DNA of 64,000 nucleotides, taken from NCBI GenBank assembly GCA_016188425.1, contig JACPHX010000003.1:18606-82605 (forward strand), written 5' to 3'. Position 1 is the stretch's first letter, and each line of letters starts with the position of its first letter. Below, one piece after another: positions 1 to 64,000 of the stretch. The stretch is from Candidatus Uhrbacteria bacterium. Lineage in GTDB: Bacteria > Patescibacteriota > Patescibacteriia > UBA9934 > GWF2-40-263. Made by a program: the position numbers and the translations under genes. The notes beneath the pieces are model-generated. The model was not told where the DNA came from. It saw nothing but the letters and a program-made list of their open reading frames with translations, and searched no databases.

Positions 1-1645
<1,645 letters not shown>

Positions 1646-1652
1646 GTGTTTG

Positions 1653-1943
1653 TTATTCAATAACCGCCATCACATCCTCCATCTTGATCACGAGGTATTC
1701 CACCCCGTCGATCTTCACTTCATCGGGGGCGTATTTTTTGAAGACGACTTTCTCTCCCACCTTCACGTCCATCGTGCTGCGGGTTCCGTTCTCAAGCACG
1801 CGGCCGGGGCCCGCGGCGATCACTTCTCCACGCTCGGAGCGTTCCTTCTCCACCGTATCGGGAATAATGATGCCCGCAACGGATTTCTCTTCCTTGGGAA
1901 GCGGTTTCACGACCAAATGGTCGGCAATCGGACGAAGCTGCAT
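1653..1943 (-). CDS. groS: Co-chaperonin GroES (10 kDa)
   Basis: 96 aa MQLRPIADHLVVKPLPKEEKSVAGIIIPDTVEKERSERGEVIAAGPG... is a typical GroES; it sits immediately upstream of groEL on the same strand. Confidence 0.9.
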   Translation of the reverse strand: MQLRPIADHLVVKPLPKEEKSVAGIIIPDTVEKERSERGEVIAAGPGRVLENGTRSTMDVKVGEKVVFKKYAPDEVKIDGVEYLVIKMEDVMAVIE

Positions 1944-1969
1944 ACGGGGTCAACGGTTAAGAATCGATT

Positions 1970-1996
1970 TTGGCACTCGGTTTTCTCGAGTGCTAG
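1970..1996. promoter_or_regulatory. CIRCE-like HrcA operator upstream of groES
   Basis: TTGGCACTC-N9-GAGTGCTAG matches the CIRCE consensus TTAGCACTC-N9-GAGTGCTAA. It lies about 27 nt upstream of the groES start on the minus strand. Confidence 0.7.
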
Positions 1997-2072
1997 TGGG
2001 AGCATTCTTGCAATAATAAAACAACGCTGTCAAGACGGCAGTGTTTCTTGCTTTTTCCCAGTTTTTTGCGTC

Positions 2073-3344
2073 TTACCGTTCCTGTTTCGCCATCCTCCAC
2101 CCCATCGCCAGCACAAACCCCGTCAGCATCAGGCCTGGCTCCAAACTCCACAGGTAATGGTCGAACATCCCCAGCACAAACCAAAGCGACATCAGTGAAA
2201 GCGCGAACATGCCGCCGGACCAGGCGCGGTGACCCCAGAGGATATAAACGTAGCGGAAGAGCACCCATCCGAAAACCAACATTCCAATCACTCCAACTTC
2301 CGTCACCAACAAAACGAACGTGTTATGGATCGGCTGGTAGGCCCACGAGGGAGAATCTGGATGCGCCTGCGCGAGAATCAATGTATAGCCGCCCACACCA
2401 ACCCCCGTCCACGGCGCCGCGTACCACACGTCGTCCCACGCCGACCATTGGCCGAGCCGCTCTGCGAGGGAGTTCGCTTCCAGAGGAAGAGAGATGTTCA
2501 CGCGCGACACGATTGGCTTGAAAAAAAGGATGGCGGTGGCCGCCGTGACGCAAAGCAAGAAAACGATGGCGGGGATCGCGGTATGCGGCGGCGTCCTTCG
2601 TTCCCAAAGCATCAACAAAACAAAGACTATGACGCCAACCAAAAGGGCCACCCAGGAGCTACGAGAGAAAGTCAGAATCAACCCGCTGCCCACCGCGAGT
2701 GAACCCACCGCCAAAAATGGATCCTGCCAGGAACGACGATGAAAGAGGGCGATCAATGACAGAAAACCAACCGCCAAAAATCCGCCGAAAATATTCGGGT
2801 GCGGCAAGGGCCCATAGGCACGCAAGAGCCGGAACCCGTCTTCGAGTTGCACCACGGCGTCGCCAGGAACCGCGGCGGCATGTGAGGCGAGCCCAAACAG
2901 AGAGGAGGCCGGGCTTTCTCCCATAAGCAACTGCCACCACCCAAGGAGCACCGCCGGGATAAGGCCGCTCACAAAAGATTTGAGTAGGTGTGGCGAACGG
3001 ATCCTCGCATCAAGCAACAGCACGATGAAACCGGAGGCAAAGAGCAGATGCCCCCAGGAGGCGACCGTCAGCGTGGGGTCTGCAGAGCGGATCAGGCCAA
3101 GGCCAGGGAGAAGAAGCAATAACCATGGGTGAAAAAAACGACGGGTTGGTTCTTGGTTCGTAGGGCGTCCCGCGAGCATGCGAAGGCCCAGAGCGAGCAT
3201 GATCAGTATCTCGACGGCATAGAGGCTCAATTGCCCATATTCCCACCCCTCCCCGCTTGGGAGCGTCCGCCTTTCAAAAATCCATCGGGTCTGCCAGGGC
3301 AACAAAAAAACGGCGAGCAGGGTGGCCCATCGGAACAATCGCAC
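2073..3344 (-). CDS. Polytopic integral membrane protein, possibly O-antigen ligase/polymerase-like. Start uncertain.
   Basis: Long ORF with many hydrophobic helices. The first ~90 codons of the 516-aa track ORF are Arg-rich and overlap the neighbouring gene. An alternative GTG at 3344 or TTG at 3338 precedes the first TM helix (LFRWATLLAVFLLPW). Confidence 0.45.
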   Translation of the reverse strand: MRLFRWATLLAVFLLPWQTRWIFERRTLPSGEGWEYGQLSLYAVEILIMLALGLRMLAGRPTNQEPTRRFFHPWLLLLLPGLGLIRSADPTLTVASWGHLLFASGFIVLLLDARIRSPHLLKSFVSGLIPAVLLGWWQLLMGESPASSLFGLASHAAAVPGDAVVQLEDGFRLLRAYGPLPHPNIFGGFLAVGFLSLIALFHRRSWQDPFLAVGSLAVGSGLILTFSRSSWVALLVGVIVFVLLMLWERRTPPHTAIPAIVFLLCVTAATAILFFKPIVSRVNISLPLEANSLAERLGQWSAWDDVWYAAPWTGVGVGGYTLILAQAHPDSPSWAYQPIHNTFVLLVTEVGVIGMLVFGWVLFRYVYILWGHRAWSGGMFALSLMSLWFVLGMFDHYLWSLEPGLMLTGFVLAMGWRMAKQER

Positions 3345-3346
3345 TC

Positions 3347-4252
3347 TTATGGTGTCGCCTCCAATTTCTGGCACAGGACAAAAAATCGCCGGGCGAAATC
3401 CGCCCGCGCATCGGTCTCGTGTAATTTTATCATGCTTTCGTTCACGACCACGCGAGTGTCGATGTTCTGGAGGGATCGGACGGCGGAAGGAAACCGTTTC
3501 TGCTGGAACCAACGGGCGAGCCCCTCCATCCATCCTGGAAACCACAAAGACCATCCGGCGCGACGATCGAGCACAGGACGGATTGCCTTCCCAAAGGCGT
3601 TGGGGAATGAACGTGCGGCCCACTGGTTGGCCTCATGGAAGGATGAAAAAACGGCTTCCCTTTCAAGAACGGGAACAAGCGACCGGATCCAAAACGGCAA
3701 ATACGGTTCCGAGGGAACAAAACGTAAATTGGCCAAACCAAGGGACGTGTCGGACGTAAAAAAACTGAAACAAAAAGGATGCTCCTTTCCGGTGCCGGGG
3801 CGCAGACGAAGCAAGGCGAACGGTGTGACCAAGAGCAGCCGGGTGAGCCATACCGCTCCGCGGCGGACGATGACAAAAATATCTATGTCGCTTTTCTCTC
3901 CCGCGGAAAAATATGAGAGCGTGTTGGCGGCGGCCACCCCCTTCACCCAAGGGATATGGCGTGCCAGACAGCAGACCCAGGAAAGACGATGCCATTTCTT
4001 CATGGAAGAGAGGAAGCGTGCGTGCCGACGAGTCAGCAGATCAGATGCCCCATTGAGCGTGACAAAACCATGTGTCCATTCCGTTTTCTCGATAACAAAT
4101 GGAGAGGATCGGAGACACTCGCCTACTTGCAAAAGCGTGACATATGAAGGAGGAGCATGCAGCCACTTCCATACCTCAAACGTCGTGGCCGGGTATTCGA
4201 GGACAGAAAACCAGGCCAAAGTCCGCAGGATGCTTTTTTCAAGCGCGGACGG
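3347..4252 (-). CDS. Hypothetical protein with a possible degenerate Pol-beta-type nucleotidyltransferase motif
   Basis: ORF 3347-4411 trimmed to the internal Met (MPSALEKSILRTLAWFSVLEYP) to avoid overlapping yidC. The motif SYFSAGEKSDIDIFVIV resembles the GS...DxD of minimal NTases. This is weak. Confidence 0.4.
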   Translation of the reverse strand, partial: PSALEKSILRTLAWFSVLEYPATTFEVWKWLHAPPSYVTLLQVGECLRSSPFVIEKTEWTHGFVTLNGASDLLTRRHARFLSSMKKWHRLSWVCCLARHIPWVKGVAAANTLSYFSAGEKSDIDIFVIVRRGAVWLTRLLLVTPFALLRLRPGTGKEHPFCFSFFTSDTSLGLANLRFVPSEPYLPFWIRSLVPVLEREAVFSSFHEANQWAARSFPNAFGKAIRPVLDRRAGWSLWFPGWMEGLARWFQQKRFPSAVRSLQNIDTRVVVNESMIKLHETDARADFARRFFVLCQKLEATP

Positions 4253-4259
4253 CATAAAA

Positions 4260-5036
4260 TCAAGGCGCAGGAGGCGCAAGGGGCACAGACGGCGCAGGAG
4301 GAGGAACGGGAGAGGCATCCTTTTTATGGCGGAAGGCAACCATTTGTTGGAAGATGGAAATGGCATTGGTGGCGACCCAGTAGAGCGCCACGCCTCCCGG
4401 GAGCGTAGCACCCAAGACGGCGGTCATAAGCGGCAGCGCGTAGGTCATGGATTTGTTCATGGCGGCCATCATGTCCTCGTCCTTGGCTCCCTCTTTCTTG
4501 CGCAAAGCCGGAGGCGGGCGGCGGGCCATGAGCATGCGGGTCTGAAAATACTGCAGAACACCAGCAACCGCCGCCAACCAGATGTTCTTTTGCGTCAGGT
4601 CAATGAGGCCGAAAAAATGCGAGTTGATGTCCCCTGGGTTTTGGATGAATGGATAGAGCGTGTTGAGATTTCCCGGATTCAAGCCTGAGAGTAAAACATG
4701 ATAAAGCGCGATCAAGATGGGCAATTGGACCAGGATCGGCAAACAGGAAGACAAAGGATTCACTTTTTCTTTCGAGTACAGTTCCATCATGGCTTTGGCG
4801 AGCGCGTCCTTGTTCGCCCCATGTTCCGATTTAAGCGCATCGAGCTTGGGCTGCAAATCCTGGAGCCTCCGCTGCGATTTGAGCGAGGAATGGGAGAGTG
4901 GCCACAAGACAAGCTTAATGAGAATGGTAAGCGCGATGATCGCGAGCCCCATATCATGCCATGGCAGCACGTTATAGATTTCGATCAAAAGATTAAAGAG
5001 CGGACGCGTGAGTATCTCGTTGAAAAATGAGCCCAT
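4260..5036 (-). CDS. yidC: Membrane protein insertase YidC/Oxa1 family (short form)
   Basis: LAIIALTILIKLVLWPL...LQPKLDALKSEHG...ELYSKEKVNPLSSCLPILVQLPILIALY is the classic YidC core. It has a C-terminal Pro-rich tail. Confidence 0.85.
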   Translation of the reverse strand: MGSFFNEILTRPLFNLLIEIYNVLPWHDMGLAIIALTILIKLVLWPLSHSSLKSQRRLQDLQPKLDALKSEHGANKDALAKAMMELYSKEKVNPLSSCLPILVQLPILIALYHVLLSGLNPGNLNTLYPFIQNPGDINSHFFGLIDLTQKNIWLAAVAGVLQYFQTRMLMARRPPPALRKKEGAKDEDMMAAMNKSMTYALPLMTAVLGATLPGGVALYWVATNAISIFQQMVAFRHKKDASPVPPPAPSVPLAPPAP

Positions 5037-5044
5037 AGGTGAAA

Positions 5045-6349
5045 CTATTCGGTTGGTTCAGGAGCAAATTCCGACGCCGCCGGCTGTCCCTCTTCTTCTG
5101 TCCCCTCTCTTGTTTTATCCTCCCCCTGCGCCCCTTGGACCTCCTGCGCCTCCTCCTGTGCCACCCCCTCTGCTTCCACCGGTTTGGACTCGATGATGTT
5201 GATCTTCCACCCCGTCAGTTTCGCCGCGAGACGCACGTTCTGCCCGCCTTTGCCGATCGCCAAGGAAAGTTGTTCCTTTGGAACAATGACCGTGGCTGCG
5301 CGCGTCGCTTCATCTAGCTCGACCCGCTCAATTTTTGCAGGAGAAAGGGAGTTCGTGATGAACGCCACTTGGTTCTCGTTCCATTCGATAATATCGATCT
5401 TTTCTCCAGAGAGCTCATGGATGATGGTTTGGATACGCGTGCCGCGCTGGCCGATGCAGGCGCCAATCGGATCGATCTGTTCATCGTCGGTCCAGACGGC
5501 GATTTTGGAACGTGACCCGGCTTCGCGCGCGAGTTCCTTTATTTTGACGACGCCTTCCCCTATTTCCGGAATCTCGACTTCAAACAACTTCCGTACTAAC
5601 CCTTCCGCGGTACGCGAAAGTAAAATCTCTGGTCCGCGATTGGTAAGCCCCACCTGGCGGACAAACACCTTGAGACGCGCACCGGGAAGATATTTCTCGG
5701 AAGGGACTTGGTCTTCTGGCCGCATGACGCCGGCCGTGCGGCCAATATCGACAAGGACGATTCGGCCCTCGCGGCGCTGGACTGTGCCATGGATCAGCTC
5801 GCCTTCGTGGTCTTTATACTCGTTGAAAATAATCTCGCGTTCCGCCTCGCGCAATTTCTGCGTGATCACCTGCTTGGCCGTCATGGCAGCCATGCGTCCG
5901 AACTCGCCCGGCACCGGCATTTCCATGCGCAAAATGTCGCCAACCTTCGCCTCGCCATCCACCGACCGTGCCTCTTTGAGCATGATGTCGGTCTTCTGGT
6001 TGAACGTGGGCAAATCGTCGTCTGCCATCGTCCAAGAGGAAATATCCTCCCCTTTCGCGCGCGCCTGTTCCATCTGTTGCGTAAAGGCAAGCGCCCGCTG
6101 TGCCCGCGTGGCCTCTGCTTCCTCCAGGACCTTCGGATCAATATTCGCCACGACGGTTTTTACATCAAAGACGCGGACGCGACCGCTCGACGGATCAAAC
6201 TTCGCTTCGATGTTCTGCATCTTGTCGCCAAAATCCTTGCGATATGCGGCGGCGAGCGCGGCTTCGATCGCATCAATGACAGACTCGTAGGCAAGGCCCT
6301 TTTCGTCGCAAATCTGTCGAATGGCTTGTTCAATGGGAGACGTAGACAT
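5045..6349 (-). CDS. nusA: Transcription termination/antitermination factor NusA
   Basis: NusA N-terminal domain, S1 and KH domains are recognisable (e.g. GACIGQRGTRIQTI, LAIGKGGQNVRLAAKLTGWKINI) and the C-terminus is acidic. I chose the start at Met12 (MSTSPIEQAIRQI); Met8 at 6361 is also possible. Confidence 0.85.
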   Translation of the reverse strand: MSTSPIEQAIRQICDEKGLAYESVIDAIEAALAAAYRKDFGDKMQNIEAKFDPSSGRVRVFDVKTVVANIDPKVLEEAEATRAQRALAFTQQMEQARAKGEDISSWTMADDDLPTFNQKTDIMLKEARSVDGEAKVGDILRMEMPVPGEFGRMAAMTAKQVITQKLREAEREIIFNEYKDHEGELIHGTVQRREGRIVLVDIGRTAGVMRPEDQVPSEKYLPGARLKVFVRQVGLTNRGPEILLSRTAEGLVRKLFEVEIPEIGEGVVKIKELAREAGSRSKIAVWTDDEQIDPIGACIGQRGTRIQTIIHELSGEKIDIIEWNENQVAFITNSLSPAKIERVELDEATRAATVIVPKEQLSLAIGKGGQNVRLAAKLTGWKINIIESKPVEAEGVAQEEAQEVQGAQGEDKTREGTEEEGQPAASEFAPEPTE

Positions 6350-6446
6350 AGGGAGAAACATTACAAAACACGAAATAGACAAACGGGCAAAAAAGTACCT
6401 TTCGAAAAAATGAACTCGTCCGGTCGACGAGTTCTACCTGCATAAG

Positions 6447-6818
6447 TTACCAAGCGTCGACGCCGGCGTCAAGAGAAGAAATGTGGGTAATGATCTCCTT
6501 GGGAGGTACCCCTTCGACGAGCACGGCCTCCAGGCGGAATGCGCGGTCAGGCATATGGTGTTCGCGCAGGTACGCGTAGCCCGCTTTGAGGAGACGAAGA
6601 ACTTTCTGCCTTGTGATCGTCTCTTCCGGGTAGCCAAAACGCGTCGATTTCCGACGCGTTTTCACTTCGACAAATACAAGCTCGGTTCCTTCTTCACAAA
6701 CCAAATCGATTTCTCCCAACTGCGTGCGGTATTGCCGACAGACGACACGGTACCCGCGCGTAGCGAGCCACTCTGCCGCTCGCGCTTCGCCTGCGTCTCC
6801 CACTTCCTTGCGGTTCAT
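6447..6818 (-). CDS. YraN/UPF0102 family endonuclease
   Basis: 123 aa with GEIDLV...LVFVEVKTRR, typical of the YraN family. Confidence 0.75.
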   Translation of the reverse strand: MNRKEVGDAGEARAAEWLATRGYRVVCRQYRTQLGEIDLVCEEGTELVFVEVKTRRKSTRFGYPEETITRQKVLRLLKAGYAYLREHHMPDRAFRLEAVLVEGVPPKEIITHISSLDAGVDAW

Positions 6819-6821
6819 AGC

Positions 6822-7226
6822 TTATTCTCCCTTCGCCTGCGGAAGATATTTTTCCCGCTCGCGTCGCTCCAACACCTCGCGCGACACACCGGATGCGCGC
6901 GTACGAAAAATGACCACCAACCAAATCAATCCCCAAAGCCCGTAGATCGGATACCAGAAACGGGCACCCAGCAGACGAATCTGCTCGAAACTGAAGAAGA
7001 ACAGAATAAGACCAACAAACCCAAGCGTGAGACACCAGTTGGCAAAGTGCCTCCAACGAAAGGCGTTCTCACGTTTCGGTGAGTGGTGATTCCAAATAGT
7101 CAGACCAATTCCCGCGCTACACAAAGCCGCAAACACCACCAACACCACCCACCCGAGAAAGCCGGCAAGGTTGGGAGGATTCAAGGTGAGCCAGTAGTTC
7201 CACGAAAACAAAGCGGAGAAATCCAT
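6822..7226 (-). CDS. Hypothetical membrane protein
   Basis: Several hydrophobic helices. Start trimmed to an internal Met (MDFSALFSW) to avoid overlapping the methyltransferase. Confidence 0.4.
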   Translation of the reverse strand: MDFSALFSWNYWLTLNPPNLAGFLGWVVLVVFAALCSAGIGLTIWNHHSPKRENAFRWRHFANWCLTLGFVGLILFFFSFEQIRLLGARFWYPIYGLWGLIWLVVIFRTRASGVSREVLERREREKYLPQAKGE

Positions 7227-7260
7227 AGGGTTACGATAGTACAAAACCCGCGTCTGGCCG

Positions 7261-7812
7261 TCAAAAAACTCTCTCGAATAGAAAGGCCTCATGGTACCGA
7301 CCCGCCGGCAACACTCCAACCAATTCAAATCCCCTATCCCCCAAACCTTCCAAGCCCTTCCTGGCCCTTTCCAGTCCTTGCATCATCATTGCCCTCCCCC
7401 GTGGATTCCACTCCACGACAAGGAGCTTCCCCCTTGCCCCAAGAAGACGGCGCCATTCGGAAAACGCCTGCTGGGGCTGCGACAAGCCGTCCATAATATG
7501 TACGACGCTGATGACATCCGCCGTTCCATCGGCGATAGGCACCCCGCCGAGGCGCTCGGCATCGCCACGGACGACCCGGACATTCGATTGATTCCTCCGA
7601 CAAATTTCCCGATGCAAATGTTCAAGCGGACGCAAATCCACCTCAACCCCGCAGCACCATCCTTCCTCCCCGCAGAGGTGCGCCGCAGGGAACAAAAAAT
7701 GCCCCGTCCCTCCGCAGCCCAAATCCACATAACGGGAACCAAGCCCCACCCCTGCCATGCGCAGAAGCGGATACGGATCAAGATTGGCGCGTCCTCGGGT
7801 CAAGGCAAACAT
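7261..7812 (-). CDS. Class I SAM-dependent methyltransferase
   Basis: Motif I VDLGCGGTGHF, followed by an acidic motif II region. Confidence 0.7.
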   Translation of the reverse strand: MFALTRGRANLDPYPLLRMAGVGLGSRYVDLGCGGTGHFLFPAAHLCGEEGWCCGVEVDLRPLEHLHREICRRNQSNVRVVRGDAERLGGVPIADGTADVISVVHIMDGLSQPQQAFSEWRRLLGARGKLLVVEWNPRGRAMMMQGLERARKGLEGLGDRGFELVGVLPAGRYHEAFLFERVF

Positions 7813-7813
7813 A

Positions 7814-8092
7814 TCAGGGAGTTCGCTTGTTTGAAGGCAAAAAGAAATTGCCGACCGCCTCGATGAAACCGCCGATTAAATTGGTGTAAAACGCGAAGCC
7901 GAAAAAGATGAGAACAATGCCGACGAGTCTCAAAAACGGGTAGGTTCCCCCGGATCCCATCTTGTCTTCTGCCCAGCTGATGGGCCCCGTCCACGTAATC
8001 ATGGCTCCTGTCTTCACAACCAAAAGGACGCCGATGGCGACAAATATCGAACCGGCAATAAGACGGAACGGAAGGGAAACAACGACAGGCAT
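7814..8092 (-). CDS. Small hypothetical membrane protein
   Basis: 92 aa, two predicted TM helices. Tightly packed against the methyltransferase: its stop at 7814 abuts the MTase start at 7812. Confidence 0.45.
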   Translation of the reverse strand: MPVVVSLPFRLIAGSIFVAIGVLLVVKTGAMITWTGPISWAEDKMGSGGTYPFLRLVGIVLIFFGFAFYTNLIGGFIEAVGNFFLPSNKRTP

Positions 8093-8200
8093 AGGAGAGA
8101 GAAATGGATTCCTGCATAGTATATCCTAAAACGCATCCAGACCGACAATCGGCTTGCCTTTGCCTCATGGATGAGTTACTCTCATCCCACAAATGAGTCC

Positions 8201-8286
8201 GCGGACGTGGCGAAATGGTAGACGCACTAGCTTGAGGGGCTAGCGGGAGCAATCCCATGAGAGTTCGAGTCTCTCCGTCCGCACCA
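8201..8286 (+). tRNA. tRNA-Leu (anticodon GAG), with CCA encoded
   Basis: Cloverleaf read by hand: acceptor GCGGACG/CGTCCGC, D arm TGGCGAAATGGTAGACGC, anticodon stem CTAGC/GCTAG with loop TTGAGGG, long variable arm, T loop TTCGAGT, discriminator A then CCA. Confidence 0.8.
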
Positions 8287-8613
8287 CAAGAGACGCTGCG
8301 ATTTTTTGGCTAAGATGTCGAAGGACTTCTTGGCCGAAATGAGCAGCGTTTTTTGTTGAAGTTCAAGGTTTGAGAACACCGTTTCGGCGATTGAACGTCG
8401 AACGTGTCCGTCGCCTTCCTCGAAGCGAGAAGCTGCGGTTTTCCCAAAGGTAATAGCTTCGAGAAGAGGTTTGAGAAGAACGGACTTGTCGTGCATCCGC
8501 TCTTGTTTCTGATGGAGCTCGGTGCGTTCGAGCACGAGTTTTTCGCGGTCAGCCTTGAGCTCGTCGGCCGTGATCGCTCCGTCGGCACACAGGTCGCGCA
8601 GCCGCGTGATCCT
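8227..8613 (-). pseudogene. C-terminal remnant of a large serine recombinase (integrase). It overlaps the tRNA-Leu 3' end and is truncated by IS256.
   Basis: ADGAITADELKADREKL...VFSNLELQQKTLLISAKK aligns with the C-terminus of the intact 547-aa recombinase at 14037-15680 (LDGYFTSDEGLSRKNEL...LSSNRELKGQTLLIQA). The N-terminal catalytic part is missing; the reading frame runs into the IS. Confidence 0.5.
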
Positions 8614-9988
8614 GGGTCTGTACAATATTCTGTGTAAATGGCATTTAGATGGATAGCTAACCAATCCTCTATGTCAGACCAATCTATGTCTTCCATGCCA
8701 TCCGTCCCAGCTGTTTCCTCTCGTCCTCCCCGCCGCGTGAGTGCGGAAGAATTCGATGCCCGCATGAAAGGAATCAAGTCCGTGGAAGACGCCCATGCCT
8801 TCATCCGGGAAATGATGGGTTCCACTCTGCAAACCGTGCTTGAAGCGGAACTCACGGATCATCTGGGATACGACAAGCATGACAATGAAGGAGACGGGTC
8901 TGGAAACAGCCGAAATGGGTATTCGGAAAAAACCGTGGAGACGTCTTTGGGAAAGACGGTGCTTGCCGTTCCCCGGGATCGGGAAGGGATGTTCGAGCCC
9001 AGGATCATCCCCAAACACGGACGCAAGACTACCAATGAATTGGAGGACAAGATCATTGCCATGTATGCCCAGGGGATGACCACAAGGGATATCCATGCCC
9101 ACATGCAGGACATTTACGGAGTCGATGTTTCTGCCACCATGGTCAGTACCATCACCGACAAGCTGGAACCCCAGATCCGAGAATGGAGGGAGAGGCCGCT
9201 GGAAACGATGTACCCCATCGTATACCTGGATGGCATCCGGTTTAAGGTGAGGGACAATGGCAAAATGATGAACAAATGCGCGTATTCCGTTCTTGCCTTG
9301 AATATCGAGGGAAAGAAGGAAGTCTTGGGCCTCTGGGTCGCTCAAAGCGAAGGAGCCAAGTTCTGGATGGAGGTATTGAATGAGCTCAAAAACAGAGGAG
9401 TGGAGGATATCCTCATCTGTTGTGTGGATGGTCTCACGGGATTCAACGAAGCCATCGAAGCCGTGTTTCCACAGACAAATATCCAACGCTGCATCGTCCA
9501 TCTCATACGCTCTTCCCTGAAGTTCATCCCCCACAAGCTCAAGGACAAATTCTGCCATGATCTGAAACAGATCTATACGGCTCCCACGGAGGAAGCGGGA
9601 CTGCAGGCGCTCATGGATATGAAGGAGGCATGGAAGGACCACCCTGCTGCGCTGCAGGCATGGGAACAATTCTGGCCGGATCTCTCCACCTTTTTCATCT
9701 TTTCCCAGCCGGTCAGGCGTATCATCTATACGACAAACGCCGTGGAATCCCTCCATCGTCAATTACGCAAAATCACAAAAACAACCTCGACGTTTCCCCA
9801 CGATGAGGATCTCATCAAACTGCTGTACCTGGGGGTCTGGAATATTTCAAAACGCTGGACGGCTCCCATCACGAGGTGGAGCGAAATCCTGGCCCAGCTC
9901 ACCATCCAATTTCCAAACAGAATCAATTTCTCCTAACCCATTTCAAAACCTATCCACAGGCTATTTACACAAAAGATTTGACACACCC
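8614..9988 (+). mobile_element. IS256-family insertion sequence, about 1.37 kb
   Basis: A single Mutator-type transposase ORF. Imperfect terminal IRs with the IS256-like core TGTGTAAAT lie 17 nt from each end: 8614-8639 GGGTCTGTACAATATTCTGTGTAAAT and the reverse complement of 9963-9988. I saw no clear 8-bp target duplication. Confidence 0.8.
8638..9936 (+). CDS. IS256-family (Mutator-like) transposase
   Basis: 432 aa with typical IS256 Tnp blocks: YPIVYLDGIRFKVR, CCVDGLTGF, IQRCIVHLIRSSLKF, YTTNAVESLHRQLRK. Confidence 0.9.
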   Translation: MAFRWIANQSSMSDQSMSSMPSVPAVSSRPPRRVSAEEFDARMKGIKSVEDAHAFIREMMGSTLQTVLEAELTDHLGYDKHDNEGDGSGNSRNGYSEKTVETSLGKTVLAVPRDREGMFEPRIIPKHGRKTTNELEDKIIAMYAQGMTTRDIHAHMQDIYGVDVSATMVSTITDKLEPQIREWRERPLETMYPIVYLDGIRFKVRDNGKMMNKCAYSVLALNIEGKKEVLGLWVAQSEGAKFWMEVLNELKNRGVEDILICCVDGLTGFNEAIEAVFPQTNIQRCIVHLIRSSLKFIPHKLKDKFCHDLKQIYTAPTEEAGLQALMDMKEAWKDHPAALQAWEQFWPDLSTFFIFSQPVRRIIYTTNAVESLHRQLRKITKTTSTFPHDEDLIKLLYLGVWNISKRWTAPITRWSEILAQLTIQFPNRINFS

Positions 9989-10009
9989 GTCACAAACGCT
10001 TCAAACCTC

Positions 10010-10588
10010 GTGACCGGGGCTCAAGACGTAGAGCTGACCCATCGCGGGGTCGAGCAAGCTCGCCAGGTCGGGCGCGAGCTCGACCATGAATACCCAACGG
10101 CCTTCGCTTCGGCGCTTCGGCGGTCAAGAGACACGCTCAGACTTGCAATGGAAGCTGGAAGTGTCGTTGTCGGCAAAGTGCGTTGGGATGAGCGGCTCAA
10201 CGAACGAGGTCTCGGAAAACTTGAGCTTCAGCCCTCCCGCTTCGAACCTGCGTACGCGGCCGGAGATCTCAAGTACGCGCCCGAGGGTGGAGAGTCGTAC
10301 GAAGCGGTGGCGAGACGCACACTCTCTTTCTTGATCGATCTGACCGATCTGGTGAAAGAGTCTCCGGCGGAGACGATTCTCATATGCGGTCACATGGGAC
10401 CGCTGCGCATCCTTGTTGGGATTCTCGACGACGCGGAAGATCCAGTCGTGGTTCTGGCCCGTTCGTTCCCAAACGCGGAAATGATGCGGCTTCGACTCCA
10501 TCAAGTTTCCATACCGCCTTTCCTCGAGGACCTTGCGCGTGTCGGAAGACAAGCTCCCGTTCGCGCAGTCGCGATCGTGGCAGGTTGA
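10010..10588 (+). CDS. Histidine phosphatase superfamily-like protein, possibly degenerate. Start uncertain; IS256 lies immediately upstream.
   Basis: ELTHRGVEQARQVGREL resembles the PGM/SixA N-terminal motif but is non-canonical (THRG rather than RHG). ILICGHMGPLRIL resembles the C-terminal catalytic His region. The track ORF 9803-10588 starts inside the IS, so the true 5' end is unclear. Confidence 0.4.
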   Translation: MTGAQDVELTHRGVEQARQVGRELDHEYPTAFASALRRSRDTLRLAMEAGSVVVGKVRWDERLNERGLGKLELQPSRFEPAYAAGDLKYAPEGGESYEAVARRTLSFLIDLTDLVKESPAETILICGHMGPLRILVGILDDAEDPVVVLARSFPNAEMMRLRLHQVSIPPFLEDLARVGRQAPVRAVAIVAG

Positions 10589-10673
10589 ATCGGTACCTTT
10601 CTCCCGTTTCACCGCACTCTCCCATAATTGGAAGGCATCGACCGAGCGCTTCATCGCCTTGCGTGACATGCTC

Positions 10674-11561
10674 TCTCGATCTCCTCTCCCGCAAGAGATT
10701 GAGACGTTGGCCGCTGCGGGTTCTCTGGGTCGGATGGAAGCTTCCGACGCCTCGGATGGCGACATCATCATTGTCGTGAAGGATGGTACACCGGAGGATC
10801 GAGCTCAAGCAGTCTACGACGATGTCTGGAATCGGCTTGAGGGCGTCGAGCGTCCGAACGCAACCGGCGTGTTCTCGAACCATGCCACAGAGGGTCAGCT
10901 TCACAGTGACAGCGTTGGCGATCCACAAGAGAGCTCCAAGACTTTGGGCAAAAGACTCCTTTTGCTACTCGAGTCCCAACCGCTCTATAATGACGAAGCG
11001 TATTGGAGTCTCATCGAGCGCATCGTTGACCAGTACGCAAAGAACTACGTCGCGTTGGACTCGACGAAAGAGTGGGCATTCCTGATCAACGATTTGATCC
11101 GCTATTTTCGTTCGATCTGCGTATCTTACCAGTTCAGTTTCAACGAGCAGAAGGAGAAATGGGCCCTTCGAAACGTGAAGCTTCGACACAGCCGTCTCAT
11201 CATGTACTCTGGCCTTTTGTTTCTTCTCGGAGAAGCAAGCAAGGAGCGGAAAGACAAAGTCTCGTGGCTCAAGCGCCACCTTCGCTATACACCGCTCGAA
11301 CGCATTGCGCTCGCCTACGACGCAAATGGCGATCGGAGCTTCCACCGATTGATCGGGCTCTACGATGTCTTCCAAGCGGCCCTCAATAGCGAAGTGCGAA
11401 CGAAACTCAACGTTGAGTACGCACATCGGTACGACCACCCGGAGTTCGCGCGCCTAAAGGCGAATTCAGATGCCCTCGTCGCGGAGCTTCTGCGATTCGT
11501 GTTTGCGCGCCAAGCGAACGAAGACTGGAGCGCCCGATTCTTTGAATATCTCATTTTCTAA
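10674..11561 (+). CDS. GlnD/DUF294-like Pol-beta nucleotidyltransferase with a helical C-terminal domain
   Basis: AAGSLGRMEASDASDGDIIIV fits hG[GS]-x9-13-Dh[DE]h. The first ~47 aa of the track ORF look non-coding, so I chose the start at MLSRSPLPQEI. Confidence 0.5.
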   Translation, partial: SRSPLPQEIETLAAAGSLGRMEASDASDGDIIIVVKDGTPEDRAQAVYDDVWNRLEGVERPNATGVFSNHATEGQLHSDSVGDPQESSKTLGKRLLLLLESQPLYNDEAYWSLIERIVDQYAKNYVALDSTKEWAFLINDLIRYFRSICVSYQFSFNEQKEKWALRNVKLRHSRLIMYSGLLFLLGEASKERKDKVSWLKRHLRYTPLERIALAYDANGDRSFHRLIGLYDVFQAALNSEVRTKLNVEYAHRYDHPEFARLKANSDALVAELLRFVFARQANEDWSARFFEYLIF

Positions 11562-11572
11562 AGTTACCGTGT

Positions 11573-12118
11573 ATGCACGACACCTTCGCCCTCTTCGGGC
11601 TCGTCGATGAAAAATCTGGTCGACGGATCGACGCCGCGAGACAGCGTCTCTCTCTGAAGACCGGCAACGACCGCGCACTTCGGTTCCCGCCCCACGTCAC
11701 GATCGTCGGCCGAGTTCGCGCCGAGCGGAGACGCATGAAGGAGGTCGCCGAACCCCTCCTGCTTTCCCTCGCGAGACTGGCCGCTGAGCCGCAAGAACTG
11801 GCGCTCGGTAGCCCGAGTTTCGTTCCTCCAGATCTTCTCTGGCTACCGGTCAGTTCCAGTTCCGTGCTCAAGGGTCTTCACGAGACGGCTAAGGACCGAT
11901 TGGATCAGATAACTGAGGATCTGATGGACCCATCATTTCAGCGCACGGGCTACCAGCCACACATAACCTTGGGATGGGGAGTCACGAGCGACGCCTCGGA
12001 GCCACTACTCGACGCCTCCCTCCCTCGAGTCACGATGGTCGCATTAGCCGTCGCTCTATACCCCGAGACGTGGGAAAATTACGGAAAGGTTCGGGTATGG
12101 CGCACGGCCGAACTCTGA
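11573..12118 (+). CDS. 2H phosphoesterase (LigT/2'-5' RNA ligase-like cyclic phosphodiesterase)
   Basis: Two H-x-T-x motifs about 87 aa apart (FPPHVTIVG and QPHITLGWG) in a 181-aa protein. This is the hallmark of the 2H superfamily. Confidence 0.7.
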   Translation: MHDTFALFGLVDEKSGRRIDAARQRLSLKTGNDRALRFPPHVTIVGRVRAERRRMKEVAEPLLLSLARLAAEPQELALGSPSFVPPDLLWLPVSSSSVLKGLHETAKDRLDQITEDLMDPSFQRTGYQPHITLGWGVTSDASEPLLDASLPRVTMVALAVALYPETWENYGKVRVWRTAEL

Positions 12119-12394
12119 TGCAATCGATTGTTTGCATGTCCGATCCTGCACTTTTCGCGCATCGTCCGCCTACTCCGTCCAGTGGCGCAACGTGTACAGT
12201 TCCAGGCTGCTTCGCAATGCGACCACGCTCGATCATCGAGTTCCATGGTGGTTCGCCCTCCCCGTGTGCATGGACAATCGAAAGGCGACATGGCTTGGAG
12301 TTGCTCGCAGTGACGAGCCAGTGCGAGAGATCGTAACGCAATGGGCCTCTCGGACGATGGATAGGTAACGACCTCCCTTGCGAAAGGACCGAAG

Positions 12395-13126
12395 ATGGCC
12401 AAATCTACGATCGAATGGACGGAGTCAACCTGGAACCCCGTGACGGGGTGTACCAAGATCAGCCCCGGGTGCAAATACTGCTACGCCGAGCGAATGGCGA
12501 AGCGACTTCGAGCGATGGGTCAAAGGAATTACCGTAACGGCTTCCAACTCACCCTCCATCCGCACATGCTCGACCGACCGCTACGCTGGAGGAAGCCGCA
12601 GACGATTTTCGTGAATTCGATGAGCGACCTGTTTCACGCGGAGGTGCCAGTCGAGTACATCCAGCGTGTCTTCGACATCATGTCGCGGGCACACAGGCAC
12701 CGCTTCCAGATTCTTACCAAGCGCTCCGCGCGTCTCGCCGAGGTCAGCCCCAGCCTCCCGTGGCCGGAGAACGTGTGGATGGGCGTGAGCGTTGAAAGCG
12801 CGGCCTACAAATTCCGGAGCGACGACCTGAGAAAGTCAGAAGCCCAGACGAAATTTCTTTCGCTGGAGCCACTTCTGGGTCCGCTCCCGAATCTCGACCT
12901 TCACGAAATCGACTGGGTCATCGTCGGCGGTGAGTCAGGGCCCGGCGCAAGAGGCATCCGAGCGGACTGGGTGACCGATATTCGCGATCAGTGTCTTCGC
13001 GCGAATGTTTCATTTTTCTTCAAACAATGGGGCGGTGTGAACAAGAAGACTACCGGTCGGGCACTGGAAGGAAGGACTTGGAACGAATTGCCTCGCACCC
13101 GCCTTCTGCCCGTCATCACGTCGTAG
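12395..13126 (+). CDS. Phage Gp37/Gp68 family protein (DUF5131)
   Basis: N-terminal [20 protein letters not shown] Cys cluster and overall length match the Gp37/Gp68 family. Confidence 0.6.
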
Positions 13127-13127
13127 G

Positions 13128-13667
13128 ATGCAATCGATTGCATCTGTGTTGGAACGGTCGGAACCGATCCCGAAAGACTGGAACGAGGCAGCGCAAATGA
13201 AACCCAATATTGACGATCTTATCAAAGCTCGCGACGAGGATGAAACAGACCCTAAGAGAATTAGAGAGGAGGTCACCAGAAAATTGTACGAAGAACACCA
13301 TGATCAGTTGGGAAAAAGGATTGCCAGAGTCAAAGCATCAGATCCGGATCTCAATCAAGACGATATTGACGAAATCCGAAGCACCTTCGAAGCATCCCTT
13401 CGAAGGAAACATTCCGCGTACATAAAAGCGGAGACGCTTCGGTCTTTAGATTTACATCAAATCACCAAAACCAAGGCCGATTCGATTGGCAGAATCATCT
13501 TAGCGCTCGAAGATCTGGAATGGAGTCCTCATGATTTTTGGGAGAGGCTACGGGCATCATGGGACACGGAGCAACTCGATAGAGCCATATTTCATTTTGA
13601 GAAAACAGGAGATGTTTCGCCTTTTCGGTATCTCCGTCCACCACGATCTCTCGGTTCAACGAGATAA
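13128..13667 (+). CDS. Hypothetical protein
   Basis: 179-aa ORF starting ATGCAATCGATTGCA directly after the previous stop. Charged and helical, no recognisable motif. The region looks lower in GC than its flanks. Confidence 0.45.
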   Translation: MQSIASVLERSEPIPKDWNEAAQMKPNIDDLIKARDEDETDPKRIREEVTRKLYEEHHDQLGKRIARVKASDPDLNQDDIDEIRSTFEASLRRKHSAYIKAETLRSLDLHQITKTKADSIGRIILALEDLEWSPHDFWERLRASWDTEQLDRAIFHFEKTGDVSPFRYLRPPRSLGSTR

Positions 13668-13929
13668 CGAGGTAGCCGCAACTTTTGTGACCGCGCCTCA
13701 TGTGGTCCATCGCTCACCTACGTGATTTTTGCAAGGCCGAGAACCGGAACGGGATTGGTCTCGCTGTGGAAAGAAGTTCGAACGTCGTCAATACTGGGGC
13801 ACCAGCCGTCGCTCCATCAAGTTTTTATAATTGATGGACCGACGGCTGTCCTCCGTAGCTCGCACCGAGCGAAGGAGGACCTATGTCTTGATCCTGAGAT
13901 GGAGCTATGGCTGGCACGGCCAACAAGGA

Positions 13930-13957
13930 AGACACTTTGAAAGAAGTGTCTTTTTTG
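13930..13957 (+). terminator. Rho-independent terminator
   Basis: agacactt-tgaaag-aagtgtct followed by TTTTTT. Confidence 0.55.
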
Positions 13958-14017
13958 TTTCTTGCCTCCATAAGACTTGCCCACCTGTCCCATTCCCGTT
14001 AGCATGTCCGTGCCCAC

Positions 14018-14094
14018 GGACGCTTAGCTCAGCCGGTTAGAGCGACTCGTTTACACCGAGTAGGCCGCAGGTTCGAATCCTGCAGCGTCCACCA
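14018..14094 (+). tRNA. tRNA-Val (anticodon TAC), CCA encoded
   Basis: Acceptor GGACGCT/AGCGTCC, D arm GCTC-AGCCGGTTA-GAGC, anticodon stem ACTCG/CGAGT with loop TTTACAC, T loop TTCGAAT, discriminator A then CCA. Confidence 0.85.
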
Positions 14095-15680
14095 TAAAGA
14101 ACTTCTTCATTTTTGGAGGAGTTTTTTGTATTTGCGACAAGTGCTTTTTCCGCTAAAGGAAAGACTTTTCCGAGTACGTCCCCACCATTTGGCTCGTGGT
14201 TCAACAGCAACTTTTGAGCTTGAATCAAATAATTGGCTGCTTTCAATTTTTCAATCGCAGGAATGGCTTGAATTAGCAGAGTTTGACCTTTTAGCTCGCG
14301 GTTCGAACTTAAAACGTTCAATACTTTTCTTTTGACCAAAGGATTGAGTTCTTTGAATTTAAACGGAAGATAATCGAAGACCTGAATCATTTCCATGGTG
14401 AGCTTCCAGAGGACATCTTCCTTCACATCTTCCATCTCGCCAATTTGAAGCCGCAGCGCGTGACGCAGTTCGGTAAGCTCATTCTTGCGAGACAAGCCCT
14501 CGTCAGACGTGAAGTAACCGTCCAGAACGGCTTTGTTGAGTTTTTCAAGCTGTTGATCAATTTGACCGAGCTTCAAATCCAAAGCTTTGCGTTTTGCCTG
14601 ATTATCAACGCGAATCTTGGAAGATAAACGAGCAATGGCCTCTTTGGCATAAACCATGAATTCATCGGCCAGCTCGTACTTTGCCAGATACGCAATGATT
14701 TGATCCTCAATGCGATCCTCACGAATCGTTTGGCGACATTTTGGGTTATGGCACTCAAGATATGTATGGGCTTTGTGGATAGAAGAAACCAAAAAACGAC
14801 CGCACTCACACTTAATCATTTTGGCGTAAGTGAAGTCGTGCAGCACTTTATTTTTTTGAGTTCTTCCATCCAAAATTTCCTGAACCTGATCAAAGAGCTT
14901 TTTGCTGATGATGGTGTCTTGATTACCTTCGTAGAAAGTAGGCTCCGTAGCCCCCTTCTTTTTCCACCGCAACATTCCGTGATAAAAAGGATTTCGAAGC
15001 ATTATATAAAACATGCTCTGGCGAATCGGGTTGCCGCTCGTATTTGTCATGCCACGCTTTCGCATGTATTCGCACAGTGTCACCGCTGAATAGTTGCCAG
15101 TGGCAAACAGTTCGAAGCTCTCCTTCACAAAAGGGGCAACCTTCGGGTCGAGCTGTTTCTTTTTGTGATCCTCGTCAACGCCTTTAATACCGCTTCGATA
15201 ACCGATCGGTGGCGGAGCTGGAAAATATCCCCTAAGTAAACACTCTTCCATTTTTGTACTGACTTCCTCCGACAGGTTTTCCGAATACCAGACAGCCATG
15301 TTACAGAAATTGCGGAAAGCCAGACGCCCTGCGGCACGGCTCGTATCAAATTCGCCCTCGATCACGATCATCTTCTTTTTATTCTTCGTGACCATTTGAT
15401 CAAGTAATGCGAAGTCGGCGACGTTTCGAGAGCTGCGATCCAATTTATGAAAAATAACCCCTTCTATTTCAGGGGTTGAGAGACGTTCAAGCATTGCAGT
15501 GAACTGCGTACGCTTTCCTTTGAAGCCAGATTTGGCCTCGCTGTACCATTCCACGATTTCACATTCCTTGCGCTCTGCGTATTCAGTGATAATGCGTTTT
15601 TGAGCAGGTAGAGAATTGTCCATCTCGGCCTGCGCTTTTGTGGAAACGCGACAATAGGCTACATACTTCTTCATAGGCAT
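14037..15680 (-). CDS. Large serine recombinase (phage integrase)
   Basis: N-terminal resolvase domain with catalytic Ser (VAYCRVSTKAQ), a recombinase domain, a zinc-ribbon region (CECGRFLV...CHNPKC), and a coiled-coil C-terminus. The last ~57 nt overlap tRNA-Val. Confidence 0.9.
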   Translation of the reverse strand: MPMKKYVAYCRVSTKAQAEMDNSLPAQKRIITEYAERKECEIVEWYSEAKSGFKGKRTQFTAMLERLSTPEIEGVIFHKLDRSSRNVADFALLDQMVTKNKKKMIVIEGEFDTSRAAGRLAFRNFCNMAVWYSENLSEEVSTKMEECLLRGYFPAPPPIGYRSGIKGVDEDHKKKQLDPKVAPFVKESFELFATGNYSAVTLCEYMRKRGMTNTSGNPIRQSMFYIMLRNPFYHGMLRWKKKGATEPTFYEGNQDTIISKKLFDQVQEILDGRTQKNKVLHDFTYAKMIKCECGRFLVSSIHKAHTYLECHNPKCRQTIREDRIEDQIIAYLAKYELADEFMVYAKEAIARLSSKIRVDNQAKRKALDLKLGQIDQQLEKLNKAVLDGYFTSDEGLSRKNELTELRHALRLQIGEMEDVKEDVLWKLTMEMIQVFDYLPFKFKELNPLVKRKVLNVLSSNRELKGQTLLIQAIPAIEKLKAANYLIQAQKLLLNHEPNGGDVLGKVFPLAEKALVANTKNSSKNEEVLYGGRCRIRTCGLLGVNESL

Positions 15681-16204
15681 TATTTTGATTTAGAAGGCTT
15701 TTTCTTACCCTTCGGAATGCTCTCGCCTTTATTAATGACCGCATATAGCTCCAAGAGCTTCTCTTTTTCGTCTTTTTCAAGTTCAAGAATACGCAAAATC
15801 ATATCGCGCTCTTCCTTGTCCTTCTGCATGATCTCCTCGATCAGGCGCTTCGTGTCTGGATTCACAACCACATTATTGGCATGGCCGTTCACGATAACGT
15901 TTGAGTCACCGCCTCCAGCCAAAATACCACTAGCCTGAATCAGCGAAGAAAGCTCATCGAACTTCTTGGCTTTTTCGGCAAACGCGGTCAATTCAGGGTT
16001 ATCTTCCCCGAAAAAGTAAGAAAGGGGCTTTTGAAGAGCCTTGGCAACGTCGGGCACGTATTTCTCGGGGTTCTTGATAAACCCGCTTTCGACTTTTTGA
16101 ATTGTGTTGGAAACCGCGCCGATCTTGCGAGAAAGCTCCATCTGGGACATCCCAGCTTCCTCTCTCGCCCGAATAATGCGGTTAACGATGGCATTTAGAG
16201 ACAT
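15680..16204 (-). CDS. XRE-family HTH transcriptional regulator, likely the CI-like prophage repressor
   Basis: N-terminal HTH (GMSQMELSRKIGAVSNTIQKVESG). Divergent from the early + strand genes and adjacent to the integrase. Confidence 0.75.
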   Translation of the reverse strand: MSLNAIVNRIIRAREEAGMSQMELSRKIGAVSNTIQKVESGFIKNPEKYVPDVAKALQKPLSYFFGEDNPELTAFAEKAKKFDELSSLIQASGILAGGGDSNVIVNGHANNVVVNPDTKRLIEEIMQKDKEERDMILRILELEKDEKEKLLELYAVINKGESIPKGKKKPSKSK

Positions 16205-16328
16205 GTGAGTAAAGGTTAATGATTAAAGAATAAAGGCAATGTTCCCGTTCTGTATTGAAGTATAGGAAAGATTAGAATAATAGTCAAGACTAATAACGGA
16301 AAGTTATCAACAGTCATACCAATTTTTC

Positions 16329-16356
16329 TTGACAATCTATTCTAAAAGAGTATGAT
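16329..16356 (+). promoter_or_regulatory. Sigma70-like promoter in the divergent lysogeny switch region
   Basis: TTGACA - 16 nt - TATGAT, about 90 nt upstream of the Cro-like ORF. The intergenic region is AT-rich. Confidence 0.4.
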
Positions 16357-16444
16357 GAACAGTGAAGGAACAGGAAGATGGCTTAGAATGCATATATTTT
16401 TTACCTCCAACTGTTCCGAAATGGAATAACTAACTTGTAAGAAA

Positions 16445-16672
16445 ATGGGCAGACCCTACGCAACAACTTCAGAAACTAGACAAAAAATGTGGGCGCTTTG
16501 GCTCAAAGGCTTCACGTTTATTGAGATTGCCCGCCAATTTAAAACTTACCGTCAAAAGACAAGGTCGATTGTCCTTGCCTACGATCCCACGTTTGAACAA
16601 TTCAAGCAGCACGACGAAAACCGTCGGATCAGGCAAATGGCGGGAAAGCTTTCCCCTAACTTAAATCCATGA
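16445..16672 (+). CDS. Small putative DNA-binding protein (Cro/excisionase-like)
   Basis: 75 aa, basic, with a possible HTH (WLKGFTFIEIARQF). First gene of the rightward early operon. Confidence 0.45.
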   Translation: MGRPYATTSETRQKMWALWLKGFTFIEIARQFKTYRQKTRSIVLAYDPTFEQFKQHDENRRIRQMAGKLSPNLNP

Positions 16673-16675
16673 GGT

Positions 16676-16851
16676 ATGTCCAATACAACACAAGAAAAAT
16701 GGACTCCTCAAGAAGAGGAGATTATCGGGTTCTTCATGGATTTAATACCAGTCCTTCAAGAGGTAAAGGCCGACTTAGAGCAGAAAGGCCTCCTTAATAA
16801 AGCAGTATGTGTGAGCGGCGGAGAGTCTGCTCCGCAGCCCATTAACTCTTA
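16676..16851 (+). CDS. Small hypothetical phage protein (58 aa)
   Basis: ATG at 16676 (MSNTTQEKWTPQEEEIIGFFMDLIPVLQEV...) directly after the previous stop. Below the ORF-track size cutoff. Confidence 0.3.
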
Positions 16852-17115
16852 ATCATATGCAAATACAAGTTTTCTCAGACGAATGGTGGTTCCAGCTGAC
16901 AGTCATGCTCATCCTCATCAGCGGGTTCGCACTAACGCTCTGCATCATGGAACTCGCGGTCTGCATATGGGCGGAGCTGACTGGGCGGCAGACAGACCTG
17001 CCAACGCAAGAAAGCGTACACCGATTCTTCATGAGAATCAGGCTCGCGCTGATCCGAAGGCGGAGACGCAAAGCCTACAAGAACCAACCACTTAATAATT
17101 TAATCACCAAATCTT

Positions 17116-18036
17116 ATGACCAAAACACTAGCCATATCGGCACAAGACGCGGGCGCAATCTGGCAAGAACAGACAAAACTCGCCGAGGTTAAGAAAATTT
17201 ACGGCAAAGACCTGACGGACTCGGAATTCGCAATCCTCGTCCAGATAGGCCAAGCCACGCACCTGAACCCCTTCTTGCGGGAAATCTGGGCGGTGAAATA
17301 CGGAACCAGCCCCGCTCAAATCTTTATCGGGCGCGACGGCTACCGCAAGGCAGCCCAATCGAATCCAGACTACGACTACCACTTGGCGGACGCGGTCTAC
17401 CAAAACGACGACTTCAAGATCGAAGACGGCGAGGTTCGCCATACCTATTCAGGAAAGGATCGCGGAGCTCTGGTCGGCGCCTACTGCGTGGTGAAAAGAA
17501 AAAGCTCCACCAAGACAATGTTCAACTTCGTCGACATCAAGGAATACAGCACGGGCAAAAGCCTCTGGGTCGGCAAGCCAGCAACAATGATTAAGAAGGT
17601 GGCCGAAGCTCAAGGATTGCGCATGGCCTTCCAGCAACTCTTTGCGGGAACCTATGACGAAACCGAGGCTTGGGAAGAACCAGCAAAATCACTACCACAA
17701 CCAAAAGAAGAAAAGCGCATTCAGCCAAAAACTGGAGAGGCGCTTTTTGTGGCATGGAACGAACTCTGGGATTTGTACATGGAAAAGTATCCCGATGAAC
17801 GCACCGACACTGGCGAACTGAAATTCTCGCCCGAGAAATCCGAAGCTACCCGCAAGCTGACCTTCCTCAAGAACTACAAAAAGGAAAGCTCAACCGAGCT
17901 GACCGATAAGGAAGCCAAAGACTTCATCTGCCGCTGCGAAGAAAAAATCGCGGAACTAAAGAAACTTCCCGAACCGACTAAAGCGCAGGAAGTTTCCGTG
18001 AAGCAGATGAAGAAATCACCTGCCCTAGCAGGATAA
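17116..18036 (+). CDS. recT: RecT-family single-strand annealing recombinase
   Basis: 306 aa with RecT core (LTDSEFAILVQIGQATHLNPF...GKPATMIKKVAEAQGLRMAFQQ). Paired with a downstream PD-(D/E)xK exonuclease. Confidence 0.8.
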   Translation: MTKTLAISAQDAGAIWQEQTKLAEVKKIYGKDLTDSEFAILVQIGQATHLNPFLREIWAVKYGTSPAQIFIGRDGYRKAAQSNPDYDYHLADAVYQNDDFKIEDGEVRHTYSGKDRGALVGAYCVVKRKSSTKTMFNFVDIKEYSTGKSLWVGKPATMIKKVAEAQGLRMAFQQLFAGTYDETEAWEEPAKSLPQPKEEKRIQPKTGEALFVAWNELWDLYMEKYPDERTDTGELKFSPEKSEATRKLTFLKNYKKESSTELTDKEAKDFICRCEEKIAELKKLPEPTKAQEVSVKQMKKSPALAG

Positions 18037-18057
18037 CAATAATTAACCAATCCTACT

Positions 18058-18480
18058 ATGAAAAAACTTCATATTCGCCCAGTCGAGGCGAGCAACAACG
18101 GCAAAAAGGAACGTTGGTGGGCGGTTCAGGAAAAGGATGAACACGGAAACTTTGTGACACTCATCAACGGAATATTCTCGCATGCCTATCCTCGGCGCGA
18201 GATGGCGATGGAAGCCCGCGAAATGTTGCTTAAGAAAGCCGAGAGCAAACATCCTCGCAGCGTCTACACCCACCGCTACTACGAGGAAGAAGACTACAAC
18301 TACTTGAGCCAAAAAGGATATTCGGACGAAGAGATCGAGGAAATCTGGAACCGCGACATCAAGCACGACATCGTCTCGAATTTGCTCTGGCTCGAAGTGA
18401 ATGAACCAGAGGTGGCAAAAGACGTACTCGCCGAGTACGAACGCCTCAGAGAAAACAATCCTTACAAATCTAACTCTTAA
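18058..18480 (+). CDS. Hypothetical phage protein
   Basis: 140-aa ORF with coding-like composition and no motif I recognise. Confidence 0.45.
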   Translation: MKKLHIRPVEASNNGKKERWWAVQEKDEHGNFVTLINGIFSHAYPRREMAMEAREMLLKKAESKHPRSVYTHRYYEEEDYNYLSQKGYSDEEIEEIWNRDIKHDIVSNLLWLEVNEPEVAKDVLAEYERLRENNPYKSNS

Positions 18481-18484
18481 CACT

Positions 18485-19447
18485 ATGATCAGAACCGCTG
18501 AAAGCGTCAGCCCAATGCACCCCGACAAAATGTGCGACCGAATCTCGGACGCAATTCTCGACGCCTATCTCAAAGAAGATAAGAATGCGCGTTGCGCCAT
18601 CGAGGTCATGGGCGGGCACGAGCTCATCCAAGTGATGGGCGAAGTAACATCAAACGCAAAGCCAGACATTCGAGAGATTGTCCGCAGGATCGCTGGCAAC
18701 CTCGAATGCAATATCCACCTCGTAACCCAATCGCCCGAGATAGCCCAAGGCGTGGACAAAGGCGGAGCTGGCGACCAAGGAATCATGGTCGGCTACGCCT
18801 GCAATGAAAACGAGGCGCTCATTCCGCGAGAACTGTATCTTGCGCGAAGCCTTTGCAAGCACCTTTACGAACTTCATCCCGATGACGGCAAAACGCAAAT
18901 CACCGTGGGTGAAGACGGCAAAGTGGCCGTGATCATAGCCTCATGGCGAAACATCACATCGGCCAAGCTCTACAAGGAAATCATGCTCTGGGTCGAGAAA
19001 GAAAAGATCGCCTTCATAAAGAACGCGCAAATCACAATGAACTCCGCTGGCGACTGGGATAAAGGCGGATTCGACGCCGACACTGGACTCACGGGAAGAA
19101 AAATCGTCGTGGATGCCTATGGCAGCCGCGTGCCAGTCGGCGGCGGAGCCTTCTCAGGAAAAGACGCCACAAAGGTTGACCGCTCAGGCGCTTACAAGGC
19201 CAGACAGGAAGCCGTGAGACTGCTTAAAGAAAGAAACGCGAAAGAAGTAACCGTCTTCGTCGCCTATGCGATCGGACAAGAAAAACCAGTGCAAGCGACC
19301 GCGATAATTGACGGCAAAGAAGAGGAACTCGATTTGGAACGGTTCACACCGCAAGCCATCATCGAGGTTCTTGAACTTGATCAGCCCATCTATGAGCAAA
19401 CCGCCGAATGGGGACATTTCGGCAACGGCTTTAGGTGGGATTATTAA
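18485..19447 (+). CDS. metK: S-adenosylmethionine synthetase (MetK), short phage-encoded form
   Basis: MHPDKMCDRISDAILDA (GHPDK motif), GAGDQGIMVGYA, DTGLTGRKIVVDAYG, GGGAFSGKDATKVDRSGAYKAR and C-terminal EWGHFG are all MetK signatures. The central domain is shortened (320 aa in total). Confidence 0.85.
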   Translation: MIRTAESVSPMHPDKMCDRISDAILDAYLKEDKNARCAIEVMGGHELIQVMGEVTSNAKPDIREIVRRIAGNLECNIHLVTQSPEIAQGVDKGGAGDQGIMVGYACNENEALIPRELYLARSLCKHLYELHPDDGKTQITVGEDGKVAVIIASWRNITSAKLYKEIMLWVEKEKIAFIKNAQITMNSAGDWDKGGFDADTGLTGRKIVVDAYGSRVPVGGGAFSGKDATKVDRSGAYKARQEAVRLLKERNAKEVTVFVAYAIGQEKPVQATAIIDGKEEELDLERFTPQAIIEVLELDQPIYEQTAEWGHFGNGFRWDY

Positions 19448-19466
19448 TTTTTTACCAATCTTAACG

Positions 19467-20423
19467 ATGAAAAATATGAAAACTTTAATCACTAAATCGC
19501 AGCTCGCGAACTTCCCAGTACCGTACCTGTCGATGTCCGCGATCCGCAATTACCTGACTGACAGACAGTCGTTCTTCAGACGCTATGTGCGCCTTGAATT
19601 CGACGAGAAAGAAAGCCCCGCCCTACTCGAAGGCAAAACCCTTCATGCGATTATCGAAGGCTATTGGAAAGCCAAGCAGGAAGGCAAAGAATTTAACTGG
19701 AGCGAAGCGGTCGATCTGGCTCTGCAGGATTTTAGTCAACGAGATGTCGCAGGCGTGGTCGACTGGGGAAAAACAGGAAGCTTTGAGAAATCCGCAAAGA
19801 GCGTGATCCAAGCGGCTGAATTTTATCAGGCAGCTATACCCGACTACAAAGAAATCGTGGCCGTGGAAAAGAAATTCGTTTCCGACTTCGAAGACCTCGA
19901 CGGCAAAACCATGCCGATAGCCCTGAAAGGCTTCTGCGATTTGATCGTAAAAGACGGAGACGATTACATCATCGTCGACCACAAAACGGTGACCATGGTG
20001 AAAGAGCAAAATGAATTGGCGCCAGCCTTTGAAATGCAAGCAGCAGTTTACTGGTTCCTGATCCGCAAAGAGTTCGGAGTGAACCCTAAGAGAATGATCT
20101 TCGACCAGATCAAGAAGACAAAATGCCGCGACGGATCACCGCAGGTCGTGCCGTATGTGATCGAATACACTCCCGTGATTCTGCAACGCTTCCTCGAGAT
20201 TTACGGCCGCGTGGTGCGAGAGCTTGCTGGCCAACCGCTTATCGACGAAGAGACGGGCATCGTGCAATTCCTGCCAAACCCATTCGCCGCCTTCGGCTGG
20301 GAAGAGTCATGGCAGGACTTCTGCGAAGAGGTCGATACGCAGAGGCAGTGGACGCTCGGCGAAATCAAAACGATCCAGCAAAACCGCTACTCCGACAAGG
20401 GAGTGGAAGCTTTGGATATCTAG
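19467..20423 (+). CDS. PD-(D/E)xK family exonuclease (RecB/Cas4-like), probable partner of RecT
   Basis: GFCDLIVKDGDDYIIVDHKT is a D..E.K catalytic motif. Start at MKNMKTLITK. Confidence 0.65.
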   Translation: MKNMKTLITKSQLANFPVPYLSMSAIRNYLTDRQSFFRRYVRLEFDEKESPALLEGKTLHAIIEGYWKAKQEGKEFNWSEAVDLALQDFSQRDVAGVVDWGKTGSFEKSAKSVIQAAEFYQAAIPDYKEIVAVEKKFVSDFEDLDGKTMPIALKGFCDLIVKDGDDYIIVDHKTVTMVKEQNELAPAFEMQAAVYWFLIRKEFGVNPKRMIFDQIKKTKCRDGSPQVVPYVIEYTPVILQRFLEIYGRVVRELAGQPLIDEETGIVQFLPNPFAAFGWEESWQDFCEEVDTQRQWTLGEIKTIQQNRYSDKGVEALDI

Positions 20424-20444
20424 CAATTATCACTATGTAAACCT

Positions 20445-21248
20445 ATGGCGAGACCAGAAAAGAACACAGTCGATTATTTTCCTCACTACGTATACAGCGG
20501 TAAAACGCTGTTTACGGTTGAGCAGCGTTTTGGAAACGACGGCTATGCTTTTCTGTTCAAAATTCTGGAAGTATTGGGCAAGACCGAAAACCATTTTATT
20601 GACTGCAGAAAACCCGAGGATTACGAGTATCTGCTCGCAATAACCAAGGTGAGCCGAGATAAGGCGGAAGAAATCATGGCACTGCTCACGACTCTCGGAA
20701 CTTTTGATGCGGATTTGTGGAAGCATCGGATCATCTACAGCGATAATTTTATAAAAAATCTGGAAGGAGTTTACGAGAGGCGAAAAAGGAAAACGCTGAC
20801 GAAACAGGATTTATGCAAACAATTATCCATTAAATGCAAACAGAAACCCGCCTCAAGATCATTACCGTCCGCCGAAACACCACAAAGTAAAGTAAAGGAG
20901 AGTAAAGAAAAGAAAAGTGAAGGAGAGAAAAGTATAGGAGATAGTGACGGAATTTCTGACGAAATTCCTCCATCCCAAGAAGCGAGAGGTTATTTTGAAA
21001 AAATTTTGGGGATGAATTTACCCGAAGGCGATATGGAAAGACAGTTTGCGGAATATTGGACGGAAAAAAATAAAAACGGAAACAAACAAAGATGGGAATT
21101 GGAAAAAACTTTTGAGGTTAAAAAGAGACTGGCTACATGGCGCCGCAAAACCGAAGAATATAATTCAAAATTTTATGGAAAAAATCAGCGAGATAATCAC
21201 AGAGACGGACAAGTCTCAACCGAAGGACACGCAGACTTGGTCGTGTAG
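20445..21248 (+). CDS. Phage replisome organiser / replication initiation protein N-terminal domain (DUF4373-like)
   Basis: N-terminus DYFPHYVYSGKTLFTVEQRFGNDGYAFLFKILEVLG resembles the DUF4373 replisome organiser domain. Low-complexity Lys/Glu-rich tail. Confidence 0.5.
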   Translation: MARPEKNTVDYFPHYVYSGKTLFTVEQRFGNDGYAFLFKILEVLGKTENHFIDCRKPEDYEYLLAITKVSRDKAEEIMALLTTLGTFDADLWKHRIIYSDNFIKNLEGVYERRKRKTLTKQDLCKQLSIKCKQKPASRSLPSAETPQSKVKESKEKKSEGEKSIGDSDGISDEIPPSQEARGYFEKILGMNLPEGDMERQFAEYWTEKNKNGNKQRWELEKTFEVKKRLATWRRKTEEYNSKFYGKNQRDNHRDGQVSTEGHADLVV

Positions 21249-21993
21249 TGACTGCCGCGATCGCGGCTTTACCGAAACCTCCGTGTTCTATCAAGCCTTC
21301 GGCATGAGCGACAAACATTTCTGCCCTGAATGCGAGAGAGGCCGCGCCATGTACGAATCGTGGCGAAACGAACCCGAGAGGCAGGCCATACAGCGTGCAT
21401 GGAAACAGGAAAAAATTGAGCGCGCTCTGCGAATATCCGAGATCGATGGCCTATTTCGGGAAAAGCGGCTGAATAATTTAAAAAACTGCCCGAAACTTCA
21501 TGATGAAATCGCCAAGTACCTTAAGAACTGGAAAACCATGAAACAACACGGTTACGGCTTCTACTTCTGGGGCAATGTCGGTGCTGGCAAAACACACACG
21601 GCGATTGTACTGGCCAATGAACTCATGGAGCGAGAAATGGTTGAAGTACTCTTCCTAAACATTCCCGAGACGATCACGCGCATAAAAAATACCTTTGACA
21701 GCGAGATCAAATCCGAAGACTCAAGACTCTTTGACCGCATGAAGGAAATGGAAATGCTCGTACTCGATGATATTGGCGTTGAAAAGTATTCCGATTGGCT
21801 GTCTGACCAGATGTATCAAATAATCGACCACCGCTGGAAAAACCGCAAACCGATGGTGCTGACTTCAAACCTTTCCCTTGAAGACCTGAGCAAGAAATAC
21901 AAACCGCAGGTCGCTTCACGGATCAGGGGCTGCTGTAAAGCAATCCGTTTCAATGAGCAAGATCGCAGGCAACAATCAGCTCCTCTTTTTTAA
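21175..21993 (+). CDS. DnaC/IstB-like AAA+ helicase loader
   Basis: Walker A GNVGAGKTH and Walker B MLVLDDIG. Start at MEKISEI (ATG 21175) overlapping the end of the previous gene; the true start could be further upstream. Confidence 0.7.
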   Translation: MEKISEIITETDKSQPKDTQTWSCSDCRDRGFTETSVFYQAFGMSDKHFCPECERGRAMYESWRNEPERQAIQRAWKQEKIERALRISEIDGLFREKRLNNLKNCPKLHDEIAKYLKNWKTMKQHGYGFYFWGNVGAGKTHTAIVLANELMEREMVEVLFLNIPETITRIKNTFDSEIKSEDSRLFDRMKEMEMLVLDDIGVEKYSDWLSDQMYQIIDHRWKNRKPMVLTSNLSLEDLSKKYKPQVASRIRGCCKAIRFNEQDRRQQSAPLF

Positions 21994-22002
21994 CAAACTA
22001 CC

Positions 22003-22365
22003 ATGAGACATTTTTACCACAACAACGGCAACAAATTCGGAAACCGCAAAACAACGGTCGACGGCATCGAATTTGCGAGCGCCAAGGAAGCTCGACGCTA
22101 CATGGAGCTCAAACTTCTGCAAAGGACTGGAGAGATCAAGAACCTGAAAGTGCAACCGCGCTTCGAACTACTTCCATCGTTCAGGCATGAAGGCAAAGCG
22201 GAACGGAAGATCGAGTATGTTGCGGACTTCAGCTACACCACAAAGGACGGCGAAAAGATTGTTGAAGACGTCAAATCAATCATTACAAAAAACCATCCTG
22301 TCTACCGTCTCAAGAGGAAGCTTCTCCTCTTCAGGCATAAGGATTTTACATTCTTAGAAACTTAA
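22003..22365 (+). CDS. DUF1064 phage protein
   Basis: GNRKTTVDGIEFASAKEARRYMELKLLQRTGEIKNLKVQPRFEL matches the DUF1064 family common in phage replication modules. Confidence 0.55.
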   Translation: MRHFYHNNGNKFGNRKTTVDGIEFASAKEARRYMELKLLQRTGEIKNLKVQPRFELLPSFRHEGKAERKIEYVADFSYTTKDGEKIVEDVKSIITKNHPVYRLKRKLLLFRHKDFTFLET

Positions 22366-22370
22366 AGTTT

Positions 22371-22574
22371 ATGGAAAACATCCCTATCAAAACGGCTCGC
22401 GGCAACTACATTCTCTTCAAATATCTCGTAAAAGAAGGGGCTCCGCTAGTAGAAATCAAAGACCGAAATAAGAAATTTTGGTATTATAAATTCGAGAACG
22501 GAGAGTTCAAAGTCGTAACCGTCACATCAAAGTCCCTCTTCGAGGAACTTCCCGAACTGCTTGAAAATGCATAG
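22371..22574 (+). CDS. Hypothetical phage protein
   Basis: 67-aa ORF in the operon. Confidence 0.35.
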   Translation: MENIPIKTARGNYILFKYLVKEGAPLVEIKDRNKKFWYYKFENGEFKVVTVTSKSLFEELPELLENA

Positions 22575-22670
22575 GCTCGGCCTATACTCAAGCAAATATC
22601 GGAACCCAGTCTTAAAGACCATTTGCCCGCAAAAACGGGCTTCGCATGGTCTTTTTTTAATTTTACCCCT

Positions 22671-23927
22671 ATGAAAATCGAACAAGTAAACATCGAACAA
22701 CTCATCTTCGCGGATTACAACCCGCGCGCCTCGACCGAAAAGGAAGAGCAAGAACTCAAGAAATCCATTGAGCGTTTTGGCTTTGTGGAGCCTGTGATCG
22801 TGAACAGCGACGCCAAAAGAAAAAACATTATCATCGGCGGACACTTCCGCGTGCGCATGGCCAAGAAAATGGGCATCAAAGAAGTGCCCGTGCATTACAT
22901 CAAAATCAGCGACATCAAAAAGGAAAAGGAACTGAATCTCCGCCTCAACAAAAACTTGGGACACTGGGACATGGATCTGCTCGCGAACTTCGACGAAGAA
23001 ACGCTTCTCGACGTGGGTTTTGATTCGGCCGAGATTGATCAGCTCTTCCTGAACCTCGATCCAGACGACAAGGACGACGAAGTGCCCGAGCTGCCAGAAA
23101 CGGCCGTCTCAAAGCTGGGTGAAATCTACCTGCTCGGCGAACACCGCCTGATGTGCGGAGACTCAACCAGCAAAGAGGATGTGGCTAAGCTCATGAACAA
23201 CCAGAAAGCCGACATGGTCTTCACCGATCCTCCCTACAACGTGAACTACAAAGGGTCGGGCGAAAAGACCAAGAACCACATCAAGAATGACAACATGAGC
23301 GACGACGCCTTCACTGACTTTCTGACCAAGTCATTTCAGAACTACCGCGAATCAATGAAGGCTGGCTCGGGTATTTATGTCTTTCACAGCTCATCAACGC
23401 AACGGCAATTCGAAGGCGCCTTGGAAAAGACGGGATTCGAAGTGAAGAGCCAACTCATCTGGAATAAGCCGTCGAGCGCGCTCGGCTGGGGCGATTACCG
23501 ATGGAAACATGAACCGTTCTTTTACGCTGGAATCAAGGGCGAAAAGATACAGTTTTACGGCGACCGCTCCCACTCGAGCGTCTGGGACTTTCAGAAATCG
23601 GAAAAGGAATTGCTCTCATGGGCTCAACGCATGAAACGTTATGAGCAGCAAGGAAAAACCACAGTATGGAGTATGTCCCGCAGTAATGTGCAGGAATACG
23701 TCCATCCAACGCAAAAGCCCGTTGAGCTCGTCTCCTACGCCATCGTAAACAGCAGCAAATCTGGAGATATCGTGCTCGACCTGTTTATGGGCTCGGGCTC
23801 GGCTTTGATTGCCTGCGAGAAAACCCACCGCGTGTCTTACGGCATGGAACTCGACCCGAAATACGTCGACGTGATCGTAAAACGCTGGGAAGACTTCACG
23901 GGCAAGAAGGCCAAAAAATCCTCCTAA
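22671..23927 (+). CDS. ParB-like nuclease domain fused to a DNA methyltransferase (beta-class N6A/N4C)
   Basis: N-terminal ParB/Srx fold (NPRASTEKEEQELKKSIERFGFVEPVIV...GGHFRVRMA). MTase motif IV DMVFTDPPYNV, then motif I VLDLFMGSGSALIA in beta-class order. Confidence 0.85.
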   Translation: MKIEQVNIEQLIFADYNPRASTEKEEQELKKSIERFGFVEPVIVNSDAKRKNIIIGGHFRVRMAKKMGIKEVPVHYIKISDIKKEKELNLRLNKNLGHWDMDLLANFDEETLLDVGFDSAEIDQLFLNLDPDDKDDEVPELPETAVSKLGEIYLLGEHRLMCGDSTSKEDVAKLMNNQKADMVFTDPPYNVNYKGSGEKTKNHIKNDNMSDDAFTDFLTKSFQNYRESMKAGSGIYVFHSSSTQRQFEGALEKTGFEVKSQLIWNKPSSALGWGDYRWKHEPFFYAGIKGEKIQFYGDRSHSSVWDFQKSEKELLSWAQRMKRYEQQGKTTVWSMSRSNVQEYVHPTQKPVELVSYAIVNSSKSGDIVLDLFMGSGSALIACEKTHRVSYGMELDPKYVDVIVKRWEDFTGKKAKKSS

Positions 23928-23974
23928 CATGTGACGCTTGTTACACGGACGGGGGTGCTTACTAACTCACTTTT

Positions 23975-24325
23975 ATGCAAGGCAAGAAAACTACAGCTCG
24001 GGACAAAAAACTCTTCCTTGCGGCGCTACAACGCCGCAAAGGGATTGTTACGCTTGCCTGCAAAGAAGTGAACATAAGCTCAATGACCTTTTACCGATGG
24101 CAAAAAGACGATCCTGATTTTTACCAGAAATCAGAGGAAATCCGATACATCGAAATCGGCATTATCGCCGAAGACAGGCTTGCGGAAGCCATCATCGTAA
24201 ACAAGGACATGAACATGGTGCGCTTCTATCTGCAAACCAGAAATCATAAATACATGATGAAGCAACAACTTCAGTTCGAAGACCCAACCATCGAGCTGGC
24301 CAAATTATTATCCAAAGACGAATGA
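23975..24325 (+). CDS. Terminase small subunit (putative)
   Basis: 116 aa with HTH-like ITLACKEVNISSMTFYRWQK, directly upstream of and overlapping TerL. Confidence 0.5.
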   Translation: MQGKKTTARDKKLFLAALQRRKGIVTLACKEVNISSMTFYRWQKDDPDFYQKSEEIRYIEIGIIAEDRLAEAIIVNKDMNMVRFYLQTRNHKYMMKQQLQFEDPTIELAKLLSKDE

Positions 24326-25704
24326 TCATAGACCTGCCAAAAACTTACCGAGGGTTGAACCTGTTTGGGGAGAAATACTTCAAACGGCCATTCACGGAAT
24401 ACCAGCGGACGATCGCCGAACAGATTCTCCGTACTATTTTTGTGGGAGGCGGTGAAGAGGTGTTCATCGAGGTATCAAGGCAAGCGGGAAAAACCACGGC
24501 CGTCGTGGATGCGATCGCCTACCTCATGACGTTTGCCCACCACTTCTTCCCAACGCCTCTAGCGATCGGCATTTTTGCTCCTCAAAAAGAACAGGCAAAA
24601 ACGGACTTCGATCGTCTCAAAGAAAACCTGCGCATATTGAAAACCATCTACCGATTAGATTTTGAAGAGTCTAACGGAACCACTCTCAAGCTCGGCAACG
24701 GCAATACGATTTACTGTTTCTCGCTCTCGCCAACGTCACACTTGGAAAGCAAATCGCTCCATCTGGCCATTATTGAGGAAGCCCAAAAGATCGACGACGA
24801 AAAGGCGAAGAATGAAGTTTTCCCGATGTTGGCTTCAACCAATGGCAGCAAGATATTCATCGGCTCGGGCGGATATCAACTGTGCAATTTCTATCGAGGA
24901 ATTGAGAACGGCAAGAACGTATTCAAGTACGACTATCAGCAAGTGATCGCAGACAAAGAACGCCTGCACGCCAAAACAAAGAACCGCATGCACCTTAAAT
25001 ACAAAGACTTTATCGAGGGCGAAAAGGAACGCTACCGCGAAGACAGCGACTACTTTCAAACGCAGTACGCGCTTGAATGGAAAATAGGACGCGGAATGCT
25101 TATAACCAAGGTCGATCTCGAAAAGCTCAGGCGAGACTACAACGTGAAGCTGCCGTACGAAAACCCCGTGTATGTTGGCTGGGATATTGCCAAAGAGGAA
25201 GACGAAAGCGTGATGACTGTAATCGGTTGGGACGAAGACCTGAAAAAATACAAAATCCTGTGCTGGTTGGCGATGAAGGGCGATGACTATACCGAACAGG
25301 TCGAGATTGTGGCGAAGGAGCTTACCAAGTTTAAGCATGTCATGAAGATCTGCATTGACGCCACGGGCGTCGGCGATCCAGTGGTCGATAACTTCAAGAA
25401 ACAAACCCGCTACAACACCGAACCTGTGAAATTCAGCCTGCAGACCAAGGATACGCTCTACAAGAACTTGATCAAGGTACTGCGAGATGAAGAACTCACA
25501 TACCAAAACGGTCACAAGTACGCTCCTAAATTCGAGAATCAAATGCTGGACATGGTCAAGGAATACAAGGGCGAATTCCTGTCGTGCCATCACCCAGAGA
25601 AAGCGGGCGCGCACGACGACTTCCCAGACAGCCTCGCCCTCGCACTTTATAAAGCAAGAAAAATAACCGACGTGAATCTTAATCGTCACGATCTCGGACT
25701 TTAA
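24322..25704 (+). CDS. Terminase large subunit
   Basis: Walker A VSRQAGKTTAV, Walker B LAIIEEAQ, and a C-terminal nuclease-fold region. Position before the portal. Confidence 0.8.
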   Translation: MIIDLPKTYRGLNLFGEKYFKRPFTEYQRTIAEQILRTIFVGGGEEVFIEVSRQAGKTTAVVDAIAYLMTFAHHFFPTPLAIGIFAPQKEQAKTDFDRLKENLRILKTIYRLDFEESNGTTLKLGNGNTIYCFSLSPTSHLESKSLHLAIIEEAQKIDDEKAKNEVFPMLASTNGSKIFIGSGGYQLCNFYRGIENGKNVFKYDYQQVIADKERLHAKTKNRMHLKYKDFIEGEKERYREDSDYFQTQYALEWKIGRGMLITKVDLEKLRRDYNVKLPYENPVYVGWDIAKEEDESVMTVIGWDEDLKKYKILCWLAMKGDDYTEQVEIVAKELTKFKHVMKICIDATGVGDPVVDNFKKQTRYNTEPVKFSLQTKDTLYKNLIKVLRDEELTYQNGHKYAPKFENQMLDMVKEYKGEFLSCHHPEKAGAHDDFPDSLALALYKARKITDVNLNRHDLGL

Positions 25705-25721
25705 TCATTTAACTAACCCAT

Positions 25722-27137
25722 ATGAGCGACATCACAACACAATTCCCGACCAATGATGACTTTAACCGCGTTGCCAAACTGAACAATTACTACAACGTGT
25801 TCAAAGGGCTTCATAGCAAGGTATTCAAACTCAAAAGCTACTTCGAGGAAGACAGCAAGAAAAAGACGCTGCTCTATCTCGCGTACAACGTCGGCCAGAT
25901 AGTATCGCTGACCGCCGCCGACTTTCTGTTCGGCGAGCAACTAAAGATTCAGACCAACGAATCCGAAGATCAAAAGCCGATGGAAAAGAAAATCAATACC
26001 ATCATTCAAAACAACTACCTCGACGAAAAGCTCTATCAAAGCGCCGTCATGCAGGACGTGGCTGGCTTTGCCATAATTACCGTACGGCAAAAGGATAAAG
26101 CGGCAATCATCGAGGAAGTGCCATACGACAATTACTACCCCGACTTCACGGGCGTGCGTCTCGGCGAGGAGCCTCGGCAAATCGTGATCGCTTCCTACGT
26201 CGACCTCGTGAATCCGAAGAACCAAAAAAAGGAAACCTTCCTCTACAAGCAAATCCACAAACTTGAAAACAGCAAAGGCAAAATCGTGCATGAGCTCTGG
26301 ACGACCACGCCCGACATGAAGCAATCGCAACTGACTGAACTGGCATTATTCAGCGCCGATCTGCCAGCCGAGGAAGATACGGAGCTGGACTACATACCAA
26401 TTTTCCAGATTGATAACTTCAAGACGGTAAAGGAACGCTTCGGAATCTCCACTTACGAAAGCGTGATGAATTTGTTTGAGGAAATAAACGACCGCATTAC
26501 GCAAATCTCCGTGCAGCTTATTAAGCACCTGAATTCAAAGGTGGCTGTTGGCGAGGGCGTGCTCAGCAAAAAGGGCGAAATAGATAGTACTCAGGATATC
26601 TTCCTCGTTGAAAAGGGCGACATCATTCCGCAATACATCACCAATTCCAATCCGCTTATCGAGGAAGGATTTAAGCAGATCGAAGGACTCATTCGTCAGA
26701 TTTGCACAGTCACGCAGACACCTGCATCGTTTTTGGGGTTAGATGATAAAGGCGGAGTGGAAAAGGTTGAAACGGCAAAGCTCCGTATGGCCTCATTCCT
26801 CAAGAAGATCAAACGCAAGCAACGTAGTTACGAGGCCAAGCTGGTGGATATTTTGAAGACGGCGTTGTTCTTTGAAGGCGCCAAGAAATTTCCAGACAAC
26901 GTCGACATCTCTTTCGCATGGGACTTGGGATTGCCGCGTGATTTATTTACCGAAGCGCAAACGCATCAGATCATGGTTGAAAGCGGCATGGAAAGCAAAG
27001 AGACGGCCATTCGAGAGCTCAAAGGCTTTGACGGTGAGACATTGCAAAACGAGCTCGATAAGATCGAAAAACAAAATGAAATGTCGACCTACCAGATAGA
27101 TCAAGCACGCAAGCAGATTCCTGATATCAGCCTTTAA
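25722..27137 (+). CDS. Portal protein (putative)
   Basis: 471 aa, immediately after TerL and before the head morphogenesis gene. Call is by position; I recognise no strong motif. Confidence 0.55.
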   Translation: MSDITTQFPTNDDFNRVAKLNNYYNVFKGLHSKVFKLKSYFEEDSKKKTLLYLAYNVGQIVSLTAADFLFGEQLKIQTNESEDQKPMEKKINTIIQNNYLDEKLYQSAVMQDVAGFAIITVRQKDKAAIIEEVPYDNYYPDFTGVRLGEEPRQIVIASYVDLVNPKNQKKETFLYKQIHKLENSKGKIVHELWTTTPDMKQSQLTELALFSADLPAEEDTELDYIPIFQIDNFKTVKERFGISTYESVMNLFEEINDRITQISVQLIKHLNSKVAVGEGVLSKKGEIDSTQDIFLVEKGDIIPQYITNSNPLIEEGFKQIEGLIRQICTVTQTPASFLGLDDKGGVEKVETAKLRMASFLKKIKRKQRSYEAKLVDILKTALFFEGAKKFPDNVDISFAWDLGLPRDLFTEAQTHQIMVESGMESKETAIRELKGFDGETLQNELDKIEKQNEMSTYQIDQARKQIPDISL

Positions 27138-27342
27138 CCCGATACCGTATGAGCTACAACACCCATCCTAATCCTTACCAAAAGCACCTCACCTCCGAGG
27201 AAGTGCTGCAAAAGCGACTTGAAAACATAGATCGCAATTGGCTGAAGTACGCAAAGGTCGCGTTGATTTGCCATCTTCTGTTGCTAGTCTTTCTATTCAC
27301 GGTGATCGTGACGGTGCGTTTCGCATTCTTAATTTTTTAACT

Positions 27343-28113
27343 ATGGCCAACGAAAGTAAACTCATCAACATATACCGCCGAGCGACGCGCCAGCTCGAGA
27401 CGACTGTCAGGCGTGCCGATCCAAGGAAACCAATAATTCTGATTCGGAAAGTGATCATGGGAGACATCAACAAGATTGCTGCAGACCTTGAGCGCGAAAC
27501 AAAGAACTGGCTCGTTGTTGAAATTCCACAGGAATACAAAAAAGGCAGTCAACAAGCCGTGGACGACGCTGGGAAACTCGGACTTACATTCGACAAGACT
27601 GGCTTCGGACAAGTTCACAAAGAAGCCATTCAAGCTCTGACCGAAGACGCTTATCTCGACTTTGCATCTGGCATCGAGGGTGTGCGACGCGCTGGCCGAG
27701 GATTTGTGAGCGACATCGTAAAGAAGAAAATCAATGAACGTATCGTCTCAGGGCAACTCGAAGGCAAAGCTTTGGACAACGTGAAGCGCGAAGTAAAGCA
27801 ACTCGTCGAAGACACTGGATTCACCGCGCTGGTAGACCGAGGCGGAAAGCATTGGGCTATCGATAGTTACGCCGAAATGCTCGTGCGCACGCATGTGATC
27901 AAAGCCAACGGTGAAGGGACAAGAAATCGCTTATTGAGCAATCGGGTGGACTTGGTCGAGATCTCCACTCATGCCACAGCGTGCCCGATCTGCCAGCCCT
28001 ATGAGGGCAGAGTTTATAGCCTGACTGGGAAAAGTGAGGGGTACGATAAAGCGCCTGAATTGCCGATCCATCCGAACTGCAGACACAGCTATATGCCTTA
28101 TATAGAGGATTAA
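27343..28113 (+). CDS. Head morphogenesis protein (Mu F / SPP1 gp7-like minor capsid protein)
   Basis: C-terminal CPICQPYEGRVY...HPNCRHSYMPY is the characteristic Mu F-like motif. Confidence 0.7.
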   Translation: MANESKLINIYRRATRQLETTVRRADPRKPIILIRKVIMGDINKIAADLERETKNWLVVEIPQEYKKGSQQAVDDAGKLGLTFDKTGFGQVHKEAIQALTEDAYLDFASGIEGVRRAGRGFVSDIVKKKINERIVSGQLEGKALDNVKREVKQLVEDTGFTALVDRGGKHWAIDSYAEMLVRTHVIKANGEGTRNRLLSNRVDLVEISTHATACPICQPYEGRVYSLTGKSEGYDKAPELPIHPNCRHSYMPYIED

Positions 28114-28228
28114 CGGATTTCCACAGGCATAAGCCCCGAAATGGGGCTATTTTGGTCTTGAAAAATAATCTCAAAGTGGTACTATAATGATGACGCTGTC
28201 CTGCAAACACTTAATTACATGCAATATT

Positions 28229-28450
28229 ATGGCAGAGAATAAACAACCCGAAAAAACCATAGGGCAAAAAATCAAAGAATTGCGTAAAAAAAAGGATTTA
28301 ACGCAAGAGGGTTTGGCGCGCAAAGCTGATCTTCCGTATACCACTCTTGTTAAAATTGAAGGCGACGCGATTCAGAATCCTACGCTCGATACTATTACAA
28401 AAATAGCAGCGGGATTGGAAGTCTCTTTGGATGATTTAATAAACTCATAA
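28229..28450 (+). CDS. XRE-family HTH regulator, candidate controller (C-protein-like) of the downstream Type I R-M genes
   Basis: IGQKIKELRKKKDLTQEGLARKADLPYTTLVKIEGDAIQNPTLDTITKIAAGL is a textbook XRE HTH. Its stop lies 3 nt before the hsdM start. Confidence 0.7.
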   Translation: MAENKQPEKTIGQKIKELRKKKDLTQEGLARKADLPYTTLVKIEGDAIQNPTLDTITKIAAGLEVSLDDLINS

Positions 28451-28453
28451 TCT

Positions 28454-30718
28454 ATGGCAAAAGATTCAAACAATAAAACGGTCGAAACATTTGAAAAGCA
28501 ACTTTTTAAAGCTGCAGACAAACTACGCAAAAATATTGATGCTGCAGAATACAAGCACGTTGTGCTCGGCCTTGTTTTTCTTAAATATATTTCGGACTCC
28601 TTCGAAGAACTCTACAACAAATTGAAGGAAGGCAAGGGCGAATACGAAGGCGCTGACCCAGAGGATCAAGACGAGTACCGTGCTCAGAATGTTTTCTGGG
28701 TGCCACAAAATGCTCGATGGTCTTACCTCCATTCTCGTGCAAAGCTTCCAACGATAGGAACTGATCTCGATGAAGCAATGGAACTTATCGAGAAGGAGAA
28801 CCCAACCCTAAAGGGCATTTTGGCAAAGGTCTATGCAAAACCGAATCTTGATAAAGCTGCGCTTGGCGGACTGATTGACCTAATCAGCAATACTGCGCTT
28901 GGAAGTGAAGCTGCGAAGTCAAAAGATCTTCTCGGCCGAGTCTATGAATATTTCCTCGGTGAATTCGCTAATGCTGAAGGTAAAAAAGGCGGACAATTCT
29001 ATACACCGAAAGCAATTGTAAGACTGCTGGTTGAAATGATTGAACCATACAAAGGGCGTGTATATGACCCTTGCTGCGGATCAGGCGGGATGTTTGTTAT
29101 GAGCGAAAAATTCGTACTCGAACATTCTGGGCGTCTCGACGATGTATCTATTTACGGACAAGAAAGCAATCAAACCACATACAGATTGAGCCGTATGAAT
29201 ATGGCTATTCGCGGTATTGATGGTTCACAAATCAAATGGAACAGCGAGGGTTCATTTTTGAAAGATGCACATCCTGATTTGAAAGCAGATTATATTATTG
29301 CAAATCCTCCATTCAATCAGTCTGACTGGGGGCAAGAAATACTGCGAAACGATCCTCGTTGGCAATTCGGGCTTCCTCCTGCAAGTAATGCCAATTTTGG
29401 CTGGATGCAACACATGATTTACCACCTTGCTCCCCACGGAGTAATGGGTCTTGTTCTCGCAAACGGCTCGTTATCATCCAACTCCTCTGGGGAGGGTGAA
29501 ATTAGACAACGAATGATCGAGGCGGATTTAGTCGATTGCATAGTAAGTCTTCCTACTCAACTTTTCTATAATACTGGAATTTCGGCATGCTTATGGTTTA
29601 TATCTAGGAAACGCAGTGGCAATGGTGATCGTAAACGTACAGGAGAAATACTATTTATAGATGCGAGTGAAATGGGTCACATGATTGATAGCACCCATCG
29701 CGAATTTACTGACGCTGATGTTGCTAAGGTATCTAGTATTTATCATGAATGGAGAAAGGACGGAGGAAGTTATAGCGATGAAAAGGGATTGTGTAAATCA
29801 GGCTCAATTAAGGATATCGAAAAACATCACTTCGTGTTGACTCCAAGTCGATACGTTGGAGTGGCAGATGATCAGAATAGCAAGATACCCTTTGAGTTTC
29901 AAATTGAAAATCTGAATAAATTCGGCAAGGAGCAAGCTAGAATTGAATCAATATTAAATCAGGAAATAATTGAAAGTATTAAATATTTCTGCCCAAATTA
30001 CGATTGGGCGAATACCAATTTTTTGTCTACTGAAATCTTAGAACAAATTACACAGATGCTGTTCAAAGAATGGTTTCTCGAATTCAATTTTTTGGATGAT
30101 AACGGAAAACCTTATAAAAAAAGTGGTGGGGAGATGATAGAAAATGATTTCGGCCTGATTCCTAAAGGATGGAGTATTGGGAAAGTCGGAGAGATTATTG
30201 ATATTTTTGATTCACAAAGAATCCCGTTGTCTTCACGAGAAAGAACGAAGCGTAAAGGTGAATACCGCTATTACGGGGCAACGTCAATAATGGATTATGT
30301 GGACGACTATTTGTTTGAGGGAATCTATCTCCTTTTAGGAGAAGACGGATCGGTTATCGATGATAAAGGATATCCAATCTTGCAGTATGTTTGGGGGAAA
30401 TTTTGGGTCAACAATCACGCGCATGTTTTGCAAGGTAAGAATGGTTACAGTACAGAGATGCTTTATTTGCTTTTCAAAAACACGAGAGTGGCTGGCATTG
30501 TTAACGGCGCCGTGCAGTTAAAAATTAACCAAGGGAACTTACTAGGTTTGGAGATCGTTATTCCTGAGAGAAAAATCCTAGATACCTTTTGTGAAAAAAT
30601 TTCTCCAATTTTTAAGAAAATTAGGTTCATGCACGACCAACTAAAAAATCTTGCATCAATCAATAAAAATGAAGAGCCTCAGTACGTTGAAGGACAGAGT
30701 AAAACTAATATTTCATAA
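28454..30718 (+). CDS. hsdM: Type I restriction-modification HsdM (N6-adenine MTase) fused to an HsdS-like target-recognition domain
   Basis: HsdM N-domain (HVVLGLVFLKYISD), motif I DPCCGSGGMF, motif IV IIANPPFN. The C-terminal ~300 aa carry an HsdS TRD-like region (KGWSIGKVGEIIDIFDSQRIP...). Confidence 0.85.
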   Translation: MAKDSNNKTVETFEKQLFKAADKLRKNIDAAEYKHVVLGLVFLKYISDSFEELYNKLKEGKGEYEGADPEDQDEYRAQNVFWVPQNARWSYLHSRAKLPTIGTDLDEAMELIEKENPTLKGILAKVYAKPNLDKAALGGLIDLISNTALGSEAAKSKDLLGRVYEYFLGEFANAEGKKGGQFYTPKAIVRLLVEMIEPYKGRVYDPCCGSGGMFVMSEKFVLEHSGRLDDVSIYGQESNQTTYRLSRMNMAIRGIDGSQIKWNSEGSFLKDAHPDLKADYIIANPPFNQSDWGQEILRNDPRWQFGLPPASNANFGWMQHMIYHLAPHGVMGLVLANGSLSSNSSGEGEIRQRMIEADLVDCIVSLPTQLFYNTGISACLWFISRKRSGNGDRKRTGEILFIDASEMGHMIDSTHREFTDADVAKVSSIYHEWRKDGGSYSDEKGLCKSGSIKDIEKHHFVLTPSRYVGVADDQNSKIPFEFQIENLNKFGKEQARIESILNQEIIESIKYFCPNYDWANTNFLSTEILEQITQMLFKEWFLEFNFLDDNGKPYKKSGGEMIENDFGLIPKGWSIGKVGEIIDIFDSQRIPLSSRERTKRKGEYRYYGATSIMDYVDDYLFEGIYLLLGEDGSVIDDKGYPILQYVWGKFWVNNHAHVLQGKNGYSTEMLYLLFKNTRVAGIVNGAVQLKINQGNLLGLEIVIPERKILDTFCEKISPIFKKIRFMHDQLKNLASINKNEEPQYVEGQSKTNIS

Positions 30719-30726
30719 TAATTCTT

Positions 30727-31251
30727 ATGGCAGAAATTTTTCAAAGTATCATAAATTTTTTTAACCACCCTGTCTTCATTATTGTTGGAGGTGTCACTGT
30801 TACCTTGGGTTTTCTTGGAATTATCTACAAAATACTTTGCTGGACTTTCGGGATCACTCCTATCGTCATCAGATTAGGCATCGCTTTATGGAAAAGAAAG
30901 GTTGCTATTTTTGGATCAGCTGATGCATACGCAAGCCTAGAGGCAACCCTTACTGATTCTGGAATATTTAAAAAATCAATCCACATTACTTCTGATAATG
31001 TTGATAAAGCTAAGAGCGAAACGATCTTCCTAGTGGACTGGGAAACATTCGGCGACAAAATAGATCAGGTATTCACCGCTAGAACCAACCACCAAACGGC
31101 AATTGTTATTTTTGCAAAACCAGCAAGCATTCCGAACGATAAAATGGCCGACATAGCCAATCGTGCAAATACGGTTGTCGTAAATTTTAGAGGACGTCTT
31201 TTGAACGATATTCTGACCTCATTAATTACAACGAGTTATGAAAAGAACTGA
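30727..31251 (+). CDS. Hypothetical protein with an N-terminal TM segment
   Basis: VFIIVGGVTVTLGFLGIIYKILCWTFGITPIVIRLGIAL is hydrophobic. The gene overlaps the downstream NTase gene by 14 nt, suggesting one operon. Confidence 0.45.
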   Translation: MAEIFQSIINFFNHPVFIIVGGVTVTLGFLGIIYKILCWTFGITPIVIRLGIALWKRKVAIFGSADAYASLEATLTDSGIFKKSIHITSDNVDKAKSETIFLVDWETFGDKIDQVFTARTNHQTAIVIFAKPASIPNDKMADIANRANTVVVNFRGRLLNDILTSLITTSYEKN

Positions 31252-32560
31252 GTTTAATACAAAATTCCGCCAGCACACACGAGAAAAACTTTCTCCTACA
31301 CAAAGAGAGAAAGATTTTGTTAGCGCGCTGTATGCAGAATTACAAAAGGTGCTTGGTGTAAATAATTGTATTCAAATCGGTTCATATCCAAGATTCACTG
31401 CTCATACGCCGCTTCACGACCTAGATGTGTTGTATTTTGCTGGGCAGTACGACCCTCGCGGAGTAAATCCAACAAATATTCTCAGTGATTTGAAAAAAGC
31501 CATTGATAGAGACTTTGTTAACCCGACCAGTTACAACGTGAGTTCTTCTCTCCAAACGCATTCTGTCACAATGAGTTTTGCCTCTAGTGGTCAGGAAGTA
31601 TTTGCAATTGATATCGTCCCTGCATACATTTCTGAAACAAAAAATGAATTCGGAGACGATACTTATTGGGTTCCTGAAATAATGACAGTGGGACATTCGA
31701 AACGTAAATCAATGTACGAGCAGCACTTGAGGGATCATATGGCGATTGAATGGATCAAGTCTGATCCACGAGGCTATATTAAAGTCGCTCAGGAATTAAA
31801 CTCTCAAAATGACGATTTCCGAAAAGCCGTGAAATTCGTTAAGGCGTGGAAACATGGTTGCAAAAAAATAGACGATACTTTCAAACTGAAATCTTTTCAT
31901 GTTGAGCAGATAATTACACAATATTTTCAGCAAGATAGTAGTCTCGATCTGATAGGTGCAATCTTTAAATTCTTTTGTGATCTTGAATCAATTATTTCTC
32001 AACCTCAAATTCGCGATCGAGCAAATTCCACGAAATATATTGATGATTATTTGAATGAATTAAATCCCGAACAAAAACGTAAAATACTGGAAGCTCGAGA
32101 CTTCTTCATGAACAAACTCGAAAGGCACACGGAAGCCTCACCTATGCCGATACTACTCGTGGGCGGTTTTTATGAACGGAAGAGTGATTCTGAACAATTC
32201 CTATACGACCTTAGCATCCCCACTTTTATCGAGGATCAATACGATTTTGTCGTGGATGGTAAGGTTGAAAAAAAAGATGGATTTAGGGGTGGTTATTGGT
32301 TGAGTGAAAACCAAGACAAGGCTCCGACTGGATTAAAGATTTATTTCCAATTAAGAAAAGATAATACAGGCGCTCCACTCTGTAAGTGGAAGGTCAAAAA
32401 TCACGATAATTGTGAACAACCACGCGGAGAACTAAATGATCACAGAACGAGGAATCATCCTGAATCTACAGCCTACAAAGGTGAACATTATGTCGAATGC
32501 TATGCCATTAAAAATGGGGCATGCGTGGCACGACATAAACGCAGTGTAATAATCCATTAG
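31238..32560 (+). CDS. Pol-beta superfamily nucleotidyltransferase, cGAS/DncV/OAS-like candidate (CD-NTase-like)
   Basis: IGSYPRFTAHTPLHDLDV (GS-x11-DxD). Third acidic position EVFAIDIVPA. The helical-domain motif KAVKFVKAWKHG resembles the hhKhW of OAS/cGAS-like enzymes. Family assignment is tentative. Confidence 0.55.
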   Translation: MKRTEFNTKFRQHTREKLSPTQREKDFVSALYAELQKVLGVNNCIQIGSYPRFTAHTPLHDLDVLYFAGQYDPRGVNPTNILSDLKKAIDRDFVNPTSYNVSSSLQTHSVTMSFASSGQEVFAIDIVPAYISETKNEFGDDTYWVPEIMTVGHSKRKSMYEQHLRDHMAIEWIKSDPRGYIKVAQELNSQNDDFRKAVKFVKAWKHGCKKIDDTFKLKSFHVEQIITQYFQQDSSLDLIGAIFKFFCDLESIISQPQIRDRANSTKYIDDYLNELNPEQKRKILEARDFFMNKLERHTEASPMPILLVGGFYERKSDSEQFLYDLSIPTFIEDQYDFVVDGKVEKKDGFRGGYWLSENQDKAPTGLKIYFQLRKDNTGAPLCKWKVKNHDNCEQPRGELNDHRTRNHPESTAYKGEHYVECYAIKNGACVARHKRSVIIH

Positions 32561-32564
32561 TCTT

Positions 32565-34076
32565 ATGAAAACTTTACAAATCCCATCGCCAAATTCTGGA
32601 GGAATGACCTCTCTCTCAATTGAGAAGAGCTTAGTTGTTGTTGGAGCGAATGGATCTGGAAAAACACGATTTGGTTCTAAAATTGAACAATCAAATAACC
32701 CTTCAAAAAGAATTTCTGCACAAAGATATTTACAGCTCAACGAAACAGTTCAGAAACAGGACTTTGAGACGGCTTTCAACCAATTGAATAGTGGCTATAA
32801 GAATCAGTCACCCATTCAACCACAGAACGACTATCAGCAAGTACTGGTATCACTTTTTGCTCAGGAATCACGAAGAAACGAAGAGGTTGTGATGACTATT
32901 CAGCAAAAAGGAAGCGTCTCAAAGGAGAGCCTTGCAAAATCCATCAAAGAACAGGTGGTTGAAGTTTGGAACTTTGTTTTCCCATACCGAACATTAAAAT
33001 TAGAAAAAGATAGGATTCGTGCTGTTAGCGAGTCGGGCGAATTCTCTGGAGCCGAAATGAGCGATGGCGAAAAGGTTGGGTTATATTTAATTTCCCAGAC
33101 GCTTTTAGCAGAAAAAGATTGTTTACTTATCATCGATGAGCCTGAACTTCATTTGCACAAGGCTTTAATGGTGAGGCTTTGGAATAAACTTGAAGAATAT
33201 AGAAAAGACTGTGCCTTTGTTTATATAACCCACGATCTTGATTTTGCTGTTAGTAAACCATCAAGCAAATTGATCTGGATCAAGAGCTTTCAGAATTCAA
33301 CATGGAACTGGAATGAGTTAGAAGCCAATGGAATCATTCCAGAAAATCTTTATCTTGAAGTTCTTGGTAGTAGAAAATCAATACTGTTTGTAGAAGGAGA
33401 AAAAGGCTCATTGGATGCGCAGATTTACCAAGCATACTATGATAATTTCACAGTTATCCCAAGAGGGTCGTGCGAAAAAGTAATCGAATCGGTTAAGGGG
33501 CTGAGAGAGAATGCGGGCTTGCATGACAAGCAAGTTTTTGGATTAATCGATCGAGATTTCCGCTCCGAAGAACAGATTCAATCTCTACAAGCTGATAGCG
33601 TATTTAGCATTTCTCTTAACGAAATAGAGAATCTTTTTTTGCTACCAGAGGTAGTTCAGTTAGTCTGTGATCACCTTTCCAAATCAGACAAAAAAGAGGA
33701 GATATTCTCTCAGATTAGAGGACATTATGAGACCAATAAGGAGCAGATAAATTTTGCTGCATCGAAATTTTCTATTCAACGCATGTTGAATGAAAGATTT
33801 GGTTCAGTAAAAAACCAAGAACAGTACAACAGCTTCAAGGAAACTATTGTAACTGAAATGGACAAGCTATTGTCATCGGGAACGCTTCCAGAAAAAGATG
33901 CTGAAATAATTGAAATATTGAAGATATATCCTCACAAGGGGCTTGTAAGGCAGGTGCAAACAGTGATCGAACTCTCAAAAAATGGATTTACAAACCTCGT
34001 GCTAAGTTTTCTCTCCTCTGACAAGCGACAGAATCTTATCGAGATTTTGAAATCACATTTTCCAGAAATTAAATAA
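32565..34076 (+). CDS. OLD/PARIS-like protein: ABC-type ATPase fused to a TOPRIM/DUF4435-like nuclease domain
   Basis: Walker A GANGSGKTR, signature-like MSDGEK, Walker B LLIIDEPELHLH, H-loop YITHD. C-terminal ILFVEGEKGS (Glu), GLIDRDFR (DxD) and EIENLFLLPE are typical of OLD-family TOPRIM / DUF4435. Confidence 0.65.
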   Translation: MKTLQIPSPNSGGMTSLSIEKSLVVVGANGSGKTRFGSKIEQSNNPSKRISAQRYLQLNETVQKQDFETAFNQLNSGYKNQSPIQPQNDYQQVLVSLFAQESRRNEEVVMTIQQKGSVSKESLAKSIKEQVVEVWNFVFPYRTLKLEKDRIRAVSESGEFSGAEMSDGEKVGLYLISQTLLAEKDCLLIIDEPELHLHKALMVRLWNKLEEYRKDCAFVYITHDLDFAVSKPSSKLIWIKSFQNSTWNWNELEANGIIPENLYLEVLGSRKSILFVEGEKGSLDAQIYQAYYDNFTVIPRGSCEKVIESVKGLRENAGLHDKQVFGLIDRDFRSEEQIQSLQADSVFSISLNEIENLFLLPEVVQLVCDHLSKSDKKEEIFSQIRGHYETNKEQINFAASKFSIQRMLNERFGSVKNQEQYNSFKETIVTEMDKLLSSGTLPEKDAEIIEILKIYPHKGLVRQVQTVIELSKNGFTNLVLSFLSSDKRQNLIEILKSHFPEIK

Positions 34077-34083
34077 TAAATCT

Positions 34084-37000
34084 ATGACTCACATCTACGA
34101 ATCAGACGTCGAACTACTGGCTATAGAAACCCTAGAATCACTTGGGTACGGCTATCTTGCACCCGAAGTCCAAGAAGCAGAACGCCAAGGGCTTACTGAG
34201 GTAGTTTTGAAGGATCGGCTTATTAGCGCCATCGCCAAGATCAATCCGAAGGCAACAAACGATGCTCGTCAGCAAGCGCTCCGTGCCGTTTTGAATATGC
34301 CAAGCCAAAACCTCATTGATAACAATGAGGCGTTCCACCGCATGCTCACCGATGGCGTGGAGGTTGAGTCCTATGCAAACGGTGAAACAAAAGGCGACAA
34401 GATTTGGCTTGTTGATTTTGAGCACCCAGAAAACAATGAATTCCTCGTCTGTAGCCAGTTCACTGTAATGCATGACAATAACCATAAACGTCCAGACATC
34501 GTCCTGCTTGTGAACGGTTTGCCGCTCGTAGTTATCGAGCTCAAAAACCCTACGGACGAAAACGCTACGGTCAAAAAAGCTTTCACACAGCTACAAAACT
34601 ACAAGACGGCCGTGCCTCAACTGTTCAACTACAACGGCATTCTCGTGGCGTCTGATGGACTCGATGCAAAAGCAGGTTCACTGACTGCCTCCTTTTCCCG
34701 TTTCCTCGCGTGGAAAACCATTGATGGTGTCAAAGAAGATAAAGTTACCATTCCGCAAATGGAGACGTTGATCAATGGAATGCTCCGCCCAACCGTACTA
34801 CTTGACCTCATCAAACAATTTACGGTTTTTGAAAAAAGCAAAAAGGAAGATGCTGTCACGGGCTTAACCCAGATCGAAACTGTAAAGAAAATCGCTGCAT
34901 ATCACCAATATTACGCCGTTAATAAAGCGGTCGAATCCACTCAGGGAGCAGCCAGCGAAAAAGGAAGCCGAAAAGCTGGTGTGGTTTGGCATACGCAAGG
35001 ATCTGGAAAATCGTTATCGATGGTTTTTTACGCAGGCAAAATTGTTCTAACGTTGAAGAACCCCACAATCGTTGTTATTACCGACCGTAACGATCTCGAC
35101 GACCAGCTCTTTGATACTTTTGCGGGTTGCAAACAGCTTCTGCGTCAAGACCCAGTGCAAGCGGAAAACCGTGGACAACTCAAAGAATTACTCAAGACCT
35201 CTGGTGGCGGCATCATCTTTACCACCATTCAAAAGTTTTCACCTGAAGATGGGTCTACGGTGTTTGACATGCTCTCCGATCGCAAAAATATTGTAGTCAT
35301 CGCTGATGAGGCACATCGCAGTCAATATGGATTTGGAGCGAAGACGCACATTAAGGATGGTGAAGCGCACACGAAATACGGGTTTGCTAAATACCTACGT
35401 GATGCTCTTCCAAGTGCGTCCTTCATTGGATTTACTGGAACGCCAATCGAAAAAGAAGATGTTTCTACGCCTGCAGTATTTGGCCACTACATCGATGTAT
35501 ACGATATCGAGCAGGCCGTTGAAGACGGTGCAACTGTTCGAATTTACTATGAATCACGATTAGCGCGAGTTCACCTCAAAGAGGAAGAGGCAGCTAAACT
35601 CGATGCCGAAGTTGAAGCGCTCACTGAAGGCGAAGAATCTACATCAAAAGATAAGGCCATGGCTAAATGGACTCAGCTTGAGGCCATTGTTGGGCATAAA
35701 GATCGCCTGAAAATTATCGCCAAAGATATTGTTGATCACTTCAGCAAACGTCAGGAAGTCTTTGAGGGTAAAGGAATGATCGTGGCCATGAGTCGCCGCA
35801 TTGCTGTTGAATTGTACGAAGAGATTATCAAACTGAAACCTGAATGGCACAGTGACGACAAGAAAAAGGGTGTGATTAAAGTCGTCATGACTTCCAGTTC
35901 TAGCGACCCAGAAAACTGGCAGAAACATCACACCACCAAACAGGAACGCAAAGAACTTGGCGATCGAATCAAGAATCCAAATGATGAGCTTCAATTGGTG
36001 ATCGTTCGTGACATGTGGCTTACTGGCTTCGATGCGCCGTGTCTCCACACCATGTACATCGATAAAGCCATGGAGGGACACAACCTCATGCAGGCGATTG
36101 CCCGCGTGAATCGAGTATTTAAAGATAAACCTGGTGGTCTTATCGTAGACTACATCGGTATTGCCTCCGATCTTAAAACCGCGCTTGCTACCTACACCGA
36201 AAACGGTGGTCAGGGTGCACCAACTCTTGATCAAGCAGACGCCGTTGCAACCATGCTCGAAAAGTTCGAGGTCGTTACTCAAATGTTCGATGGCTTTGAA
36301 TATCGGCCATATTTTACGGCCAATACCAAAGCAAAAATGACAACCATTCTCGAGGCGCAAGAATTCGTGCTCGGTCTTGATGACGGCAAAAATCGTTTCA
36401 CCAAACAAGTAGGACTTCTCTCAAAAGCTTTTGCCCTTTCGGTGCCAGATGAAAGAGCCATGGAGATCAAGGATGACGTCGCATTCTTTCAGGCCGTAAA
36501 AGCACGCCTCACAAAGTTTGAACCGACCGATGGCGAACGGAGCGATGATGATATCGAGACAGCTATTCGCCAAATCGTGGACAAGGCTGTAGTGGCCGAG
36601 GGCATGGTTGATATCTTCGATGCTGCAGGTATTAAAAAACCTGACATCTCCATTCTCTCCGATGAGTTCATGGAAGAAATTAAGGGCATGGAACGTAAGA
36701 ACCTCGCGCTGGAACTCTTGAAAAAGATTCTTGGTGATGAAATCAAAAGCCGAGGAAAGAAAAACTTCATTCAGAGTAAGAAGCTTTCTGAGATGCTCGA
36801 GATGGCAATTAAGAAGTACCAAAACAACCTTCTTACTGCAGCGCAAGTTATTGATGAGCTTATTAAGCTGGCAAAAGATATCAAAGAATCTGATGCGAGA
36901 GGCAGCGGACTCGGACTCAACAGCGATGAAATTGCTTTCTACGATGCCTTGATGATCAATGGAAGCGCCATGGCCATTCTTGGCGATGACAAGTTGCGTG

Positions 37001-37200
37001 ATCTTGCTCGCATTCTTGTCGAAAAAGTAAGAGCAAATACTACGATCGACTGGACAATAAAGGAAAGCGTTCAGGCACGTCTTCGAGTTATTGTTAAGCG
37101 CATTCTTAATCAATACGGATATCCACCAGACAAGCAGAAACTCGCTACAGAAAACATCCTGAAACAAGCAGAGCTTCTTGCTGAAGACTGGGGTAACTAA
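34084..37200 (+). CDS. hsdR: Type I restriction enzyme R subunit HsdR
   Basis: 1038 aa with N-terminal nuclease domain, helicase motif I HTQGSGKS, DEAH box IVVIADEAHRSQ, later helicase motifs, and a C-terminal helical domain. Confidence 0.9.
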   Translation: MTHIYESDVELLAIETLESLGYGYLAPEVQEAERQGLTEVVLKDRLISAIAKINPKATNDARQQALRAVLNMPSQNLIDNNEAFHRMLTDGVEVESYANGETKGDKIWLVDFEHPENNEFLVCSQFTVMHDNNHKRPDIVLLVNGLPLVVIELKNPTDENATVKKAFTQLQNYKTAVPQLFNYNGILVASDGLDAKAGSLTASFSRFLAWKTIDGVKEDKVTIPQMETLINGMLRPTVLLDLIKQFTVFEKSKKEDAVTGLTQIETVKKIAAYHQYYAVNKAVESTQGAASEKGSRKAGVVWHTQGSGKSLSMVFYAGKIVLTLKNPTIVVITDRNDLDDQLFDTFAGCKQLLRQDPVQAENRGQLKELLKTSGGGIIFTTIQKFSPEDGSTVFDMLSDRKNIVVIADEAHRSQYGFGAKTHIKDGEAHTKYGFAKYLRDALPSASFIGFTGTPIEKEDVSTPAVFGHYIDVYDIEQAVEDGATVRIYYESRLARVHLKEEEAAKLDAEVEALTEGEESTSKDKAMAKWTQLEAIVGHKDRLKIIAKDIVDHFSKRQEVFEGKGMIVAMSRRIAVELYEEIIKLKPEWHSDDKKKGVIKVVMTSSSSDPENWQKHHTTKQERKELGDRIKNPNDELQLVIVRDMWLTGFDAPCLHTMYIDKAMEGHNLMQAIARVNRVFKDKPGGLIVDYIGIASDLKTALATYTENGGQGAPTLDQADAVATMLEKFEVVTQMFDGFEYRPYFTANTKAKMTTILEAQEFVLGLDDGKNRFTKQVGLLSKAFALSVPDERAMEIKDDVAFFQAVKARLTKFEPTDGERSDDDIETAIRQIVDKAVVAEGMVDIFDAAGIKKPDISILSDEFMEEIKGMERKNLALELLKKILGDEIKSRGKKNFIQSKKLSEMLEMAIKKYQNNLLTAAQVIDELIKLAKDIKESDARGSGLGLNSDEIAFYDALMINGSAMAILGDDKLRDLARILVEKVRANTTIDWTIKESVQARLRVIVKRILNQYGYPPDKQKLATENILKQAELLAEDWGN

Positions 37201-37207
37201 AATAACT

Positions 37208-37969
37208 ATGTCGGAATACTACACACCACAACGCACTCGAAATCTGTACGATCCAAAAGATACTGAGCCGTTCAAGCTCAGCCGCTCGAAGATCGACCTG
37301 TTTTTGAGCTGCCCTCGGTGTTTCTATTTCGACCGCAAACTTGGCGTAGGTCGCCCGCCTGGTTTTCCGTTTTCACTGAACAGTGCAGTGGATGCATTGC
37401 TAAAAAAGGAGTTCGACATTCACCGTAGCGCTGGGACTAAACACGCTTTGATCGAAAAATACGGAGTCGACGCACGCCCTATTCCCCACGAAGACTTGGC
37501 CAAGTGGCGCCATAACTTCACTGGCATTCAGTACGTCCACGAACCGACAAATCTTCTCATTTACGGTGCGATCGATGACCTTTGGCAGAACTCCAAGGGT
37601 GAATACATCGTCGTGGATTATAAAGCCACTGCAAAAGAGGGCGATATAACCGAACTCGATAAGGCTTGGCATGACGGCTACAAGCGCCAGATGGAAGTGT
37701 ACCAATGGCTGTTGCGGCGAAGAGGGCTCACGGTGTCTGATACAGGCTACTTCGTGTATTGCAACGGCAAGGCCGATCGTGTCGCCTTTGATGGCAAGCT
37801 GGAGTTTGATGTGACACTCATTCCCTACACGGGAAATGATAGCTGGGTAGAAAATGCCGTTATCGGTGCCCATAACTGCCTTAATGCCGACATTATTCCC
37901 GAAGCTGCGGAAGGCTGTGACTACTGCGCCTACGTGAACGCTATTAACCAACAAAACTATGGACGATGA
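37208..37969 (+). CDS. Cas4-like PD-(D/E)xK nuclease with terminal Cys motifs
   Basis: AIDDLW...GEYIVVDYKA is a D..E.K motif. N-terminal CPRCFYF and C-terminal GCDYCAY are Cys pairs typical of Cas4/DUF83 Fe-S nucleases. Confidence 0.6.
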   Translation: MSEYYTPQRTRNLYDPKDTEPFKLSRSKIDLFLSCPRCFYFDRKLGVGRPPGFPFSLNSAVDALLKKEFDIHRSAGTKHALIEKYGVDARPIPHEDLAKWRHNFTGIQYVHEPTNLLIYGAIDDLWQNSKGEYIVVDYKATAKEGDITELDKAWHDGYKRQMEVYQWLLRRRGLTVSDTGYFVYCNGKADRVAFDGKLEFDVTLIPYTGNDSWVENAVIGAHNCLNADIIPEAAEGCDYCAYVNAINQQNYGR

Positions 37970-38106
37970 AGAAATCCTTCAGATGGTAACCGACGGCGAA
38001 TTGGACTCCTCTCAAATCGAGGACTTCAAAGGACTGAGCGACGAAGTTCAAGAGCTCGTAACCAACGGCGATATCGACATCGATGAGGCTCTGGAACTCG
38101 AGTAGA
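37960..38106 (+). CDS. Small highly acidic hypothetical protein (48 aa)
   Basis: ATG overlaps the previous stop (ATGGACGATGA). Product is MDDEEILQMVTDGELDSSQIEDFKGLSDEVQELVTNGDIDIDEALELE. Below the ORF-track cutoff. Confidence 0.3.
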
Positions 38107-38127
38107 CTTTTTCCACAGCCAAACCCC

Positions 38128-38155
38128 TTGCATTGCCATACCGAATTGGTATAAT
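38128..38155 (+). promoter_or_regulatory. Near-consensus sigma70 promoter upstream of the late structural genes
   Basis: TTGCAT - 16 nt - TATAAT. Confidence 0.5.
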
Positions 38156-38178
38156 TGAATAGTAAGAAATAGTCTTAA

Positions 38179-38228
38179 AGACCAGTTTGTCCCCGCATGT
38201 CGCGCGGACACCGAACTGGTCTTTTTTC
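38179..38228 (+). terminator. Structured hairpin plus T-tract immediately downstream of the promoter (6S-like terminator, attenuator or small RNA)
   Basis: Perfect 9-bp outer stem agaccagtt/aactggtct enclosing an inner gtcc...ggac stem, followed by TTTTTT. It starts about 24 nt after the -10 element. Confidence 0.45.
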
Positions 38229-38276
38229 GTTACCGCCAACACTAAGGCGTAAAAATGTTTATTAATCACCCCAGCT

Positions 38277-38942
38277 ATGACAACTCAAAACCCCGCCAAT
38301 GAGGACGGCGTAAAAACTCCTCCCGTCAACAATGAAGGTAAAGACGATAAAACACCTTCACCGTCTGGTCAGGACGATAAAAAGACCCCGTCAGGCGAAG
38401 ACGATAAAAAGCAGGAGCAAATGGTTCCCATGAGCCGTTTCCGCGAAGTCATCGACGAGAAAAACAAGTACAAGGACGAGATCGATAAACGCGATCAAGC
38501 AGAGGAAAAACGAAAGCGCAAAGAACTCGAAGAGCAAGGAAAGTACAAAGAAATTCTTGCCGAAAAGGACAAAGAGCTTGAGTCCGCTGGTAAAACCAAA
38601 GAGCAGCTGACCCAATACGAAGAAACGGTACAGGAAGTCTTGGCTCAGGAACTCGAAAAGATTCCCGAAGACAAGAAAACTCTCATTCCCGATGAGCTTT
38701 CCACGGTGGCGAAACTGAAATACATCGCCAAGAACCGCGCACTGCTCATGGGAGAGAAAAGCACGACAGGCGCTCCTATTCCGCCTAACAGCAAGAACCT
38801 CTCAGAGGTCGAAGCGAAGAAACAACGCTACGACGAACTCATGCAGAAACGCCAAAAGGGCGAATTCCTGTCTGAACCTGAACGCAGAGAGATCATGAAG
38901 CTGGGGCAAGAAATCGTGGCTCTGAAAAACCAGACCACTTAA
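38277..38942 (+). CDS. Scaffolding protein (putative)
   Basis: 221 aa, highly charged, Lys/Glu-rich and helical. Immediately precedes the major capsid gene. Confidence 0.5.
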   Translation: MTTQNPANEDGVKTPPVNNEGKDDKTPSPSGQDDKKTPSGEDDKKQEQMVPMSRFREVIDEKNKYKDEIDKRDQAEEKRKRKELEEQGKYKEILAEKDKELESAGKTKEQLTQYEETVQEVLAQELEKIPEDKKTLIPDELSTVAKLKYIAKNRALLMGEKSTTGAPIPPNSKNLSEVEAKKQRYDELMQKRQKGEFLSEPERREIMKLGQEIVALKNQTT

Positions 38943-38967
38943 CGCCTTATTCTTTAATTTTAATAAC

Positions 38968-40098
38968 ATGATTACCGCAGGAAAATATACGACCTACGAC
39001 AGTCCCTACCTCGACGAACTCGTGAAAGGGATTGCGGTCATGATCGACCCGAAACTGACCACTTCTCTGGATTTATTCCCAGAGTTTGAGCCGATCAACA
39101 CAACTAAAATCAAGTGGTACGACGCCAAAACCTACGCGCTGGAAGGCGAAGTAGGCGGTGCTGGCTGGAATGATACGGACACTTCCGCTCTTCCTGTAAG
39201 CGCCGAGTTTTCGCAGCTTGTAAATGTCGGTGACGTTTTGCGAGTGGAAGACGAATACGTCGTCGTGAAATCCGTGGATCGCACGGGCAACACGATCGAT
39301 GTATACGGACGCGGCCATGGCGGAACTTCTGCAGCTTCACATGCCGCTGAGGCAGCCGTCTTCATTCTCGGCAACGCGAATGTGGAAGGAACCGTAAACG
39401 GCGACAGCTTGCTTGAAGACTCAATCGAACAATTCAACTTCACCCAGATCGTGGAAGAGCCGATCGAGATCACTCTCACCGCCCAAAAGCAGAAATATCT
39501 CGATGTCACCGACAAGCTTAACGATGAGCGCACCAAAGCCATGACCCGAGCCTTGAAAAAGCTCAATCAGGCCGTGCTCTTCGGCAAGCCATCGGCTGGC
39601 AGCAAAACCACTCCGCGCTCATTCGGCGGATTGAAACACTTCCTTGAGAACACTGCCGAAGGTTTGAATTACAACGTCGGCGGAAGTTTCACTGAAGACC
39701 ATCTTAAAAACGTGCTTCTCGAAATGGCGAGACGCGGCGGCAGCCCAGACACCATTCTTTGCTCTCCAGACATCAAGAGCGTAATCAACGGATTCAACGC
39801 GTCTAATACGCGCTACTCCCGAGAGGAACGCATGGCTGGCGTGCTGGTTGACCAGTACGAAGGCGAAGGCGTGGGCGTCCTGAAGATCGTTGCCGATCCG
39901 TTCTTGCGTCATTCATTCGGTGAAATGTACGTCGTGAATACGCGCAAGCTCGGCAAGACATGGTTTGTGGACGACAAGCTTCGCTTTGAAGCGGAACCTG
40001 CCAACTCTCGAACCTTGAAAGAAACCCTACAGGGTCAACTTACCGTCAAAGTGAAAGACGTTGTCACCGACTTCGCCCGCATGTACGGCATCAGCTAA
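38968..40098 (+). CDS. Major capsid protein (HK97-fold)
   Basis: 376 aa at the canonical position after the scaffold, followed by a strong terminator. Composition and length fit a siphovirus MCP. Confidence 0.65.
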   Translation: MITAGKYTTYDSPYLDELVKGIAVMIDPKLTTSLDLFPEFEPINTTKIKWYDAKTYALEGEVGGAGWNDTDTSALPVSAEFSQLVNVGDVLRVEDEYVVVKSVDRTGNTIDVYGRGHGGTSAASHAAEAAVFILGNANVEGTVNGDSLLEDSIEQFNFTQIVEEPIEITLTAQKQKYLDVTDKLNDERTKAMTRALKKLNQAVLFGKPSAGSKTTPRSFGGLKHFLENTAEGLNYNVGGSFTEDHLKNVLLEMARRGGSPDTILCSPDIKSVINGFNASNTRYSREERMAGVLVDQYEGEGVGVLKIVADPFLRHSFGEMYVVNTRKLGKTWFVDDKLRFEAEPANSRTLKETLQGQLTVKVKDVVTDFARMYGIS

Positions 40099-40104
40099 AG
40101 ACAA

Positions 40105-40140
40105 GGGGGAGATTTTCTCCCCCTTCTTGGCTTTTATTTA
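40105..40140 (+). terminator. Rho-independent terminator after the capsid gene
   Basis: gggggaga-tttt-ctccccc followed by ttcttggcttttattta. Confidence 0.6.
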
Positions 40141-40154
40141 TTAACGCAACCACC

Positions 40155-40403
40155 ATGAAATTCATCATCAAATCATCAGCCGTTGCGATCTCGGAAAAGA
40201 AATTCGCCAAGCGCGGCGAATATGAAACCGAGGACTCAAAAGAAATTGAACGGCTAAAAAATACCGCAAAGAAATTCCCGAAAGACGTTGAAGAAGTGTC
40301 TGCCAACGGTTCAAAGAAAAAAGAAGAACCGAAGGAAGACACCGACAGCGAGGACACGACCGTCGTTGATGAACCCAAAGAGGAACATCGACGCAGACGC
40401 TAA
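40155..40403 (+). CDS. Hypothetical acidic phage protein
   Basis: 82-aa ORF, Lys/Glu/Asp-rich. Confidence 0.4.
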   Translation: MKFIIKSSAVAISEKKFAKRGEYETEDSKEIERLKNTAKKFPKDVEEVSANGSKKKEEPKEDTDSEDTTVVDEPKEEHRRRR

Positions 40404-40422
40404 TTATTAACCATTAACCCGC

Positions 40423-41079
40423 ATGGAAGAGATACTTAAATACATTCAGGACTACGGATTCATGACCGTGTTTGCGGGCGCGGGCATGTTTTTCCTGATC
40501 AAGTTCGCACTGCTCAAATACCAGCAAATGGAACGCAGCATGTTGGAACAAAGCGTCGCCGAACCAAGGAAACACGCCTTCTTCCAAAAGGTCGATTACA
40601 TCCTGCGCTACAAACTCCCAGACATTAAGCTGAGCTCGAAAGGCACTTATTGCGAAGGCAGGACGGCCATGTTCCGAGACATGTTGAAGACAAAATTCGA
40701 ACTCTGGCGCGATATGGTCGCAAAGATTTGCTCCATGGATTACGAGCACATGTCGAGCGGAGACATCAGGCAGACGTTCACCCAAGAAACGCTTGATCTG
40801 GTGACCGAGTATGAGAGCGAATGGCAGAAAAACGGCGTACCAAAAATCGTGGTTTCAAAATTCCACGAATGGCACGACAACCATGCCGAAATGTTCTTGG
40901 GGACGGTCGACAGCATTACGCTCGGCGCCTGTTTCGGAAGCCAGCGCGAGATCATCAACGCCATACTGGAAATGAACATGCTCATGGTGTTGCTCACCCT
41001 GCTGGACGCCGAAAAGACTCTTGGAGACCTGAACGGAGAAATCTCTGGACTGGAATACAAAGGTTTGAAACTTCTCTAA
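40423..41079 (+). CDS. Hypothetical phage protein (head-tail region)
   Basis: 218-aa ORF in the structural operon. Confidence 0.45.
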   Translation: MEEILKYIQDYGFMTVFAGAGMFFLIKFALLKYQQMERSMLEQSVAEPRKHAFFQKVDYILRYKLPDIKLSSKGTYCEGRTAMFRDMLKTKFELWRDMVAKICSMDYEHMSSGDIRQTFTQETLDLVTEYESEWQKNGVPKIVVSKFHEWHDNHAEMFLGTVDSITLGACFGSQREIINAILEMNMLMVLLTLLDAEKTLGDLNGEISGLEYKGLKLL

Positions 41080-41089
41080 TCCTAAAAAG

Positions 41090-41746
41090 ATGCCTTACAT
41101 TCAATACGAAAACATCACGGGAGACGGAAGCGCAACCGAGTTCACGCTCGGGCAAAACTTTCGCAACGGCACTTGCCGCATTGAATACAATGGCAGGCTC
41201 TTTTATGAATATTGGGAAGTTTCGCCGAACAAGATCAAATTTGATTTCGCTCCTTCGGCCGATGACTTGGTGAAAGTTTCGTACTACACCGCCAATGAAG
41301 CTGGCCGACTCAACGCCGTCCGTTACCTGACGCCAAAACAGTATTTGGAATTGAGCGATTCTGGAAACGAAACCCCGCCCGAGGATGAAGCGATCGAAAA
41401 GAAAATCCGCGAGGCGGAAATGTTCATCGACGCATTCTGCGGATTCTGGGAAAAAGCCGACGAAACCCAGCAACTCCTGTTCCCGCGCATTGTCGATATT
41501 GATAATGAGGAAAAGTACCCAGTGATTCCCAAAGAGATCACCAAGACCACCGCGTTATTTATCGACATGATCCTGAACGGAAACAACGGCGGAAATGAAG
41601 AGATCGTCGAGGAATCCATCGGCAACTACAGCTACAAGAAATCGACCAGCGCGCAGGCCGAGACAATCGACGACAAACTGCTGCCGATCAAAGTCATGCT
41701 CAAGGGCTTCCGCAAGCTCACGGGCAAAATGAACATTAACCTGTAA
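41090..41746 (+). CDS. Hypothetical phage protein (possible head-tail connector/adaptor)
   Basis: 218-aa ORF; call is positional. Confidence 0.45.
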   Translation: MPYIQYENITGDGSATEFTLGQNFRNGTCRIEYNGRLFYEYWEVSPNKIKFDFAPSADDLVKVSYYTANEAGRLNAVRYLTPKQYLELSDSGNETPPEDEAIEKKIREAEMFIDAFCGFWEKADETQQLLFPRIVDIDNEEKYPVIPKEITKTTALFIDMILNGNNGGNEEIVEESIGNYSYKKSTSAQAETIDDKLLPIKVMLKGFRKLTGKMNINL

Positions 41747-41750
41747 AACC

Positions 41751-42047
41751 ATGTCATTTTTTGAATTGCTCACACAAACGGCGACAATCCAAGAACAGCA
41801 TGCTTCCAATGTCGGGGGCGCTGTGCAAAAGACATGGACTGACCGATTAAGCGCTCCAGCCCGTCTTGTCGCCAACGGCGGCAGCATGCGCAAAGGCGCC
41901 GAGACCTTGGAAAAGTACACTCGCGGAGACTTCACGCTCTTTCTCGGATATCACCCAGAGGTCACCGAAAAAATGCGCGCCGTCATCGAAGGGATCGTGT
42001 ACGCAAACAAAATTACGACCACATGGAGCTTCAGCTTAATAAAGTAA
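41751..42047 (+). CDS. Hypothetical phage protein (head-tail joining region)
   Basis: 98-aa ORF in the operon. Confidence 0.4.
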   Translation: MSFFELLTQTATIQEQHASNVGGAVQKTWTDRLSAPARLVANGGSMRKGAETLEKYTRGDFTLFLGYHPEVTEKMRAVIEGIVYANKITTTWSFSLIK

Positions 42048-42057
42048 CCGCATAACC

Positions 42058-42414
42058 ATGGCCATACGAGTAACAGGAATCGCAGACGTTCTGGAATCCC
42101 TTACCAAGGGCATTCAGGGCTATAGCGAAAAAACTGCAAAGGCGACCATGCAGGCGGGACTCAAGACGGAATACTTCGTCAAACAGATCACGCCAGTGCG
42201 AACTGGAAACCTTAAATCCAACATCAATACGCAAGTGATTTCCAAGGCAAAAGATAAAGTCGAAGCCTTCGTAGGCACGAACGTCTCGTATGCGCCTCAT
42301 GTGGAATTCGGAAACAAAAACATGGAACCTCGAGCCATGTTCAGAAGAGCCATCGACGAACACGGCAAAGAAATCTGGGAAACCTTTAATAACTCACTTA
42401 AGAAACAATCATGA
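42058..42414 (+). CDS. HK97 gp10-like head-tail joining protein
   Basis: TGNLKSNI...VSYAPHVEFGNK resembles the HK97 gp10 family. Confidence 0.55.
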   Translation: MAIRVTGIADVLESLTKGIQGYSEKTAKATMQAGLKTEYFVKQITPVRTGNLKSNINTQVISKAKDKVEAFVGTNVSYAPHVEFGNKNMEPRAMFRRAIDEHGKEIWETFNNSLKKQS

Positions 42415-42635
42415 ACCTAAAAACCGCCATCTTCGAACAGCTGACCAATGACCCTGCGATCACTGCGATCGTGGGCGAACGCGTTTACCGCACCTTTGCT
42501 CCCGAAGCGACCCTGCCATTTATTTCTTTTCAGCGGATTACCGCCGTCAACCAAAACGACATCGACTGCATGACCGAGCGTTATCAGTTTGACCTCGTCG
42601 GCTCGGTTGAGAGCGACGACACGCTGGAAGGGTAA
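42411..42635 (+). CDS. Hypothetical phage protein (tail completion region)
   Basis: 74-aa ORF overlapping the previous stop. Confidence 0.4.
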   Translation: MNLKTAIFEQLTNDPAITAIVGERVYRTFAPEATLPFISFQRITAVNQNDIDCMTERYQFDLVGSVESDDTLEG

Positions 42636-42856
42636 AGAACACGTGGCTCGAAATCATTGCGGACGGCTTCAGCGAAGACAATACTTTGCGCCGAATCACA
42701 GTCGACTTCAAGTTCGCGTATCTGCGCCAAGAACTTGAGCAATAAATTTCACCCGTCCGCGAGGTGGAAAAACTGAGGCATATAGCCCGCTTACGCTTGG
42801 AATGAATTCCAATGCTAAACGCGGGCATTTTTATTAACCATTTAACTCTCATCACT

Positions 42857-43624
42857 ATGTCACAAACGAACATTCAACGAAACGAGGCGCTGCGCTACGG
42901 CTCAGTAACTCTTTTCATCGGAGACGACTTCGGATCGCTCATCAATGTGGGCGCCATCCGAAACATGTCCTTCGAACACAAGGCGGAAAACATCGAGGTC
43001 GCCTTCGATAACGTTCCTTCCATCAAGAAATTCAAAAACGGTAACAAGGCGTCATTCGTCTTCGACTTGGCTGAAATCGACCTGACCACTTTCGCCTACA
43101 CCGACGCTGGGCTGGTCGTGCAGACCAATACCGCAGGCGCGCCCGTGAATATCACCAACGAAAACCTCGTCTTGACTGGCGTGCTTGGAAAAGCTTTGCA
43201 GAACAAGAACGGCAACGGCGCGGTAGTCACTGGAATCGTGGTAACCGACGAAGGAGGATCAATCACATACGTTCTCAATCAGGATTACACCGTGCAGATC
43301 GGAGCCGACGGCTACACCAGAATCGCCCGCATTGAAGGCGGAGACATCGACGAAGGCGACACTCTGCTAGTGGATTACACTTACACGCCGAACGCCAGCA
43401 AGAAAGTGACCTTCTACACAGGCGGAACCAAAACTTACAAAGTCGCGCGGATTGTGAACGTGAACAATGACGGCAAAGAATTCCGCATTGATCTCGAAAA
43501 CGTCACCAACATCAAACCGCTCACCACTCCGTTCCAAGCCGATGACGGCGACGGAATCATGGTCTGCTCCATCGAGCTTTCGGGAACCGTAAAAGAAATC
43601 GTCGATGAGCAAAGCGTCTCTTAA
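42857..43624 (+). CDS. Major tail protein (putative)
   Basis: Start at MSQTNIQRNE. Ser/Thr/Gly/Val-rich beta protein sitting before the chaperone pair and tape measure. Confidence 0.55.
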   Translation: MSQTNIQRNEALRYGSVTLFIGDDFGSLINVGAIRNMSFEHKAENIEVAFDNVPSIKKFKNGNKASFVFDLAEIDLTTFAYTDAGLVVQTNTAGAPVNITNENLVLTGVLGKALQNKNGNGAVVTGIVVTDEGGSITYVLNQDYTVQIGADGYTRIARIEGGDIDEGDTLLVDYTYTPNASKKVTFYTGGTKTYKVARIVNVNNDGKEFRIDLENVTNIKPLTTPFQADDGDGIMVCSIELSGTVKEIVDEQSVS

Positions 43625-43641
43625 CATTTAATCCTTAACCT

Positions 43642-43980
43642 ATGAGCCGAATATTCGATGCAGATAGCCACGCGCTCCTCTCCGACCATGACGTCTTCAA
43701 GGTCGGCGGCAAGGAGTACAAAGTGCCAGACATCAAAATGAAAACAATGCTTCAGTTCGAAAAACTGGAGCAATCGAATGCGAGTAAATTCCAGACTATG
43801 GTGGATCAAATCCACTTGGTCTTGAAGGATTGCAACAAGATCACCAAAGACGAAATCGAAGGCTGGGGCTTCAAGACGTGTCTCGCCTTCATCATGTGGC
43901 TCTTTGAGCCGCTCAAGGAGCTGGGTCTAAAAAAAACGGAAGAGCTCTTAAAGAGCGAGAAACCAGCCGAAAAGGAGTAA
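43642..43980 (+). CDS. Tail assembly chaperone (putative)
   Basis: 112 aa, immediately upstream of the tape measure gene. Call is positional. Confidence 0.45.
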   Translation: MSRIFDADSHALLSDHDVFKVGGKEYKVPDIKMKTMLQFEKLEQSNASKFQTMVDQIHLVLKDCNKITKDEIEGWGFKTCLAFIMWLFEPLKELGLKKTEELLKSEKPAEKE

Positions 43981-43991
43981 GGCTCGGCGAG

Positions 43992-44189
43992 ATGTTCGCC
44001 CAGATGATCAGGTACTACAACGGCGGATTCGATCATTGGAAACTCCTTCGGCTCACGTACAAGCAATTCCTCATGTACTACTCCTGCCTCATGGACATGC
44101 TGGAATCCGAAAACGGCAAGAAAACCGACAGGCCGAAAAAAGACCCGCTCGAGGCAATGAAGGAAGTTAAAAACATTATTCAATCTTAA
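43992..44189 (+). CDS. Small ORF between chaperone and tape measure (possible second chaperone / frameshift partner)
   Basis: 65-aa ORF in the G/GT-equivalent position. Confidence 0.3.
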   Translation: MFAQMIRYYNGGFDHWKLLRLTYKQFLMYYSCLMDMLESENGKKTDRPKKDPLEAMKEVKNIIQS

Positions 44190-44194
44190 ACACC

Positions 44195-46564
44195 ATGGCA
44201 TTCGGAACTGCAAACATCGTCGGAGAACTTGGGGTCAAGATCACGGGTTATACCGCAGACCTCGAGTCCTCGCTCAAGAACGCAACCAAGGAGATCAAGA
44301 CCTTCGGCCTCAGCGCCGAGTCAACGGAAAAGATCGCCAAAATCGCGTTCACAGGCATTGCCGCCGCAGCAACTGCGCTTGCGGCTGGTTTGACGATCTC
44401 GGTGAAAAACGCCGTGGAGTTTGAGAAAGGAATGACCAATATCGCGACGATCGTCGACACCAACACTGAAAGTTTGAAAGACATGGGAAATGCGGTCTTG
44501 GATATTTCCAAACGCACGCCCGTGCAAATTTCGGAACTGACGGCGACTCTGTACGAAATCCGCGACGCTGGCATCTCAGCCGATGACGCCATGGAAGTGT
44601 TGGAAAAATCTGCGCAACTCGGTGTCGTTGCGCTTGGTACCACGGCTGAAGCAGCTGATATCGTCACGAGTGCAGTGAATGCATTTAAGCTTAATGGTGA
44701 GGAAACTCAAAAGGTCTACGGATATGTTTTCGAGGCAGCCAAAGCTGGCAAAACAAACCTGTCCGAGCTTGCAAATGGGTTCGGATCAGTGGCCGCCATG
44801 GCGGCACAAGCCAATATCGAACTGCCAGAATACTTAAGTGCGGTCGCAGCTCTCACCACAACTGGCCTCCCAGCTTCGCAGGCAAATGCCGAATTGAAGT
44901 CGGTTATTGCTGGTGTCACCCGTGAAGGAAAAGAACTAACTAAAGTGCTTGATAATTTGGAAGCGAAATCATTCAAAGAGCTGATGGATAAAAAGGGCGG
45001 CATGGTGAATGCCTTTAAGGCGATCACTGAGTCCGTGAAAAACGACGATGCCGCAATAATTTCCATCTTTGGATCGATTAGGGCATACAACGCGGTCGTC
45101 CAGCTGTCGGGAGACCTAAACGGCGTGTATAACGAATCCCTTGCGAACATGGAAAACGGCGCGCAAAGCGTCACTGAAGCATTCGAAAAGCAGAAAGCTA
45201 CCGTATCGGCTCAGTGGCAGACGATGAAAAACAATCTCGAGGCGCTCAGCATTCAAGTCGGCAGCGCATTGCTTCCCGCCTTGAACCAAGCTCTTCAAGC
45301 GGTAACCGCATTCATCGATAAAATTCCAGCGATAGTCGATCAACTTAAAGACTGGGTGGAAAACAATGATTGGGTACAGGGTGCGCTCATTGCGCTGGGT
45401 TCAATCCTGACTGGTTTGGCAATTTCCGTGATCCCTTCGCTCGTTGTTTCCCTTGGCAGTTTGATTGCAACCGTCGCCGTAGCGGCCGCGCCCTTTGTGG
45501 CGATCGGCCTGCTCATTACGGCAATTTACGTCGCAATCAAGAATTGGGATCAGATCACCGCATTCGTGCAGGACGTTTGGAATAAGGTCGTGGATTACAC
45601 CATGAAGGCATGGGAATGGATGAAGCCTTACGTTGAAGGCGCTCTTCGAGTGGTCTTAGCAATTATCACGGGCGGACTGAGTGAAGCTGTGATTTATTTC
45701 GTCCAGAATTGGGACAAGATCAAACAAGCCGCGATCAGTTTCTGGGAATGGATCAAGCCATACGTGGAAGCCTCGCTTCGCGCGGTGCTCGCCGTGATCA
45801 CTTTCGGTTTAAGCGAGCTGGTTATCTTCACCGTTAAGAACTGGGATCAAATCAAGGCGACTACTATTGCAGCATGGGAAGGCATTAAAGCCTCCGCTGT
45901 CGCAATCTGGAATGCCATCGTCGGATTCTTGGAAGGCATTTGGCAGAGCATCAAGAACCTGTTTAACGCAGGGCTAGACGCCGTCAACAAAGCATGGACT
46001 ACGACATGGAACGGAATCAAAGACTTCGCCGTGAATACTTGGACTTCCATCAAAGACCTCGTCAATCAAGGCATTGAGGCGGTCGCTGGTATTTTCCAAG
46101 GCGGAATCAGCATTATCGGAAACGCTTGGCGGTCTATTTGGGACAACGTCGTGAATATCGTGACGGGCGTTTTCAATACGATTCAAAACACCGTCAACAA
46201 CATCATCTCGTGGGTTCAACGCGCCCTCGATAAGATCAATATTTTCAAAAGTGAGCAAGCTTCCGTGAATAAAGGAAGTTGGGCTTTTGGCGGATACACC
46301 TTCGGTGGAGTGAATCAGGTCGCAGGCATCGTGCACGGCGGAGAATGGGTCGCCCCTGCGTGGATGGTCGATAAATACTCTGGACTCATAGGGCAACTGG
46401 AGGCGGTTCGAACCAGAGGCTTCAAATCAGGCGGACACGTAAGGAACGGCGTCACGAACAACAATCAAAGAACCGTCACGCAAAACATCACCCAAAACAT
46501 TCGGGAAGGTGTTGATTTTTCAATTGCCGCAAGAGAGCTCTCGTGGCGCGCTCGATTCAGCTGA
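44195..46564 (+). CDS. Tail tape measure protein
   Basis: 789 aa, Ala-rich and helical with a TM-like central stretch and repeated KNWDQI/QNWDKIK/KNWDQIK motifs. Classic tape measure position. Confidence 0.8.
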   Translation: MAFGTANIVGELGVKITGYTADLESSLKNATKEIKTFGLSAESTEKIAKIAFTGIAAAATALAAGLTISVKNAVEFEKGMTNIATIVDTNTESLKDMGNAVLDISKRTPVQISELTATLYEIRDAGISADDAMEVLEKSAQLGVVALGTTAEAADIVTSAVNAFKLNGEETQKVYGYVFEAAKAGKTNLSELANGFGSVAAMAAQANIELPEYLSAVAALTTTGLPASQANAELKSVIAGVTREGKELTKVLDNLEAKSFKELMDKKGGMVNAFKAITESVKNDDAAIISIFGSIRAYNAVVQLSGDLNGVYNESLANMENGAQSVTEAFEKQKATVSAQWQTMKNNLEALSIQVGSALLPALNQALQAVTAFIDKIPAIVDQLKDWVENNDWVQGALIALGSILTGLAISVIPSLVVSLGSLIATVAVAAAPFVAIGLLITAIYVAIKNWDQITAFVQDVWNKVVDYTMKAWEWMKPYVEGALRVVLAIITGGLSEAVIYFVQNWDKIKQAAISFWEWIKPYVEASLRAVLAVITFGLSELVIFTVKNWDQIKATTIAAWEGIKASAVAIWNAIVGFLEGIWQSIKNLFNAGLDAVNKAWTTTWNGIKDFAVNTWTSIKDLVNQGIEAVAGIFQGGISIIGNAWRSIWDNVVNIVTGVFNTIQNTVNNIISWVQRALDKINIFKSEQASVNKGSWAFGGYTFGGVNQVAGIVHGGEWVAPAWMVDKYSGLIGQLEAVRTRGFKSGGHVRNGVTNNNQRTVTQNITQNIREGVDFSIAARELSWRARFS

Positions 46565-46576
46565 TAACCAAAAACT

Positions 46577-47518
46577 ATGCTCGGAATTTCCTACACATAC
46601 AATGGCATTACCATTAACGACCTTGAGAAAGACGCTCTCACGGGTGTGCCTTTTGCGTCTGAACAGGAACGGGCAAACGGCTCCGTTATCAGCATTATTG
46701 AAACACCGAGCGGATTCCATTCTCCCGAACTCAGACATTCAGAGGAAGCCAGACAAGGCCAGCACGGCATTCTCGATTACGACACTTTTGTCGGCAAGCG
46801 AGCCTTGGTATTCACTGGTCAGCTTATCGCTCCAGATCGGGAAACAATGGTCGCATTGGTCGATAAATTCCAAAAGGCTTTTACCGTGAGTGCCGTGCCC
46901 AGCAAAGATGACGGCTACCGCGAATTGCTTTTTACCGAAGAAGACGACATCGCCAAAAAGGTATTCGCGAAAGTCGACAAAATGCCCGACTACGCCGAGG
47001 AACTGGGATTTCCGTTCGTGCGCAACTTTATCGTGGCGCTCAAATGCAAAGAACCTCGAAAGCTCTCGCAGTCAATAAAAACCCAGCCAGAAATCAAAGC
47101 GGATATTCTGGGCGGGCAAATCATCATCCCGTTTAAACTGCCTTTGAAAATAGGCTGGAATTACGTTTATAAAAAGACCTTGGTAAACGCGGGAAATTTC
47201 GCAGCGTCTCCCGTTATCACGATTTACGCGCCATGCGTTAACCCTAAGATACTGAATCGCACCTACGACGTTTTCATGCAGTTTATCTGCACCCTCGAAG
47301 GCAATGATTACCTGAGAATCGACGTCCTTGAAGGAACGGCGACCGTGCACCGCGAAGACGGCTCGACCGAAGACGCCCTGCTTGTGCTTACCAACAATAG
47401 CGAGTTTTTCTATCTGCTCTCTGGCGAAAACGAGGTCGTGTTTTTGGAAGAAAGCGGAGTGCCGCCCGTAAACAATTATTCATACGCGCAGATCGAGTGG
47501 TCTGACACGTGGCTTTAA
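46577..47518 (+). CDS. Distal tail protein (Dit-like, putative)
   Basis: 313 aa directly after the tape measure. Confidence 0.45.
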   Translation: MLGISYTYNGITINDLEKDALTGVPFASEQERANGSVISIIETPSGFHSPELRHSEEARQGQHGILDYDTFVGKRALVFTGQLIAPDRETMVALVDKFQKAFTVSAVPSKDDGYRELLFTEEDDIAKKVFAKVDKMPDYAEELGFPFVRNFIVALKCKEPRKLSQSIKTQPEIKADILGGQIIIPFKLPLKIGWNYVYKKTLVNAGNFAASPVITIYAPCVNPKILNRTYDVFMQFICTLEGNDYLRIDVLEGTATVHREDGSTEDALLVLTNNSEFFYLLSGENEVVFLEESGVPPVNNYSYAQIEWSDTWL

Positions 47519-47528
47519 CTTTGTCCGT

Positions 47529-48617
47529 ATGTACACAATCGACATCCTCAACAAGAACAATACGGCCTTCAGCAAAATCCTCAATCCGCAGGGGTTGAAT
47601 TTCAAGCTGACACTTACGGGCAAAGACACGGCCAAGTTCAACTTGCCGCTCACTCATCCGCGCGCGGACGCGGAAAATCTGAAGAAGCATAACCGTATTG
47701 TCATCAACCGAGTGAATCCGAAAGACCGCACCGATGTACGGAGAATCTGGGTTGGCTACATTGAAGCCGTGCGGATCGTGGACGACAACAACCTCGAAGT
47801 CGGCTGCAAGGGAGTATACCAACTGTTCGATAAGCGCGTCGTGACCCGAAGTTTTACCAACTGGCAAGGCGGATTAGCGGTTTTTGAAATTCTGAACGTC
47901 AAACTGAATCCAACTGATGACACTGGGATAACTCAGGGTGACACTGACGTTACCGACATTTTCTCGCATGACTTTTTTCAGATGCAGGCCAGCAAAGCCT
48001 TTGAAAAAATCGAGGAAGCCACGCTCTGCGAAATACTCACCGACACCGACTTCAAGCTGAACTGCAAGAAGCAGATCGGCGAGGATAAAAGCTCAAGCGT
48101 GATTTTCCGTTTTATCAGAAATCTGCAAAACGCCAACTCGATAGACGGCTTCACCTTGCTGCAGGAAGGCAAGGAACTTTTCAACAAAATTGTCTGCTAC
48201 GGAAAGAACAATCTCATCACGGCCGTTCGGCAGGACAACGCATCGATTGCCGAATTCGGACTGCTGGAAAAAGTTCGCTACTTCACCGAGATCGAAGACC
48301 AAAACACATTGAATAAAAACGCCGAGGCGCTTTTGGCATTTCATAAACCGATCAAAGAGATTCCGAGCATCAGCCCGAACAAAACCAAGATCGACCTTTT
48401 CGAGTACGGCATCGGCGACCGCGTGCGCGTGATCATCAAGCACGGGATTCTGGATTTCGACCAGATTCACCGCATTTTATCGATCACCGTTACCGTCGGC
48501 CGCAATAACGAAGAGTCCATCAATATCGAGATCGCTCAGGAAGGCACGAAGAGCGTGAAGAGCGATGAAGAACAGCTGGCGGAGCTCGCTCAACGGGTGG
48601 AAGAGCTCGAATCCTAA
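47529..48617 (+). CDS. Tail/baseplate protein (Tal-like, putative)
   Basis: 362 aa after the Dit-like gene. Confidence 0.45.
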   Translation: MYTIDILNKNNTAFSKILNPQGLNFKLTLTGKDTAKFNLPLTHPRADAENLKKHNRIVINRVNPKDRTDVRRIWVGYIEAVRIVDDNNLEVGCKGVYQLFDKRVVTRSFTNWQGGLAVFEILNVKLNPTDDTGITQGDTDVTDIFSHDFFQMQASKAFEKIEEATLCEILTDTDFKLNCKKQIGEDKSSSVIFRFIRNLQNANSIDGFTLLQEGKELFNKIVCYGKNNLITAVRQDNASIAEFGLLEKVRYFTEIEDQNTLNKNAEALLAFHKPIKEIPSISPNKTKIDLFEYGIGDRVRVIIKHGILDFDQIHRILSITVTVGRNNEESINIEIAQEGTKSVKSDEEQLAELAQRVEELES

Positions 48618-48635
48618 TTTTTAATAACAAACACT

Positions 48636-51600
48636 ATGGCAACAAGAGTCTCATACTTAAATGCACTAAACACCTACTGGCAGGATATCGACATTAAAAA
48701 CGTCGAGCGGGATTTTTTTACCGACGGCGTGGCTGATTTTTCCAAGTCCGCGCTGTCTCCCGAAGATGTCGGCGATGACCTGCAGGTTCTGGCGCAAGCC
48801 GTACCCGATAAGACCGTAAAGATCAAAGCGGGCGTTTCATACTTCACTGTGCTCCGCAGTACGGACGTGGACGGAGACGGCACAAACGATGAATTCGTCC
48901 TGCGGTTTCATAATCTGGAAGACATTGTCCTTACCATTCCCGACAACACATCAGGGTCGCCAAAGACATACGAAATTTGTTGCTCAATCCCAGACGCGAA
49001 CATGGATGCGGAAGACATCAACTCGACCGCCTCGAATATCGGTTCTCTTATCGTGCAACTGCAAGGCTCTGATTTGCAAAACAAATATCTCTTGGCCACG
49101 GTGACGGTAGAGAGCGGGTTCACGCAAGTGACGAACGCCAAAATCACCGACCAGAGGAAGAGGGTTCAACTCAAAGCAATTCCCGAAGGACTGACGGCTA
49201 ATATTGATGAGATAAACCTCGCATTGGACGGCATTCTTGCAAGCGCTGAAGACTTGAACATACTTGAAAATACCACGGTGACCAAAGAGGAATTCAATAA
49301 TGCTCTGACGGGCATAGAATCAAGCGCTGACGAACTCAACCTCCTGCACGACGTCGCTGGTCTTGAGAAAACTGACCTCGAAAAACTCGCTGACGTTGAC
49401 GCTTCCGCCGATGAAATCGACCAAGCGTTAGAAGGAGTCTCTCCCGACGTGACTGCCGCAAACCTGAACATTCTCATGGGTGGCGGATTTACGAATTTGC
49501 ATAAACACGCAGCCGATCCGCTATTGAGCGGGATCACTGAAAGCCCGAACTATTTCTATCTTCCGTCTGGAGACGTGGAGGCCGTCTCGGAAAAAGGAAT
49601 CATGACCCGATTCGGTTATGAGGAAGACACAGTGCAAGAAGACTCACAAAACATCGAGGTGGTAAATGACAATTTTCAAGGTTATGAGAGCAATTACAAA
49701 GTCATCACCAACTTTGATAACGAAGCTGGTGAAACCTACACGGGCGGATCGTTCGACACTTCAGAATATAAACAAGGAACTCAAGCCAGAAAATTAAGCC
49801 TCACGACCGACAGCACGGCGACGCTCCTCATTGATATTCCGAGCAAAAACATCTCAGCCTTTTCTGGTTCCGACAAAATTGAATTCTGGGTCTACATCAG
49901 CGCGCTGGCCAACATCGACATGGCCACACTTCAGCTCGGGTCAACCACGCCATCAACAAATTATTTCCAAAACAACTTCCTTTCCCAGCTCACGCAAAAC
50001 GGCTGGAACCACGTATCGATTCCAATGAGCAGTTTCACTCAGGGCGGATCGCCGAACTGGAATAACATCATTCGTGTAAGGCTTGAGTTTTCAACCAGTA
50101 CTGGCGGGGCTTCCGATTTTATTGCTGACAGCATGAGAGTAGTGAAGGCCGCGAATACAACAAACGCCTTCTGGTCGAATGACGCTGGCTTCTGGGAAAT
50201 CCACGACCTCAGCGGACTGAAGCGATACGTCAAAACCGATGAGGTGACGGGAGACAAAAACAGCGTTCTCTCCCTTGGAAACCAGAGCCGTAATTATCAG
50301 AATGGAATATTCACCGCGCGCATCAGACGCTTGCAAGGCTCCTCGAACTCAGGAATCAAATGGCGCTACACGTCACCGACCAGTTGCTATTGCGCCTACT
50401 TCACGGGTACGGAACTCAAATTCGCAAAGAATGCGGGTACTGTGATCCTAAGCGTCGCTTATGTGATAAGCGCCAACACGGATTACTGGTTGCGCGTTGC
50501 CTTCAACGGGGCTTCGGTCATTATTTCCACCTCGCTTGACGGCATCACATTCACAACTCAAATCTCAACAACCGATTCAAGCATTACGACTGCAGGACAA
50601 GTCGCATTGTTCGATAACGGAAACATCACGGCTTTCGACAAGGTCATTCTTCAACAAACCTCAATCACTTATGAGCGCGATGTCGCCGATCGTCTCTTTA
50701 AGATCGAGGAAAATACGGGAGAGGGTGAAAAGTTTGACGGCTTCGGTTCATTCTTCAAACGAATTGCCACCTTTGAGACCGAGGAAAACACCATGACTGG
50801 CGGTGCAGCGGATACGACGAACTACAAGACGGGAAGCCAAGGATGGAAAGTAAGTGCGGCCTCTTCTTACGCATACGACAACACGCTGAACCTCGATCTG
50901 ACAAAATTCGAAGACGGGATCAGCTCAGCCAACACCGATGTGATTGCTTTCTGGGCTTACATCGCAACGGAAATACCGACATCGATTCGTCTGGAACTCT
51001 CAGTGACTCAGGATGTGAAAGAAGCGGAAGCAACGATTAACACGGCCAGCTTGGCGCTCGGCTGGAATTATATTGAAGTGGCAAAGTCTGCATTCACAAC
51101 GATTGGCGGATTCGATTGGTCATCAGTCAAACAAGTCCGCTTCTGGTATGTCCACGGCAATAGCAATCCAAAGGTGACATTCGACTCAATTCAGCTCGTG
51201 AAAAGCAACGGAATAGTTACGAGCAAATACGATACGACAAACGGCAAATGGTTGATCGAAAAGGACATCGAAAACAGCAATCAATATTTGGTGCAATCGG
51301 ATGAAGCAGCTGGTGAAAAATTCCTCGCTCTGAAAACCGATGGCGAAAAGAATATCTTCCAAAACTTTACGTATCGGGGAGCCTTCAACGCTCGACGCGG
51401 CAATGCCTGTGCATTGATCTTCAAGTATCAAAATTTCACCAACTTCCTGAGACTGCAAACCAAAGACGGCAGGATTTCATTCGTGAAAAGAGTGGCTGGA
51501 ACCGACACTGTCTTAGGCGAAGAAATGGCATTCACGCCGACTACGGCCGACTTCTTCTATCTAAAAGTCGAGTGCGACAGCAATAGCTTCAAGTATTACT

Positions 51601-51818
51601 ACTCCGAAGACGATGCTGTCTGGATTTTAATTGATGAAGTGACAGCATCCGATTTTACGGAAGGACAAATCGGAGTGCTATCCGAAGGCATGTTGCTGAG
51701 AGTCGATCAGCTCTTCGTTTACGAGCACAACCAAGGCGGTGACACCTTCTACGAACTTTTTTACGACGATGACGGCAATGTTTCTTCGATCGTAAAGAAG
51801 CCAATAATCGCATCTTAA
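48636..51818 (+). CDS. Large tail fibre / host-specificity protein
   Basis: 1060 aa with repeated (A/E)DELNLL / EDLNIL coiled segments and beta-rich domains. Confidence 0.55.
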   Translation: MATRVSYLNALNTYWQDIDIKNVERDFFTDGVADFSKSALSPEDVGDDLQVLAQAVPDKTVKIKAGVSYFTVLRSTDVDGDGTNDEFVLRFHNLEDIVLTIPDNTSGSPKTYEICCSIPDANMDAEDINSTASNIGSLIVQLQGSDLQNKYLLATVTVESGFTQVTNAKITDQRKRVQLKAIPEGLTANIDEINLALDGILASAEDLNILENTTVTKEEFNNALTGIESSADELNLLHDVAGLEKTDLEKLADVDASADEIDQALEGVSPDVTAANLNILMGGGFTNLHKHAADPLLSGITESPNYFYLPSGDVEAVSEKGIMTRFGYEEDTVQEDSQNIEVVNDNFQGYESNYKVITNFDNEAGETYTGGSFDTSEYKQGTQARKLSLTTDSTATLLIDIPSKNISAFSGSDKIEFWVYISALANIDMATLQLGSTTPSTNYFQNNFLSQLTQNGWNHVSIPMSSFTQGGSPNWNNIIRVRLEFSTSTGGASDFIADSMRVVKAANTTNAFWSNDAGFWEIHDLSGLKRYVKTDEVTGDKNSVLSLGNQSRNYQNGIFTARIRRLQGSSNSGIKWRYTSPTSCYCAYFTGTELKFAKNAGTVILSVAYVISANTDYWLRVAFNGASVIISTSLDGITFTTQISTTDSSITTAGQVALFDNGNITAFDKVILQQTSITYERDVADRLFKIEENTGEGEKFDGFGSFFKRIATFETEENTMTGGAADTTNYKTGSQGWKVSAASSYAYDNTLNLDLTKFEDGISSANTDVIAFWAYIATEIPTSIRLELSVTQDVKEAEATINTASLALGWNYIEVAKSAFTTIGGFDWSSVKQVRFWYVHGNSNPKVTFDSIQLVKSNGIVTSKYDTTNGKWLIEKDIENSNQYLVQSDEAAGEKFLALKTDGEKNIFQNFTYRGAFNARRGNACALIFKYQNFTNFLRLQTKDGRISFVKRVAGTDTVLGEEMAFTPTTADFFYLKVECDSNSFKYYYSEDDAVWILIDEVTASDFTEGQIGVLSEGMLLRVDQLFVYEHNQGGDTFYELFYDDDGNVSSIVKKPIIAS

Positions 51819-51836
51819 TTATTTAACTAAAATATT

Positions 51837-54251
51837 ATGGCAAATATCACTATCGGTGGCGGATCTGGTTCAGTCTTCAAGGACGCGATCCCGTCCGCGC
51901 TGCAATTCACGAGCTGGGATATCTATCAGTGGTTTCAGCAAGGCGGTCAGGGGTTTAACCTCAACTACCAAAACTTCAACTACAACCCTGTTTATTTCAA
52001 CCACGTCTTTGATGTGGCAAACAAGAAATTCTTCGCGTTGCCTCAGGGAATGGGAAATAAATACGACTACAAGTACGACAAGCAAAGTCCGATCGGAGTT
52101 TACAAATATGATCATCAAACAGACACGAGTACGTGGATTGAGTTCAATAAAACGGATGTTTATAACAACCGAAGCCGATTCAACAACTCGAATAATTACA
52201 CCTACAACAACATCGTTTACGATGAGACCACAAACAGACTTTTCTTTTTGTGCTATAGCGACAAAACCCTTTGGGAAATCGACCAAACTACTGGCGCGAT
52301 TACGCAAAAAACTACCTGTACGGCAGCTGGTACGATAGCATCAGTCGTTGCTTGCAACGGGATTCTTTATGTTCTTGATACAAGCAGAAACTTCGTCAAA
52401 TACACCATCGCGAGCAATGCTTGGGCATCGCTAACAACATTGACTGGATCGCACAGTCTTAGTCAAGGATATGCCCGTTTGCTTACTGACGGTACCGCTT
52501 GGGTTATCTTCGTGCCTTATCAAAACATGCAGAGCGCTGGGCTGGAGTTAATGAAATACAGCATCTCTGGAAATACTTGGACGGCAGCCATAGGAACAAG
52601 CGCGCCAAGCAGCACGAATTATTACATTTCCGAAGTGTTCAACGGGTTTGTGTATGTTCAGTACCTAAATTCCAGCGACAACTACAGCACGATCTGGAAA
52701 TACAACATCACTGGGAACACGTGGACTGCAAGCGCGCTGAACCTCAGAACAAAAGGATTAACGAATGGCGGAGCTTACGGAATGTTTCGAGCCAACAGCA
52801 AACTTTATTGGATCGGCTCCTACCAAGTAAATGACTACACCGACACCCGTGCCATGCAAAAATACGGTATATGGGAAATGGATACGGCGGAAAACTTCAC
52901 GCTTAATGCGAACAAGTTCATGCCAGTTCAGATTGGCCAGTGGTGCTACAACCAGCAAACTGGATACGAACAAGACATGATGGCGGTCAGTAAATCCAAC
53001 GGGAGATACCAGATTTATTGCGGATTCCATTCTTATGCCCGAGGTTACCGCTATTTTCCATACATTGATCCAACGCTGAAAACCGTCGAATGGGTGAAAG
53101 TCCCAATGGAATCAGGAAAGGAAAAAGAATGGAGCGGTTGGGGCGCCGTTGTGAAAAACGGAAAGCTCTACATGATTGATCCCGTATCGCTAGATATGTT
53201 TGTTTGCACGATCGGAACTTGGACTTGGACGAAGAAAGACAACATTTACACGCGCATCGGAAACAAAATGCCATACAGCGTCCATGGGGACGAATGGTAT
53301 TACGGGTGCGGTCTTGCCAATCAAAGCGGTTGTACTCCTCATCAGCTTGTCGGTGGGTTATTTACCGTAAAAGAAGATGCCACCAACATCTACCTGATGG
53401 CGCCACGATACGGATCAAATGACTACGTTTTCGTCTACAAATATGATGTTGCAGCAAATCAATGGAGCGTCTTGAACACATCAGGCTCAATGCCGAACGC
53501 TTATCTTGGAAACAACACGTCGCAAAGCAGTTATGCGATGTGGAAGAGCCACTTGATCTCATCAAACGAAGCCAGCACATGGCTGCTTCTGACATCTCAT
53601 TGCTATAACAGCACGACTCAATACTTCGTTCAGAGATATTACGCGTTCAATCCGACCGATGGTTCATTCGAGGCCGTGGTTGGATATAACCACACAAGCC
53701 AATGGTACGGAGTTTACGGATTCACGCTTGAAGGAAAGCCAATCTGGCACACAAGCACTGGCGACAGCAAGCTCTACTACAATGACATGAGCACTATGGC
53801 TTATGACGTTACAAATAAGCTGCTCGAGCAATTCCTGAATGACCAAAACAAATATATCTGGATGCAAAGCACGTTCTGCCAAAACGCTGTGGCTATCTTC
53901 AATTTGGATTCTAGCAACTTCGAAAAGTGCTTCATGCTTCGAATGGACATCAGTAGCACGCTAGGAGCGGTAAACCAGATTTGGGGATTCTATCAGCAAA
54001 TTGATGCAGTGAAGGGCGGGTATCTTCTCGGTTGGGCAAGAAGCGCTTCGTTGAGCTCGCCTTACCGTTACGGCCGAATCATGATCGATAACGACAATGT
54101 TCGATCAGTGATCGTAAATGACGCACTGCCGTCATCAGTTGTTGATTCAGCCACAGTCTTCACAACCAAAGTGAAGAAAAACTTCAAACTTTATCTCGAG
54201 TATTGGTGCTACAACAACGGTCTAGTGACCTTCTTTGCGCCAACCAATTAA
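51837..54251 (+). CDS. Receptor-binding / tail fibre protein (putative)
   Basis: 804 aa, very Trp/Tyr/Asn/Thr-rich, suggesting repeated beta-propeller-like blades. Last large structural gene. Confidence 0.5.
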   Translation: MANITIGGGSGSVFKDAIPSALQFTSWDIYQWFQQGGQGFNLNYQNFNYNPVYFNHVFDVANKKFFALPQGMGNKYDYKYDKQSPIGVYKYDHQTDTSTWIEFNKTDVYNNRSRFNNSNNYTYNNIVYDETTNRLFFLCYSDKTLWEIDQTTGAITQKTTCTAAGTIASVVACNGILYVLDTSRNFVKYTIASNAWASLTTLTGSHSLSQGYARLLTDGTAWVIFVPYQNMQSAGLELMKYSISGNTWTAAIGTSAPSSTNYYISEVFNGFVYVQYLNSSDNYSTIWKYNITGNTWTASALNLRTKGLTNGGAYGMFRANSKLYWIGSYQVNDYTDTRAMQKYGIWEMDTAENFTLNANKFMPVQIGQWCYNQQTGYEQDMMAVSKSNGRYQIYCGFHSYARGYRYFPYIDPTLKTVEWVKVPMESGKEKEWSGWGAVVKNGKLYMIDPVSLDMFVCTIGTWTWTKKDNIYTRIGNKMPYSVHGDEWYYGCGLANQSGCTPHQLVGGLFTVKEDATNIYLMAPRYGSNDYVFVYKYDVAANQWSVLNTSGSMPNAYLGNNTSQSSYAMWKSHLISSNEASTWLLLTSHCYNSTTQYFVQRYYAFNPTDGSFEAVVGYNHTSQWYGVYGFTLEGKPIWHTSTGDSKLYYNDMSTMAYDVTNKLLEQFLNDQNKYIWMQSTFCQNAVAIFNLDSSNFEKCFMLRMDISSTLGAVNQIWGFYQQIDAVKGGYLLGWARSASLSSPYRYGRIMIDNDNVRSVIVNDALPSSVVDSATVFTTKVKKNFKLYLEYWCYNNGLVTFFAPTN

Positions 54252-54270
54252 TCACTAACCACATAACATT

Positions 54271-54747
54271 ATGAAATTCTACAAAGCAAAACACTCAACC
54301 GTCGGCGATGGCGTCGAAGCCACCGTCGTTTACCACAAAGACAATGGCGATGAGCTCGTGCACGTTCGCGAGGGATTCGATGAGTTTGAGAAACTCAATC
54401 CAGACGCCAAAGCCCAGACTACCGAAGAGGCCGACAAGCTTATAGAAAAAGCGGCCATCAGACTCGCGGTTCCAACTAAGACGGAACTCCGCAAGGAAAA
54501 CAAGCTTTCGTTACAGGAAATTGAGGCTGAAATCCAAAATGAGGCAACTTCGACCGCTGATATTTCAGTGGTCGAAGAAAAAGACGATGAAGGCAAGCCC
54601 GTTCAAAAACTGACCTATTTCGAGCATCGGGAAATCAAATCGGTCGAGGATTTTCTCGCAGCTCAGGAAGGACAGAAAAAGGAGCTTGCCCACGAACCAG
54701 TGGAAGAGCCGATTGAAACCAAAACAGATACTGAAGAGAAATTGTAA
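54271..54747 (+). CDS. Hypothetical acidic phage protein
   Basis: 158-aa Glu/Lys-rich ORF between the fibre and lysin genes. Confidence 0.4.
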   Translation: MKFYKAKHSTVGDGVEATVVYHKDNGDELVHVREGFDEFEKLNPDAKAQTTEEADKLIEKAAIRLAVPTKTELRKENKLSLQEIEAEIQNEATSTADISVVEEKDDEGKPVQKLTYFEHREIKSVEDFLAAQEGQKKELAHEPVEEPIETKTDTEEKL

Positions 54748-54766
54748 TCATTAACCCCGTTATCGT

Positions 54767-55492
54767 ATGCCAAAATTATACTTAATTGCTGGGCACACTC
54801 AGGGCAAAGATGAAGGTGCCCAGAACCTGAAAACCAAGGAAACCGAAAACCTGATCGCAAGGAATATCCTTTTGCAGGTATTCCCAAAGATCAAAGAGCA
54901 GATATTTACCGATCTCTGCCCGTTTGACCTGACTCTTGACGAGCAGACGAAGTGGATCAATAAGAGGGCGAGCGAAAACGATTACGTCGTTTGCTGCCAT
55001 TTAAACTCCTCGCCCGAGCGCAAAGAAACAGGCGCCCTCTGCTTTTATTACGGCGGAAGCGAGGAAAGCAAAGAAAAAGCCGATAAGTTCCTGAAAACCT
55101 ACTGCCAAGAGATTGGCCTGCGAAATGCTGGGCTATTGGCCGACACTCAAAGCCGCTTCGGCCGACTCGGGATTGTGAGGGATACCAAGGGTTGGTCATT
55201 TCTGTTGGAAATGGGCTCGATCAATAACGACGTTGAAACCGTGAAGGTCAAGGGAGCTCAAGCCCTAATTAAGGCTTTGCAGACGCTTGTTGGCTTTTCT
55301 GACGCCCCAGTGGCAGTAAACCAGCTGTTTGCCGATGTTCCCGCCATACACCCCGATTTTGAGGCAGTTAAGTGGGCAAAGGAAAAGGGTGTGGCCGCAG
55401 GATACCCAGATGGCAGGCTTGGAGTGGATGAACCGCTTAAAGTAGGGCGATTCTTGTCATTTCTAAAAAAATATGATAACTTACTTAAGTAA
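54767..55492 (+). CDS. Endolysin: N-acetylmuramoyl-L-alanine amidase (Amidase_3-like) with a C-terminal SLH-like cell-wall binding domain
   Basis: N-terminal LIAGHTQG Zn-amidase motif. C-terminal FADVPAIHPDFEAVKWAKEKGVAAGYPDGRLGVDEPL resembles an S-layer homology domain. Confidence 0.7.
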   Translation: MPKLYLIAGHTQGKDEGAQNLKTKETENLIARNILLQVFPKIKEQIFTDLCPFDLTLDEQTKWINKRASENDYVVCCHLNSSPERKETGALCFYYGGSEESKEKADKFLKTYCQEIGLRNAGLLADTQSRFGRLGIVRDTKGWSFLLEMGSINNDVETVKVKGAQALIKALQTLVGFSDAPVAVNQLFADVPAIHPDFEAVKWAKEKGVAAGYPDGRLGVDEPLKVGRFLSFLKKYDNLLK

Positions 55493-55650
55493 ACGGGCGG
55501 TTTTTTCCGCGAAGTGTTGGCAAAGTTGCTGGTACGGCACAAGATCGACGGAAGCGAAATATTCCTTGATTCCGAGCACAACTTCCTCCACAATTTGGGG
55601 CAACCATTTGGTTAGCGGTTCCAATCGCGTTAATGACCCCCCACCAAAAA

Positions 55651-55685
55651 CACCCAGGATTTTTTCCTGGGTGTTGTTGTTTCCC
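55651..55685. terminator. Bidirectional Rho-independent terminator near the prophage right end
   Basis: cacccagga-ttttt-tcctgggtg flanked by T-tracts on both strands (ttgttgttt on +, AAAAA read as TTTTT on minus). Confidence 0.55.
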
Positions 55686-55839
55686 CCAAAATGCGAAGGC
55701 CCCCGGATCTCATTGAGATACGGGGGCTCGTGGACGTGACGCCGGCGTCGAAGGTCGGACGCGGCGCGATAATACCGACTCTGTCAAGAGGCGGCTTGCG
55801 TCTCGGGGCGGGGTGCAGGGACCCCGCCTATTTGGAAAA

Positions 55840-56586
55840 TCAGAACACCCTCCCCTTGCCCGTAATCACCTTCAAAACCCCGGGAACAATGCCGATTTCA
55901 AAACGGTTTCCTTTCAGTATTTCCCCGTCGACCATCAGCTCGGTTTCCCCTTCAATGACGAATTGCTTGTCTTTCCAGCGGGTGACCCCCATTTTTGAGC
56001 GTTTAAAAATACCCCAACCGCTCTTTACTGGAACCGTCAGGGTCAGGTCCAGAAGGCCATCCCGCGGATCCGGGGCTGTCTCCCGATCGGGGGCGAGCGC
56101 CAGGTTAAAAATATCCAACACGGCGGCACGCTCTGGTGTGAGGCGGAATGATCCGCCAGCACACGCAACGGATCCGATAAAATTTTCTGCGTGGACGCCC
56201 CCCATGAAACGACGAGTATTGATGTGCCCCATGTCGATGGTCTCGATAATACGAGCCGAGAGAACGTCGCAGGCCGCGACCCCGGCAGGGACGCCGAAAA
56301 TCTTGGCGAGCGTCGTTTCCTCCCCCATGGGGATCATCCCGAAGGTCACGGCGGTGTCCGCGACAAGGTCGATGACTTTGCGGGTCGTCAAGTCGTTTCC
56401 GACAACGATGATGTTCTTGATGCCGCGACGGATTTCATCGCGCACCATTTCCTGGGGGTCGCGAAACAAGGCCAAGCGCACGATTTTGCCGGCGATCCCA
56501 AGGTCGGTCAACCGATTCTCGACAAGCAAGAGGTCTTTTTCGAACCGCTTATCGGAAACGAATTCATCGTAGATGTAACAATACAC
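55840..56586 (-). CDS. DAGK_cat-fold (diacylglycerol/NAD kinase-like) protein, possibly with a degenerate GGDGT motif
   Basis: 248 aa. NIIVVGNDLTT sits where lipid kinases and NAD kinases carry GGDGT. Overall size and hydrophobic pattern are consistent. Confidence 0.4.
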   Translation of the reverse strand: MYCYIYDEFVSDKRFEKDLLLVENRLTDLGIAGKIVRLALFRDPQEMVRDEIRRGIKNIIVVGNDLTTRKVIDLVADTAVTFGMIPMGEETTLAKIFGVPAGVAACDVLSARIIETIDMGHINTRRFMGGVHAENFIGSVACAGGSFRLTPERAAVLDIFNLALAPDRETAPDPRDGLLDLTLTVPVKSGWGIFKRSKMGVTRWKDKQFVIEGETELMVDGEILKGNRFEIGIVPGVLKVITGKGRVF

Positions 56587-56594
56587 ATGTGGAG

Positions 56595-56936
56595 CTATTC
56601 ATCGCCGCGACCCGTACGCCCCATGCTGACCCGACCATTAATCGAGGCACCAGGAGTAACCGAGAGTATTTGCGTATTGATATCTCCGGTGATCTTCGAA
56701 GATTCCGTTACCTCCAAGCGATCGGCTATCTCCATATTCCCAATTACCTCCCCGGCAATCACCGCCTTGGCCGCCGTCACATTCGCCTGGATCTTCGCGG
56801 TCTCGCCCACCCGAAGCGCGCCCGCGGCTCGCACGGTTCCGACCACTTCCCCGTCGATGATGACGTCTCCTGGCGATGTAAAATCCCCCTCCACCTTTAC
56901 CCCCTGTGCAATGATTGTTTCTTGTTGAGATCCCAT
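56595..56936 (-). CDS. Bactofilin family cytoskeletal protein
   Basis: 113 aa with repeated G-x-V-x-G / IxGxV beta-helix repeats (VKVEGDFTSPGDVIIDGEVVGTV...). Confidence 0.7.
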   Translation of the reverse strand: MGSQQETIIAQGVKVEGDFTSPGDVIIDGEVVGTVRAAGALRVGETAKIQANVTAAKAVIAGEVIGNMEIADRLEVTESSKITGDINTQILSVTPGASINGRVSMGRTGRGDE

Positions 56937-56969
56937 AGAAAATTGATATGGTTTGATTGTAACACCCCC

Positions 56970-58682
56970 CTACATCTCCCGCACGGGCTTCATCCCCAGG
57001 ATGGAAAAACCGTTTTCAAGGACCCGAGAGACAACAGCACACAAAGCGAGGCGCCCCGCACGGACGTCCTTGTCCTCGGCCTGGACGATCGGCAGGCGGC
57101 CGTAAAGGTCGGAGAAGGCCTGGCAGAGGGTGAAGAGATGAAGGGTCAGCAATTCTGGCGCATAGTGAGCCGCGGCGGTACGCACGACGTCCGGATACGA
57201 CCCCAGCAACATGAGGAGCGCATGCTCTGCCGGGTCTTTGAGTGCCGCCACCATTTCCGGTTTGATCTTCTCCCGGCCCGCCCTTTTGCGCACGCTTTGG
57301 ATACGGGCATAGGTATACAGGAGATACGGGCCAGTCCTTCCCTCAAACGAGAGGGCCTTCTGCGTATCAAACGTCAGCGCCTTTTTCCGATCCTGGTCGA
57401 GCATGGTAAACCGCATGGCCGTGAAGGCGATGGCATGGGCCACGTCGCGCACCTGGGCGTCGGTCCAATCCGCATGACGGTCACGCGTGCTCGTCTGCGC
57501 GGCCTCAAGCAGCTTGTCGCGTAAATCCTCGTAGCGCGGCACATTCCCCTTCCGGCTGGAGATCGCCCCTTCCTTCATCGAGACATGGGCGTAGGAGATG
57601 TGGCTGTATTCTTTTTCGTGACCGAGTTTCTTTAAGCTCGCGAAAAGCTGCTTGAACACAAGCGCCTGGCGGTCGTCGACGACGATGAGGTTGCGATGCG
57701 GATGAACGTCTGATTCTTTCTCATAGGCAAGCGCCAAGTCCTTTGCGTTATACAAAAGCGTGCCGTCAGATTTGACCAACAGGTTCACGCCGAGTTTTTC
57801 CGTCTCCAAATCGATGATCCACGCTCCTTGGCTATGCGTCACCACTCCCTTCTTGATCCCCTCGTCGATGATCTCTTTCGCCGGCTTGATCATCTCGCTC
57901 TCGTAGTACTTCCGGTCGATGACAAGACCAAGCTCGTCGTACACCTTGTGAAGGTACTCAAGCGACCAGGCGCGCGTCTCCTGCCAGAGCGGGAGCAACG
58001 GCCCCTTCATCTCTTCCAGGTCTCGATGGATCGCGGAAATGACTTCCTTCACCCGTGCGTCCGCTTCCGATGTTTTCACTGCTTCCGCGTATTTTGCCCC
58101 GAGGTAGACCATCCGTTCCGTCGCATCCACTGGTGGCGTGCCACGATCGTTGGAGATGGCCCATAAACAGGCGGCCACATGTGCGCCCAGGTCGTTGATG
58201 TAGTAACACGGGATCACGTCGTATCCGTTCGCTTTCAAAAGGGAGATAAGCGAGAATCCCAAAAACAAATTCCGCAAATGCCCGACATGGACATCCTTGT
58301 GCGTGTTGAGGTTGGCATACTCGACCAACACCCGTATCCCCTTCCCGATGTCGTTGCTGCCGTAGTTCTCCCCCTCCTCGTGGATACGATTGACGACTTC
58401 CACGCCAAACGTCTGGTTGGAAAGGAAAAAATTCACATACGATCCCGCCGCGCGGATGTCGACAAGGTATTCCTTCGGGTTCATCTTAGCCGCGATCTCA
58501 CTCGCCATCTCGTTCGGCGGTTTCCCCTGCGCCTTCGCGACCGCAAAACACGGAAACGCCAAATCCCCCATCGCCACATCGGGCGCAGGGGCAAGATCAT
58601 CCATGCTCGGCGCGAACTCTTTGCCGATGGCAGCTTTGAGATCGCGGAGGATTTGTTGTTTGGCCAGCAAGAGCACGTCCAT
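56970..58682 (-). CDS. argS: Arginine--tRNA ligase
   Basis: Class I aaRS HVGH motif and C-terminal anticodon-binding domain. Start trimmed to MDVLLLAKQQIL. Confidence 0.85.
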   Translation of the reverse strand: MDVLLLAKQQILRDLKAAIGKEFAPSMDDLAPAPDVAMGDLAFPCFAVAKAQGKPPNEMASEIAAKMNPKEYLVDIRAAGSYVNFFLSNQTFGVEVVNRIHEEGENYGSNDIGKGIRVLVEYANLNTHKDVHVGHLRNLFLGFSLISLLKANGYDVIPCYYINDLGAHVAACLWAISNDRGTPPVDATERMVYLGAKYAEAVKTSEADARVKEVISAIHRDLEEMKGPLLPLWQETRAWSLEYLHKVYDELGLVIDRKYYESEMIKPAKEIIDEGIKKGVVTHSQGAWIIDLETEKLGVNLLVKSDGTLLYNAKDLALAYEKESDVHPHRNLIVVDDRQALVFKQLFASLKKLGHEKEYSHISYAHVSMKEGAISSRKGNVPRYEDLRDKLLEAAQTSTRDRHADWTDAQVRDVAHAIAFTAMRFTMLDQDRKKALTFDTQKALSFEGRTGPYLLYTYARIQSVRKRAGREKIKPEMVAALKDPAEHALLMLLGSYPDVVRTAAAHYAPELLTLHLFTLCQAFSDLYGRLPIVQAEDKDVRAGRLALCAVVSRVLENGFSILGMKPVREM

Positions 58683-58683
58683 A

Positions 58684-59889
58684 TCAAGCGATGATGCGTA
58701 AGAAATGGTGCTTCCCTTTTTGAAGAACGAACGGAGCCTTGGAAGGGTCGAGCTGCAGGTTCTCATCTGCTACAACTTTCTCCGCTATCTTCACCCCTCC
58801 TTGGCGGATGGTGCGGCGGGCGTCGGTTTTGGACGAGACGAGACCGCTCAAGACGAGGATGTCGATGATGGCGGCAGGGCCAGACAAACAGAATTCAGGC
58901 ATCTCGGAGGGTATTTCTCCTTTAGAGAAGGTCGAAACGAAGGCCTCTTTGGCACTCATGGCAGCTTGCTCCCCATCGAGGGACTTCACAAGCTCGAAGG
59001 CGAGGCGCATCTTGTGCTCCTTGGGGTTTGCGCCGTCGCCGATTTCGATATTGGCTTCTTTGATTTCTCCCATCGACATGTCGGTCAGCAATTCCATTCC
59101 GGGAACGATGAGCCCGTCGGGCCAGGACATCACCTTGCCGAACTTGTCGGCGGGTGCATCCATGAGGCGAACCATGTTCCCCCCGGTCTTGCCCATTTTC
59201 TTCCCCGTTGAGTCGACGAGGAGCTTGGTCGCGACCACAAATTTTTCCTTCCCTTTCACCGACTTCATGAGGTCGCGCCCCATGAGCATGTTGAAGGTTT
59301 GGTCATTGCCGCCGATCTCGCCGTCGACATCCATGGCGATGGAATCCTGGCCTTGCATGAGGGGGTAGAGAAACTCGTGGATGTAAATCGGTTTGTCGTC
59401 GTCGATGCGCTTCTGGAACATGTCGCGTTCCAACATCTGTTGGACGCTCGCATGCGACGCCAAATCAACGACGTCCGCAAAAGACATCTTTCCGAGCCAA
59501 TCCGCGTTGAATTTGATCTGCACGGGATTCTCTCCGCCGAAATCCAAAATCTTGCTGGCCTGTTGTTTGTATGCTTTGGCGTTGTCCATCACTTCCTCGG
59601 CCGTCAGGCGCTTACGAGCCGCCGACTTGTCTGTAGGGTCGCCGATCATCGCGGTGAAGTTGCCGATGAGGAGAATGACCTCATGGCCCAGACGCTGGAA
59701 CTCGCGCAGTTTGCGCAACTGGATGCTGTGGCCGATGTGGAGGTCGGTGCCCGTGGGGTCGATGCCGAGATAGAGACGAAGACGCTTACCTTCCTTGAGT
59801 CGCGCTTCGAGAAAATCGAAGGAGGGGTACACGTGCTCGACGCCGCGGGTGAGGAGATCGGTTATGAGCTGAGTGTCAATTGATGGCAT
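58684..59889 (-). CDS. tyrS: Tyrosine--tRNA ligase with C-terminal S4 domain
   Basis: HIGH motif (TDLHIGHSIQ), KMSKS motif (KMGKT), and a C-terminal S4-like domain. Start at MPSIDTQLI. Confidence 0.85.
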   Translation of the reverse strand: MPSIDTQLITDLLTRGVEHVYPSFDFLEARLKEGKRLRLYLGIDPTGTDLHIGHSIQLRKLREFQRLGHEVILLIGNFTAMIGDPTDKSAARKRLTAEEVMDNAKAYKQQASKILDFGGENPVQIKFNADWLGKMSFADVVDLASHASVQQMLERDMFQKRIDDDKPIYIHEFLYPLMQGQDSIAMDVDGEIGGNDQTFNMLMGRDLMKSVKGKEKFVVATKLLVDSTGKKMGKTGGNMVRLMDAPADKFGKVMSWPDGLIVPGMELLTDMSMGEIKEANIEIGDGANPKEHKMRLAFELVKSLDGEQAAMSAKEAFVSTFSKGEIPSEMPEFCLSGPAAIIDILVLSGLVSSKTDARRTIRQGGVKIAEKVVADENLQLDPSKAPFVLQKGKHHFLRIIA

Positions 59890-59894
59890 ATCTT

Positions 59895-59931
59895 GTTGTG
59901 TGGCCAAGTGGCACGCCCCTTGGCCACACAA
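59895..59931. other. Perfect 13-bp stem-loop between valS and tyrS, 6 nt upstream of the tyrS start codon on the minus strand
   Basis: ttgtgtggccaag - 11-nt loop - cttggccacacaa; no U-tract follows. Confidence 0.5.
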
Positions 59932-59953
59932 TATAAGAATCTGAATAAAACTA

Positions 59954-62602
59954 TTACAAGGATTGCAGCTGTCCCGCCAGCAAAGCCACCTTTTCCTGCG
60001 CCTCTGCAATCAACTTCTTCGTCTGTTCAATAATCTCCACCGGCGCGTTGGCGGCAAAATCCTTGTTCGCGAGACGAGCCGATGTCGAGGTGATATATTT
60101 CTGCGTCTGTTCCAGCTCTTTGGACAAACGCGCTAGCTCGGCCGCTGGGTCGATGAGTCCCGCCAGGTCGACATACACCGAAACCGTGCCCGCCATGGCG
60201 CAGGCCAATCCTTTCTGATGAAGTGGAGTTTCCAGGAACGTGAGCGACTCCGTCTTCCCCATCGTTTCAATGACGGCTGATTCTTCTTTGAGGATCGTCG
60301 CATCTTTTGCAAAGACAGACACGCGGACGCGCTGGCCTGGAGGGAGGCGATACAAGGAACGGAGCGTGCGGATCGAAGAGACGACGGACATGACTTGGTC
60401 GAATTCCATGACGGCCGGCGCGACCATCTCTTTGGGCCAAGCGGCAGCAAGCAACAAATCCTTGTTCCCCATTTTCTCCCAAATCACTTCCGTCACGAAC
60501 GGCATGAAAGGATGCCAAAGGCGGATAAGTTTATCCAAAACGTACAGCAATATCTTTTCTGTATTCGCAGATGACTGCGTTTTGGCAATTTCAAGATACC
60601 AATCAGCAAATTCCGACCAGGTAAACTCACGCAACGTTTCACCGGCGGCCGACAATTCGTAGGCGGCCAAATGACGCGTGACCAGATAATGAGTATTCGC
60701 GAGGCGAGCGATAATCCATGCGTCTGCGCGCGTGGCCGGCTCAACCTGTTCTGGAACCATCGTTTGTTCAACCTTCGTAAGAACAAACCGAGAAATATTC
60801 CACAGCTTATTCGTGAAATGTTTGTATCCCGCGATCTTCTCTTCGTTCAGTTTCGAATCATTCCCCGGCGTCGATCCAATCAAAAGCGACAACCGCGTCG
60901 CATCCGCACCGTACTTATTAATCATCTCCAAAGGATCGATAATGTTCCCCAGCGACTTGCTCATCTTCCTTCCCTTCTCATCGCGGACGAGTCCGTGCAA
61001 ATACGCATCCTTGAACGGAATGTCTCCGAGAAGATACGTCGTCATCAAAATCATCCGGGCGACCCAGAAAAAGAGGATGTCGTAGCCTGTTTCGAGAACC
61101 GTCGTCGGATGGAACGTTTTGAGATCGGATGTTTCATCTGGCCACCCAAGGGACGAGAATGTCCAAAGCCCGGAGGAAAACCAAGTGTCGAGGGTGTCGG
61201 AATCCTGTTCCCATCCATCCCCGGACGGCGCGATGCCCACCTGTATTTCCTGTCCTCCCCCCTCCCCCCTCCCCCCTCCCCCCTTGCAATACCAAACAGG
61301 TACCCTGTGACCAAACCAAATCTGACGGCTGATATTCCAGTCGCGGAGGTTATTGATCCAATGGAAGTACGTTTTTTCGAAACGTTCGGGGAGAATCTTG
61401 ATCTGTCCGTTCTTCACGACCGTCTGCATGAGCTGTTTGAGCGTGACCTGATCGCCCGCTTGGATGCCGTCGAGTTTAGATTGCCGCATTTTAAACGGCT
61501 TGTTCACATCGATGAACCACTGCTCCTTGATTTGCGGCTCGATAATGCCTTCCCCACGACTGTTTACCGCCACGCGGTGGATGTATTTCTCATCGACCTT
61601 CACGAGCAACCCTTTCTCTTCTAATTTTTTGACGATTTTCTTTCTCGCTTCCTTGATCGGAAGACCTGCAAACCCACCCGCGATTGGGAGAAGCTTACCC
61701 TCCATATCGATAACGGGTTCAATCGCGAGACCGTGTCGTTTGGCGATTTCAAAGTCGGTCGCGTCGTGTGATGGAGTGATCGTCATGACACCGCTCCCAA
61801 AAGCCATATCGATCGCCTCATCTTTGATGACCGTTGCGGTGATGGGGCCGTTGATCCATTCCAAATCGATCTGCTGACCGTCTTTGTACTGGGCGTACCG
61901 TTCATCATTTGGATGCATGACGACGTGTTTGTCACCAAATTTCGTCTCAGGACGAGACGTGGCGATGACGAACGGACCGTATTGGAAATAATAAAACGGG
62001 GCGCGTTCTTCTCTGTAATCGACTTCGTCGTCGGAAACGGTCGTCTGAAGCACGGGATCCCAATTCACTATTCGTTTCCCTCGATAGATGAGTCCGTCCT
62101 CATACATCCGTTTGAACGCCTCATTGACCGCCCGGTTACGAGCATTGTCCAATGTATATGCCTCGCGGGACCAATCGACGGAGGCGCCCATCTTTTTCAT
62201 CTGGTTGACGATGGTGTCGTGAGAATCGGAGGCGAACGTGCGGACGCGATCCAGAAACGCTTCACGCCCGAGGTCGTGGCGCGACTTCCCTTCCTCCATG
62301 AGAATCCCCTCGACTTTGCTCTGCGTGGCGATCGCCGCATGGTCGGTCCCTGGAAGCCAAAGGGTCTTCTTGCCTTGCATGCGCGCCGTGCGTGTCAGTA
62401 CATCCTCAACCGCCAGCATCACTGCGTGGCCCATGTGGAGGGTGCCGGTGACGTTTGGAGGGGGCAACATGATCGTAAAGGGCTCCTTCCTCTCCCCTGG
62501 AAGTTTGTCGGGATTAAAAAACCCGCTGTCCATTTCTTGTTTATAAATACGATCCTCATGCTCGGCTGCCTCGTACGCTTTGGGAAAGTCCTTTTCATCC
62601 AT
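59954..62602 (-). CDS. valS: Valine--tRNA ligase
   Basis: HMGH motif (GTLHMGHA), KMSKS, editing domain and C-terminal coiled coil. It carries a Gly-rich insertion encoded by a (CTCCCCC)4 repeat. Confidence 0.9.
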   Translation of the reverse strand: MDEKDFPKAYEAAEHEDRIYKQEMDSGFFNPDKLPGERKEPFTIMLPPPNVTGTLHMGHAVMLAVEDVLTRTARMQGKKTLWLPGTDHAAIATQSKVEGILMEEGKSRHDLGREAFLDRVRTFASDSHDTIVNQMKKMGASVDWSREAYTLDNARNRAVNEAFKRMYEDGLIYRGKRIVNWDPVLQTTVSDDEVDYREERAPFYYFQYGPFVIATSRPETKFGDKHVVMHPNDERYAQYKDGQQIDLEWINGPITATVIKDEAIDMAFGSGVMTITPSHDATDFEIAKRHGLAIEPVIDMEGKLLPIAGGFAGLPIKEARKKIVKKLEEKGLLVKVDEKYIHRVAVNSRGEGIIEPQIKEQWFIDVNKPFKMRQSKLDGIQAGDQVTLKQLMQTVVKNGQIKILPERFEKTYFHWINNLRDWNISRQIWFGHRVPVWYCKGGGGRGEGGGQEIQVGIAPSGDGWEQDSDTLDTWFSSGLWTFSSLGWPDETSDLKTFHPTTVLETGYDILFFWVARMILMTTYLLGDIPFKDAYLHGLVRDEKGRKMSKSLGNIIDPLEMINKYGADATRLSLLIGSTPGNDSKLNEEKIAGYKHFTNKLWNISRFVLTKVEQTMVPEQVEPATRADAWIIARLANTHYLVTRHLAAYELSAAGETLREFTWSEFADWYLEIAKTQSSANTEKILLYVLDKLIRLWHPFMPFVTEVIWEKMGNKDLLLAAAWPKEMVAPAVMEFDQVMSVVSSIRTLRSLYRLPPGQRVRVSVFAKDATILKEESAVIETMGKTESLTFLETPLHQKGLACAMAGTVSVYVDLAGLIDPAAELARLSKELEQTQKYITSTSARLANKDFAANAPVEIIEQTKKLIAEAQEKVALLAGQLQSL
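61255..61283. repeat. Tandem heptanucleotide repeat (CTCCCCC)x4 inside the valS coding sequence
   Basis: ctcccccctcccccctcccccctcccccc. On the coding strand it reads (GGGGGAG)4 and encodes KGGGGRGEGGGQ within a variable ValS loop. Confidence 0.6.
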
Positions 62603-62641
62603 ATGGGGAGTAGGATAGGAAAAAAATGAAGCATTGGCAAA

Positions 62642-62732
62642 CAGGGTCGCAAGTGTTTCAAGTGTCTCAAGGGTAGCAAGGGCACGTACTTCCGAATGCC
62701 CTTGAAACCCTCACCACCCTTCCCCTTGACCC
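62642..62732. repeat. CAAGGG-repeat hairpin element, copy 2, in the valS leader / divergent valS-DHH intergenic region
   Basis: cagggtcgcaagtgtttcaagtgtctcaagggtagcaagggc - 14-nt loop ending cgaat - gcccttgaaaccctcaccacccttccccttgaccc. Shares its core with the element at 1546-1645. Confidence 0.55.
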
Positions 62733-62768
62733 ACTTTCCTGCTCCCTGTACGCTCCTCCTCTTCTCCT

Positions 62769-63914
62769 ATGGCTCTTACACCCGTAGAACAAGCGTTTGA
62801 TGCTTTGTCTCGATCTAACCGGCCCCTCATTGTCCTCCCCGCTCATGCGGCCGAGGATGAGTTCGCGTCGGCGCTGGCGCTTGCAGAAAACGGCCGCGTG
62901 CAGAACAAAACCATTGAAATCGTCAGTGCCGCTTCTTTTCCCTCCTCGCTCTCTTTTTTGAAAAAAAACCAGGATATCCGTTCCTCGCTGGGCTCCCTGC
63001 GCCGATTCGCCCTGGAAGTCGACCTCTCCCGCGTCCCAATCCAGGAACTTTCCTATGAACAGAAGGAAGGGAAGCTCCGCGTCCTGCTCACGCCAAAATC
63101 AAACCTCTGGAAACAAGAAGAGGTAGCGATCAAGCCGGAATCCTATAAGCACGACCTCGTCATCGCGATCGGAACGCCTGATCGTGAGTCCTTGGGCCCC
63201 CTCTTTGCTGCCGAGCGCGATTTCTTCTTTGAGACGCCGACGATCCTCATCGATCACCGCCCCGAGAACAGCCGCTTCGGACACTACGACCTTGCGGACG
63301 TGACGGCCGCGTCGTGCGCGGAGGTCTGTTATCGGCTGCTGACGCACAAAGGCGCCAAGGTGAACGCCGACATCGCGACTTTGCTCCTCACTGGCATCAT
63401 CGCGAAGACCCGCAGTTTTACGAAGCCGCAGACAACCCCGCGGACGCTCGACATAGCGGGCGCGCTCATGTCCGCCGGCGCGGACCGCGACCGCATCGGC
63501 CACGAGCTGTTCCGCACGCGCTCGGTGGCGGACTTGCGCCTGTGGGGACGCGCGCTTGCGCGCCTTGTGCTCGAGAAAGACATTCCGCTGGTCTGGAGCG
63601 CCATCTCCCAACAAGATCTCCTCCAATCCGGCGTCCCGCATCCAGACCTTTCGACCCTCGCGCGCGAGCTCATGATGAGCTCCAAGGACGCGCGGCTCTC
63701 GCTCATATTCCTGGAAGAGGGTCCCCAGATGATCCGCGTATCGCTCCTCACCGAGGCGCCACTCGATGCCCGCCTCCTCCTGGAACCTTTCGGTGGCATC
63801 GGCCATCGAGAGGAAGCCAGGGCGACGATTACATCGACGATCAGCGACGCGGTAGAGCGCGTGCGGACGAGTGTGGCAGCAACGATGAAACGCCTGTATC
63901 CTTCTCAAACATAA
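62769..63914 (+). CDS. DHH/DHHA1 family phosphoesterase (NrnA-like), with the DHH motif as DHR
   Basis: ILIDHRPENS sits in the DHH motif position. The C-terminal GGIGH matches the DHHA1 GGGH motif. Confidence 0.7.
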   Translation: MALTPVEQAFDALSRSNRPLIVLPAHAAEDEFASALALAENGRVQNKTIEIVSAASFPSSLSFLKKNQDIRSSLGSLRRFALEVDLSRVPIQELSYEQKEGKLRVLLTPKSNLWKQEEVAIKPESYKHDLVIAIGTPDRESLGPLFAAERDFFFETPTILIDHRPENSRFGHYDLADVTAASCAEVCYRLLTHKGAKVNADIATLLLTGIIAKTRSFTKPQTTPRTLDIAGALMSAGADRDRIGHELFRTRSVADLRLWGRALARLVLEKDIPLVWSAISQQDLLQSGVPHPDLSTLARELMMSSKDARLSLIFLEEGPQMIRVSLLTEAPLDARLLLEPFGGIGHREEARATITSTISDAVERVRTSVAATMKRLYPSQT

Positions 63915-64000
63915 AACGGGGATCTCTCCCCGTTTTATGTTTGCTTATGGCGTGACAGGCGCTGGCTTGGGCGCCGGTACCGGTTTTGGAGTAGATGCTG

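Follow-up and report, generated by a model that had tools for sequence, protein, structure and literature searches.

The window, the whole 64-kb stretch of Candidatus Uhrbacteria DNA that was analyzed, contained two intact tRNA genes, each overlapped at its 3' end by a large serine recombinase (LSR) ORF on the opposite strand: (i) tRNA-Leu(GAG) with encoded CCA at 8201..8286 (+) and (ii) tRNA-Val(TAC) at 14018..14094 (+), which formed the B arm of a prophage attL. Both genes, already named by an earlier sequence-only reading, were recovered as real tRNAs by ARAGORN and by Rfam RF00005 (55.4 and 74.1 bits, respectively, against a gathering score of 29), the call of tRNA-Val also resting on its sequence.

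tRNA-Leu(GAG) was the attL-side target of an older element. ORF 8227-8664 (-) overlapped this tRNA at 8227-8286, and the LSR gene remnant within it (8227..8619, -) was composed of ~109 C-terminal codons, covering the coiled coil end and the second half of the zinc-ribbon domain, followed by 19 codons read from tRNA-Leu antisense. The proposed homology of this fragment to the C-terminus of the integrase at tRNA-Val proved significant upon alignment (BLASTP: 30% identity over 96 aa, E=1e-7). An LSR family profile, built from 58 members and run on the complete set of 1185 six-frame ORFs from the window, matched the integrase at 3.5e-238 and the remnant at E=1.3e-12, with the next best match at E=0.05. 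It is scarcely credible that the similarity of this ORF was coiled-coil noise and its overlap with tRNA-Leu coincidental: the aligned region did include a low-complexity, helix-rich part, Pfam gave no recombinase domain in the remnant, and no close homologue of it was retrieved, but the remnant was the sole profile match in the window besides the integrase, stayed in register through the zinc-ribbon end (SNLELQQKTLLISA; profile positions 373-483 of 528), and finished at the tRNA CCA as does the remaining family. The linker from the zinc-ribbon end to the core was short in the remnant (KKSFDILAKKSQRLL followed by W), like that of the tmRNA-targeting L046 and L051. Given this short linker and only 30% identity over the comparable part, the integrase and the remnant are distant relatives from one broad LSR clade rather than members of a single element family.

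An IS256-family insertion sequence adjoined the remnant at 8614..9988 (+). With its Mutator-type DDE transposase (ORF 8638-9936; PF00872 Transposase_mut, 8e-112), its length of ~1.37 kb, and its imperfect terminal inverted repeats (8614-8650 / 9952-9988, 37 nt, 76% complementary), it resembled the IS256 family. Insertion of IS256-family elements is expected to generate an 8-9 bp target-site duplication, but none of this size was present in the flanks ...GTGATCCT and GTCACAAA..., and both flanking genes were truncated: the old recombinase gene lost its 5' three quarters to the IS, and the His_Phos_1 match of the gene across the IS began at profile position 12. Because of the missing duplication and the truncation on both sides, the IS junctions point to insertion plus adjacent deletion; thus, the IS256 truncation described previously was borne out, but not as a simple insertion. 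Only the last ~109 recombinase codons survive from the decayed element. The stretch between the IS and tRNA-Val (9989..14017, +; Pfam, PHROGs) had a host-like GC content of 0.56-0.59, carried genes for a 5'-truncated histidine phosphatase, a 342-aa unknown protein, a 2'-5' RNA ligase-like protein, a DUF5131 protein, and a 179-aa unknown protein, and might represent residual cargo from the older element, whose right boundary was not found.

The second insertion was an apparently complete, siphovirus-like prophage of ~41.5 kb at tRNA-Val, with its body at 14095..55640 and an extent of 14095-55646. GC content fell from 0.56 to 0.37-0.53 on entering the prophage, and PHROGs annotated genes for RecT, ParB-methylase, large terminase, portal, major head protein, tape measure, tail proteins, and amidase endolysin. 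Junction comparison identified a 6-bp core CCACCA at each border: (i) the attL core at 14089..14094, composed of the final two bases of the acceptor stem, the discriminator, and CCA of tRNA-Val and (ii) the attR core at 55641..55646, within the 55.5-55.8 kb region where attR had been anticipated and followed by a terminator hairpin at 55649-55675. As the two cores were identical, the crossover dinucleotide must lie inside this 6-bp CCACCA. The 3' part of neither tRNA recurred anywhere in the 64-kb window (up to 3 mismatches allowed), and Rfam gave no tRNA-like match at attR; the lack of a repeated tRNA fragment fits a serine rather than a tyrosine integrase. No empty attB was seen, and the other contigs with the host flank also had the prophage end.

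The two borders differed in their hairpins. A phage hairpin with a U-run (14094..14129, +; RNAfold -17 kcal/mol) stood right after the tRNA-Val CCA in the P' arm region, lay within the integrase coding sequence of the opposite strand, and recurred with paired changes in L006, L007, L008, and L011. The hairpin at 55649..55675 (terminator scan; RNAfold -21.5 kcal/mol; gene context) is the native bidirectional terminator on the B' side of the original attB, once common to tRNA-Val and the convergent diacylglycerol-kinase gene (55840-56586, -). The phage-supplied hairpin and U-run would substitute for this displaced tRNA terminator.

The large serine integrase gene in its prophage form (14037..15680, -; Pfam, 115 homologues, AF2) encoded 547 aa, with residues 1-529 phage-encoded and residues 530-547 derived from tRNA-Val antisense; as the sequence-only reading had stated, the ORF overlapped the tRNA at 14037-14094, its last 18 codons plus stop being the reverse complement of that segment. 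The protein displayed a catalytic domain (Pfam Resolvase PF00239, 7e-24, residues 7-146; motif YCRVSTKAQ) with R11 and S13 almost invariant across 58 homologues, a Recombinase domain (PF07508, 1e-15, residues 179-273), and a Cys motif CECG...CHNPKC, with beta strands at 298-320 and long helices at 339-444 in the AF2 model (mean pLDDT 84); PF13408 was unmatched here, though on record for many homologues. Residues 499-545, encoded by the hairpin, the core, and the P arm, were predicted to be disordered. An HTH repressor-like gene (15680..16204, -; ORFs, HTH_3) ended in an overlap with the integrase start (ATGA), and a promoter scan placed divergent promoter-like sites at 16259-16366.

The P arm of attP (55596..55640) was recognized by a pattern common to the attR junctions of other phages: compared with the L063-L065 attR junctions, a 30-nt pattern was identical and similarity extended to ~45 nt, while the downstream genes differed. 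This arm carried a T-loop-like box GGTTCCAATC at 55617-55626, located 5 bp farther from the core than the T-loop box GGTTCGAATC of tRNA-Val at 14070-14079. The same spacing recurred across the family: the box GAA was placed at +21 from CCA in 18 of 19 tRNA-side arms and at +26 in seven phage arms (the window, L060, L061, L019, L066, L022, and L070), with four Acidobacteriota-type arms having it at +27 instead of +26. The P' and B' arms showed no convincing matching motif, the box being seen in one arm per site, and attP/attB identity was short (CCACCA, 6 bp, in the window; 9 bp in L022). The LSR zinc-ribbon motif is 5 bp nearer the centre in attB than in attP (PMC3783163), and the +21 versus +26 positions match this known offset, in one arm only. 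The zinc-ribbon domain would thereby read the DNA of the tRNA T-loop box, presumably available in almost all tRNA/tmRNA genes at a fixed distance to CCA; the box copy in the phage arm, exactly 5 bp farther out, would be the expected attP half-site version, and the choice of tRNA would fall to the acceptor-stem bases that separate the box from the core.

The family comparison covered 21 loci, mostly from CPR bacteria, in which a tRNA or tmRNA gene converged on the 3' end of the LSR gene. The LSR ORF itself crossed the tRNA/tmRNA 3' end in 19 of them, the exceptions L018 and L021 having shortened ORFs and L022 crossing only when TGA is decoded as a sense codon; 17 of the 21 loci shared one frame relative to CCA (..xxT GGT GGN). 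The clade targeted Val, Leu, Met, Ala, Pro, Ile, Glu, Cys, and tmRNA genes, and tRNA-antisense peptide ends were found in at least 56 of the 115 homologues. The tRNA-encoded tails were 2-19 codons long (19 loci), their length depending on where the tRNA antisense strand happens to offer a stop; the tail is a by-product. Textbook expectation has tRNA-inserted elements use tyrosine integrases (PMC4383910), which would make the serine recombinase genes passengers at the ends of elements inserted by another recombinase; such an origin is very improbable here, as the prophage ends had neither a displaced tRNA fragment nor a long direct repeat, the 6-bp overlap is typical of serine integrases, a +5 bp box offset is a specific mark of LSR att sites, and the LSR gene abutted a tRNA/tmRNA in 21 independent loci, 17 of which shared the frame relative to CCA. 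Both insertions of the window were probably made by one broad LSR clade that uses tRNA/tmRNA 3' ends as attB, with targeting through the T-loop box and with the integrase gene cut upon integration. The sequence-only reading had seen tandem elements of one family on a reusable landing pad; two LSR insertions were indeed present, but at 30% identity they did not belong to one element family, and the landing-pad idea draws its strongest support from related loci rather than from the window itself, namely L062, L069, and L067, in which a new prophage was flanked by a tRNA side and by the leftover 3' end of another, older LSR gene.

Because attP was located inside the integrase ORF, integration cuts the gene, the protein differs between phage and prophage, and the prophage coding sequence continues into the tRNA with no stop of its own. 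Reconstruction placed the detached 3' end of the ORF, 54 codons, at 55484..55645 (-) with a stop at 55481-55483: when attR and attL were rejoined, integrase codon 529 continued in frame for these 54 codons, giving a 583-aa ORF. The cut fell after residue 529 of 583, beyond all recognized domains; the prophage copy retains all catalytic and DNA-binding domains and loses a ~54-aa tail, left at attR 41.5 kb away. To judge from the junctions, the prophage integrase instead reads the tRNA antisense to a chance stop, and excision would restore the longer ORF. Across the LSR clade, attP sits ~30-55 codons ahead of the natural integrase stop.

Contiguous long LSR forms without a tRNA were found in L060, L061, L016, L019, L070, and L071, and a second complete split was found in L022. 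An HMM built from the tails of contiguous relatives matched one of 458 L022 ORFs (E=8e-8), located 8.2 kb upstream of the LSR/tRNA-Pro junction and directly behind the same 9-bp core and hairpin. Neither two pattern scans nor a protein-based search of viral contigs recovered a free phage genome that was demonstrably circular and carried the joined ORF, and terminal overlap was absent in L060 and L070; the window-type tail was fused to an LSR C-terminus in P0116, P0123, and P0124, which were remnants at prophage ends and not intact genes.

The 54-codon attR ORF might be taken for an independent small gene, e.g., a directionality factor, since it offers a 47-aa ORF from a TTG start and a GGAGG-like sequence ahead of an in-frame GTG, and gene callers gave short versions in other samples (P0117 and P0120-P0122). 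This is unlikely: no conserved internal start codon was found among homologues of the detached tail, the prophage ORF sat directly behind a strong bidirectional terminator, its frame was continuous with the integrase in the reconstruction, and relatives carried the equivalent tail within full-length recombinases (P0031, P0043, P0045, P0046, and P0052).

With the ORF taken as the integrase C-terminus, the split may still be real and have no functional consequence, the ORF merely crossing att-site and terminator DNA and the tail being dispensable on a flexible linker. The chance of this falls slightly short of even, and the evidence divided as follows: (i) tail homology was undetectable across the clade, no common tail domain emerging as the window-type tail HMM missed P0031 and others (E>0.03), yet the distal tail of the window-type group was conserved at the protein level to identities as low as 43%, its replacements being conservative and an internal start being absent, and the second tail type was conserved enough for HMM detection; (ii) the first ~30 codons of the tail were conserved as DNA rather than protein (0-1 changes in the first 32 codons, against 67-69 of 241 codons differing in the neighbouring lysin gene), while changes in the distal tail relative to L062 and L069 were mainly synonymous (6-7 codons versus 2 non-synonymous); (iii) the linker at 499-545 was predicted to be disordered, whereas AF2 predicted two helices in the tail (543-582); and (iv) in L063-L065 this P arm led into another ORF that had a ribosome-binding site of its own, and tRNA-derived tails varied from 2 to 19 residues, but the tails were open for at least ~31 codons in 16 of 17 non-tRNA cases, at an estimated chance of ~0.23 per tail. 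A rather doubtful, though conceivable, alternative is that attP within the gene is a built-in directionality or state switch: the helical tail of the putative 583-aa free-phage form would favour integration or block excision, the tail-less 547-aa form, the sole one available to the prophage and co-expressed with the repressor, would be competent or primed for excision, and the DNA state would do part of the directionality factor's job, in a clade of serine integrases with the near-universal tRNA T-loop/CCA ends as natural landing pads.

LSR excision needs a directionality factor, and, in contrast to phage LSRs, no candidate for one was identified here. The integrase resembled the phiC31, Bxb1, and A118/LI LSRs in its Resolvase domain, recombinase domain, and a putative Cys-rich zinc ribbon with long coiled coil (AF2 helices 339-444), as well as in its short core without long repeats and an attP half-site motif 5 bp farther out (PMC3783163); it differed from them in its target, a tRNA/tmRNA 3' end instead of a protein-coding or intergenic site, and in having attP inside the integrase ORF with a protein differing between phage and prophage. 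The SSV1-type 'suicidal' archaeal integrases likewise have attP within the integrase gene, a tRNA target, and a partitioned gene, and their integrase and att site form a compact, exchangeable module, as here (PMC8371274). These are, however, archaeal tyrosine recombinases (Phage_integr_3), whereas the bacterial serine integrase displayed Resolvase and Recombinase domains, and their split parts the N-terminal from the catalytic portion into two inactive pseudogenes, while here only the ~54-aa tail was lost. In the integration-dependent immunity of mycobacteriophages BPs, Brujita, and Charlie, reported by Broussard et al. in 2013, attP is said to lie inside the repressor gene of phages with a tyrosine integrase, with the functional consequence shown. 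Both systems place attP in a lysogeny-module coding sequence, so that integration alters the protein C-terminus and the DNA state decides the form, but the repressor gene is cut there, and the serine integrase gene itself is cut here. Islander-type tyrosine-integrase tRNA/tmRNA islands share the landing at the tRNA 3' end, the intact tRNA, and tandem accretion; here, there was no displaced tRNA fragment but only 6-9 bp of identity, and the phage arm had a T-loop look-alike with 5 extra bp rather than a true tRNA 3' half.

Serine integrases are workhorses for large-cargo genome engineering. They have been generalized as not using tRNA genes (PMC4383910) and as preferring coding sequences (PMC13626063), and self-splitting has been regarded as a feature of archaeal tyrosine integrases alone (PMC8371274). 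In the searchable open literature, the present case would be the first in which integration cuts the gene of a bacterial serine-type integrase itself. A clade docking on the T-loop/acceptor/CCA end of tRNA/tmRNA genes revises the picture of serine integrase targets: such phages would move between targets by keeping the T-loop box and changing the acceptor-stem readout, and such integrases would have landing pads already present in every genome. Comparison of the two natural isoforms offers a direct test of the directionality question. For CPR bacteria, where genetic tools are lacking, the analysis provides precise prophage borders and att sites.

Exactly two tRNA genes, both on the plus strand, were predicted in the window by ARAGORN: tRNA-Leu(gag) at 8201–8286 and tRNA-Val(tac) at 14018–14094. 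The sequence-only reading had proposed two tandem serine-recombinase elements overlapping these tRNA 3′ ends and had named a covariance-model scan as a possible refutation; both tRNAs passed it (Rfam tRNA model, 55.4 and 74.1 bits, respectively; gathering score 29), and the interpretation proved essentially right. The intact integrase ORF (547 aa; 14037–15680, minus strand) had the Pfam domains Resolvase (7e-24) and Recombinase (1e-15), and its final 18 codons (GGRCRIRTCGLLGVNESL) were the reverse complement of the tRNA-Val 3′ part, as expected from the claimed overlap. By the sequence features tested, the enzyme is a large serine recombinase (LSR). The window was placed in Candidatus Peregrinibacteria by the best genome matches of the integrase together with the host flank genes. 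Read sets SRR12113418–SRR12113422 contain this genome.

The prophage at tRNA-Val (14.1–55.6 kb) displayed a GC content of 0.37–0.53, down from ~0.56, and it carried the gene set of a tailed temperate phage, namely RecT, ParB-methylase, large terminase, portal, major head protein, tape measure, tail proteins, and amidase endolysin. The core CCACCA was found at the end of tRNA-Val (attL, 14089–14094) and, within the 55.5–55.8 kb region where attR had been suggested to lie, at 55641–55646 directly before a strong hairpin. This hairpin (55649–55675) had T-runs on either side, forming a bidirectional terminator, and it looks like the original terminator common to tRNA-Val and the convergent diacylglycerol-kinase gene. 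Identity between attL and attR was 6 bp only, as expected for a serine integrase, so the crossover was placed inside the last two acceptor-stem bases, the discriminator, and CCA; neither a long direct repeat nor a copy of the 3′ part of tRNA-Leu or tRNA-Val flanked the prophage. The predicted attP and attB junctions read ...CGCGTTAATGACCCCCCACCATAAAGAACTTCTTC... and ...CTGCAGCGTCCACCAAAAACACCCAGGA..., respectively, and look-ups of host flank proteins for an empty attB gave only contigs that carried a prophage end or were too short. A low-GC island (0.37–0.42) at 28454–37200, in the portal–capsid interval, harbored defense-type cargo: a type I restriction-modification (R-M) system composed of an HsdM–HsdS fusion (28454–30718) and HsdR (34084–37200), a SMODS/AGS_C nucleotidyltransferase-like protein (31238–32560), and an AAA_21+DUF4435 fusion (32565–34076) resembling a fused PARIS-type pair; type I R-M was also present beside a related recombinase at locus L071.

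When the left side of attR was joined to the right side of attL, giving the excised attP, the integrase ORF stayed open for 54 more codons (GGGSLTRLEPLTKWLPQIVEEVVLGIKEYFASVDLVPYQQLCQHFAEKTARLLK, then stop), yielding a 583-aa protein; therefore, no stop codon ends the integrase ahead of the core, and the gene contains attP. The 54-residue tail, detached at attR in the prophage, gave eight matches against 1.8 billion representative proteins, six of which were short proteins of relatives (43–96% identity); their replacements were conservative, and no internal start was conserved among them. Compared to the related loci L062 and L069, the first 32 codons of the tail displayed 0–1 changes and the last 22 codons displayed 6–7 synonymous and 2 non-synonymous changes, with 67–69 of 241 codons differing in the adjoining lysin gene; therefore, the tail was constrained proximally as DNA and distally as protein. 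The ~96 nt after the core (55549–55645) were identical or one base different in these three phages, with 28% of codons different in the lysin genes, and this conserved stretch exceeded an LSR half-site (~25 bp). Because the tail lay directly behind the bidirectional terminator in the prophage, its expression there is unlikely. AlphaFold modelled the reconstructed protein (583 aa) with a mean pLDDT of 84; the model contained the expected domains, a disordered part at residues 499–545, whose codons span the hairpin, the core, and the P arm (the phage-side arm at attR), and two helices at 543–582 with pLDDT of about 50–73. The profile of the window-type tail did not match the tails of other subgroups; one C-terminal domain conserved clade-wide was not supported, conservation being seen at the subgroup level only. 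At L063 to L065, the P arm was the same as in the window, and the ORF behind it was another one, preceded by a ribosome-binding site of its own.

A second split case was L022 (CAYWBW010000001.1; a Peribacteria MAG), whose recombinase entered tRNA-Pro at 11461. Its 9-bp core (AATGGTCGG) was repeated 8.2 kb upstream, with a hairpin before and an in-frame 48-codon ORF after the repeat. A tail HMM whose only input was the C-terminal ends of four relatives with uninterrupted genes (P0043, P0045, P0046, and P0052) matched this 48-codon ORF only, among 458 six-frame ORFs of L022 (E=8e-8), and thus the detached far-end piece was homologous to the end of the recombinases of uninterrupted relatives. The split ORF, with two complete cases, was firmly established, as were the junctions. 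The L022 element was only 8.2 kb long. Under the standard code, 2500–11600 of this locus contained just two ORFs of at least 90 aa in 9 kb, and reading TGA as sense opened the recombinase and other genes; from sequence, this ‘Peribacteria’ bin appears to translate with a Gracilibacteria-type code.

The adjacency to tRNA genes held firmly across the family. Of 50 related loci, 21 had a tRNA gene (Ala, Met, Pro, Ile, Glu, Leu, or Cys) or a tmRNA gene in convergent orientation at the recombinase 3′ end; these 21 came mostly from Peregrinibacteria, Peribacteria, Gracilibacteria, and other CPR groups. Complete genomes among the related loci include CP064978.1 (L008) and OY760177.1 (L017). The recombinase ORF crossed the tRNA end in 19 of these 21 (L022 needing TGA as sense), and the ORFs of L018 and L021 were shortened; the frame relative to CCA was identical in 17 of the 21 (..xxT GGT GGN). 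The tRNA-derived tails of the 19 crossing loci were 2–19 residues long, with the stop set by the antisense tRNA, often as a T-loop TGA, and at least 56 of 115 homologous proteins ended in tRNA-antisense peptides. Where no tRNA adjoined the gene, homologues carried another tail after the shared [ND]G[GRW] position; of 17 such tails aligned, 16 had about 31 residues or more. Judged from these sequences, an attP inside the ORF and reading into the tRNA are a family property.

The remnant at tRNA-Leu (8227–8664, minus strand) terminated inside the tRNA, as the integrase does in tRNA-Val. It shared 30% identity with the integrase over 96 aa (BLASTP, E=1e-7), and a family profile of 58 members, run against 1185 six-frame ORFs of the window to rule out coiled-coil noise, matched the integrase and the remnant only (remnant: E=1.3e-12, profile positions 373–483 of 528; best remaining ORF: E=0.05), which upheld the proposed homology to the integrase C-terminus. 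The remnant was interrupted at 8614–8619 by a 1.37-kb IS256-family element (Transposase_mut, 8e-112) with imperfect 37-nt inverted repeats at 8614–8650 and 9952–9988. No target duplication was present at its two flanks, and the histidine phosphatase gene on the other flank had lost the first ~11 profile positions; therefore, the present structure arose by insertion plus deletion, and the earlier view that an IS256 replaced the rest of this gene is refined accordingly. The frame entering tRNA-Leu (8287–8300) was one base off the usual family frame (TTG TGG TGC versus xxT GGT GCG), reflecting either a pseudogene indel or a subgroup difference. A strong hairpin with a T-run at 13929–13960, preceded by CCAACAAG, lay 60 nt before tRNA-Val. 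It may represent the sequence that once followed tRNA-Leu and hence the far end of the decayed element; as a candidate attR, it matched the tRNA-Leu junction (CCACAAGAG) weakly and was not convincing. Homologue searches with the remnant or the reconstructed C-terminus as queries each returned no more than a few dozen sequences and contributed little.

Box positions in the att arms were numbered from the T that is paired to the terminal A of CCA. For the T-loop box (GGATTCGAACC or GGACTTGAACC on the integrase strand), the GAA lay at +21 in 18 of 19 tRNA-side arms because of tRNA geometry, and a look-alike GAA lay at +26 in seven phage-side arms (window [GATTGGAACC], L060, L061, L019, L066, L022, and L070) and at +27 in four Acidobacteriota-type phage-side arms; the boxes of the window were GGTTCGAATC in attB and GGTTCCAATC in attP. 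Rutherford et al. demonstrated that, for the Listeria integrase, the zinc-ribbon motif sits 5 bp nearer the centre in attB than in attP, and they made the same case for other integrases (PMC3783163). The +5-bp offset, firmly read from the arms here, is exactly this known LSR attB/attP offset. The P arm resembled a tRNA 3′ half (GCG-GTTCCAAT-CGC, then core) with five extra base pairs, and it was kept as DNA over 30–45 nt in phages with different downstream sequences. We infer that the zinc-ribbon domain would read the T-loop box and the recombinase domain the acceptor-stem bases, which would explain the range of tRNA/tmRNA targets in one clade. Inspection by eye of the P′ (phage side of attL) and B′ (host side of attR) arms gave no clear motif, and inspection of the core singled out no exact central dinucleotide; among the closest relatives, GGAG/GGAA was present ~20–23 nt away from the core, and it did not recur in others.

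On the phage side of attL, a hairpin with a U-run (14094–14129; −17 kcal/mol) stood right behind CCA; it was retained via paired changes in L006, L007, L008, and L011, and in other relatives a hairpin lay 25–50 nt further on, within codons for EKAFP..EKA. The phage would thus appear to replace the displaced terminator, a stretch of integrase coding sequence doubling as terminator. The integrase start codon and the stop codon of a repressor-like HTH gene overlapped in an ATGA (at 15680; 15678–15682), so lysogens probably produce the short 547-aa form by co-translation with the repressor; past the repressor-like gene came divergent promoter-like sites and a cro-like ORF of 75 aa (16259–16672).

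The window-type P arm and tail were also found fused to 35–117-codon remnants of three different recombinase 3′ ends (L062:1–420, L069:560–1000, and L067:3291–3761). Three proteins that join this tail to a recombinase C-terminus (P0116, P0123, and P0124) were considered as attP forms of free phages and rejected, because the gene ahead of the fused LSR piece is disrupted; the likeliest reading is that they are prophage attR ends against older 3′ remnants of other recombinase genes. The L062 contig (55 kb) was ~14 kb longer than the 41.5-kb prophage of the window, which also counts against a free phage. L062, L069, and L067 are best read as new prophages inserted between the tRNA and an older decayed element; if so, an old attL, made up of a tRNA arm and a foreign P′ arm, can serve this integrase as a target. 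A free circular phage genome was not found: scans of viral contigs with the exact predicted attP junction, the 30-nt P arm, and the tail protein profile gave no match, and L060, L066, and L070 had no terminal overlaps marking circular contigs. One viral contig (L056/L005; IMGVR_UViG_3300029288_005650), whose integrase is 85% identical, ended 26 nt short of the expected core; its assembly may have broken off where the integrated form parts from the excised one.

In the integration-dependent immunity of mycobacteriophages, integration truncates the repressor; the gene cut here recalls that system, but there the repressor is the truncated product. The partition of an integrase gene at a tRNA is shared with the SSV type, to which the present integrase does not belong, its chemistry being different and the cut sparing all known domains. 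It differs from studied LSRs in its target (tRNA/tmRNA 3′ ends) and in having attP within its own ORF. Serine-integrase proviruses favor coding sequences according to a 2026 survey (PMC13626063). Tycheposons include 27 LSR-bearing elements, and the text consulted on Tycheposons has no statement that these use tRNAs. No earlier description of tRNA-targeting serine integrases or of CPR prophage integrases was found in the searchable literature, and one may exist beyond it. The local overlap is a sign of a wider habit, apparently undescribed, in one serine-integrase clade. Distant recombinases with 22–28% identity, among them P0106 (from the actinomycete Lentzea sp.), P0111, and P0102, also had tRNA-antisense ends (..RGLEPLT.., ..GFEPT..), and therefore the habit may extend well beyond CPR bacteria.

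Follow-up and report, generated by a model that had tools for sequence, protein, structure and literature searches.

The genes described here lie in a window of 64,000 nucleotides of Candidatus Uhrbacteria DNA, to which all positions refer, within an island whose left border is a tRNA-Leu(gag) gene (8201-8286, + strand, detected by ARAGORN). The 3' end of the tRNA gene is overlapped by the remaining C-terminal part of a large serine recombinase (8227-8664, - strand), which aligns to residues 377-472 of an intact recombinase encoded at 14037-15680 (BLASTP, E 1e-7) and is cut by an insertion sequence of the IS256/Mutator family (8614-9988, + strand). This element has 37-nt terminal inverted repeats (8614-8650 and 9952-9988) and encodes a transposase at 8638-9936 (PF00872, 8.3e-112). 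With these three features all present, the region is rightly called a degraded tRNA-Leu island, as in an earlier note on this DNA. Att-like repeats of tRNA-Val or tRNA-Leu (at least 14 nt) were not found, and adjacency to a tRNA gene is not general to the cassette described below (4 of 44 loci).

A cassette that moves horizontally and consists of a histidine phosphatase (HisPhos), a nucleotidyltransferase (NTase) and a 2H phosphoesterase has one of its copies at 9992-12118. The first gene of the conserved cassette encodes the phosphatase (His_Phos_1, PGAM type; PF00300, 1.6e-21), lies directly upstream of the NTase gene and overlaps its start. In the window it is a 5'-truncated pseudogene (about 9992-10588, + strand), as its 5' end was removed by the IS256-family element. 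We sought a version of the contig free of the insertion sequence, and the sole other assembly carries the same element. The match to PF00300 begins at profile position 12, full-length homologues align to the window copy only from their residues 51-77 on, and in the family alignment (A4) the window sequence begins after RH(G/A)E. Judged from these alignments, the product would lack about 50 N-terminal residues, the catalytic RHG motif among them, and since the sequence starts past this motif the nucleophile is missing. The copy thus does not show the catalytic features of branch 1 of the histidine phosphatase superfamily. The family as a whole keeps R46, H47, R95, E122 and H185, and RH[GA] is kept in 49 of 55 members. 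An N-terminal phosphatase fragment was looked for elsewhere in the 64-kb window and none was found. The window copy of the cassette is therefore damaged, with the catalytic N-terminus of the phosphatase lost to the insertion sequence and the NTase and 2H genes intact. The earlier note dealt with the NTase and 2H genes as a pair and overlooked the truncated ORF of the phosphatase, the family that is the most constant partner of the NTase.

The constant gene of the cassette encodes a Pol-beta-superfamily NTase of 342 aa with a C-terminal helical domain (10533-11561, + strand). A start at 10674 had been proposed, but the nearest ATG is at 10668, and because the conserved N-terminus, including the invariant W33, is encoded upstream of that ATG, the true start is TTG 10533 or GTG 10539. 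The GS-x10-DGD motif had been read correctly (G63-S64-x10-D75-G76-D77). The window protein has this motif and all 54 invariant positions of the family alignment, and G63, S64, D75, D77 and E133/E147 are invariant across 56 NTase sequences. The loss of a catalytic Asp, which the earlier note had considered, is not seen, the motif being intact in 82 of 82 relatives. Both the AGS-x10-DGD motif and the fold of the AF2 model (pLDDT 93.5) place the protein in the Pol-beta nucleotidyltransferase superfamily, and its own wider superfamily, taken at E<=1e-30, comprises 421 clusters at 50% identity.

The nearest solved folds are those of DrrA (6yx5_B) and GlnE (1v4a and 3k7d), with ANT, AadA and MNT enzymes also found, in matches that are weak (TM 0.40-0.44, identity 12-15%, E about 1e-3). 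Among these matches are NTases acting on kanamycin, streptomycin, spectinomycin and lincosamides, as well as Hailong HalB, a signal-making NTase. Weak DUF294/GlnD-type Pfam matches occur in 26 of 56 members, none of them to DUF294_C (PF10335), and in the window NTase DUF294 (PF03445) scores 19.4 bits (E 0.001) against a gathering cut-off of 21. Motif-level matches were all that a PDB sequence-profile search returned, OAS2 (E 0.0084) among them. Neither Pfam nor NCBIfam detected a mab21/OAS or SMODS/CD-NTase domain; PADLOC cyclase profiles did not match the window NTase, and one homologue had a weak 'oligonucleotide cyclase' match (7.7e-4). We rejected an OAS/cGAS/mab21-like identity on the absence of Pfam and PADLOC matches and on the DrrA, GlnE, ANT and MNT folds, and the 2'-5'-linked or cyclic product that the note had envisaged found no specific evidence on the same grounds. 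No matches to the PF10127, PolyA_pol or CCA profiles of Pfam were obtained. Membership in AbiE/MenT was also rejected (no DUF1814/AbiEii match in Pfam, NCBIfam or PADLOC), as was a phage origin of the NTase (no match in IMG/VR, 50,697 phage genomes, PHROGs or BFVD).

The accessory third gene encodes a 2H phosphoesterase of 181 aa (11573-12118, + strand) that starts, as stated earlier, 11 nt after the NTase stop. It matches PF13563 (2_5_RNA_ligase2; 5.4e-11, 43.2 bits, cut-off 27), and both of the HxTx motifs ascribed to it are present (FPPHVT and QPHITL). The H41-V-T43 and H130-I-T132 motifs assign the protein to the 2H phosphoesterase superfamily; H41, T43, H130 and T132 are invariant in two alignments (A3 and A5), and the two HxT motifs are kept in 22/26 and 25/26 of the relatives. 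The best fold match of the AF2 model (pLDDT 93.5) is the Arabidopsis Appr>p cyclic phosphodiesterase (1jh6), so that the ranking runs from Appr>p/2',3'-cyclic phosphodiesterase (TM 0.74) through YjcG (2d4g, 0.69) to LigT, the E. coli protein (TM 0.42-0.60) falling under both CPDase and YjcG. AKAP18, viral NS2/VP3 and the poxvirus cGAMP PDE are lower-ranked matches, with the viral PDEs at TM 0.43-0.51. A PDB sequence-profile search gave YjcG weakly (E 0.08) and otherwise chance matches. Of the former designation as a LigT-type 2H protein, the superfamily holds and the LigT type does not, the plant Appr>p CPDase and YjcG being closer by fold; nor does the protein group with housekeeping LigT (TIGR02258, 22.9 bits against a cut-off of 65.7). 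Its clade is small (29 proteins) and tied to the NTase, with at least 13 members apparently on contigs that have NTase matches. Within the clade, L019 and L020 read HP-NT-2H, and L017/L018 have a truncated NTase followed by 2H.

A DUF5131 (Gp37/Gp68) gene (12395-13126, + strand; PF07505, 5.6e-101) follows after a spacer of 276 nt, not 277, and is flanked by a 20-nt inverted repeat (I3, 12111-12130 and 13131-13150). It had been grouped with the NTase and 2H genes in one cluster. The three ORFs are indeed adjacent on the + strand, but DUF5131 is not a conserved partner: since neither it nor ORF179 occurs in any related locus, both were rejected as members of the cassette. DUF5131 matches the PADLOC profiles PDC-M41B (2.9e-122) and PDC-M30B (5.7e-116). 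The A component of PDC-M41/PDC-M30 was not detected among the four proteins scanned with PADLOC, ORF179 giving a weak unrelated match, and the gene was not assigned to either candidate system.

Across related loci the NTase is the constant element, and its translational coupling to histidine-dependent phosphoesterases, one or two in number, is nearly universal. On its upstream side it has a PGAM-type phosphomonoesterase, which is joined either by a 2H phosphodiesterase encoded downstream or by a HIT hydrolase encoded upstream. In 15 of 16 genome loci, drawn from at least seven phyla, the gene immediately before the NTase encodes HisPhos. As had been anticipated, NTase and 2H are conserved neighbours: a 2H gene follows the NTase immediately, at a distance of -1 to +13 nt, in 6 of these 16 loci and in 18 of 50 loci that have enough flanking sequence. 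Architectures were counted in these 50 related loci: 18 read HisPhos-NTase-2H, 14 HIT-HisPhos-NTase, 8 HIT-NTase and 7 HisPhos-NTase. At least one hydrolase accompanies the NTase in 49 of the 50, and in one the NTase stands alone, beside a transposase. 2H and HIT never occur together in one of these loci; the architecture follows the NTase tree, and HIT takes the place of 2H in a sister clade. Natural HisPhos-NTase fusions exist (P0104 and L031), and in the wider superfamily the partners are HisPhos, 2H, HIT and an AP_endonuc_2 TIM barrel. In 100 loci, no further gene, be it for a sensor, effector or receptor, was found to accompany the cassette consistently; one locus (L021) encodes a small 3-TM protein, placed between NTase and HIT. 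The NTase is decayed in several loci (L017, L019, L064 and L088). No prior description of the cassette was found in the literature searched. The cassette family is uncharacterised, with a strict, co-evolving architecture and a patchy distribution across at least eight phyla.

The neighbourhoods of the cassette are variable and often include defence or mobility genes, an apparent association with defence islands. Type I R-M genes lie beside it in two loci (L019 and L105), DUF499 and YgjP in L008 and a NACHT gene in L004; pAgo, HmaC, RT and mad3 are also among the neighbours, and integrases are found near the cassette in four loci (L012, L015, L016 and L020). The window copy sits in a tRNA/IS/prophage island. 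A ColE1-type plasmid of E. coli, 4.5 kb long, carries a distant NTase homologue with a small ORF upstream and no other recognisable cargo. An NTase and a HisPhos of the same families are also paired on a plasmid of Rhizobium, within a gene cluster for glycosyltransferases, MFS transporters, a HAD hydrolase and an oxidoreductase.

The earlier statement that the genes are not among the named defence systems agrees with our PADLOC searches, in which the sole match of the NTase is the distant candidate PDC-M70A. The similarity to this profile is full-length (window NTase, 1.7e-35 over residues 24-327 of 342), and all NTase clades score between 1e-33 and 1e-54. Like the cassette, PDC-M70, itself an untested candidate, is an NTase-centred multigene module in defence neighbourhoods. 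However, scores of 114-182 bits on a model of 355 positions indicate a related family and not the same one, and HisPhos, 2H and HIT match no PDC-M70 component in PADLOC, where scans of the cassette partners gave nothing beyond weak ThsC-type HIT matches. PDC-M70 was not mentioned in the literature searched. Modules built around an NTase figure prominently in bacterial conflict and in RNA repair (CBASS, AbiE/MenT, HEPN-MNT, Hailong and RlaP), and to our knowledge every one characterised so far has revealed new chemistry. UBASH3/Sts proteins of eukaryotic signalling, which also have UBA and SH3 domains, carry a 2H domain and a PGM-type histidine phosphatase domain in one polypeptide. By analogy, the same two phosphoesterase superfamilies would be linked in the cassette, although UBASH3/Sts has no NTase.

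The reading that we favour, tentatively and as a possibility, is 'heal-and-tail', in which the enzymes of the cassette process the ribose ends of RNA or perhaps of a nucleotide. As all characterised 2H enzymes known to us act on ribose-linked phosphate, the 2H enzyme would open or cut a 2',3'-linked phosphate; HisPhos would then take off the remaining monoester, and the NTase would extend the hydroxyl so exposed by one NMP or several. The probable setting would be a conflict in which RNA is cut by RNases to give cyclic-phosphate ends. In the sister clade, HIT in place of 2H might clear nucleotidylated ends as aprataxin does, and the enzymes could either prepare the substrate of the NTase or undo its product. 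Nucleic acid ends are cleaned by aprataxin, Endo IV, Trl1-CPD and PNKP, a repertoire that the partner set of HisPhos, 2H, HIT and AP_endonuc_2 appears to mirror. The E. coli CCA-adding enzyme has an HD phosphatase domain, and LigD has phosphoesterase and polymerase domains (PE+POL). RlaP is a non-CCA Pol-beta NTase that adds one or two NMPs to damaged RNA 3' ends (PMC12776372). In all three, an NTase may be likened to that of the cassette in its association with enzymes that turn 2',3'-cyclic or 2'/3'-phosphate ends to hydroxyls, but the phosphoesterases of the cassette come from other superfamilies and no ligase or kinase is nearby. Nor is the cassette part of a known RNA repair operon, as no RtcAB, Pnkp/Hen1 or RlaP-ligase genes are conserved near it. 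Because it lacks an RNA-binding domain, a ligase and a kinase, broken RNA could not be rejoined, and a linear healing pipeline fits poorly with the HIT-NTase clade, which is without a monoesterase. We know of no histidine phosphatase that acts on RNA ends. A separate observation that speaks against 'heal-and-tail' is that the enzymes nearest to the NTase by fold adenylylate proteins or small molecules and are not of the CCA, PAP or TUTase kinds.

Two rivals come close to 'heal-and-tail': a toxin-like module of writer and erasers, and the turnover of a signal. The former, which we regard as somewhat doubtful, would resemble a toxin-antitoxin pair: the NTase would nucleotidylate an essential target (for example a hydroxyl of a protein or the 3' end of a tRNA/RNA), HisPhos, 2H and HIT would reverse the modification, and infection or stress would tip the balance to growth arrest. 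Such reversal is known, as DarG reverses DarT and GlnD-HD and SidD reverse UMPylation and AMPylation. The near-absence of an NTase without a hydrolase (49 of 50 loci have one) and the exchange of 2H for HIT between sister clades are consistent with a writer held by interchangeable erasers, as are the decay of the NTase in the four loci named above, the defence and mobility genes among the neighbours, and the ColE1-type plasmid homologue, whose small upstream ORF gives a typical TA layout. The best NTase folds are moreover those of the AMPylators DrrA and GlnE, whose systems have dedicated removal activities. GlnE, GlnD and DrrA share with the cassette a helical domain C-terminal to the NTase core and a dedicated phosphoesterase activity as co-worker; however, a PII, GS or Rab-type target context is absent from the cassette, and their partners are HD, PPM or second NTase domains instead of HisPhos, 2H and HIT. 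A simple eraser model also does not need the two different hydrolases present in most loci, 2H chemistry requires a ribose-linked phosphate and misfits Tyr/Ser-AMP, and no likeness to AbiEii/MenT (DUF1814) toxins is seen. In the window the phosphatase is destroyed and the NTase keeps all its invariant residues, which would put the cell at risk if the antitoxin were HisPhos, though 2H remains; this copy carries lower biological weight, since its phosphatase was lost to the insertion sequence.

A further reading, which we hold to be unlikely, is a self-contained conflict system of a new kind, in which a GlnE/DrrA-like NTase modifies RNA 3' termini and three interchangeable histidine-based enzymes (2H, HIT and the PGAM-type phosphatase) are its dedicated erasers or end-healers. 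The NTase would add NMPs to a ribose hydroxyl, or adenylylate a terminal 2'/3'-phosphate; adenylylation of a terminal RNA phosphate is known from RtcA, whose fold is different from that of the NTase. If true, the cassette would be the equivalent of DarT/DarG at RNA ends, giving protection from phage or RNase toxins.

The reading put forward in the earlier note, that the NTase makes a 2'-5'-linked or cyclic nucleotide that 2H turns over, here widened to other nucleotide signals and to degradation by 2H together with HisPhos or HIT, now seems quite unlikely. It accords with the conserved adjacency of NTase and 2H, with the lower-ranked fold relatives of 2H (AKAP18, viral NS2/VP3 and the poxvirus cGAMP PDE), with the weak cyclase match of one homologue and with HalB among the weak NTase folds; 2H enzymes include 2'-5' and cyclic-nucleotide phosphodiesterases, and HIT enzymes degrade dinucleoside polyphosphates. 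In OAS with 2'-5' phosphodiesterases (AKAP7, coronavirus NS2 and rotavirus VP3) and in CBASS/Acb1, a Pol-beta NTase is likewise paired with a 2H-fold enzyme, but the cassette has no RNase L- or Cap-like effector, and its NTase is without mab21, OAS or CD-NTase features by Pfam, PADLOC and fold. The signalling reading is weakened because the 100 loci show no sensor, receptor or effector gene that consistently accompanies the cassette, the 3-TM protein being confined to L021; three degrading chemistries around one synthase and no signal reader would be an odd design.

Small-molecule metabolism or resistance, in which the NTase would nucleotidylate a metabolite or antibiotic as ANT, AadA and Lnu do and the phosphatases would process phosphorylated intermediates, is the least probable reading: it draws on the antibiotic NTases among the fold matches, the mostly small phosphoester substrates of PGAM-type phosphatases and the biosynthetic-type cluster around the Rhizobium pair, but that context is found in only one of more than 100 loci, the others having unrelated or defence and mobility neighbours, the cassette has no conserved transporter or regulator beside it, and characterised 2H enzymes all act on ribose-linked phosphates. 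The replacement of 2H by HIT and the HisPhos-NTase fusions provide testable constraints on the substrate.

The NTase and 2H genes of the window turned out to belong to a larger unit (9992-12118) whose first gene, a histidine phosphatase, was omitted from the earlier note. The three genes described there are all present on the + strand: a Pol-beta nucleotidyltransferase (NTase, 10533-11561) whose GS-x10-DGD motif reads AGS-x10-DGD; a 2H phosphoesterase (11573-12118; Pfam 2_5_RNA_ligase2, 5.4e-11) with both HxTx motifs (FPPHVT and QPHITL), starting, as reported, 11 nt past the NTase stop; and a DUF5131 protein (12395-13126; Pfam 5.6e-101) behind a 276-nt spacer. The NTase start given earlier is a little displaced: the ATG closest to it is at 10668, and alignment with 55 homologues places the gene start at TTG 10533 or GTG 10539, because the N-terminus upstream of this ATG is conserved, including an invariant W33. 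The DUF294 match of the NTase (Pfam, 0.001) is under the gathering cut-off. The ORF of a PGAM-type histidine phosphatase (PF00300, 1.6e-21) lies immediately 5' of the NTase and runs into its start.

The surrounding island is degraded, in agreement with the earlier note, and includes a tRNA-Leu (8201-8286), the C-terminal remnant of a serine recombinase on the minus strand (8227-8664) and an IS256/Mutator element with 37-nt inverted repeats (8614-9988). The phosphatase match to PF00300 starts only at profile position 12, and when homologues of full length are aligned to the window, the match starts only at their own residue 51-77. The alignment begins at base 9992, just within the right end of the insertion sequence, and in the family alignment the window copy starts directly past the catalytic RH(G/A)E motif. 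Since this end is lacking and no N-terminal fragment was detected elsewhere in the window, the gene that heads the operon is a pseudogene here, and the window copy of the cassette is partly decayed. No IS-free version of the contig was available; the sole other assembly carries the same element. The NTase is frameshifted or 5'-truncated beside intact partners in L019 (3932-4997), L017/L018 (4347-4988), L064 and L088, whereas in the window the phosphatase is the gene lost; the cassette therefore decays differently by genome.

The conservation of the cassette was first assessed in 16 loci from one-genome-per-species contigs, found in cyanobacteria, Planctomycetota, Acidobacteriota, Desulfobacterota, Alcaligenaceae, Gemmatimonadota and Actinomycetota. 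The phosphatase is immediately 5' of the NTase in 15 of these, the 2H immediately 3' in six, so the proposed NTase-2H pairing is conserved within a larger unit, and a HIT-like protein precedes the phosphatase in four. The set was enlarged with 80 metagenome loci and four contigs found via the 2H protein, giving 50 loci, some of them duplicates of one contig, with flanks sufficient to judge architecture: HisPhos-NTase-2H (18 loci), HIT-HisPhos-NTase (14), HIT-NTase (8), HisPhos-NTase (7), truncated NTase-2H (2, a single contig counted twice) and one NTase alone beside a transposase. 2H and HIT never co-occur in one of the 50 loci. NTase-to-2H gaps range from -1 to +13 nt, and the phosphatase and NTase are naturally fused in the homologue P0104 and in L031 (579 aa). 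Around the cassette, no further gene family is found repeatedly; this holds for DUF5131 too, which had been counted as a cluster member.

In a neighbor-joining tree of 88 NTases, architecture tracks clade: HisPhos-NTase-2H in clade I (including the window) and clade III, HIT-HisPhos-NTase in clade II, the sister of clade I, and HIT-NTase in clade IV. From this distribution, clades I-III appear to have had the 2H ancestrally, with HIT taking its place in clade II, a replacement which suggests that the two have equivalent roles. A profile search of 5.8 billion proteins gave a small 2H clade of 29 members, at least 13 of which lie on contigs with the same length as those of NTase matches, and the NTase was immediately 5' of the 2H in all three further contigs inspected. 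One NTase is strictly tied to, and co-evolves with, histidine-dependent phosphoesterases (one or two per cassette) and no other genes. In the metagenome contig Ga0073934_10032095 (L021, 2099-3181), the order is HisPhos-NTase-[185-aa protein]-HIT. This is the only case of HIT downstream, and the only one of a membrane protein (about three transmembrane helices, weak 8xMP match), a conceivable effector, within the cassette.

The high-confidence NTase model (pLDDT 93.5) combines a Pol-beta core with a helical domain of about 200 residues that has many invariant Arg, Lys and Tyr residues. Among solved structures it is matched best by DrrA, in the AMPylation domain, and by each half of GlnE (TM 0.40-0.44), with aminoglycoside and lincosamide NTases, MNT antitoxins and Hailong HalB next in order; no CCA, PAP or OAS/cGAS enzyme ranks among the fold matches. 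Pfam gives only weak DUF294, NTP_transf_2 and Polbeta signals on 56 members, and at E<=1e-30 the superfamily falls into 421 clusters at 50% identity. PADLOC matches every NTase clade to PDC-M70A, component A of a phage-defense candidate, at 1e-33 to 1e-54, which indicates a related but distinct family; the cassette partners match no PDC-M70 component. The 2H model (pLDDT 93.5) has its closest fold matches in the Appr>p/2',3'-cyclic phosphodiesterase of Arabidopsis (TM 0.74) and YjcG of B. subtilis, ahead of E. coli LigT and the viral 2'-5' phosphodiesterases. It also fails the LigT/ThpR equivalog cut-off, so this is not the housekeeping LigT. In the phosphatase family the catalytic set is complete, and the nearest solved relatives are dPGM, CobC and PhoE-type enzymes. 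HIT partners carry HxHxH or QxHxH motifs, and those of clade IV clear the Pfam HIT threshold.

The cassette family is an uncharacterized variant of NTase-centered conflict or repair modules and merits experimental work. We tentatively favor processing of RNA ribose termini, in which the 2H would open or cut a 2',3'-linked phosphate, the phosphatase would take off the monoester and the NTase would extend the freed hydroxyl. To our knowledge, all characterized 2H enzymes act on phosphate carried at the 2' or 3' position of a ribose, the action of a cyclic phosphodiesterase would naturally be followed by that of a phosphomonoesterase, and the partner set of the superfamily (2H, HIT, Endo IV-type TIM barrel, phosphatase) mirrors nucleic-acid end-cleaning enzymes; these points underlie our preference. 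RlaP is a recent precedent for a tailing NTase (PMC12776372). The main rival, a writer-eraser module akin to toxin-antitoxin systems, is somewhat less likely. It accounts better for the essentially constant company of a hydrolase beside the NTase and for the DrrA- and GlnE-like fold of the latter, but less well for the usual presence of two hydrolases. The signaling module of the earlier note, with an NTase making a 2'-5'-linked or cyclic nucleotide, is unlikely. The NTase-2H linkage it started from is indeed conserved, non-housekeeping and uncatalogued, yet the cassette has no conserved receptor or effector and the NTase bears no OAS/cGAS signature. A small-molecule role, to which the aminoglycoside-NTase-like folds and a single Rhizobium cluster point, is more improbable still. 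In this cluster (L102, Rhizobium sp. BT04 plasmid NZ_CP125653.1, 4854-6549), the same two families form an NTase-HisPhos pair in reversed order among three glycosyltransferases, two MFS transporters, a HAD hydrolase and an oxidoreductase, a setting that points tentatively to recruitment of one branch into small-molecule metabolism.

Cassette neighborhoods vary by locus, and many hold defense or mobility genes: type I R-M (L019), DUF499 with a YgjP-like peptidase (L008), a NACHT protein (L004), Bub/ThiF and SNF2 genes (L017/L018), integrases (L012, L015, L016, L020) and, among 72 neighbors, pAgo with an Aga partner, HmaC, a reverse transcriptase and mad3. The NTase had no match in phages (IMG/VR by pattern scan, 50,697 phage genomes, PHROGs and BFVD folds). 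More distant, plasmid-borne relatives have other partners: a HIT protein in Mycobacterium, beside type I R-M, and an AP_endonuc_2 TIM barrel in Sinorhizobium and Mesorhizobium, beside AbiEii or beside SIR2 and ThiF. The Rhizobium NTase-HisPhos pair described above also belongs to these more distant relatives. A distant homologue (25% identity) is the sole annotated and sole recognizable cargo of a 4,499-bp ColE1/Rop-type E. coli plasmid (L101, NZ_CP092257.1, 211-1706), preceded by an unannotated 157-aa ORF without family match, a layout that resembles a two-gene toxin-antitoxin or defense module.

Back in the window, a 20-nt inverted repeat (12111-12130/13131-13150, 18/20 complementary) flanks the DUF5131 gene and its upstream spacer, from the last 2H codons to the first codons of ORF179. 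About 0.03 such repeats are expected by chance (estimate for a 6.1-kb region), and this bracketing suggests that DUF5131 came in as a small inserted unit. ORF179 (13128-13667) starts 1 nt past the DUF5131 stop. It lacks Cys and is matched by nothing in Pfam, NCBIfam or PHROG, with only a weak PADLOC match to 'Unk_05' (4.5e-4), and it is not the three-Cys protein that usually partners DUF5131. Further on, a tRNA-Val (14018-14094), overlapped by the 3' end of an intact serine recombinase (547 aa), opens a stretch of lower GC (14018-55000; 0.37-0.51 versus 0.55-0.58 in the flanks) that is probably a prophage, in a genome labeled Candidatus Uhrbacteria. No att repeat of at least 14 nt was found for this stretch. 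Its large ORFs are nearly all on the + strand, and for a ParB/methyltransferase-like ORF (22575-23927) over 1,100 phage genomes hold homologues.

Follow-up and report, generated by a model that had tools for sequence, protein, structure and literature searches.

The prophage and its early gene block

Why should a temperate phage carry a gene for an apparent SAM synthetase (MetK), and is this gene tied to the ParB-fused DNA methyltransferase (ParB-MTase) encoded by the same prophage? The locus that raises these questions lies in a 64,000-nt stretch of DNA (hereafter, the window) from the Candidatus Uhrbacteria MAG GCA_016188425.1 (contig JACPHX010000003.1, positions 18,606–82,605), which carries an intact prophage of approximately 42 kb. 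An earlier interpretation made from the letters alone (the sequence-only reading) had placed MetK and ParB-MTase at positions 18485–23927 of the window, within a prophage. Both limits were exact, 18485 being the metK ATG and 23927 the MTase stop, and the prophage assignment was borne out by a serine integrase at a tRNA-Val gene, a repressor, structural and lysis genes, and a GC content of 0.49 compared with 0.55 in the host flanks. The 3′ end of the serine recombinase gene overlaps tRNA-Val(tac), located at 14018–14094 on the plus strand (ARAGORN), and homology to related prophages begins at 14025. The right end is approximate, at about 55.5–56.9 kb, and host aaRS and NusA genes flank the prophage on either side. 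A search for an att direct repeat found none, as expected for a serine integrase. The modules include a cI-like HTH repressor, RecT, TerS/TerL, portal, major head, tape measure and endolysin. With integrase, switch, replication, packaging, head, tail and lysis functions all present, the element is an integrated temperate tailed phage; it is siphovirus-like and belongs to phages of ultra-small CPR bacteria of the Peregrinibacteria/Peribacteria/UBA1369 lineage, while the MAG of the window is labelled Ca. Uhrbacteria.

Table 1. Features of the prophage, in positions of the window
Feature	Position	Strand	Evidence or remark
Left prophage end	14018..15680	−	Large serine recombinase 14037–15680 (minus); Resolvase and Recombinase domains
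cI-like repressor	15680–16204	−	Opposite early block
Divergent promoter-like sites	16259..16366	.	Between cI-like repressor and early block; consensus scan
RecT-family single-strand annealing protein	17116..18036	+	PF03837, 7e-33; PHROG RecT/Bet-like; upstream of metK
orf140, function not assigned	18058..18480	+	Same position in related prophages
Compact MetK, 320 aa (MBI2550837.1)	18485..19447	+	Three Pfam MetK domains
PD-(D/E)XK exonuclease, RecT recombination partner	19467..20423	+	PF12705; PHROG exonuclease; start ATG 19467 or 19476
Replication initiator/replisome organiser (Lin1244_N)	20445..21248	+	PF14297; phrog_2562
DnaC/IstB-like helicase loader	21304..21993	+	PF01695; phrog_50, 2.9e-57
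DUF1064, Holliday-junction-resolvase-like	22003..22365	+	PF06356; phrog_190
orf67 (67 aa), function not assigned	22371..22574	+	No Pfam/PHROG match; kept in relatives
ParB_N + N6_N4 DNA methyltransferase	22623..23927	+	PF02195, PF01555, phrog_498
TerS	23975–24325	+	phrog_4044; directly 3′ of MTase
TerL	24322–25704	+	Terminase_6N/6C
Low-GC defence island	28454..37969	+	Pfam; PADLOC; GC 0.423

As the sequence-only reading had proposed, metK stands upstream of the ParB-MTase gene in the same early block (Table 1). The two genes are not adjacent: they are separated by 3.2 kb and five genes (exonuclease, replication organiser, DnaC-like loader, DUF1064 and orf67). The gaps around metK are 4 bp on the orf140 side and 19 bp on the exonuclease side. 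No Pfam or PHROG match was found for orf140, which is 92–94% identical in the related loci L004–L006 and 49% identical in L008. The start of the helicase loader is uncertain (21175, 21283 or 21304); its L004 orthologue was called at 229 aa. At the cI/cro-type switch, the plus strand carries a promoter-like site (TTGACA-16-TATGAT, 16329–16356), and between this site and 27313 the same strand contains a single weak terminator-like hairpin (23788–23801, 5 pairs, poor T tail). Because the promoter/terminator consensus scan as a whole performed no better than on shuffled sequences, the promoter-like sites are only suggestive.

MetK retains the catalytic residues of SAM synthetases

An exact-sequence look-up identified the protein as MBI2550837.1 (NCBI name, methionine adenosyltransferase domain-containing protein). 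Its three MetK domains all scored above the Pfam gathering thresholds (N, 82.3 against 33.1; M, 51.8 against 29; C, 125.2 against 25 bits); it matched PHROG family phrog_1569 at 3.9e-92 and, by phmmer, solved MetK/MAT enzymes in the PDB at E = 1e-50 to 1e-54. The signatures GAGDQG (residues 94–99, 18764–18781), GGGAFSGKD (residues 219–227, 19139–19165) and VDRS (residues 231–234) are present as the sequence-only reading had reported, whereas its GHPDK was wrong by one residue, the actual motif being MHPDK (residues 11–15, 18515–18529). Fifteen of 16 catalytic residues are identical to those of Escherichia coli MetK (E. coli numbering: His14, Asp16, Lys17, Glu42, Glu55, Gln98, Asp118, Asp163, Lys165, Asp238, Arg244, Lys245, Lys265, Lys269 and Asp271), the exception being Phe230, which is replaced by Trp. 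Across 38 compact MetK homologues, the catalytic and ligand-binding residues were invariant. The AF2 monomer model (pLDDT 90.5, pTM 0.89) has the canonical three-fold pseudo-symmetric alpha/beta fold, as modelled, and Foldseek aligned it with 7loo, 5h9u, 2obv and other structures, E. coli and human enzymes included, at query-normalised TM scores of 0.87–0.91. The E. coli MetK and human MAT2A share with it the three-domain fold and the catalytic residues, at an identity of 35–39%. Compared with its 94% identical L005 orthologue, metK showed a dN/dS of 0.033, comparable to TerL (0.046) and portal (0.046), and is under strong purifying selection.

These data bear on whether the protein might be a decoy that binds SAM without catalysing its synthesis, or might poison the host MetK by joining it in dead hetero-oligomers. 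It falls 64 residues short of E. coli MetK in length, its active-site gating loop tip is five residues shorter, and its score for the NCBIfam metK equivalog TIGR01034 (251.8 bits) is under the trusted cut-off (309.4). However, every tested metal-, phosphate- and methionine-binding residue is conserved, including the K and D of HPDK and the Lys of GKD, whose loss the sequence-only reading had named as the mark of a decoy, and the same compact architecture is found in chromosomal MetK of Patescibacteria. A chromosomal compact MetK of Saccharibacteria also fell short of TIGR01034 (284.7 bits), while the phage Javan244 MetK passed (420.6 bits); the shortfall stems from loops that are missing throughout the compact subfamily, and not from a defect of this particular gene. 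Since the catalytic residues match, the model is confident and dN/dS is low, the decoy idea is not supported, and we regard it as extremely improbable. Judged by its residues and domains, the gene encodes a bona fide MetK homologue that is apparently a working SAM synthetase, although the shortened gating loop may alter its kinetics.

The compact form is shared with chromosomal MetK of Patescibacteria

The sequence-only reading was right that the protein is short (320 aa), but its notion of a deleted region did not hold, and the shortness is not peculiar to the phage. Relative to E. coli MetK, 67 residues are missing, lost from about ten loops and from the C-terminal tail (gaps at 75–89, 111–115, 154–161, 173–180, 193–195, 209–213, 321–332 and the C-terminal 14, E. 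coli numbering). Homologue lengths were 310–349 aa in all 120 of the matches listed (of 8000 scored), and phmmer against the PDB found no compact MetK among solved structures. Chromosomal MetK proteins of Patescibacteria (Saccharibacteria, Peribacteria and Parcubacteria groups) are likewise approximately 320 aa long, have equal loop deletions and share 54–62% identity with the prophage protein, and the prophage clade is nested within their radiation. They differ in being encoded on the chromosome among housekeeping genes: in Saccharibacteria (L054) among tRNA U5-MTase, KsgA, a two-component system and RmuC; in Peribacteria (L075) near rplB; and in another member of the Patescibacteria (L016) among ATP synthase, Ddl and pyruvate kinase. 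Sequence comparison thus indicates that the short MetK is a lineage-wide compact form of Patescibacteria, and this form is presumably functional. The prophage MetKs form one clade of their own in the tree, which is not sister to the sole sampled chromosomal copy from Peribacteria.

CPR genomes are strongly reduced, and the prophage gene could be essential, such that a lysogen without a chromosomal metK depends on prophage SAM and the gene acts as an addiction-like stabiliser. Consistent with this, a second metK was found for none of the lysogens and nowhere in the 64-kb window, and proteins from the contigs CP064978.1, CP065009.1, OY760177.1 and DBRL01000014.1 and from the window contig were absent among the best 120 relatives of a chromosomal Peribacteria MetK. 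This absence, which rests on the best 80 loci and the best 120 proteins, is nevertheless uninformative; in the related Peribacteria, locus L075 carries a compact metK on the chromosome, and an early lytic block is normally silenced by the repressor in a lysogen. We consider such a dependence unlikely.

The ParB-fused DNA methyltransferase

The predicted ParB-MTase comprises 434 aa from TTG 22623, or 418 aa from an alternative ATG at 22671. It contains ParB_N (residues 18–98, 1.6e-10; a TIGR00180 match was under its cut-off) and N6_N4_Mtase (residues 197–419, 5e-34), with DPPY (residues 202–205, 23226–23237) N-terminal to FMGSGS (FxGxG, residues 388–393, 23784–23801). The protein matched phrog_498 at 3e-145, was called MTase_II by PADLOC, and scored far under the CcrM and PRK11524 equivalog cut-offs. 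No endonuclease gene adjoins it (the neighbours are DUF1064, orf67 and TerS/TerL), although the tiny orf67 is a conceivable partner. From its domains, it is classed as an orphan beta-class N6_N4 DNA methyltransferase with a ParB_N domain. Relatives were present in 1144 phage records. The phrog_498 phage ParB-MTases, which are CcrM-related and beta-class, share its domain pair, the DPPY-before-FxGxG order, and the position directly upstream of the terminase genes without a partner endonuclease; the prophage copy stands apart from all deposited phage copies, with identities of approximately 42% at most.

Association of viral metK with DNA methyltransferase genes

The gene order RecT-orf140-MetK-Exo-...-ParB-MTase-TerS-TerL was conserved in L004/L005, L006, L008, L036 and L086, with MetK identity down to 59–62%. 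MetK and ParB-MTase occurred together in all related Peregrinibacteria/Peribacteria prophages with sequence reaching the MTase (n = 5), a count that leaves aside Peribacteria locus L007, where the sequence ends ahead of the MTase position. A 98% identical IMG/VR contig also paired the two genes, and separate cases of MetK/ParB-MTase adjacency were seen in L015, L021 and L035 and in the Streptococcus phages Javan630 and Javan244, where MetK adjoins adenine/cytosine MTases. A DNA MTase was located within 3 kb of metK in 35 of 80 IMG/VR loci and in 6 of 76 chromosomal loci (Fisher p = 2e-7), a linkage figure that is a lower bound, as MTases were detected with a small seed panel. In the 80 viral contigs, DNA-MTase density was 0.102 per kb up to 3 kb from metK, compared with 0.019 per kb at greater distances, an approximately 5-fold difference; the viral loci are not phylogenetically independent, and fewer separate events underlie the enrichment than these statistics suggest. 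The comparative data, on which the link from SAM supply to phage DNA methylation suggested by the sequence-only reading depends, support a functional tie between MetK and the phage DNA MTase.

It is also clear that viral metK can stand with no MTase close by: about half of the viral loci lacked one in the sequence compared, 45 of 80 within 3 kb. The gene may be a general metabolic booster that maintains SAM and the methyl cycle in a minimal host or changes lysogen physiology, with no special tie to a DNA MTase; its SAM would go to RNA and protein methylation and to the synthesis of polyamines that condense DNA. MetK is regularly counted among the viral auxiliary metabolic genes (AMGs) of cysteine/methionine metabolism (PMC10980836; PMC11283538), the chromosomal metK of Saccharibacteria adjoins RNA methyltransferases, and a prophage metK of Streptococcus agalactiae (GBS) was tied to host aggregation, biofilm and glycocalyx phenotypes, not to DNA methylation (PMC8223999). 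Against this stand the 5-fold local enrichment, the strict co-conservation of MetK and ParB-MTase in the prophage family, and the position of metK within the early lytic block, not in the cargo slot for lysogen-expressed genes. A general booster is a credible but distinctly less probable account.

The variable defence island and its Type I system

The sequence-only reading had noted a Type I hsdM in the prophage, which understated the contents of the island. CBASS genes (1TM effector and cyclase) and a fused PARIS AriAB lie between a Type I HsdM-S fusion and HsdR, and a Cas4-like nuclease is also present. HsdM_N, N6_Mtase and Methylase_S are joined in a single 754-aa HsdM-S protein, with one target-recognition domain detected in the S part; HsdR contains HSDR_N, SWI2_SNF2 and T1RH-like_C and matched REase_I at E = 0. 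By these domain assignments, the Type I restriction-modification (R-M) system is complete, with HsdM, HsdS and HsdR all found.

Type I R-M enzymes need SAM as a cofactor, and MetK could serve this system by providing SAM for its methylation and restriction, as the sequence-only reading had offered as a second option. However, the Type I genes lie in the low-GC variable island, which is preceded by its own predicted terminator-like hairpin and promoter-like site, and relatives with 73–94% identical MetK have other cargo in the same slot (DUF5655, HTH and MTase in L004; HTH and PLDc/SNF2 in L086); the R-M, CBASS and PARIS island is lacking in related prophages. Because the relatives keep MetK and differ in cargo, MetK is older than, and independent of, the Type I system, and a role in the prophage's own R-M is very unlikely.

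Phage MetK and the proposed role in self-methylation

The claim that phage MetK is rare was correct as to frequency (161 of 50,697 phage records) but overstated its novelty. At least 595 IMG/VR contigs encode MetK, a PHROG family (phrog_1569) exists, and phage MetK is uncommon but recurrent, already annotated and published. Its pairing with an MTase recurs in many other phages, so that the prophage adds a further case to an established phage strategy and does not reveal a new one, and the search for other phages with such a pair, which the sequence-only reading had proposed, was productive beyond the loci described above. In the Ca. Heliusvirales gut phages, metK (K00789) and DNA methyltransferase genes are the two commonest AMGs of the same genomes, 58.9% of which encode MetK and 67% Dcm (PMC11283538). 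Faecalibacterium phage FP_Brigit has a similar order (RecT, replisome organiser, DnaI, ... MetK ... ParB-like, then terminase). The MetKs of these and other metagenomic phages differ in being full length (392 aa in FP_Brigit), approximately 40% identical and from Firmicutes hosts, and the role of metK there is likewise a proposal. The Streptococcus Javan/group-A prophages (for example, Javan244, Javan630 and 12/111phiA) resemble the CPR prophage: they are temperate siphoviruses whose MetK lies in the block close to the replication genes, and adenine and/or cytosine DNA MTases come after it, just ahead of the terminase. The direct neighbour of MetK in Javan630 is a ParB-type MTase that shares 42% identity with the prophage enzyme. 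Their MetKs are also somewhat short (336–345 aa) with a short gating loop, but are only 39–42% identical, pass TIGR01034 (420 bits) and come from another host phylum.

We judge it somewhat better than an even chance that the prophage metK is an AMG supplying SAM for self-methylation of the phage by the orphan ParB-MTase. On induction or infection, metK would be transcribed with the early recombination and replication genes, and MetK would convert ATP and methionine to SAM. If SAM is limiting, this supply would feed the ParB-fused adenine DNA methyltransferase at the end of the early block, which would spend one SAM per methyl group and mark new phage genomes before packaging; the methylated progeny DNA would then escape restriction in the next host. 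Phage T3, whose SAM lyase (SAMase) has no sequence relationship to the prophage MetK, likewise manipulates SAM levels in its host, in a setting of restriction and BREX (bioRxiv 10.1101/2023.02.27.530186). The two phages would act in opposite directions: T3 degrades SAM and also inhibits MetK, thereby disarming SAM-dependent host defences, whereas the CPR phage would raise SAM.

The prophage and its relatives

The left end of the prophage, an integrated tailed phage, is marked by a gene for a large serine recombinase that overlaps tRNA-Val(tac), and the early block is followed downstream by modules for portal, minor capsid protein, major head, major tail, tape measure and endolysin. The GC content is 0.49, against 0.55 in the flanks, which carry NusA, ArgRS, TyrRS and ValRS; an exact-sequence look-up assigned the window ValRS, MetK and TerL to a MAG that bears the label 'Candidatus Uhrbacteria bacterium'. 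No exact repeat of at least 12 bp joins 13951-14150 to anything beyond 40 kb, as is expected of a serine integrase, and the right boundary of the prophage is therefore only approximate. A cI-like repressor gene lies opposite the early block, and the best promoter-like sites of a promoter/terminator scan fall in between; the scan overall performed no better than on shuffled sequences, and we drew from it, as weak indications, only that its best site falls at the repressor switch and that terminators are nearly lacking on the plus strand. Coordinates are collected in the table.

Megablast of 15700-28200 against the deposited phage records (INPHARED) gave no DNA match, and the phage family lacks a close relative in that collection. 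In a scan of species-representative genomes, all of the nearest MetK relatives belonged to the Patescibacteria (CPR): 94% identity in Ca. Peregrinibacteria UBA1369, 76% in a complete Peregrinibacteria genome, about 60% in Peribacteria and a 'Gracilibacteria' chromosome, and 54-60% in dozens of Saccharibacteria and other Patescibacteria. An IMG/VR contig encodes a 98% identical MetK. Using the window prophage proteins as tblastn queries, we found the same prophage type at the genome loci L004/L005, L006, L007, L008 and L036 and also at L086 (CP065009.1), with the gene order integrase, repressor, RecT, orf140, MetK, exonuclease, replication genes, DUF1064, orf67, ParB-MTase, TerS, TerL, portal and minor capsid protein; the L007 sequence covers the left part and stops before the MTase position. 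The MetK orthologue of L006 (CP064978.1) extends over three reading frames, and its RecT, replication organiser and portal also give truncated matches. We rejected the reading of this copy (76%) as divergent or recombinant, because the three-frame match amounts to several frameshifts that affect neighbouring genes too; these are most likely indel errors of long-read assembly and not prophage decay.

Features of the prophage and of the compared loci (window unless another locus is named)
Feature	Locus	Position	Remark
Mutator-family transposase, DUF5131 gene, 179-aa ORF	window	8638-9936 and 12395-13667	left host flank
tRNA-Val(tac)	window	14018-14094	left end
Large serine recombinase	window	14037-15680 (-)	left end
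RecT	window		5' of orf140
orf140	window	18058-18480	conserved; ends 4 bp before MetK start
MetK	window	18485-19447 (+)	ATG 18485, stop 19447; 320 aa
PD-(D/E)XK exonuclease	window		between MetK and ParB-MTase
Lin1244-type replication organiser	window		between MetK and ParB-MTase
DnaC-like loader	window		between MetK and ParB-MTase
DUF1064 resolvase-like gene	window		between MetK and ParB-MTase
67-aa ORF	window		between MetK and ParB-MTase
ParB-MTase	window	22623-23927 (+)	434 aa, or 418 aa from ATG 22671
TerS, TerL	window		3' of ParB-MTase
Slot after minor-capsid-protein-2 gene	window	28113-28454
Terminator-like hairpin	window	28132-28148	5' of island
Promoter-like site	window	28158-28185	5' of island
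Defence island	window	28454-37969	9.5 kb, GC 0.42, inside prophage
CBASS 1TM effector	window	30727-31251	island
CBASS cyclase	window	31238-32560	island
Fused PARIS AriAB	window	32565-34076	island
Cas4-like PD-(D/E)XK nuclease	window	37178-37969	island
Slot cargo	L004	19719-20963	DUF5655, HTH, N6_N4 MTase
Slot cargo	L086	20037-20987	HTH, PLDc_2/SNF2 helicase protein
tRNA at integrase	L005	5516-5592
tRNA at integrase	L006	5517-5592
tRNA at integrase	L007	6263-6339
tRNA at integrase	L008	5210-5286
tRNA at integrase	L036	5672-5747
tRNA at integrase	L086	5476-5552
MetK orthologue	L006	10001-10960	three reading frames
Chromosomal compact MetK	L054	9962-10963	Saccharibacteria
Compact MetK	L085	10001-10960	58% identical

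MetK is probably a functional enzyme

All three Pfam MetK domains were detected in the window protein, each above its gathering score, and solved MetK/MAT enzymes were matched at E = 1e-50 to 1e-54. The sequence-only reading had placed the MetK start and the ParB-MTase stop exactly, and the motifs that it listed are present except for 'GHPDK', which is actually MHPDK. It had also considered that MetK might be a non-catalytic SAM-binding decoy lacking key catalytic residues, but 15 of 16 catalytic or ligand-binding residues are the same as in E. coli MetK, the exception being Phe230, which is replaced by Trp. These residues are invariant in 38 homologues of the compact, ~320-aa form, and an AlphaFold2 model built on their alignment (mean pLDDT 90.5) fits MetK structures from bacteria and human with query-normalised TM scores of 0.87-0.91, which together make a decoy extremely improbable. 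One caution is that the gating loop is shortened at its tip, by 5 residues relative to E. coli MetK. Comparison with the 94% identical orthologue gave a dN/dS of 0.033, and the values for terminase and portal were similarly low. Judging from residues and predicted fold, we infer that the window MetK is enzymatically active.

A compact MetK subfamily in Patescibacteria

The shortness of the protein had been taken to reflect a deleted region. When aligned with E. coli MetK, the sequence of which was verified against PDB 7ll3, the window MetK is 67 residues short, missing positions 2-4, 75-89, 111-115, 154-161, 173-180, 193-195, 209-213 and 321-332 and the final 14 residues; the losses are trims spread over loops, with no domain gone, and the compact form is usual in Patescibacteria. 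In a search of 5.8 billion proteins, all 120 matches listed were 310-349 aa in length, indicating that compact MetK is a large subfamily. Chromosomal copies have housekeeping neighbours: tRNA U5-methyltransferase, KsgA, a two-component system and RmuC in Saccharibacteria (L054, a synteny common to several genomes), ribosomal protein L2 nearby in Peribacteria (L075), and ATP synthase, D-Ala-D-Ala ligase and pyruvate kinase in another Patescibacterium (L016). Because the compact form is widespread and occupies such neighbourhoods, the shortness is a lineage trait of the gene pool from which the phage gene came. In a distance-based neighbour-joining tree without support values, the sampled prophage MetKs formed one clade inside the compact radiation, not sister to the single chromosomal Peribacteria copy sampled; this nesting suggests an old acquisition followed by inheritance within the phage family.

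The window MetK scored 251.8 bits against TIGR01034, the NCBIfam metK equivalog, for which the cut-off is 309.4 bits; the chromosomal Saccharibacteria copy (284.7 bits) also fell below, and a Streptococcus phage MetK (420.6 bits) lay above. The NCBI entry identified by exact-sequence look-up, MBI2550837.1, is therefore named only 'methionine adenosyltransferase domain-containing protein'. No solved structure of any compact MetK was present among the PDB matches, and nothing specific on a compact, CPR or viral minimal MetK was found in the open-access literature. The ~320-aa MetK is thus a large, structurally uncharacterised compact subfamily that the NCBI metK equivalog model misses, and automated metabolic reconstructions of CPR bacteria could overlook SAM synthesis, with AMG calling affected as well.

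Compact MetK was also seen in Cloacimonadota and 'Gammaproteobacteria' bins. At locus L085 it stands alone in a genome of ~3 Mb, flanked by T9SS-type (Por_Secre_tail) surface proteins and alkaline phosphatase, with a DDE transposase ~4 kb away, a setting which suggests that the compact form is also mobile outside the CPR.

DNA methylases cluster around viral metK

The ParB-MTase joins ParB_N at the N-terminus to a C-terminal N6_N4 DNA-methylase domain, in which DPPY precedes FxGxG, the beta-class order, and it matches phrog_498 ('DNA methyltransferase') at 3e-145. A tie of MetK to radical-SAM or other SAM-using phage enzymes was rejected, as the scan of the phage genes turned up none of them.

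Phage MetK, which the sequence-only reading called rare, is indeed infrequent, with tblastn matches in 161 of 50,697 deposited phage records (chiefly those of Streptococcus prophages, Faecalibacterium phage FP_Brigit and metagenomic phages of the gut), yet it is well known, having its own PHROG and a published record. Published work names it as a common viral auxiliary gene, for example in Ca. Heliusvirales, where 58.9% of the genomes carry it and 67% carry Dcm (PMC11283538), and in groundwater viruses (PMC10980836). At least 595 IMG/VR contigs encode a MetK relative. Matches in Helicobacter 'phages' were discarded, being host metK genes beside prophage insertion sites.

The suggested search for other phages that pair MetK with a methyltransferase found the pairing in deposited phages and in IMG/VR. 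Javan244 encodes MetK, an adenine MTase and a cytosine MTase, followed by terminase; Javan630 has a ParB-type MTase, with 42% identity to that of the window, directly beside MetK; and at three unrelated genome-scan loci (L015, L021 and L035) MetK adjoins a ParB-MTase or MTase. We screened the best 80 IMG/VR loci with a small seed panel (phmmer, then one HMM round). A DNA MTase was present in 40 loci, within 3 kb of metK in 35 and within 100 bp in 22, all matches lying on the same strand as MetK, whereas only 6 of 76 genome-scan loci had one within 3 kb (Fisher p = 2e-7); given non-independent lineages among the loci and an incomplete detector, this effect is firm in direction but not in size. 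Within the viral loci themselves, which served as an internal control, MTase genes numbered 0.102 per kb up to 3 kb from metK and 0.019 per kb beyond. The pairing of MetK with an orphan DNA methylase is widely annotated, and searches of the open-access literature turned up no mechanistic test of it and nothing specific on experiments tying phage MetK to self-methylation.

The Type I system occupies a cargo slot

The Type I hsdM noted from the sequence is present, as part of a defence island in the order Type I HsdM-S fusion, CBASS 1TM effector, cyclase, fused PARIS AriAB, Type I HsdR and Cas4-like nuclease; the CBASS pair and PARIS AriAB thus separate hsdMS from hsdR. The slot after the minor-capsid-protein-2 gene is a cargo hotspot of the prophage family. 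That MetK serves the phage's own Type I system had been one of the purposes proposed, but relatives that keep MetK and the ParB-MTase carry other cargo in this slot (see table), which ties MetK to the conserved early block and the ParB-MTase, and we consider service to Type I restriction-modification highly unlikely.

Proposed role of the prophage MetK

We favour, with moderate confidence, a role of MetK in supplying SAM for self-methylation of the phage. Upon induction or infection, the early block would be transcribed from the repressor-controlled promoter, and MetK would convert ATP and methionine to SAM. The ParB-MTase, encoded directly 5' of the terminase genes, would consume one SAM per methyl group and mark replicated phage DNA before packaging, and restriction in the host infected next would then spare the marked progeny. 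Of this picture, gene content, order and spacing, conservation and selection were observed, and the timing of expression, the enzyme activities, SAM limitation and the escape from restriction are inferred. The chief rival, a general metabolic booster or a role in lysogenic conversion, is possible but distinctly less probable; when a Streptococcus agalactiae prophage metK was deleted and complemented, both aggregation and glycocalyx were affected (PMC8223999).

The components, and the fact that they occur together, were already known, and the discovery is therefore a modest one. Three points are new: the setting in a conserved family of CPR prophages, the recognition of the family's MetK as a compact CPR-type enzyme missed by the equivalog model, and, in semi-quantitative form, the demonstrated clustering of DNA methylases near viral metK. 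The family offers a clean, conserved example of MetK paired with an orphan DNA methylase in phages, and places it in a well-delimited group of prophages from bacteria whose phage biology is barely known.

An ultra-small CPR cell, with a published volume of ~0.01 cubic micrometres and ~0.2 mM SAM, would hold on the order of 1,000 SAM molecules, a rough estimate independent of the present data. It is conceivable, if unlikely, that such a standing pool is too small to methylate one burst of phage genomes, so that phage MetK is needed for methylation-based anti-restriction, or, in a stronger variant, that lysogens have lost their own metK and rely on the prophage copy. SAM economy in CPR bacteria may be unusually tight, and a need for phage MetK would, if true, explain why MetK and the ParB-MTase are kept together in a whole family of Peregrinibacteria/Peribacteria prophages down to ~60% identity. 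No second metK of the lysogens was visible among the best 80 of at least 557 genome-scan loci, and none of the best 120 protein matches to a chromosomal Peribacteria MetK came from a lysogen contig; dependence of the lysogen on the prophage metK nevertheless seems to us improbable.

Other features of the prophage family

The product of orf140 has no Pfam or PHROG match; the gene lies directly upstream of MetK in L004-L006 and L008, and in L086 its place is taken by an 80-aa ORF overlapping the MetK start. The 20 nt 5' of 15 phage gene starts (17116-34084) contain no Shine-Dalgarno-like purine run and are A/T/C-rich, for example CAAATCTAACTCTTAACACT before MetK, and these genes end in TAA (11), TAG (3) or TGA (1).

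All of the related prophages have a tRNA gene at or under the 3' end of the serine-integrase gene, and the integrases are 56-81% identical. The tRNAs at the seven sites, including that of the window, are Val-tac, Ala-cgc, Met-cat (two sites), Pro-tgg and Ala-ggc (two sites), and the window integrase ORF reads through the tRNA T-arm; a serine integrase at tRNA genes of shifting identity is unusual. In the left host flank, a Mutator-family transposase gene, a DUF5131 'phage Gp37/Gp68 family' gene and a 179-aa ORF just before tRNA-Val may be the remnant of another mobile element.
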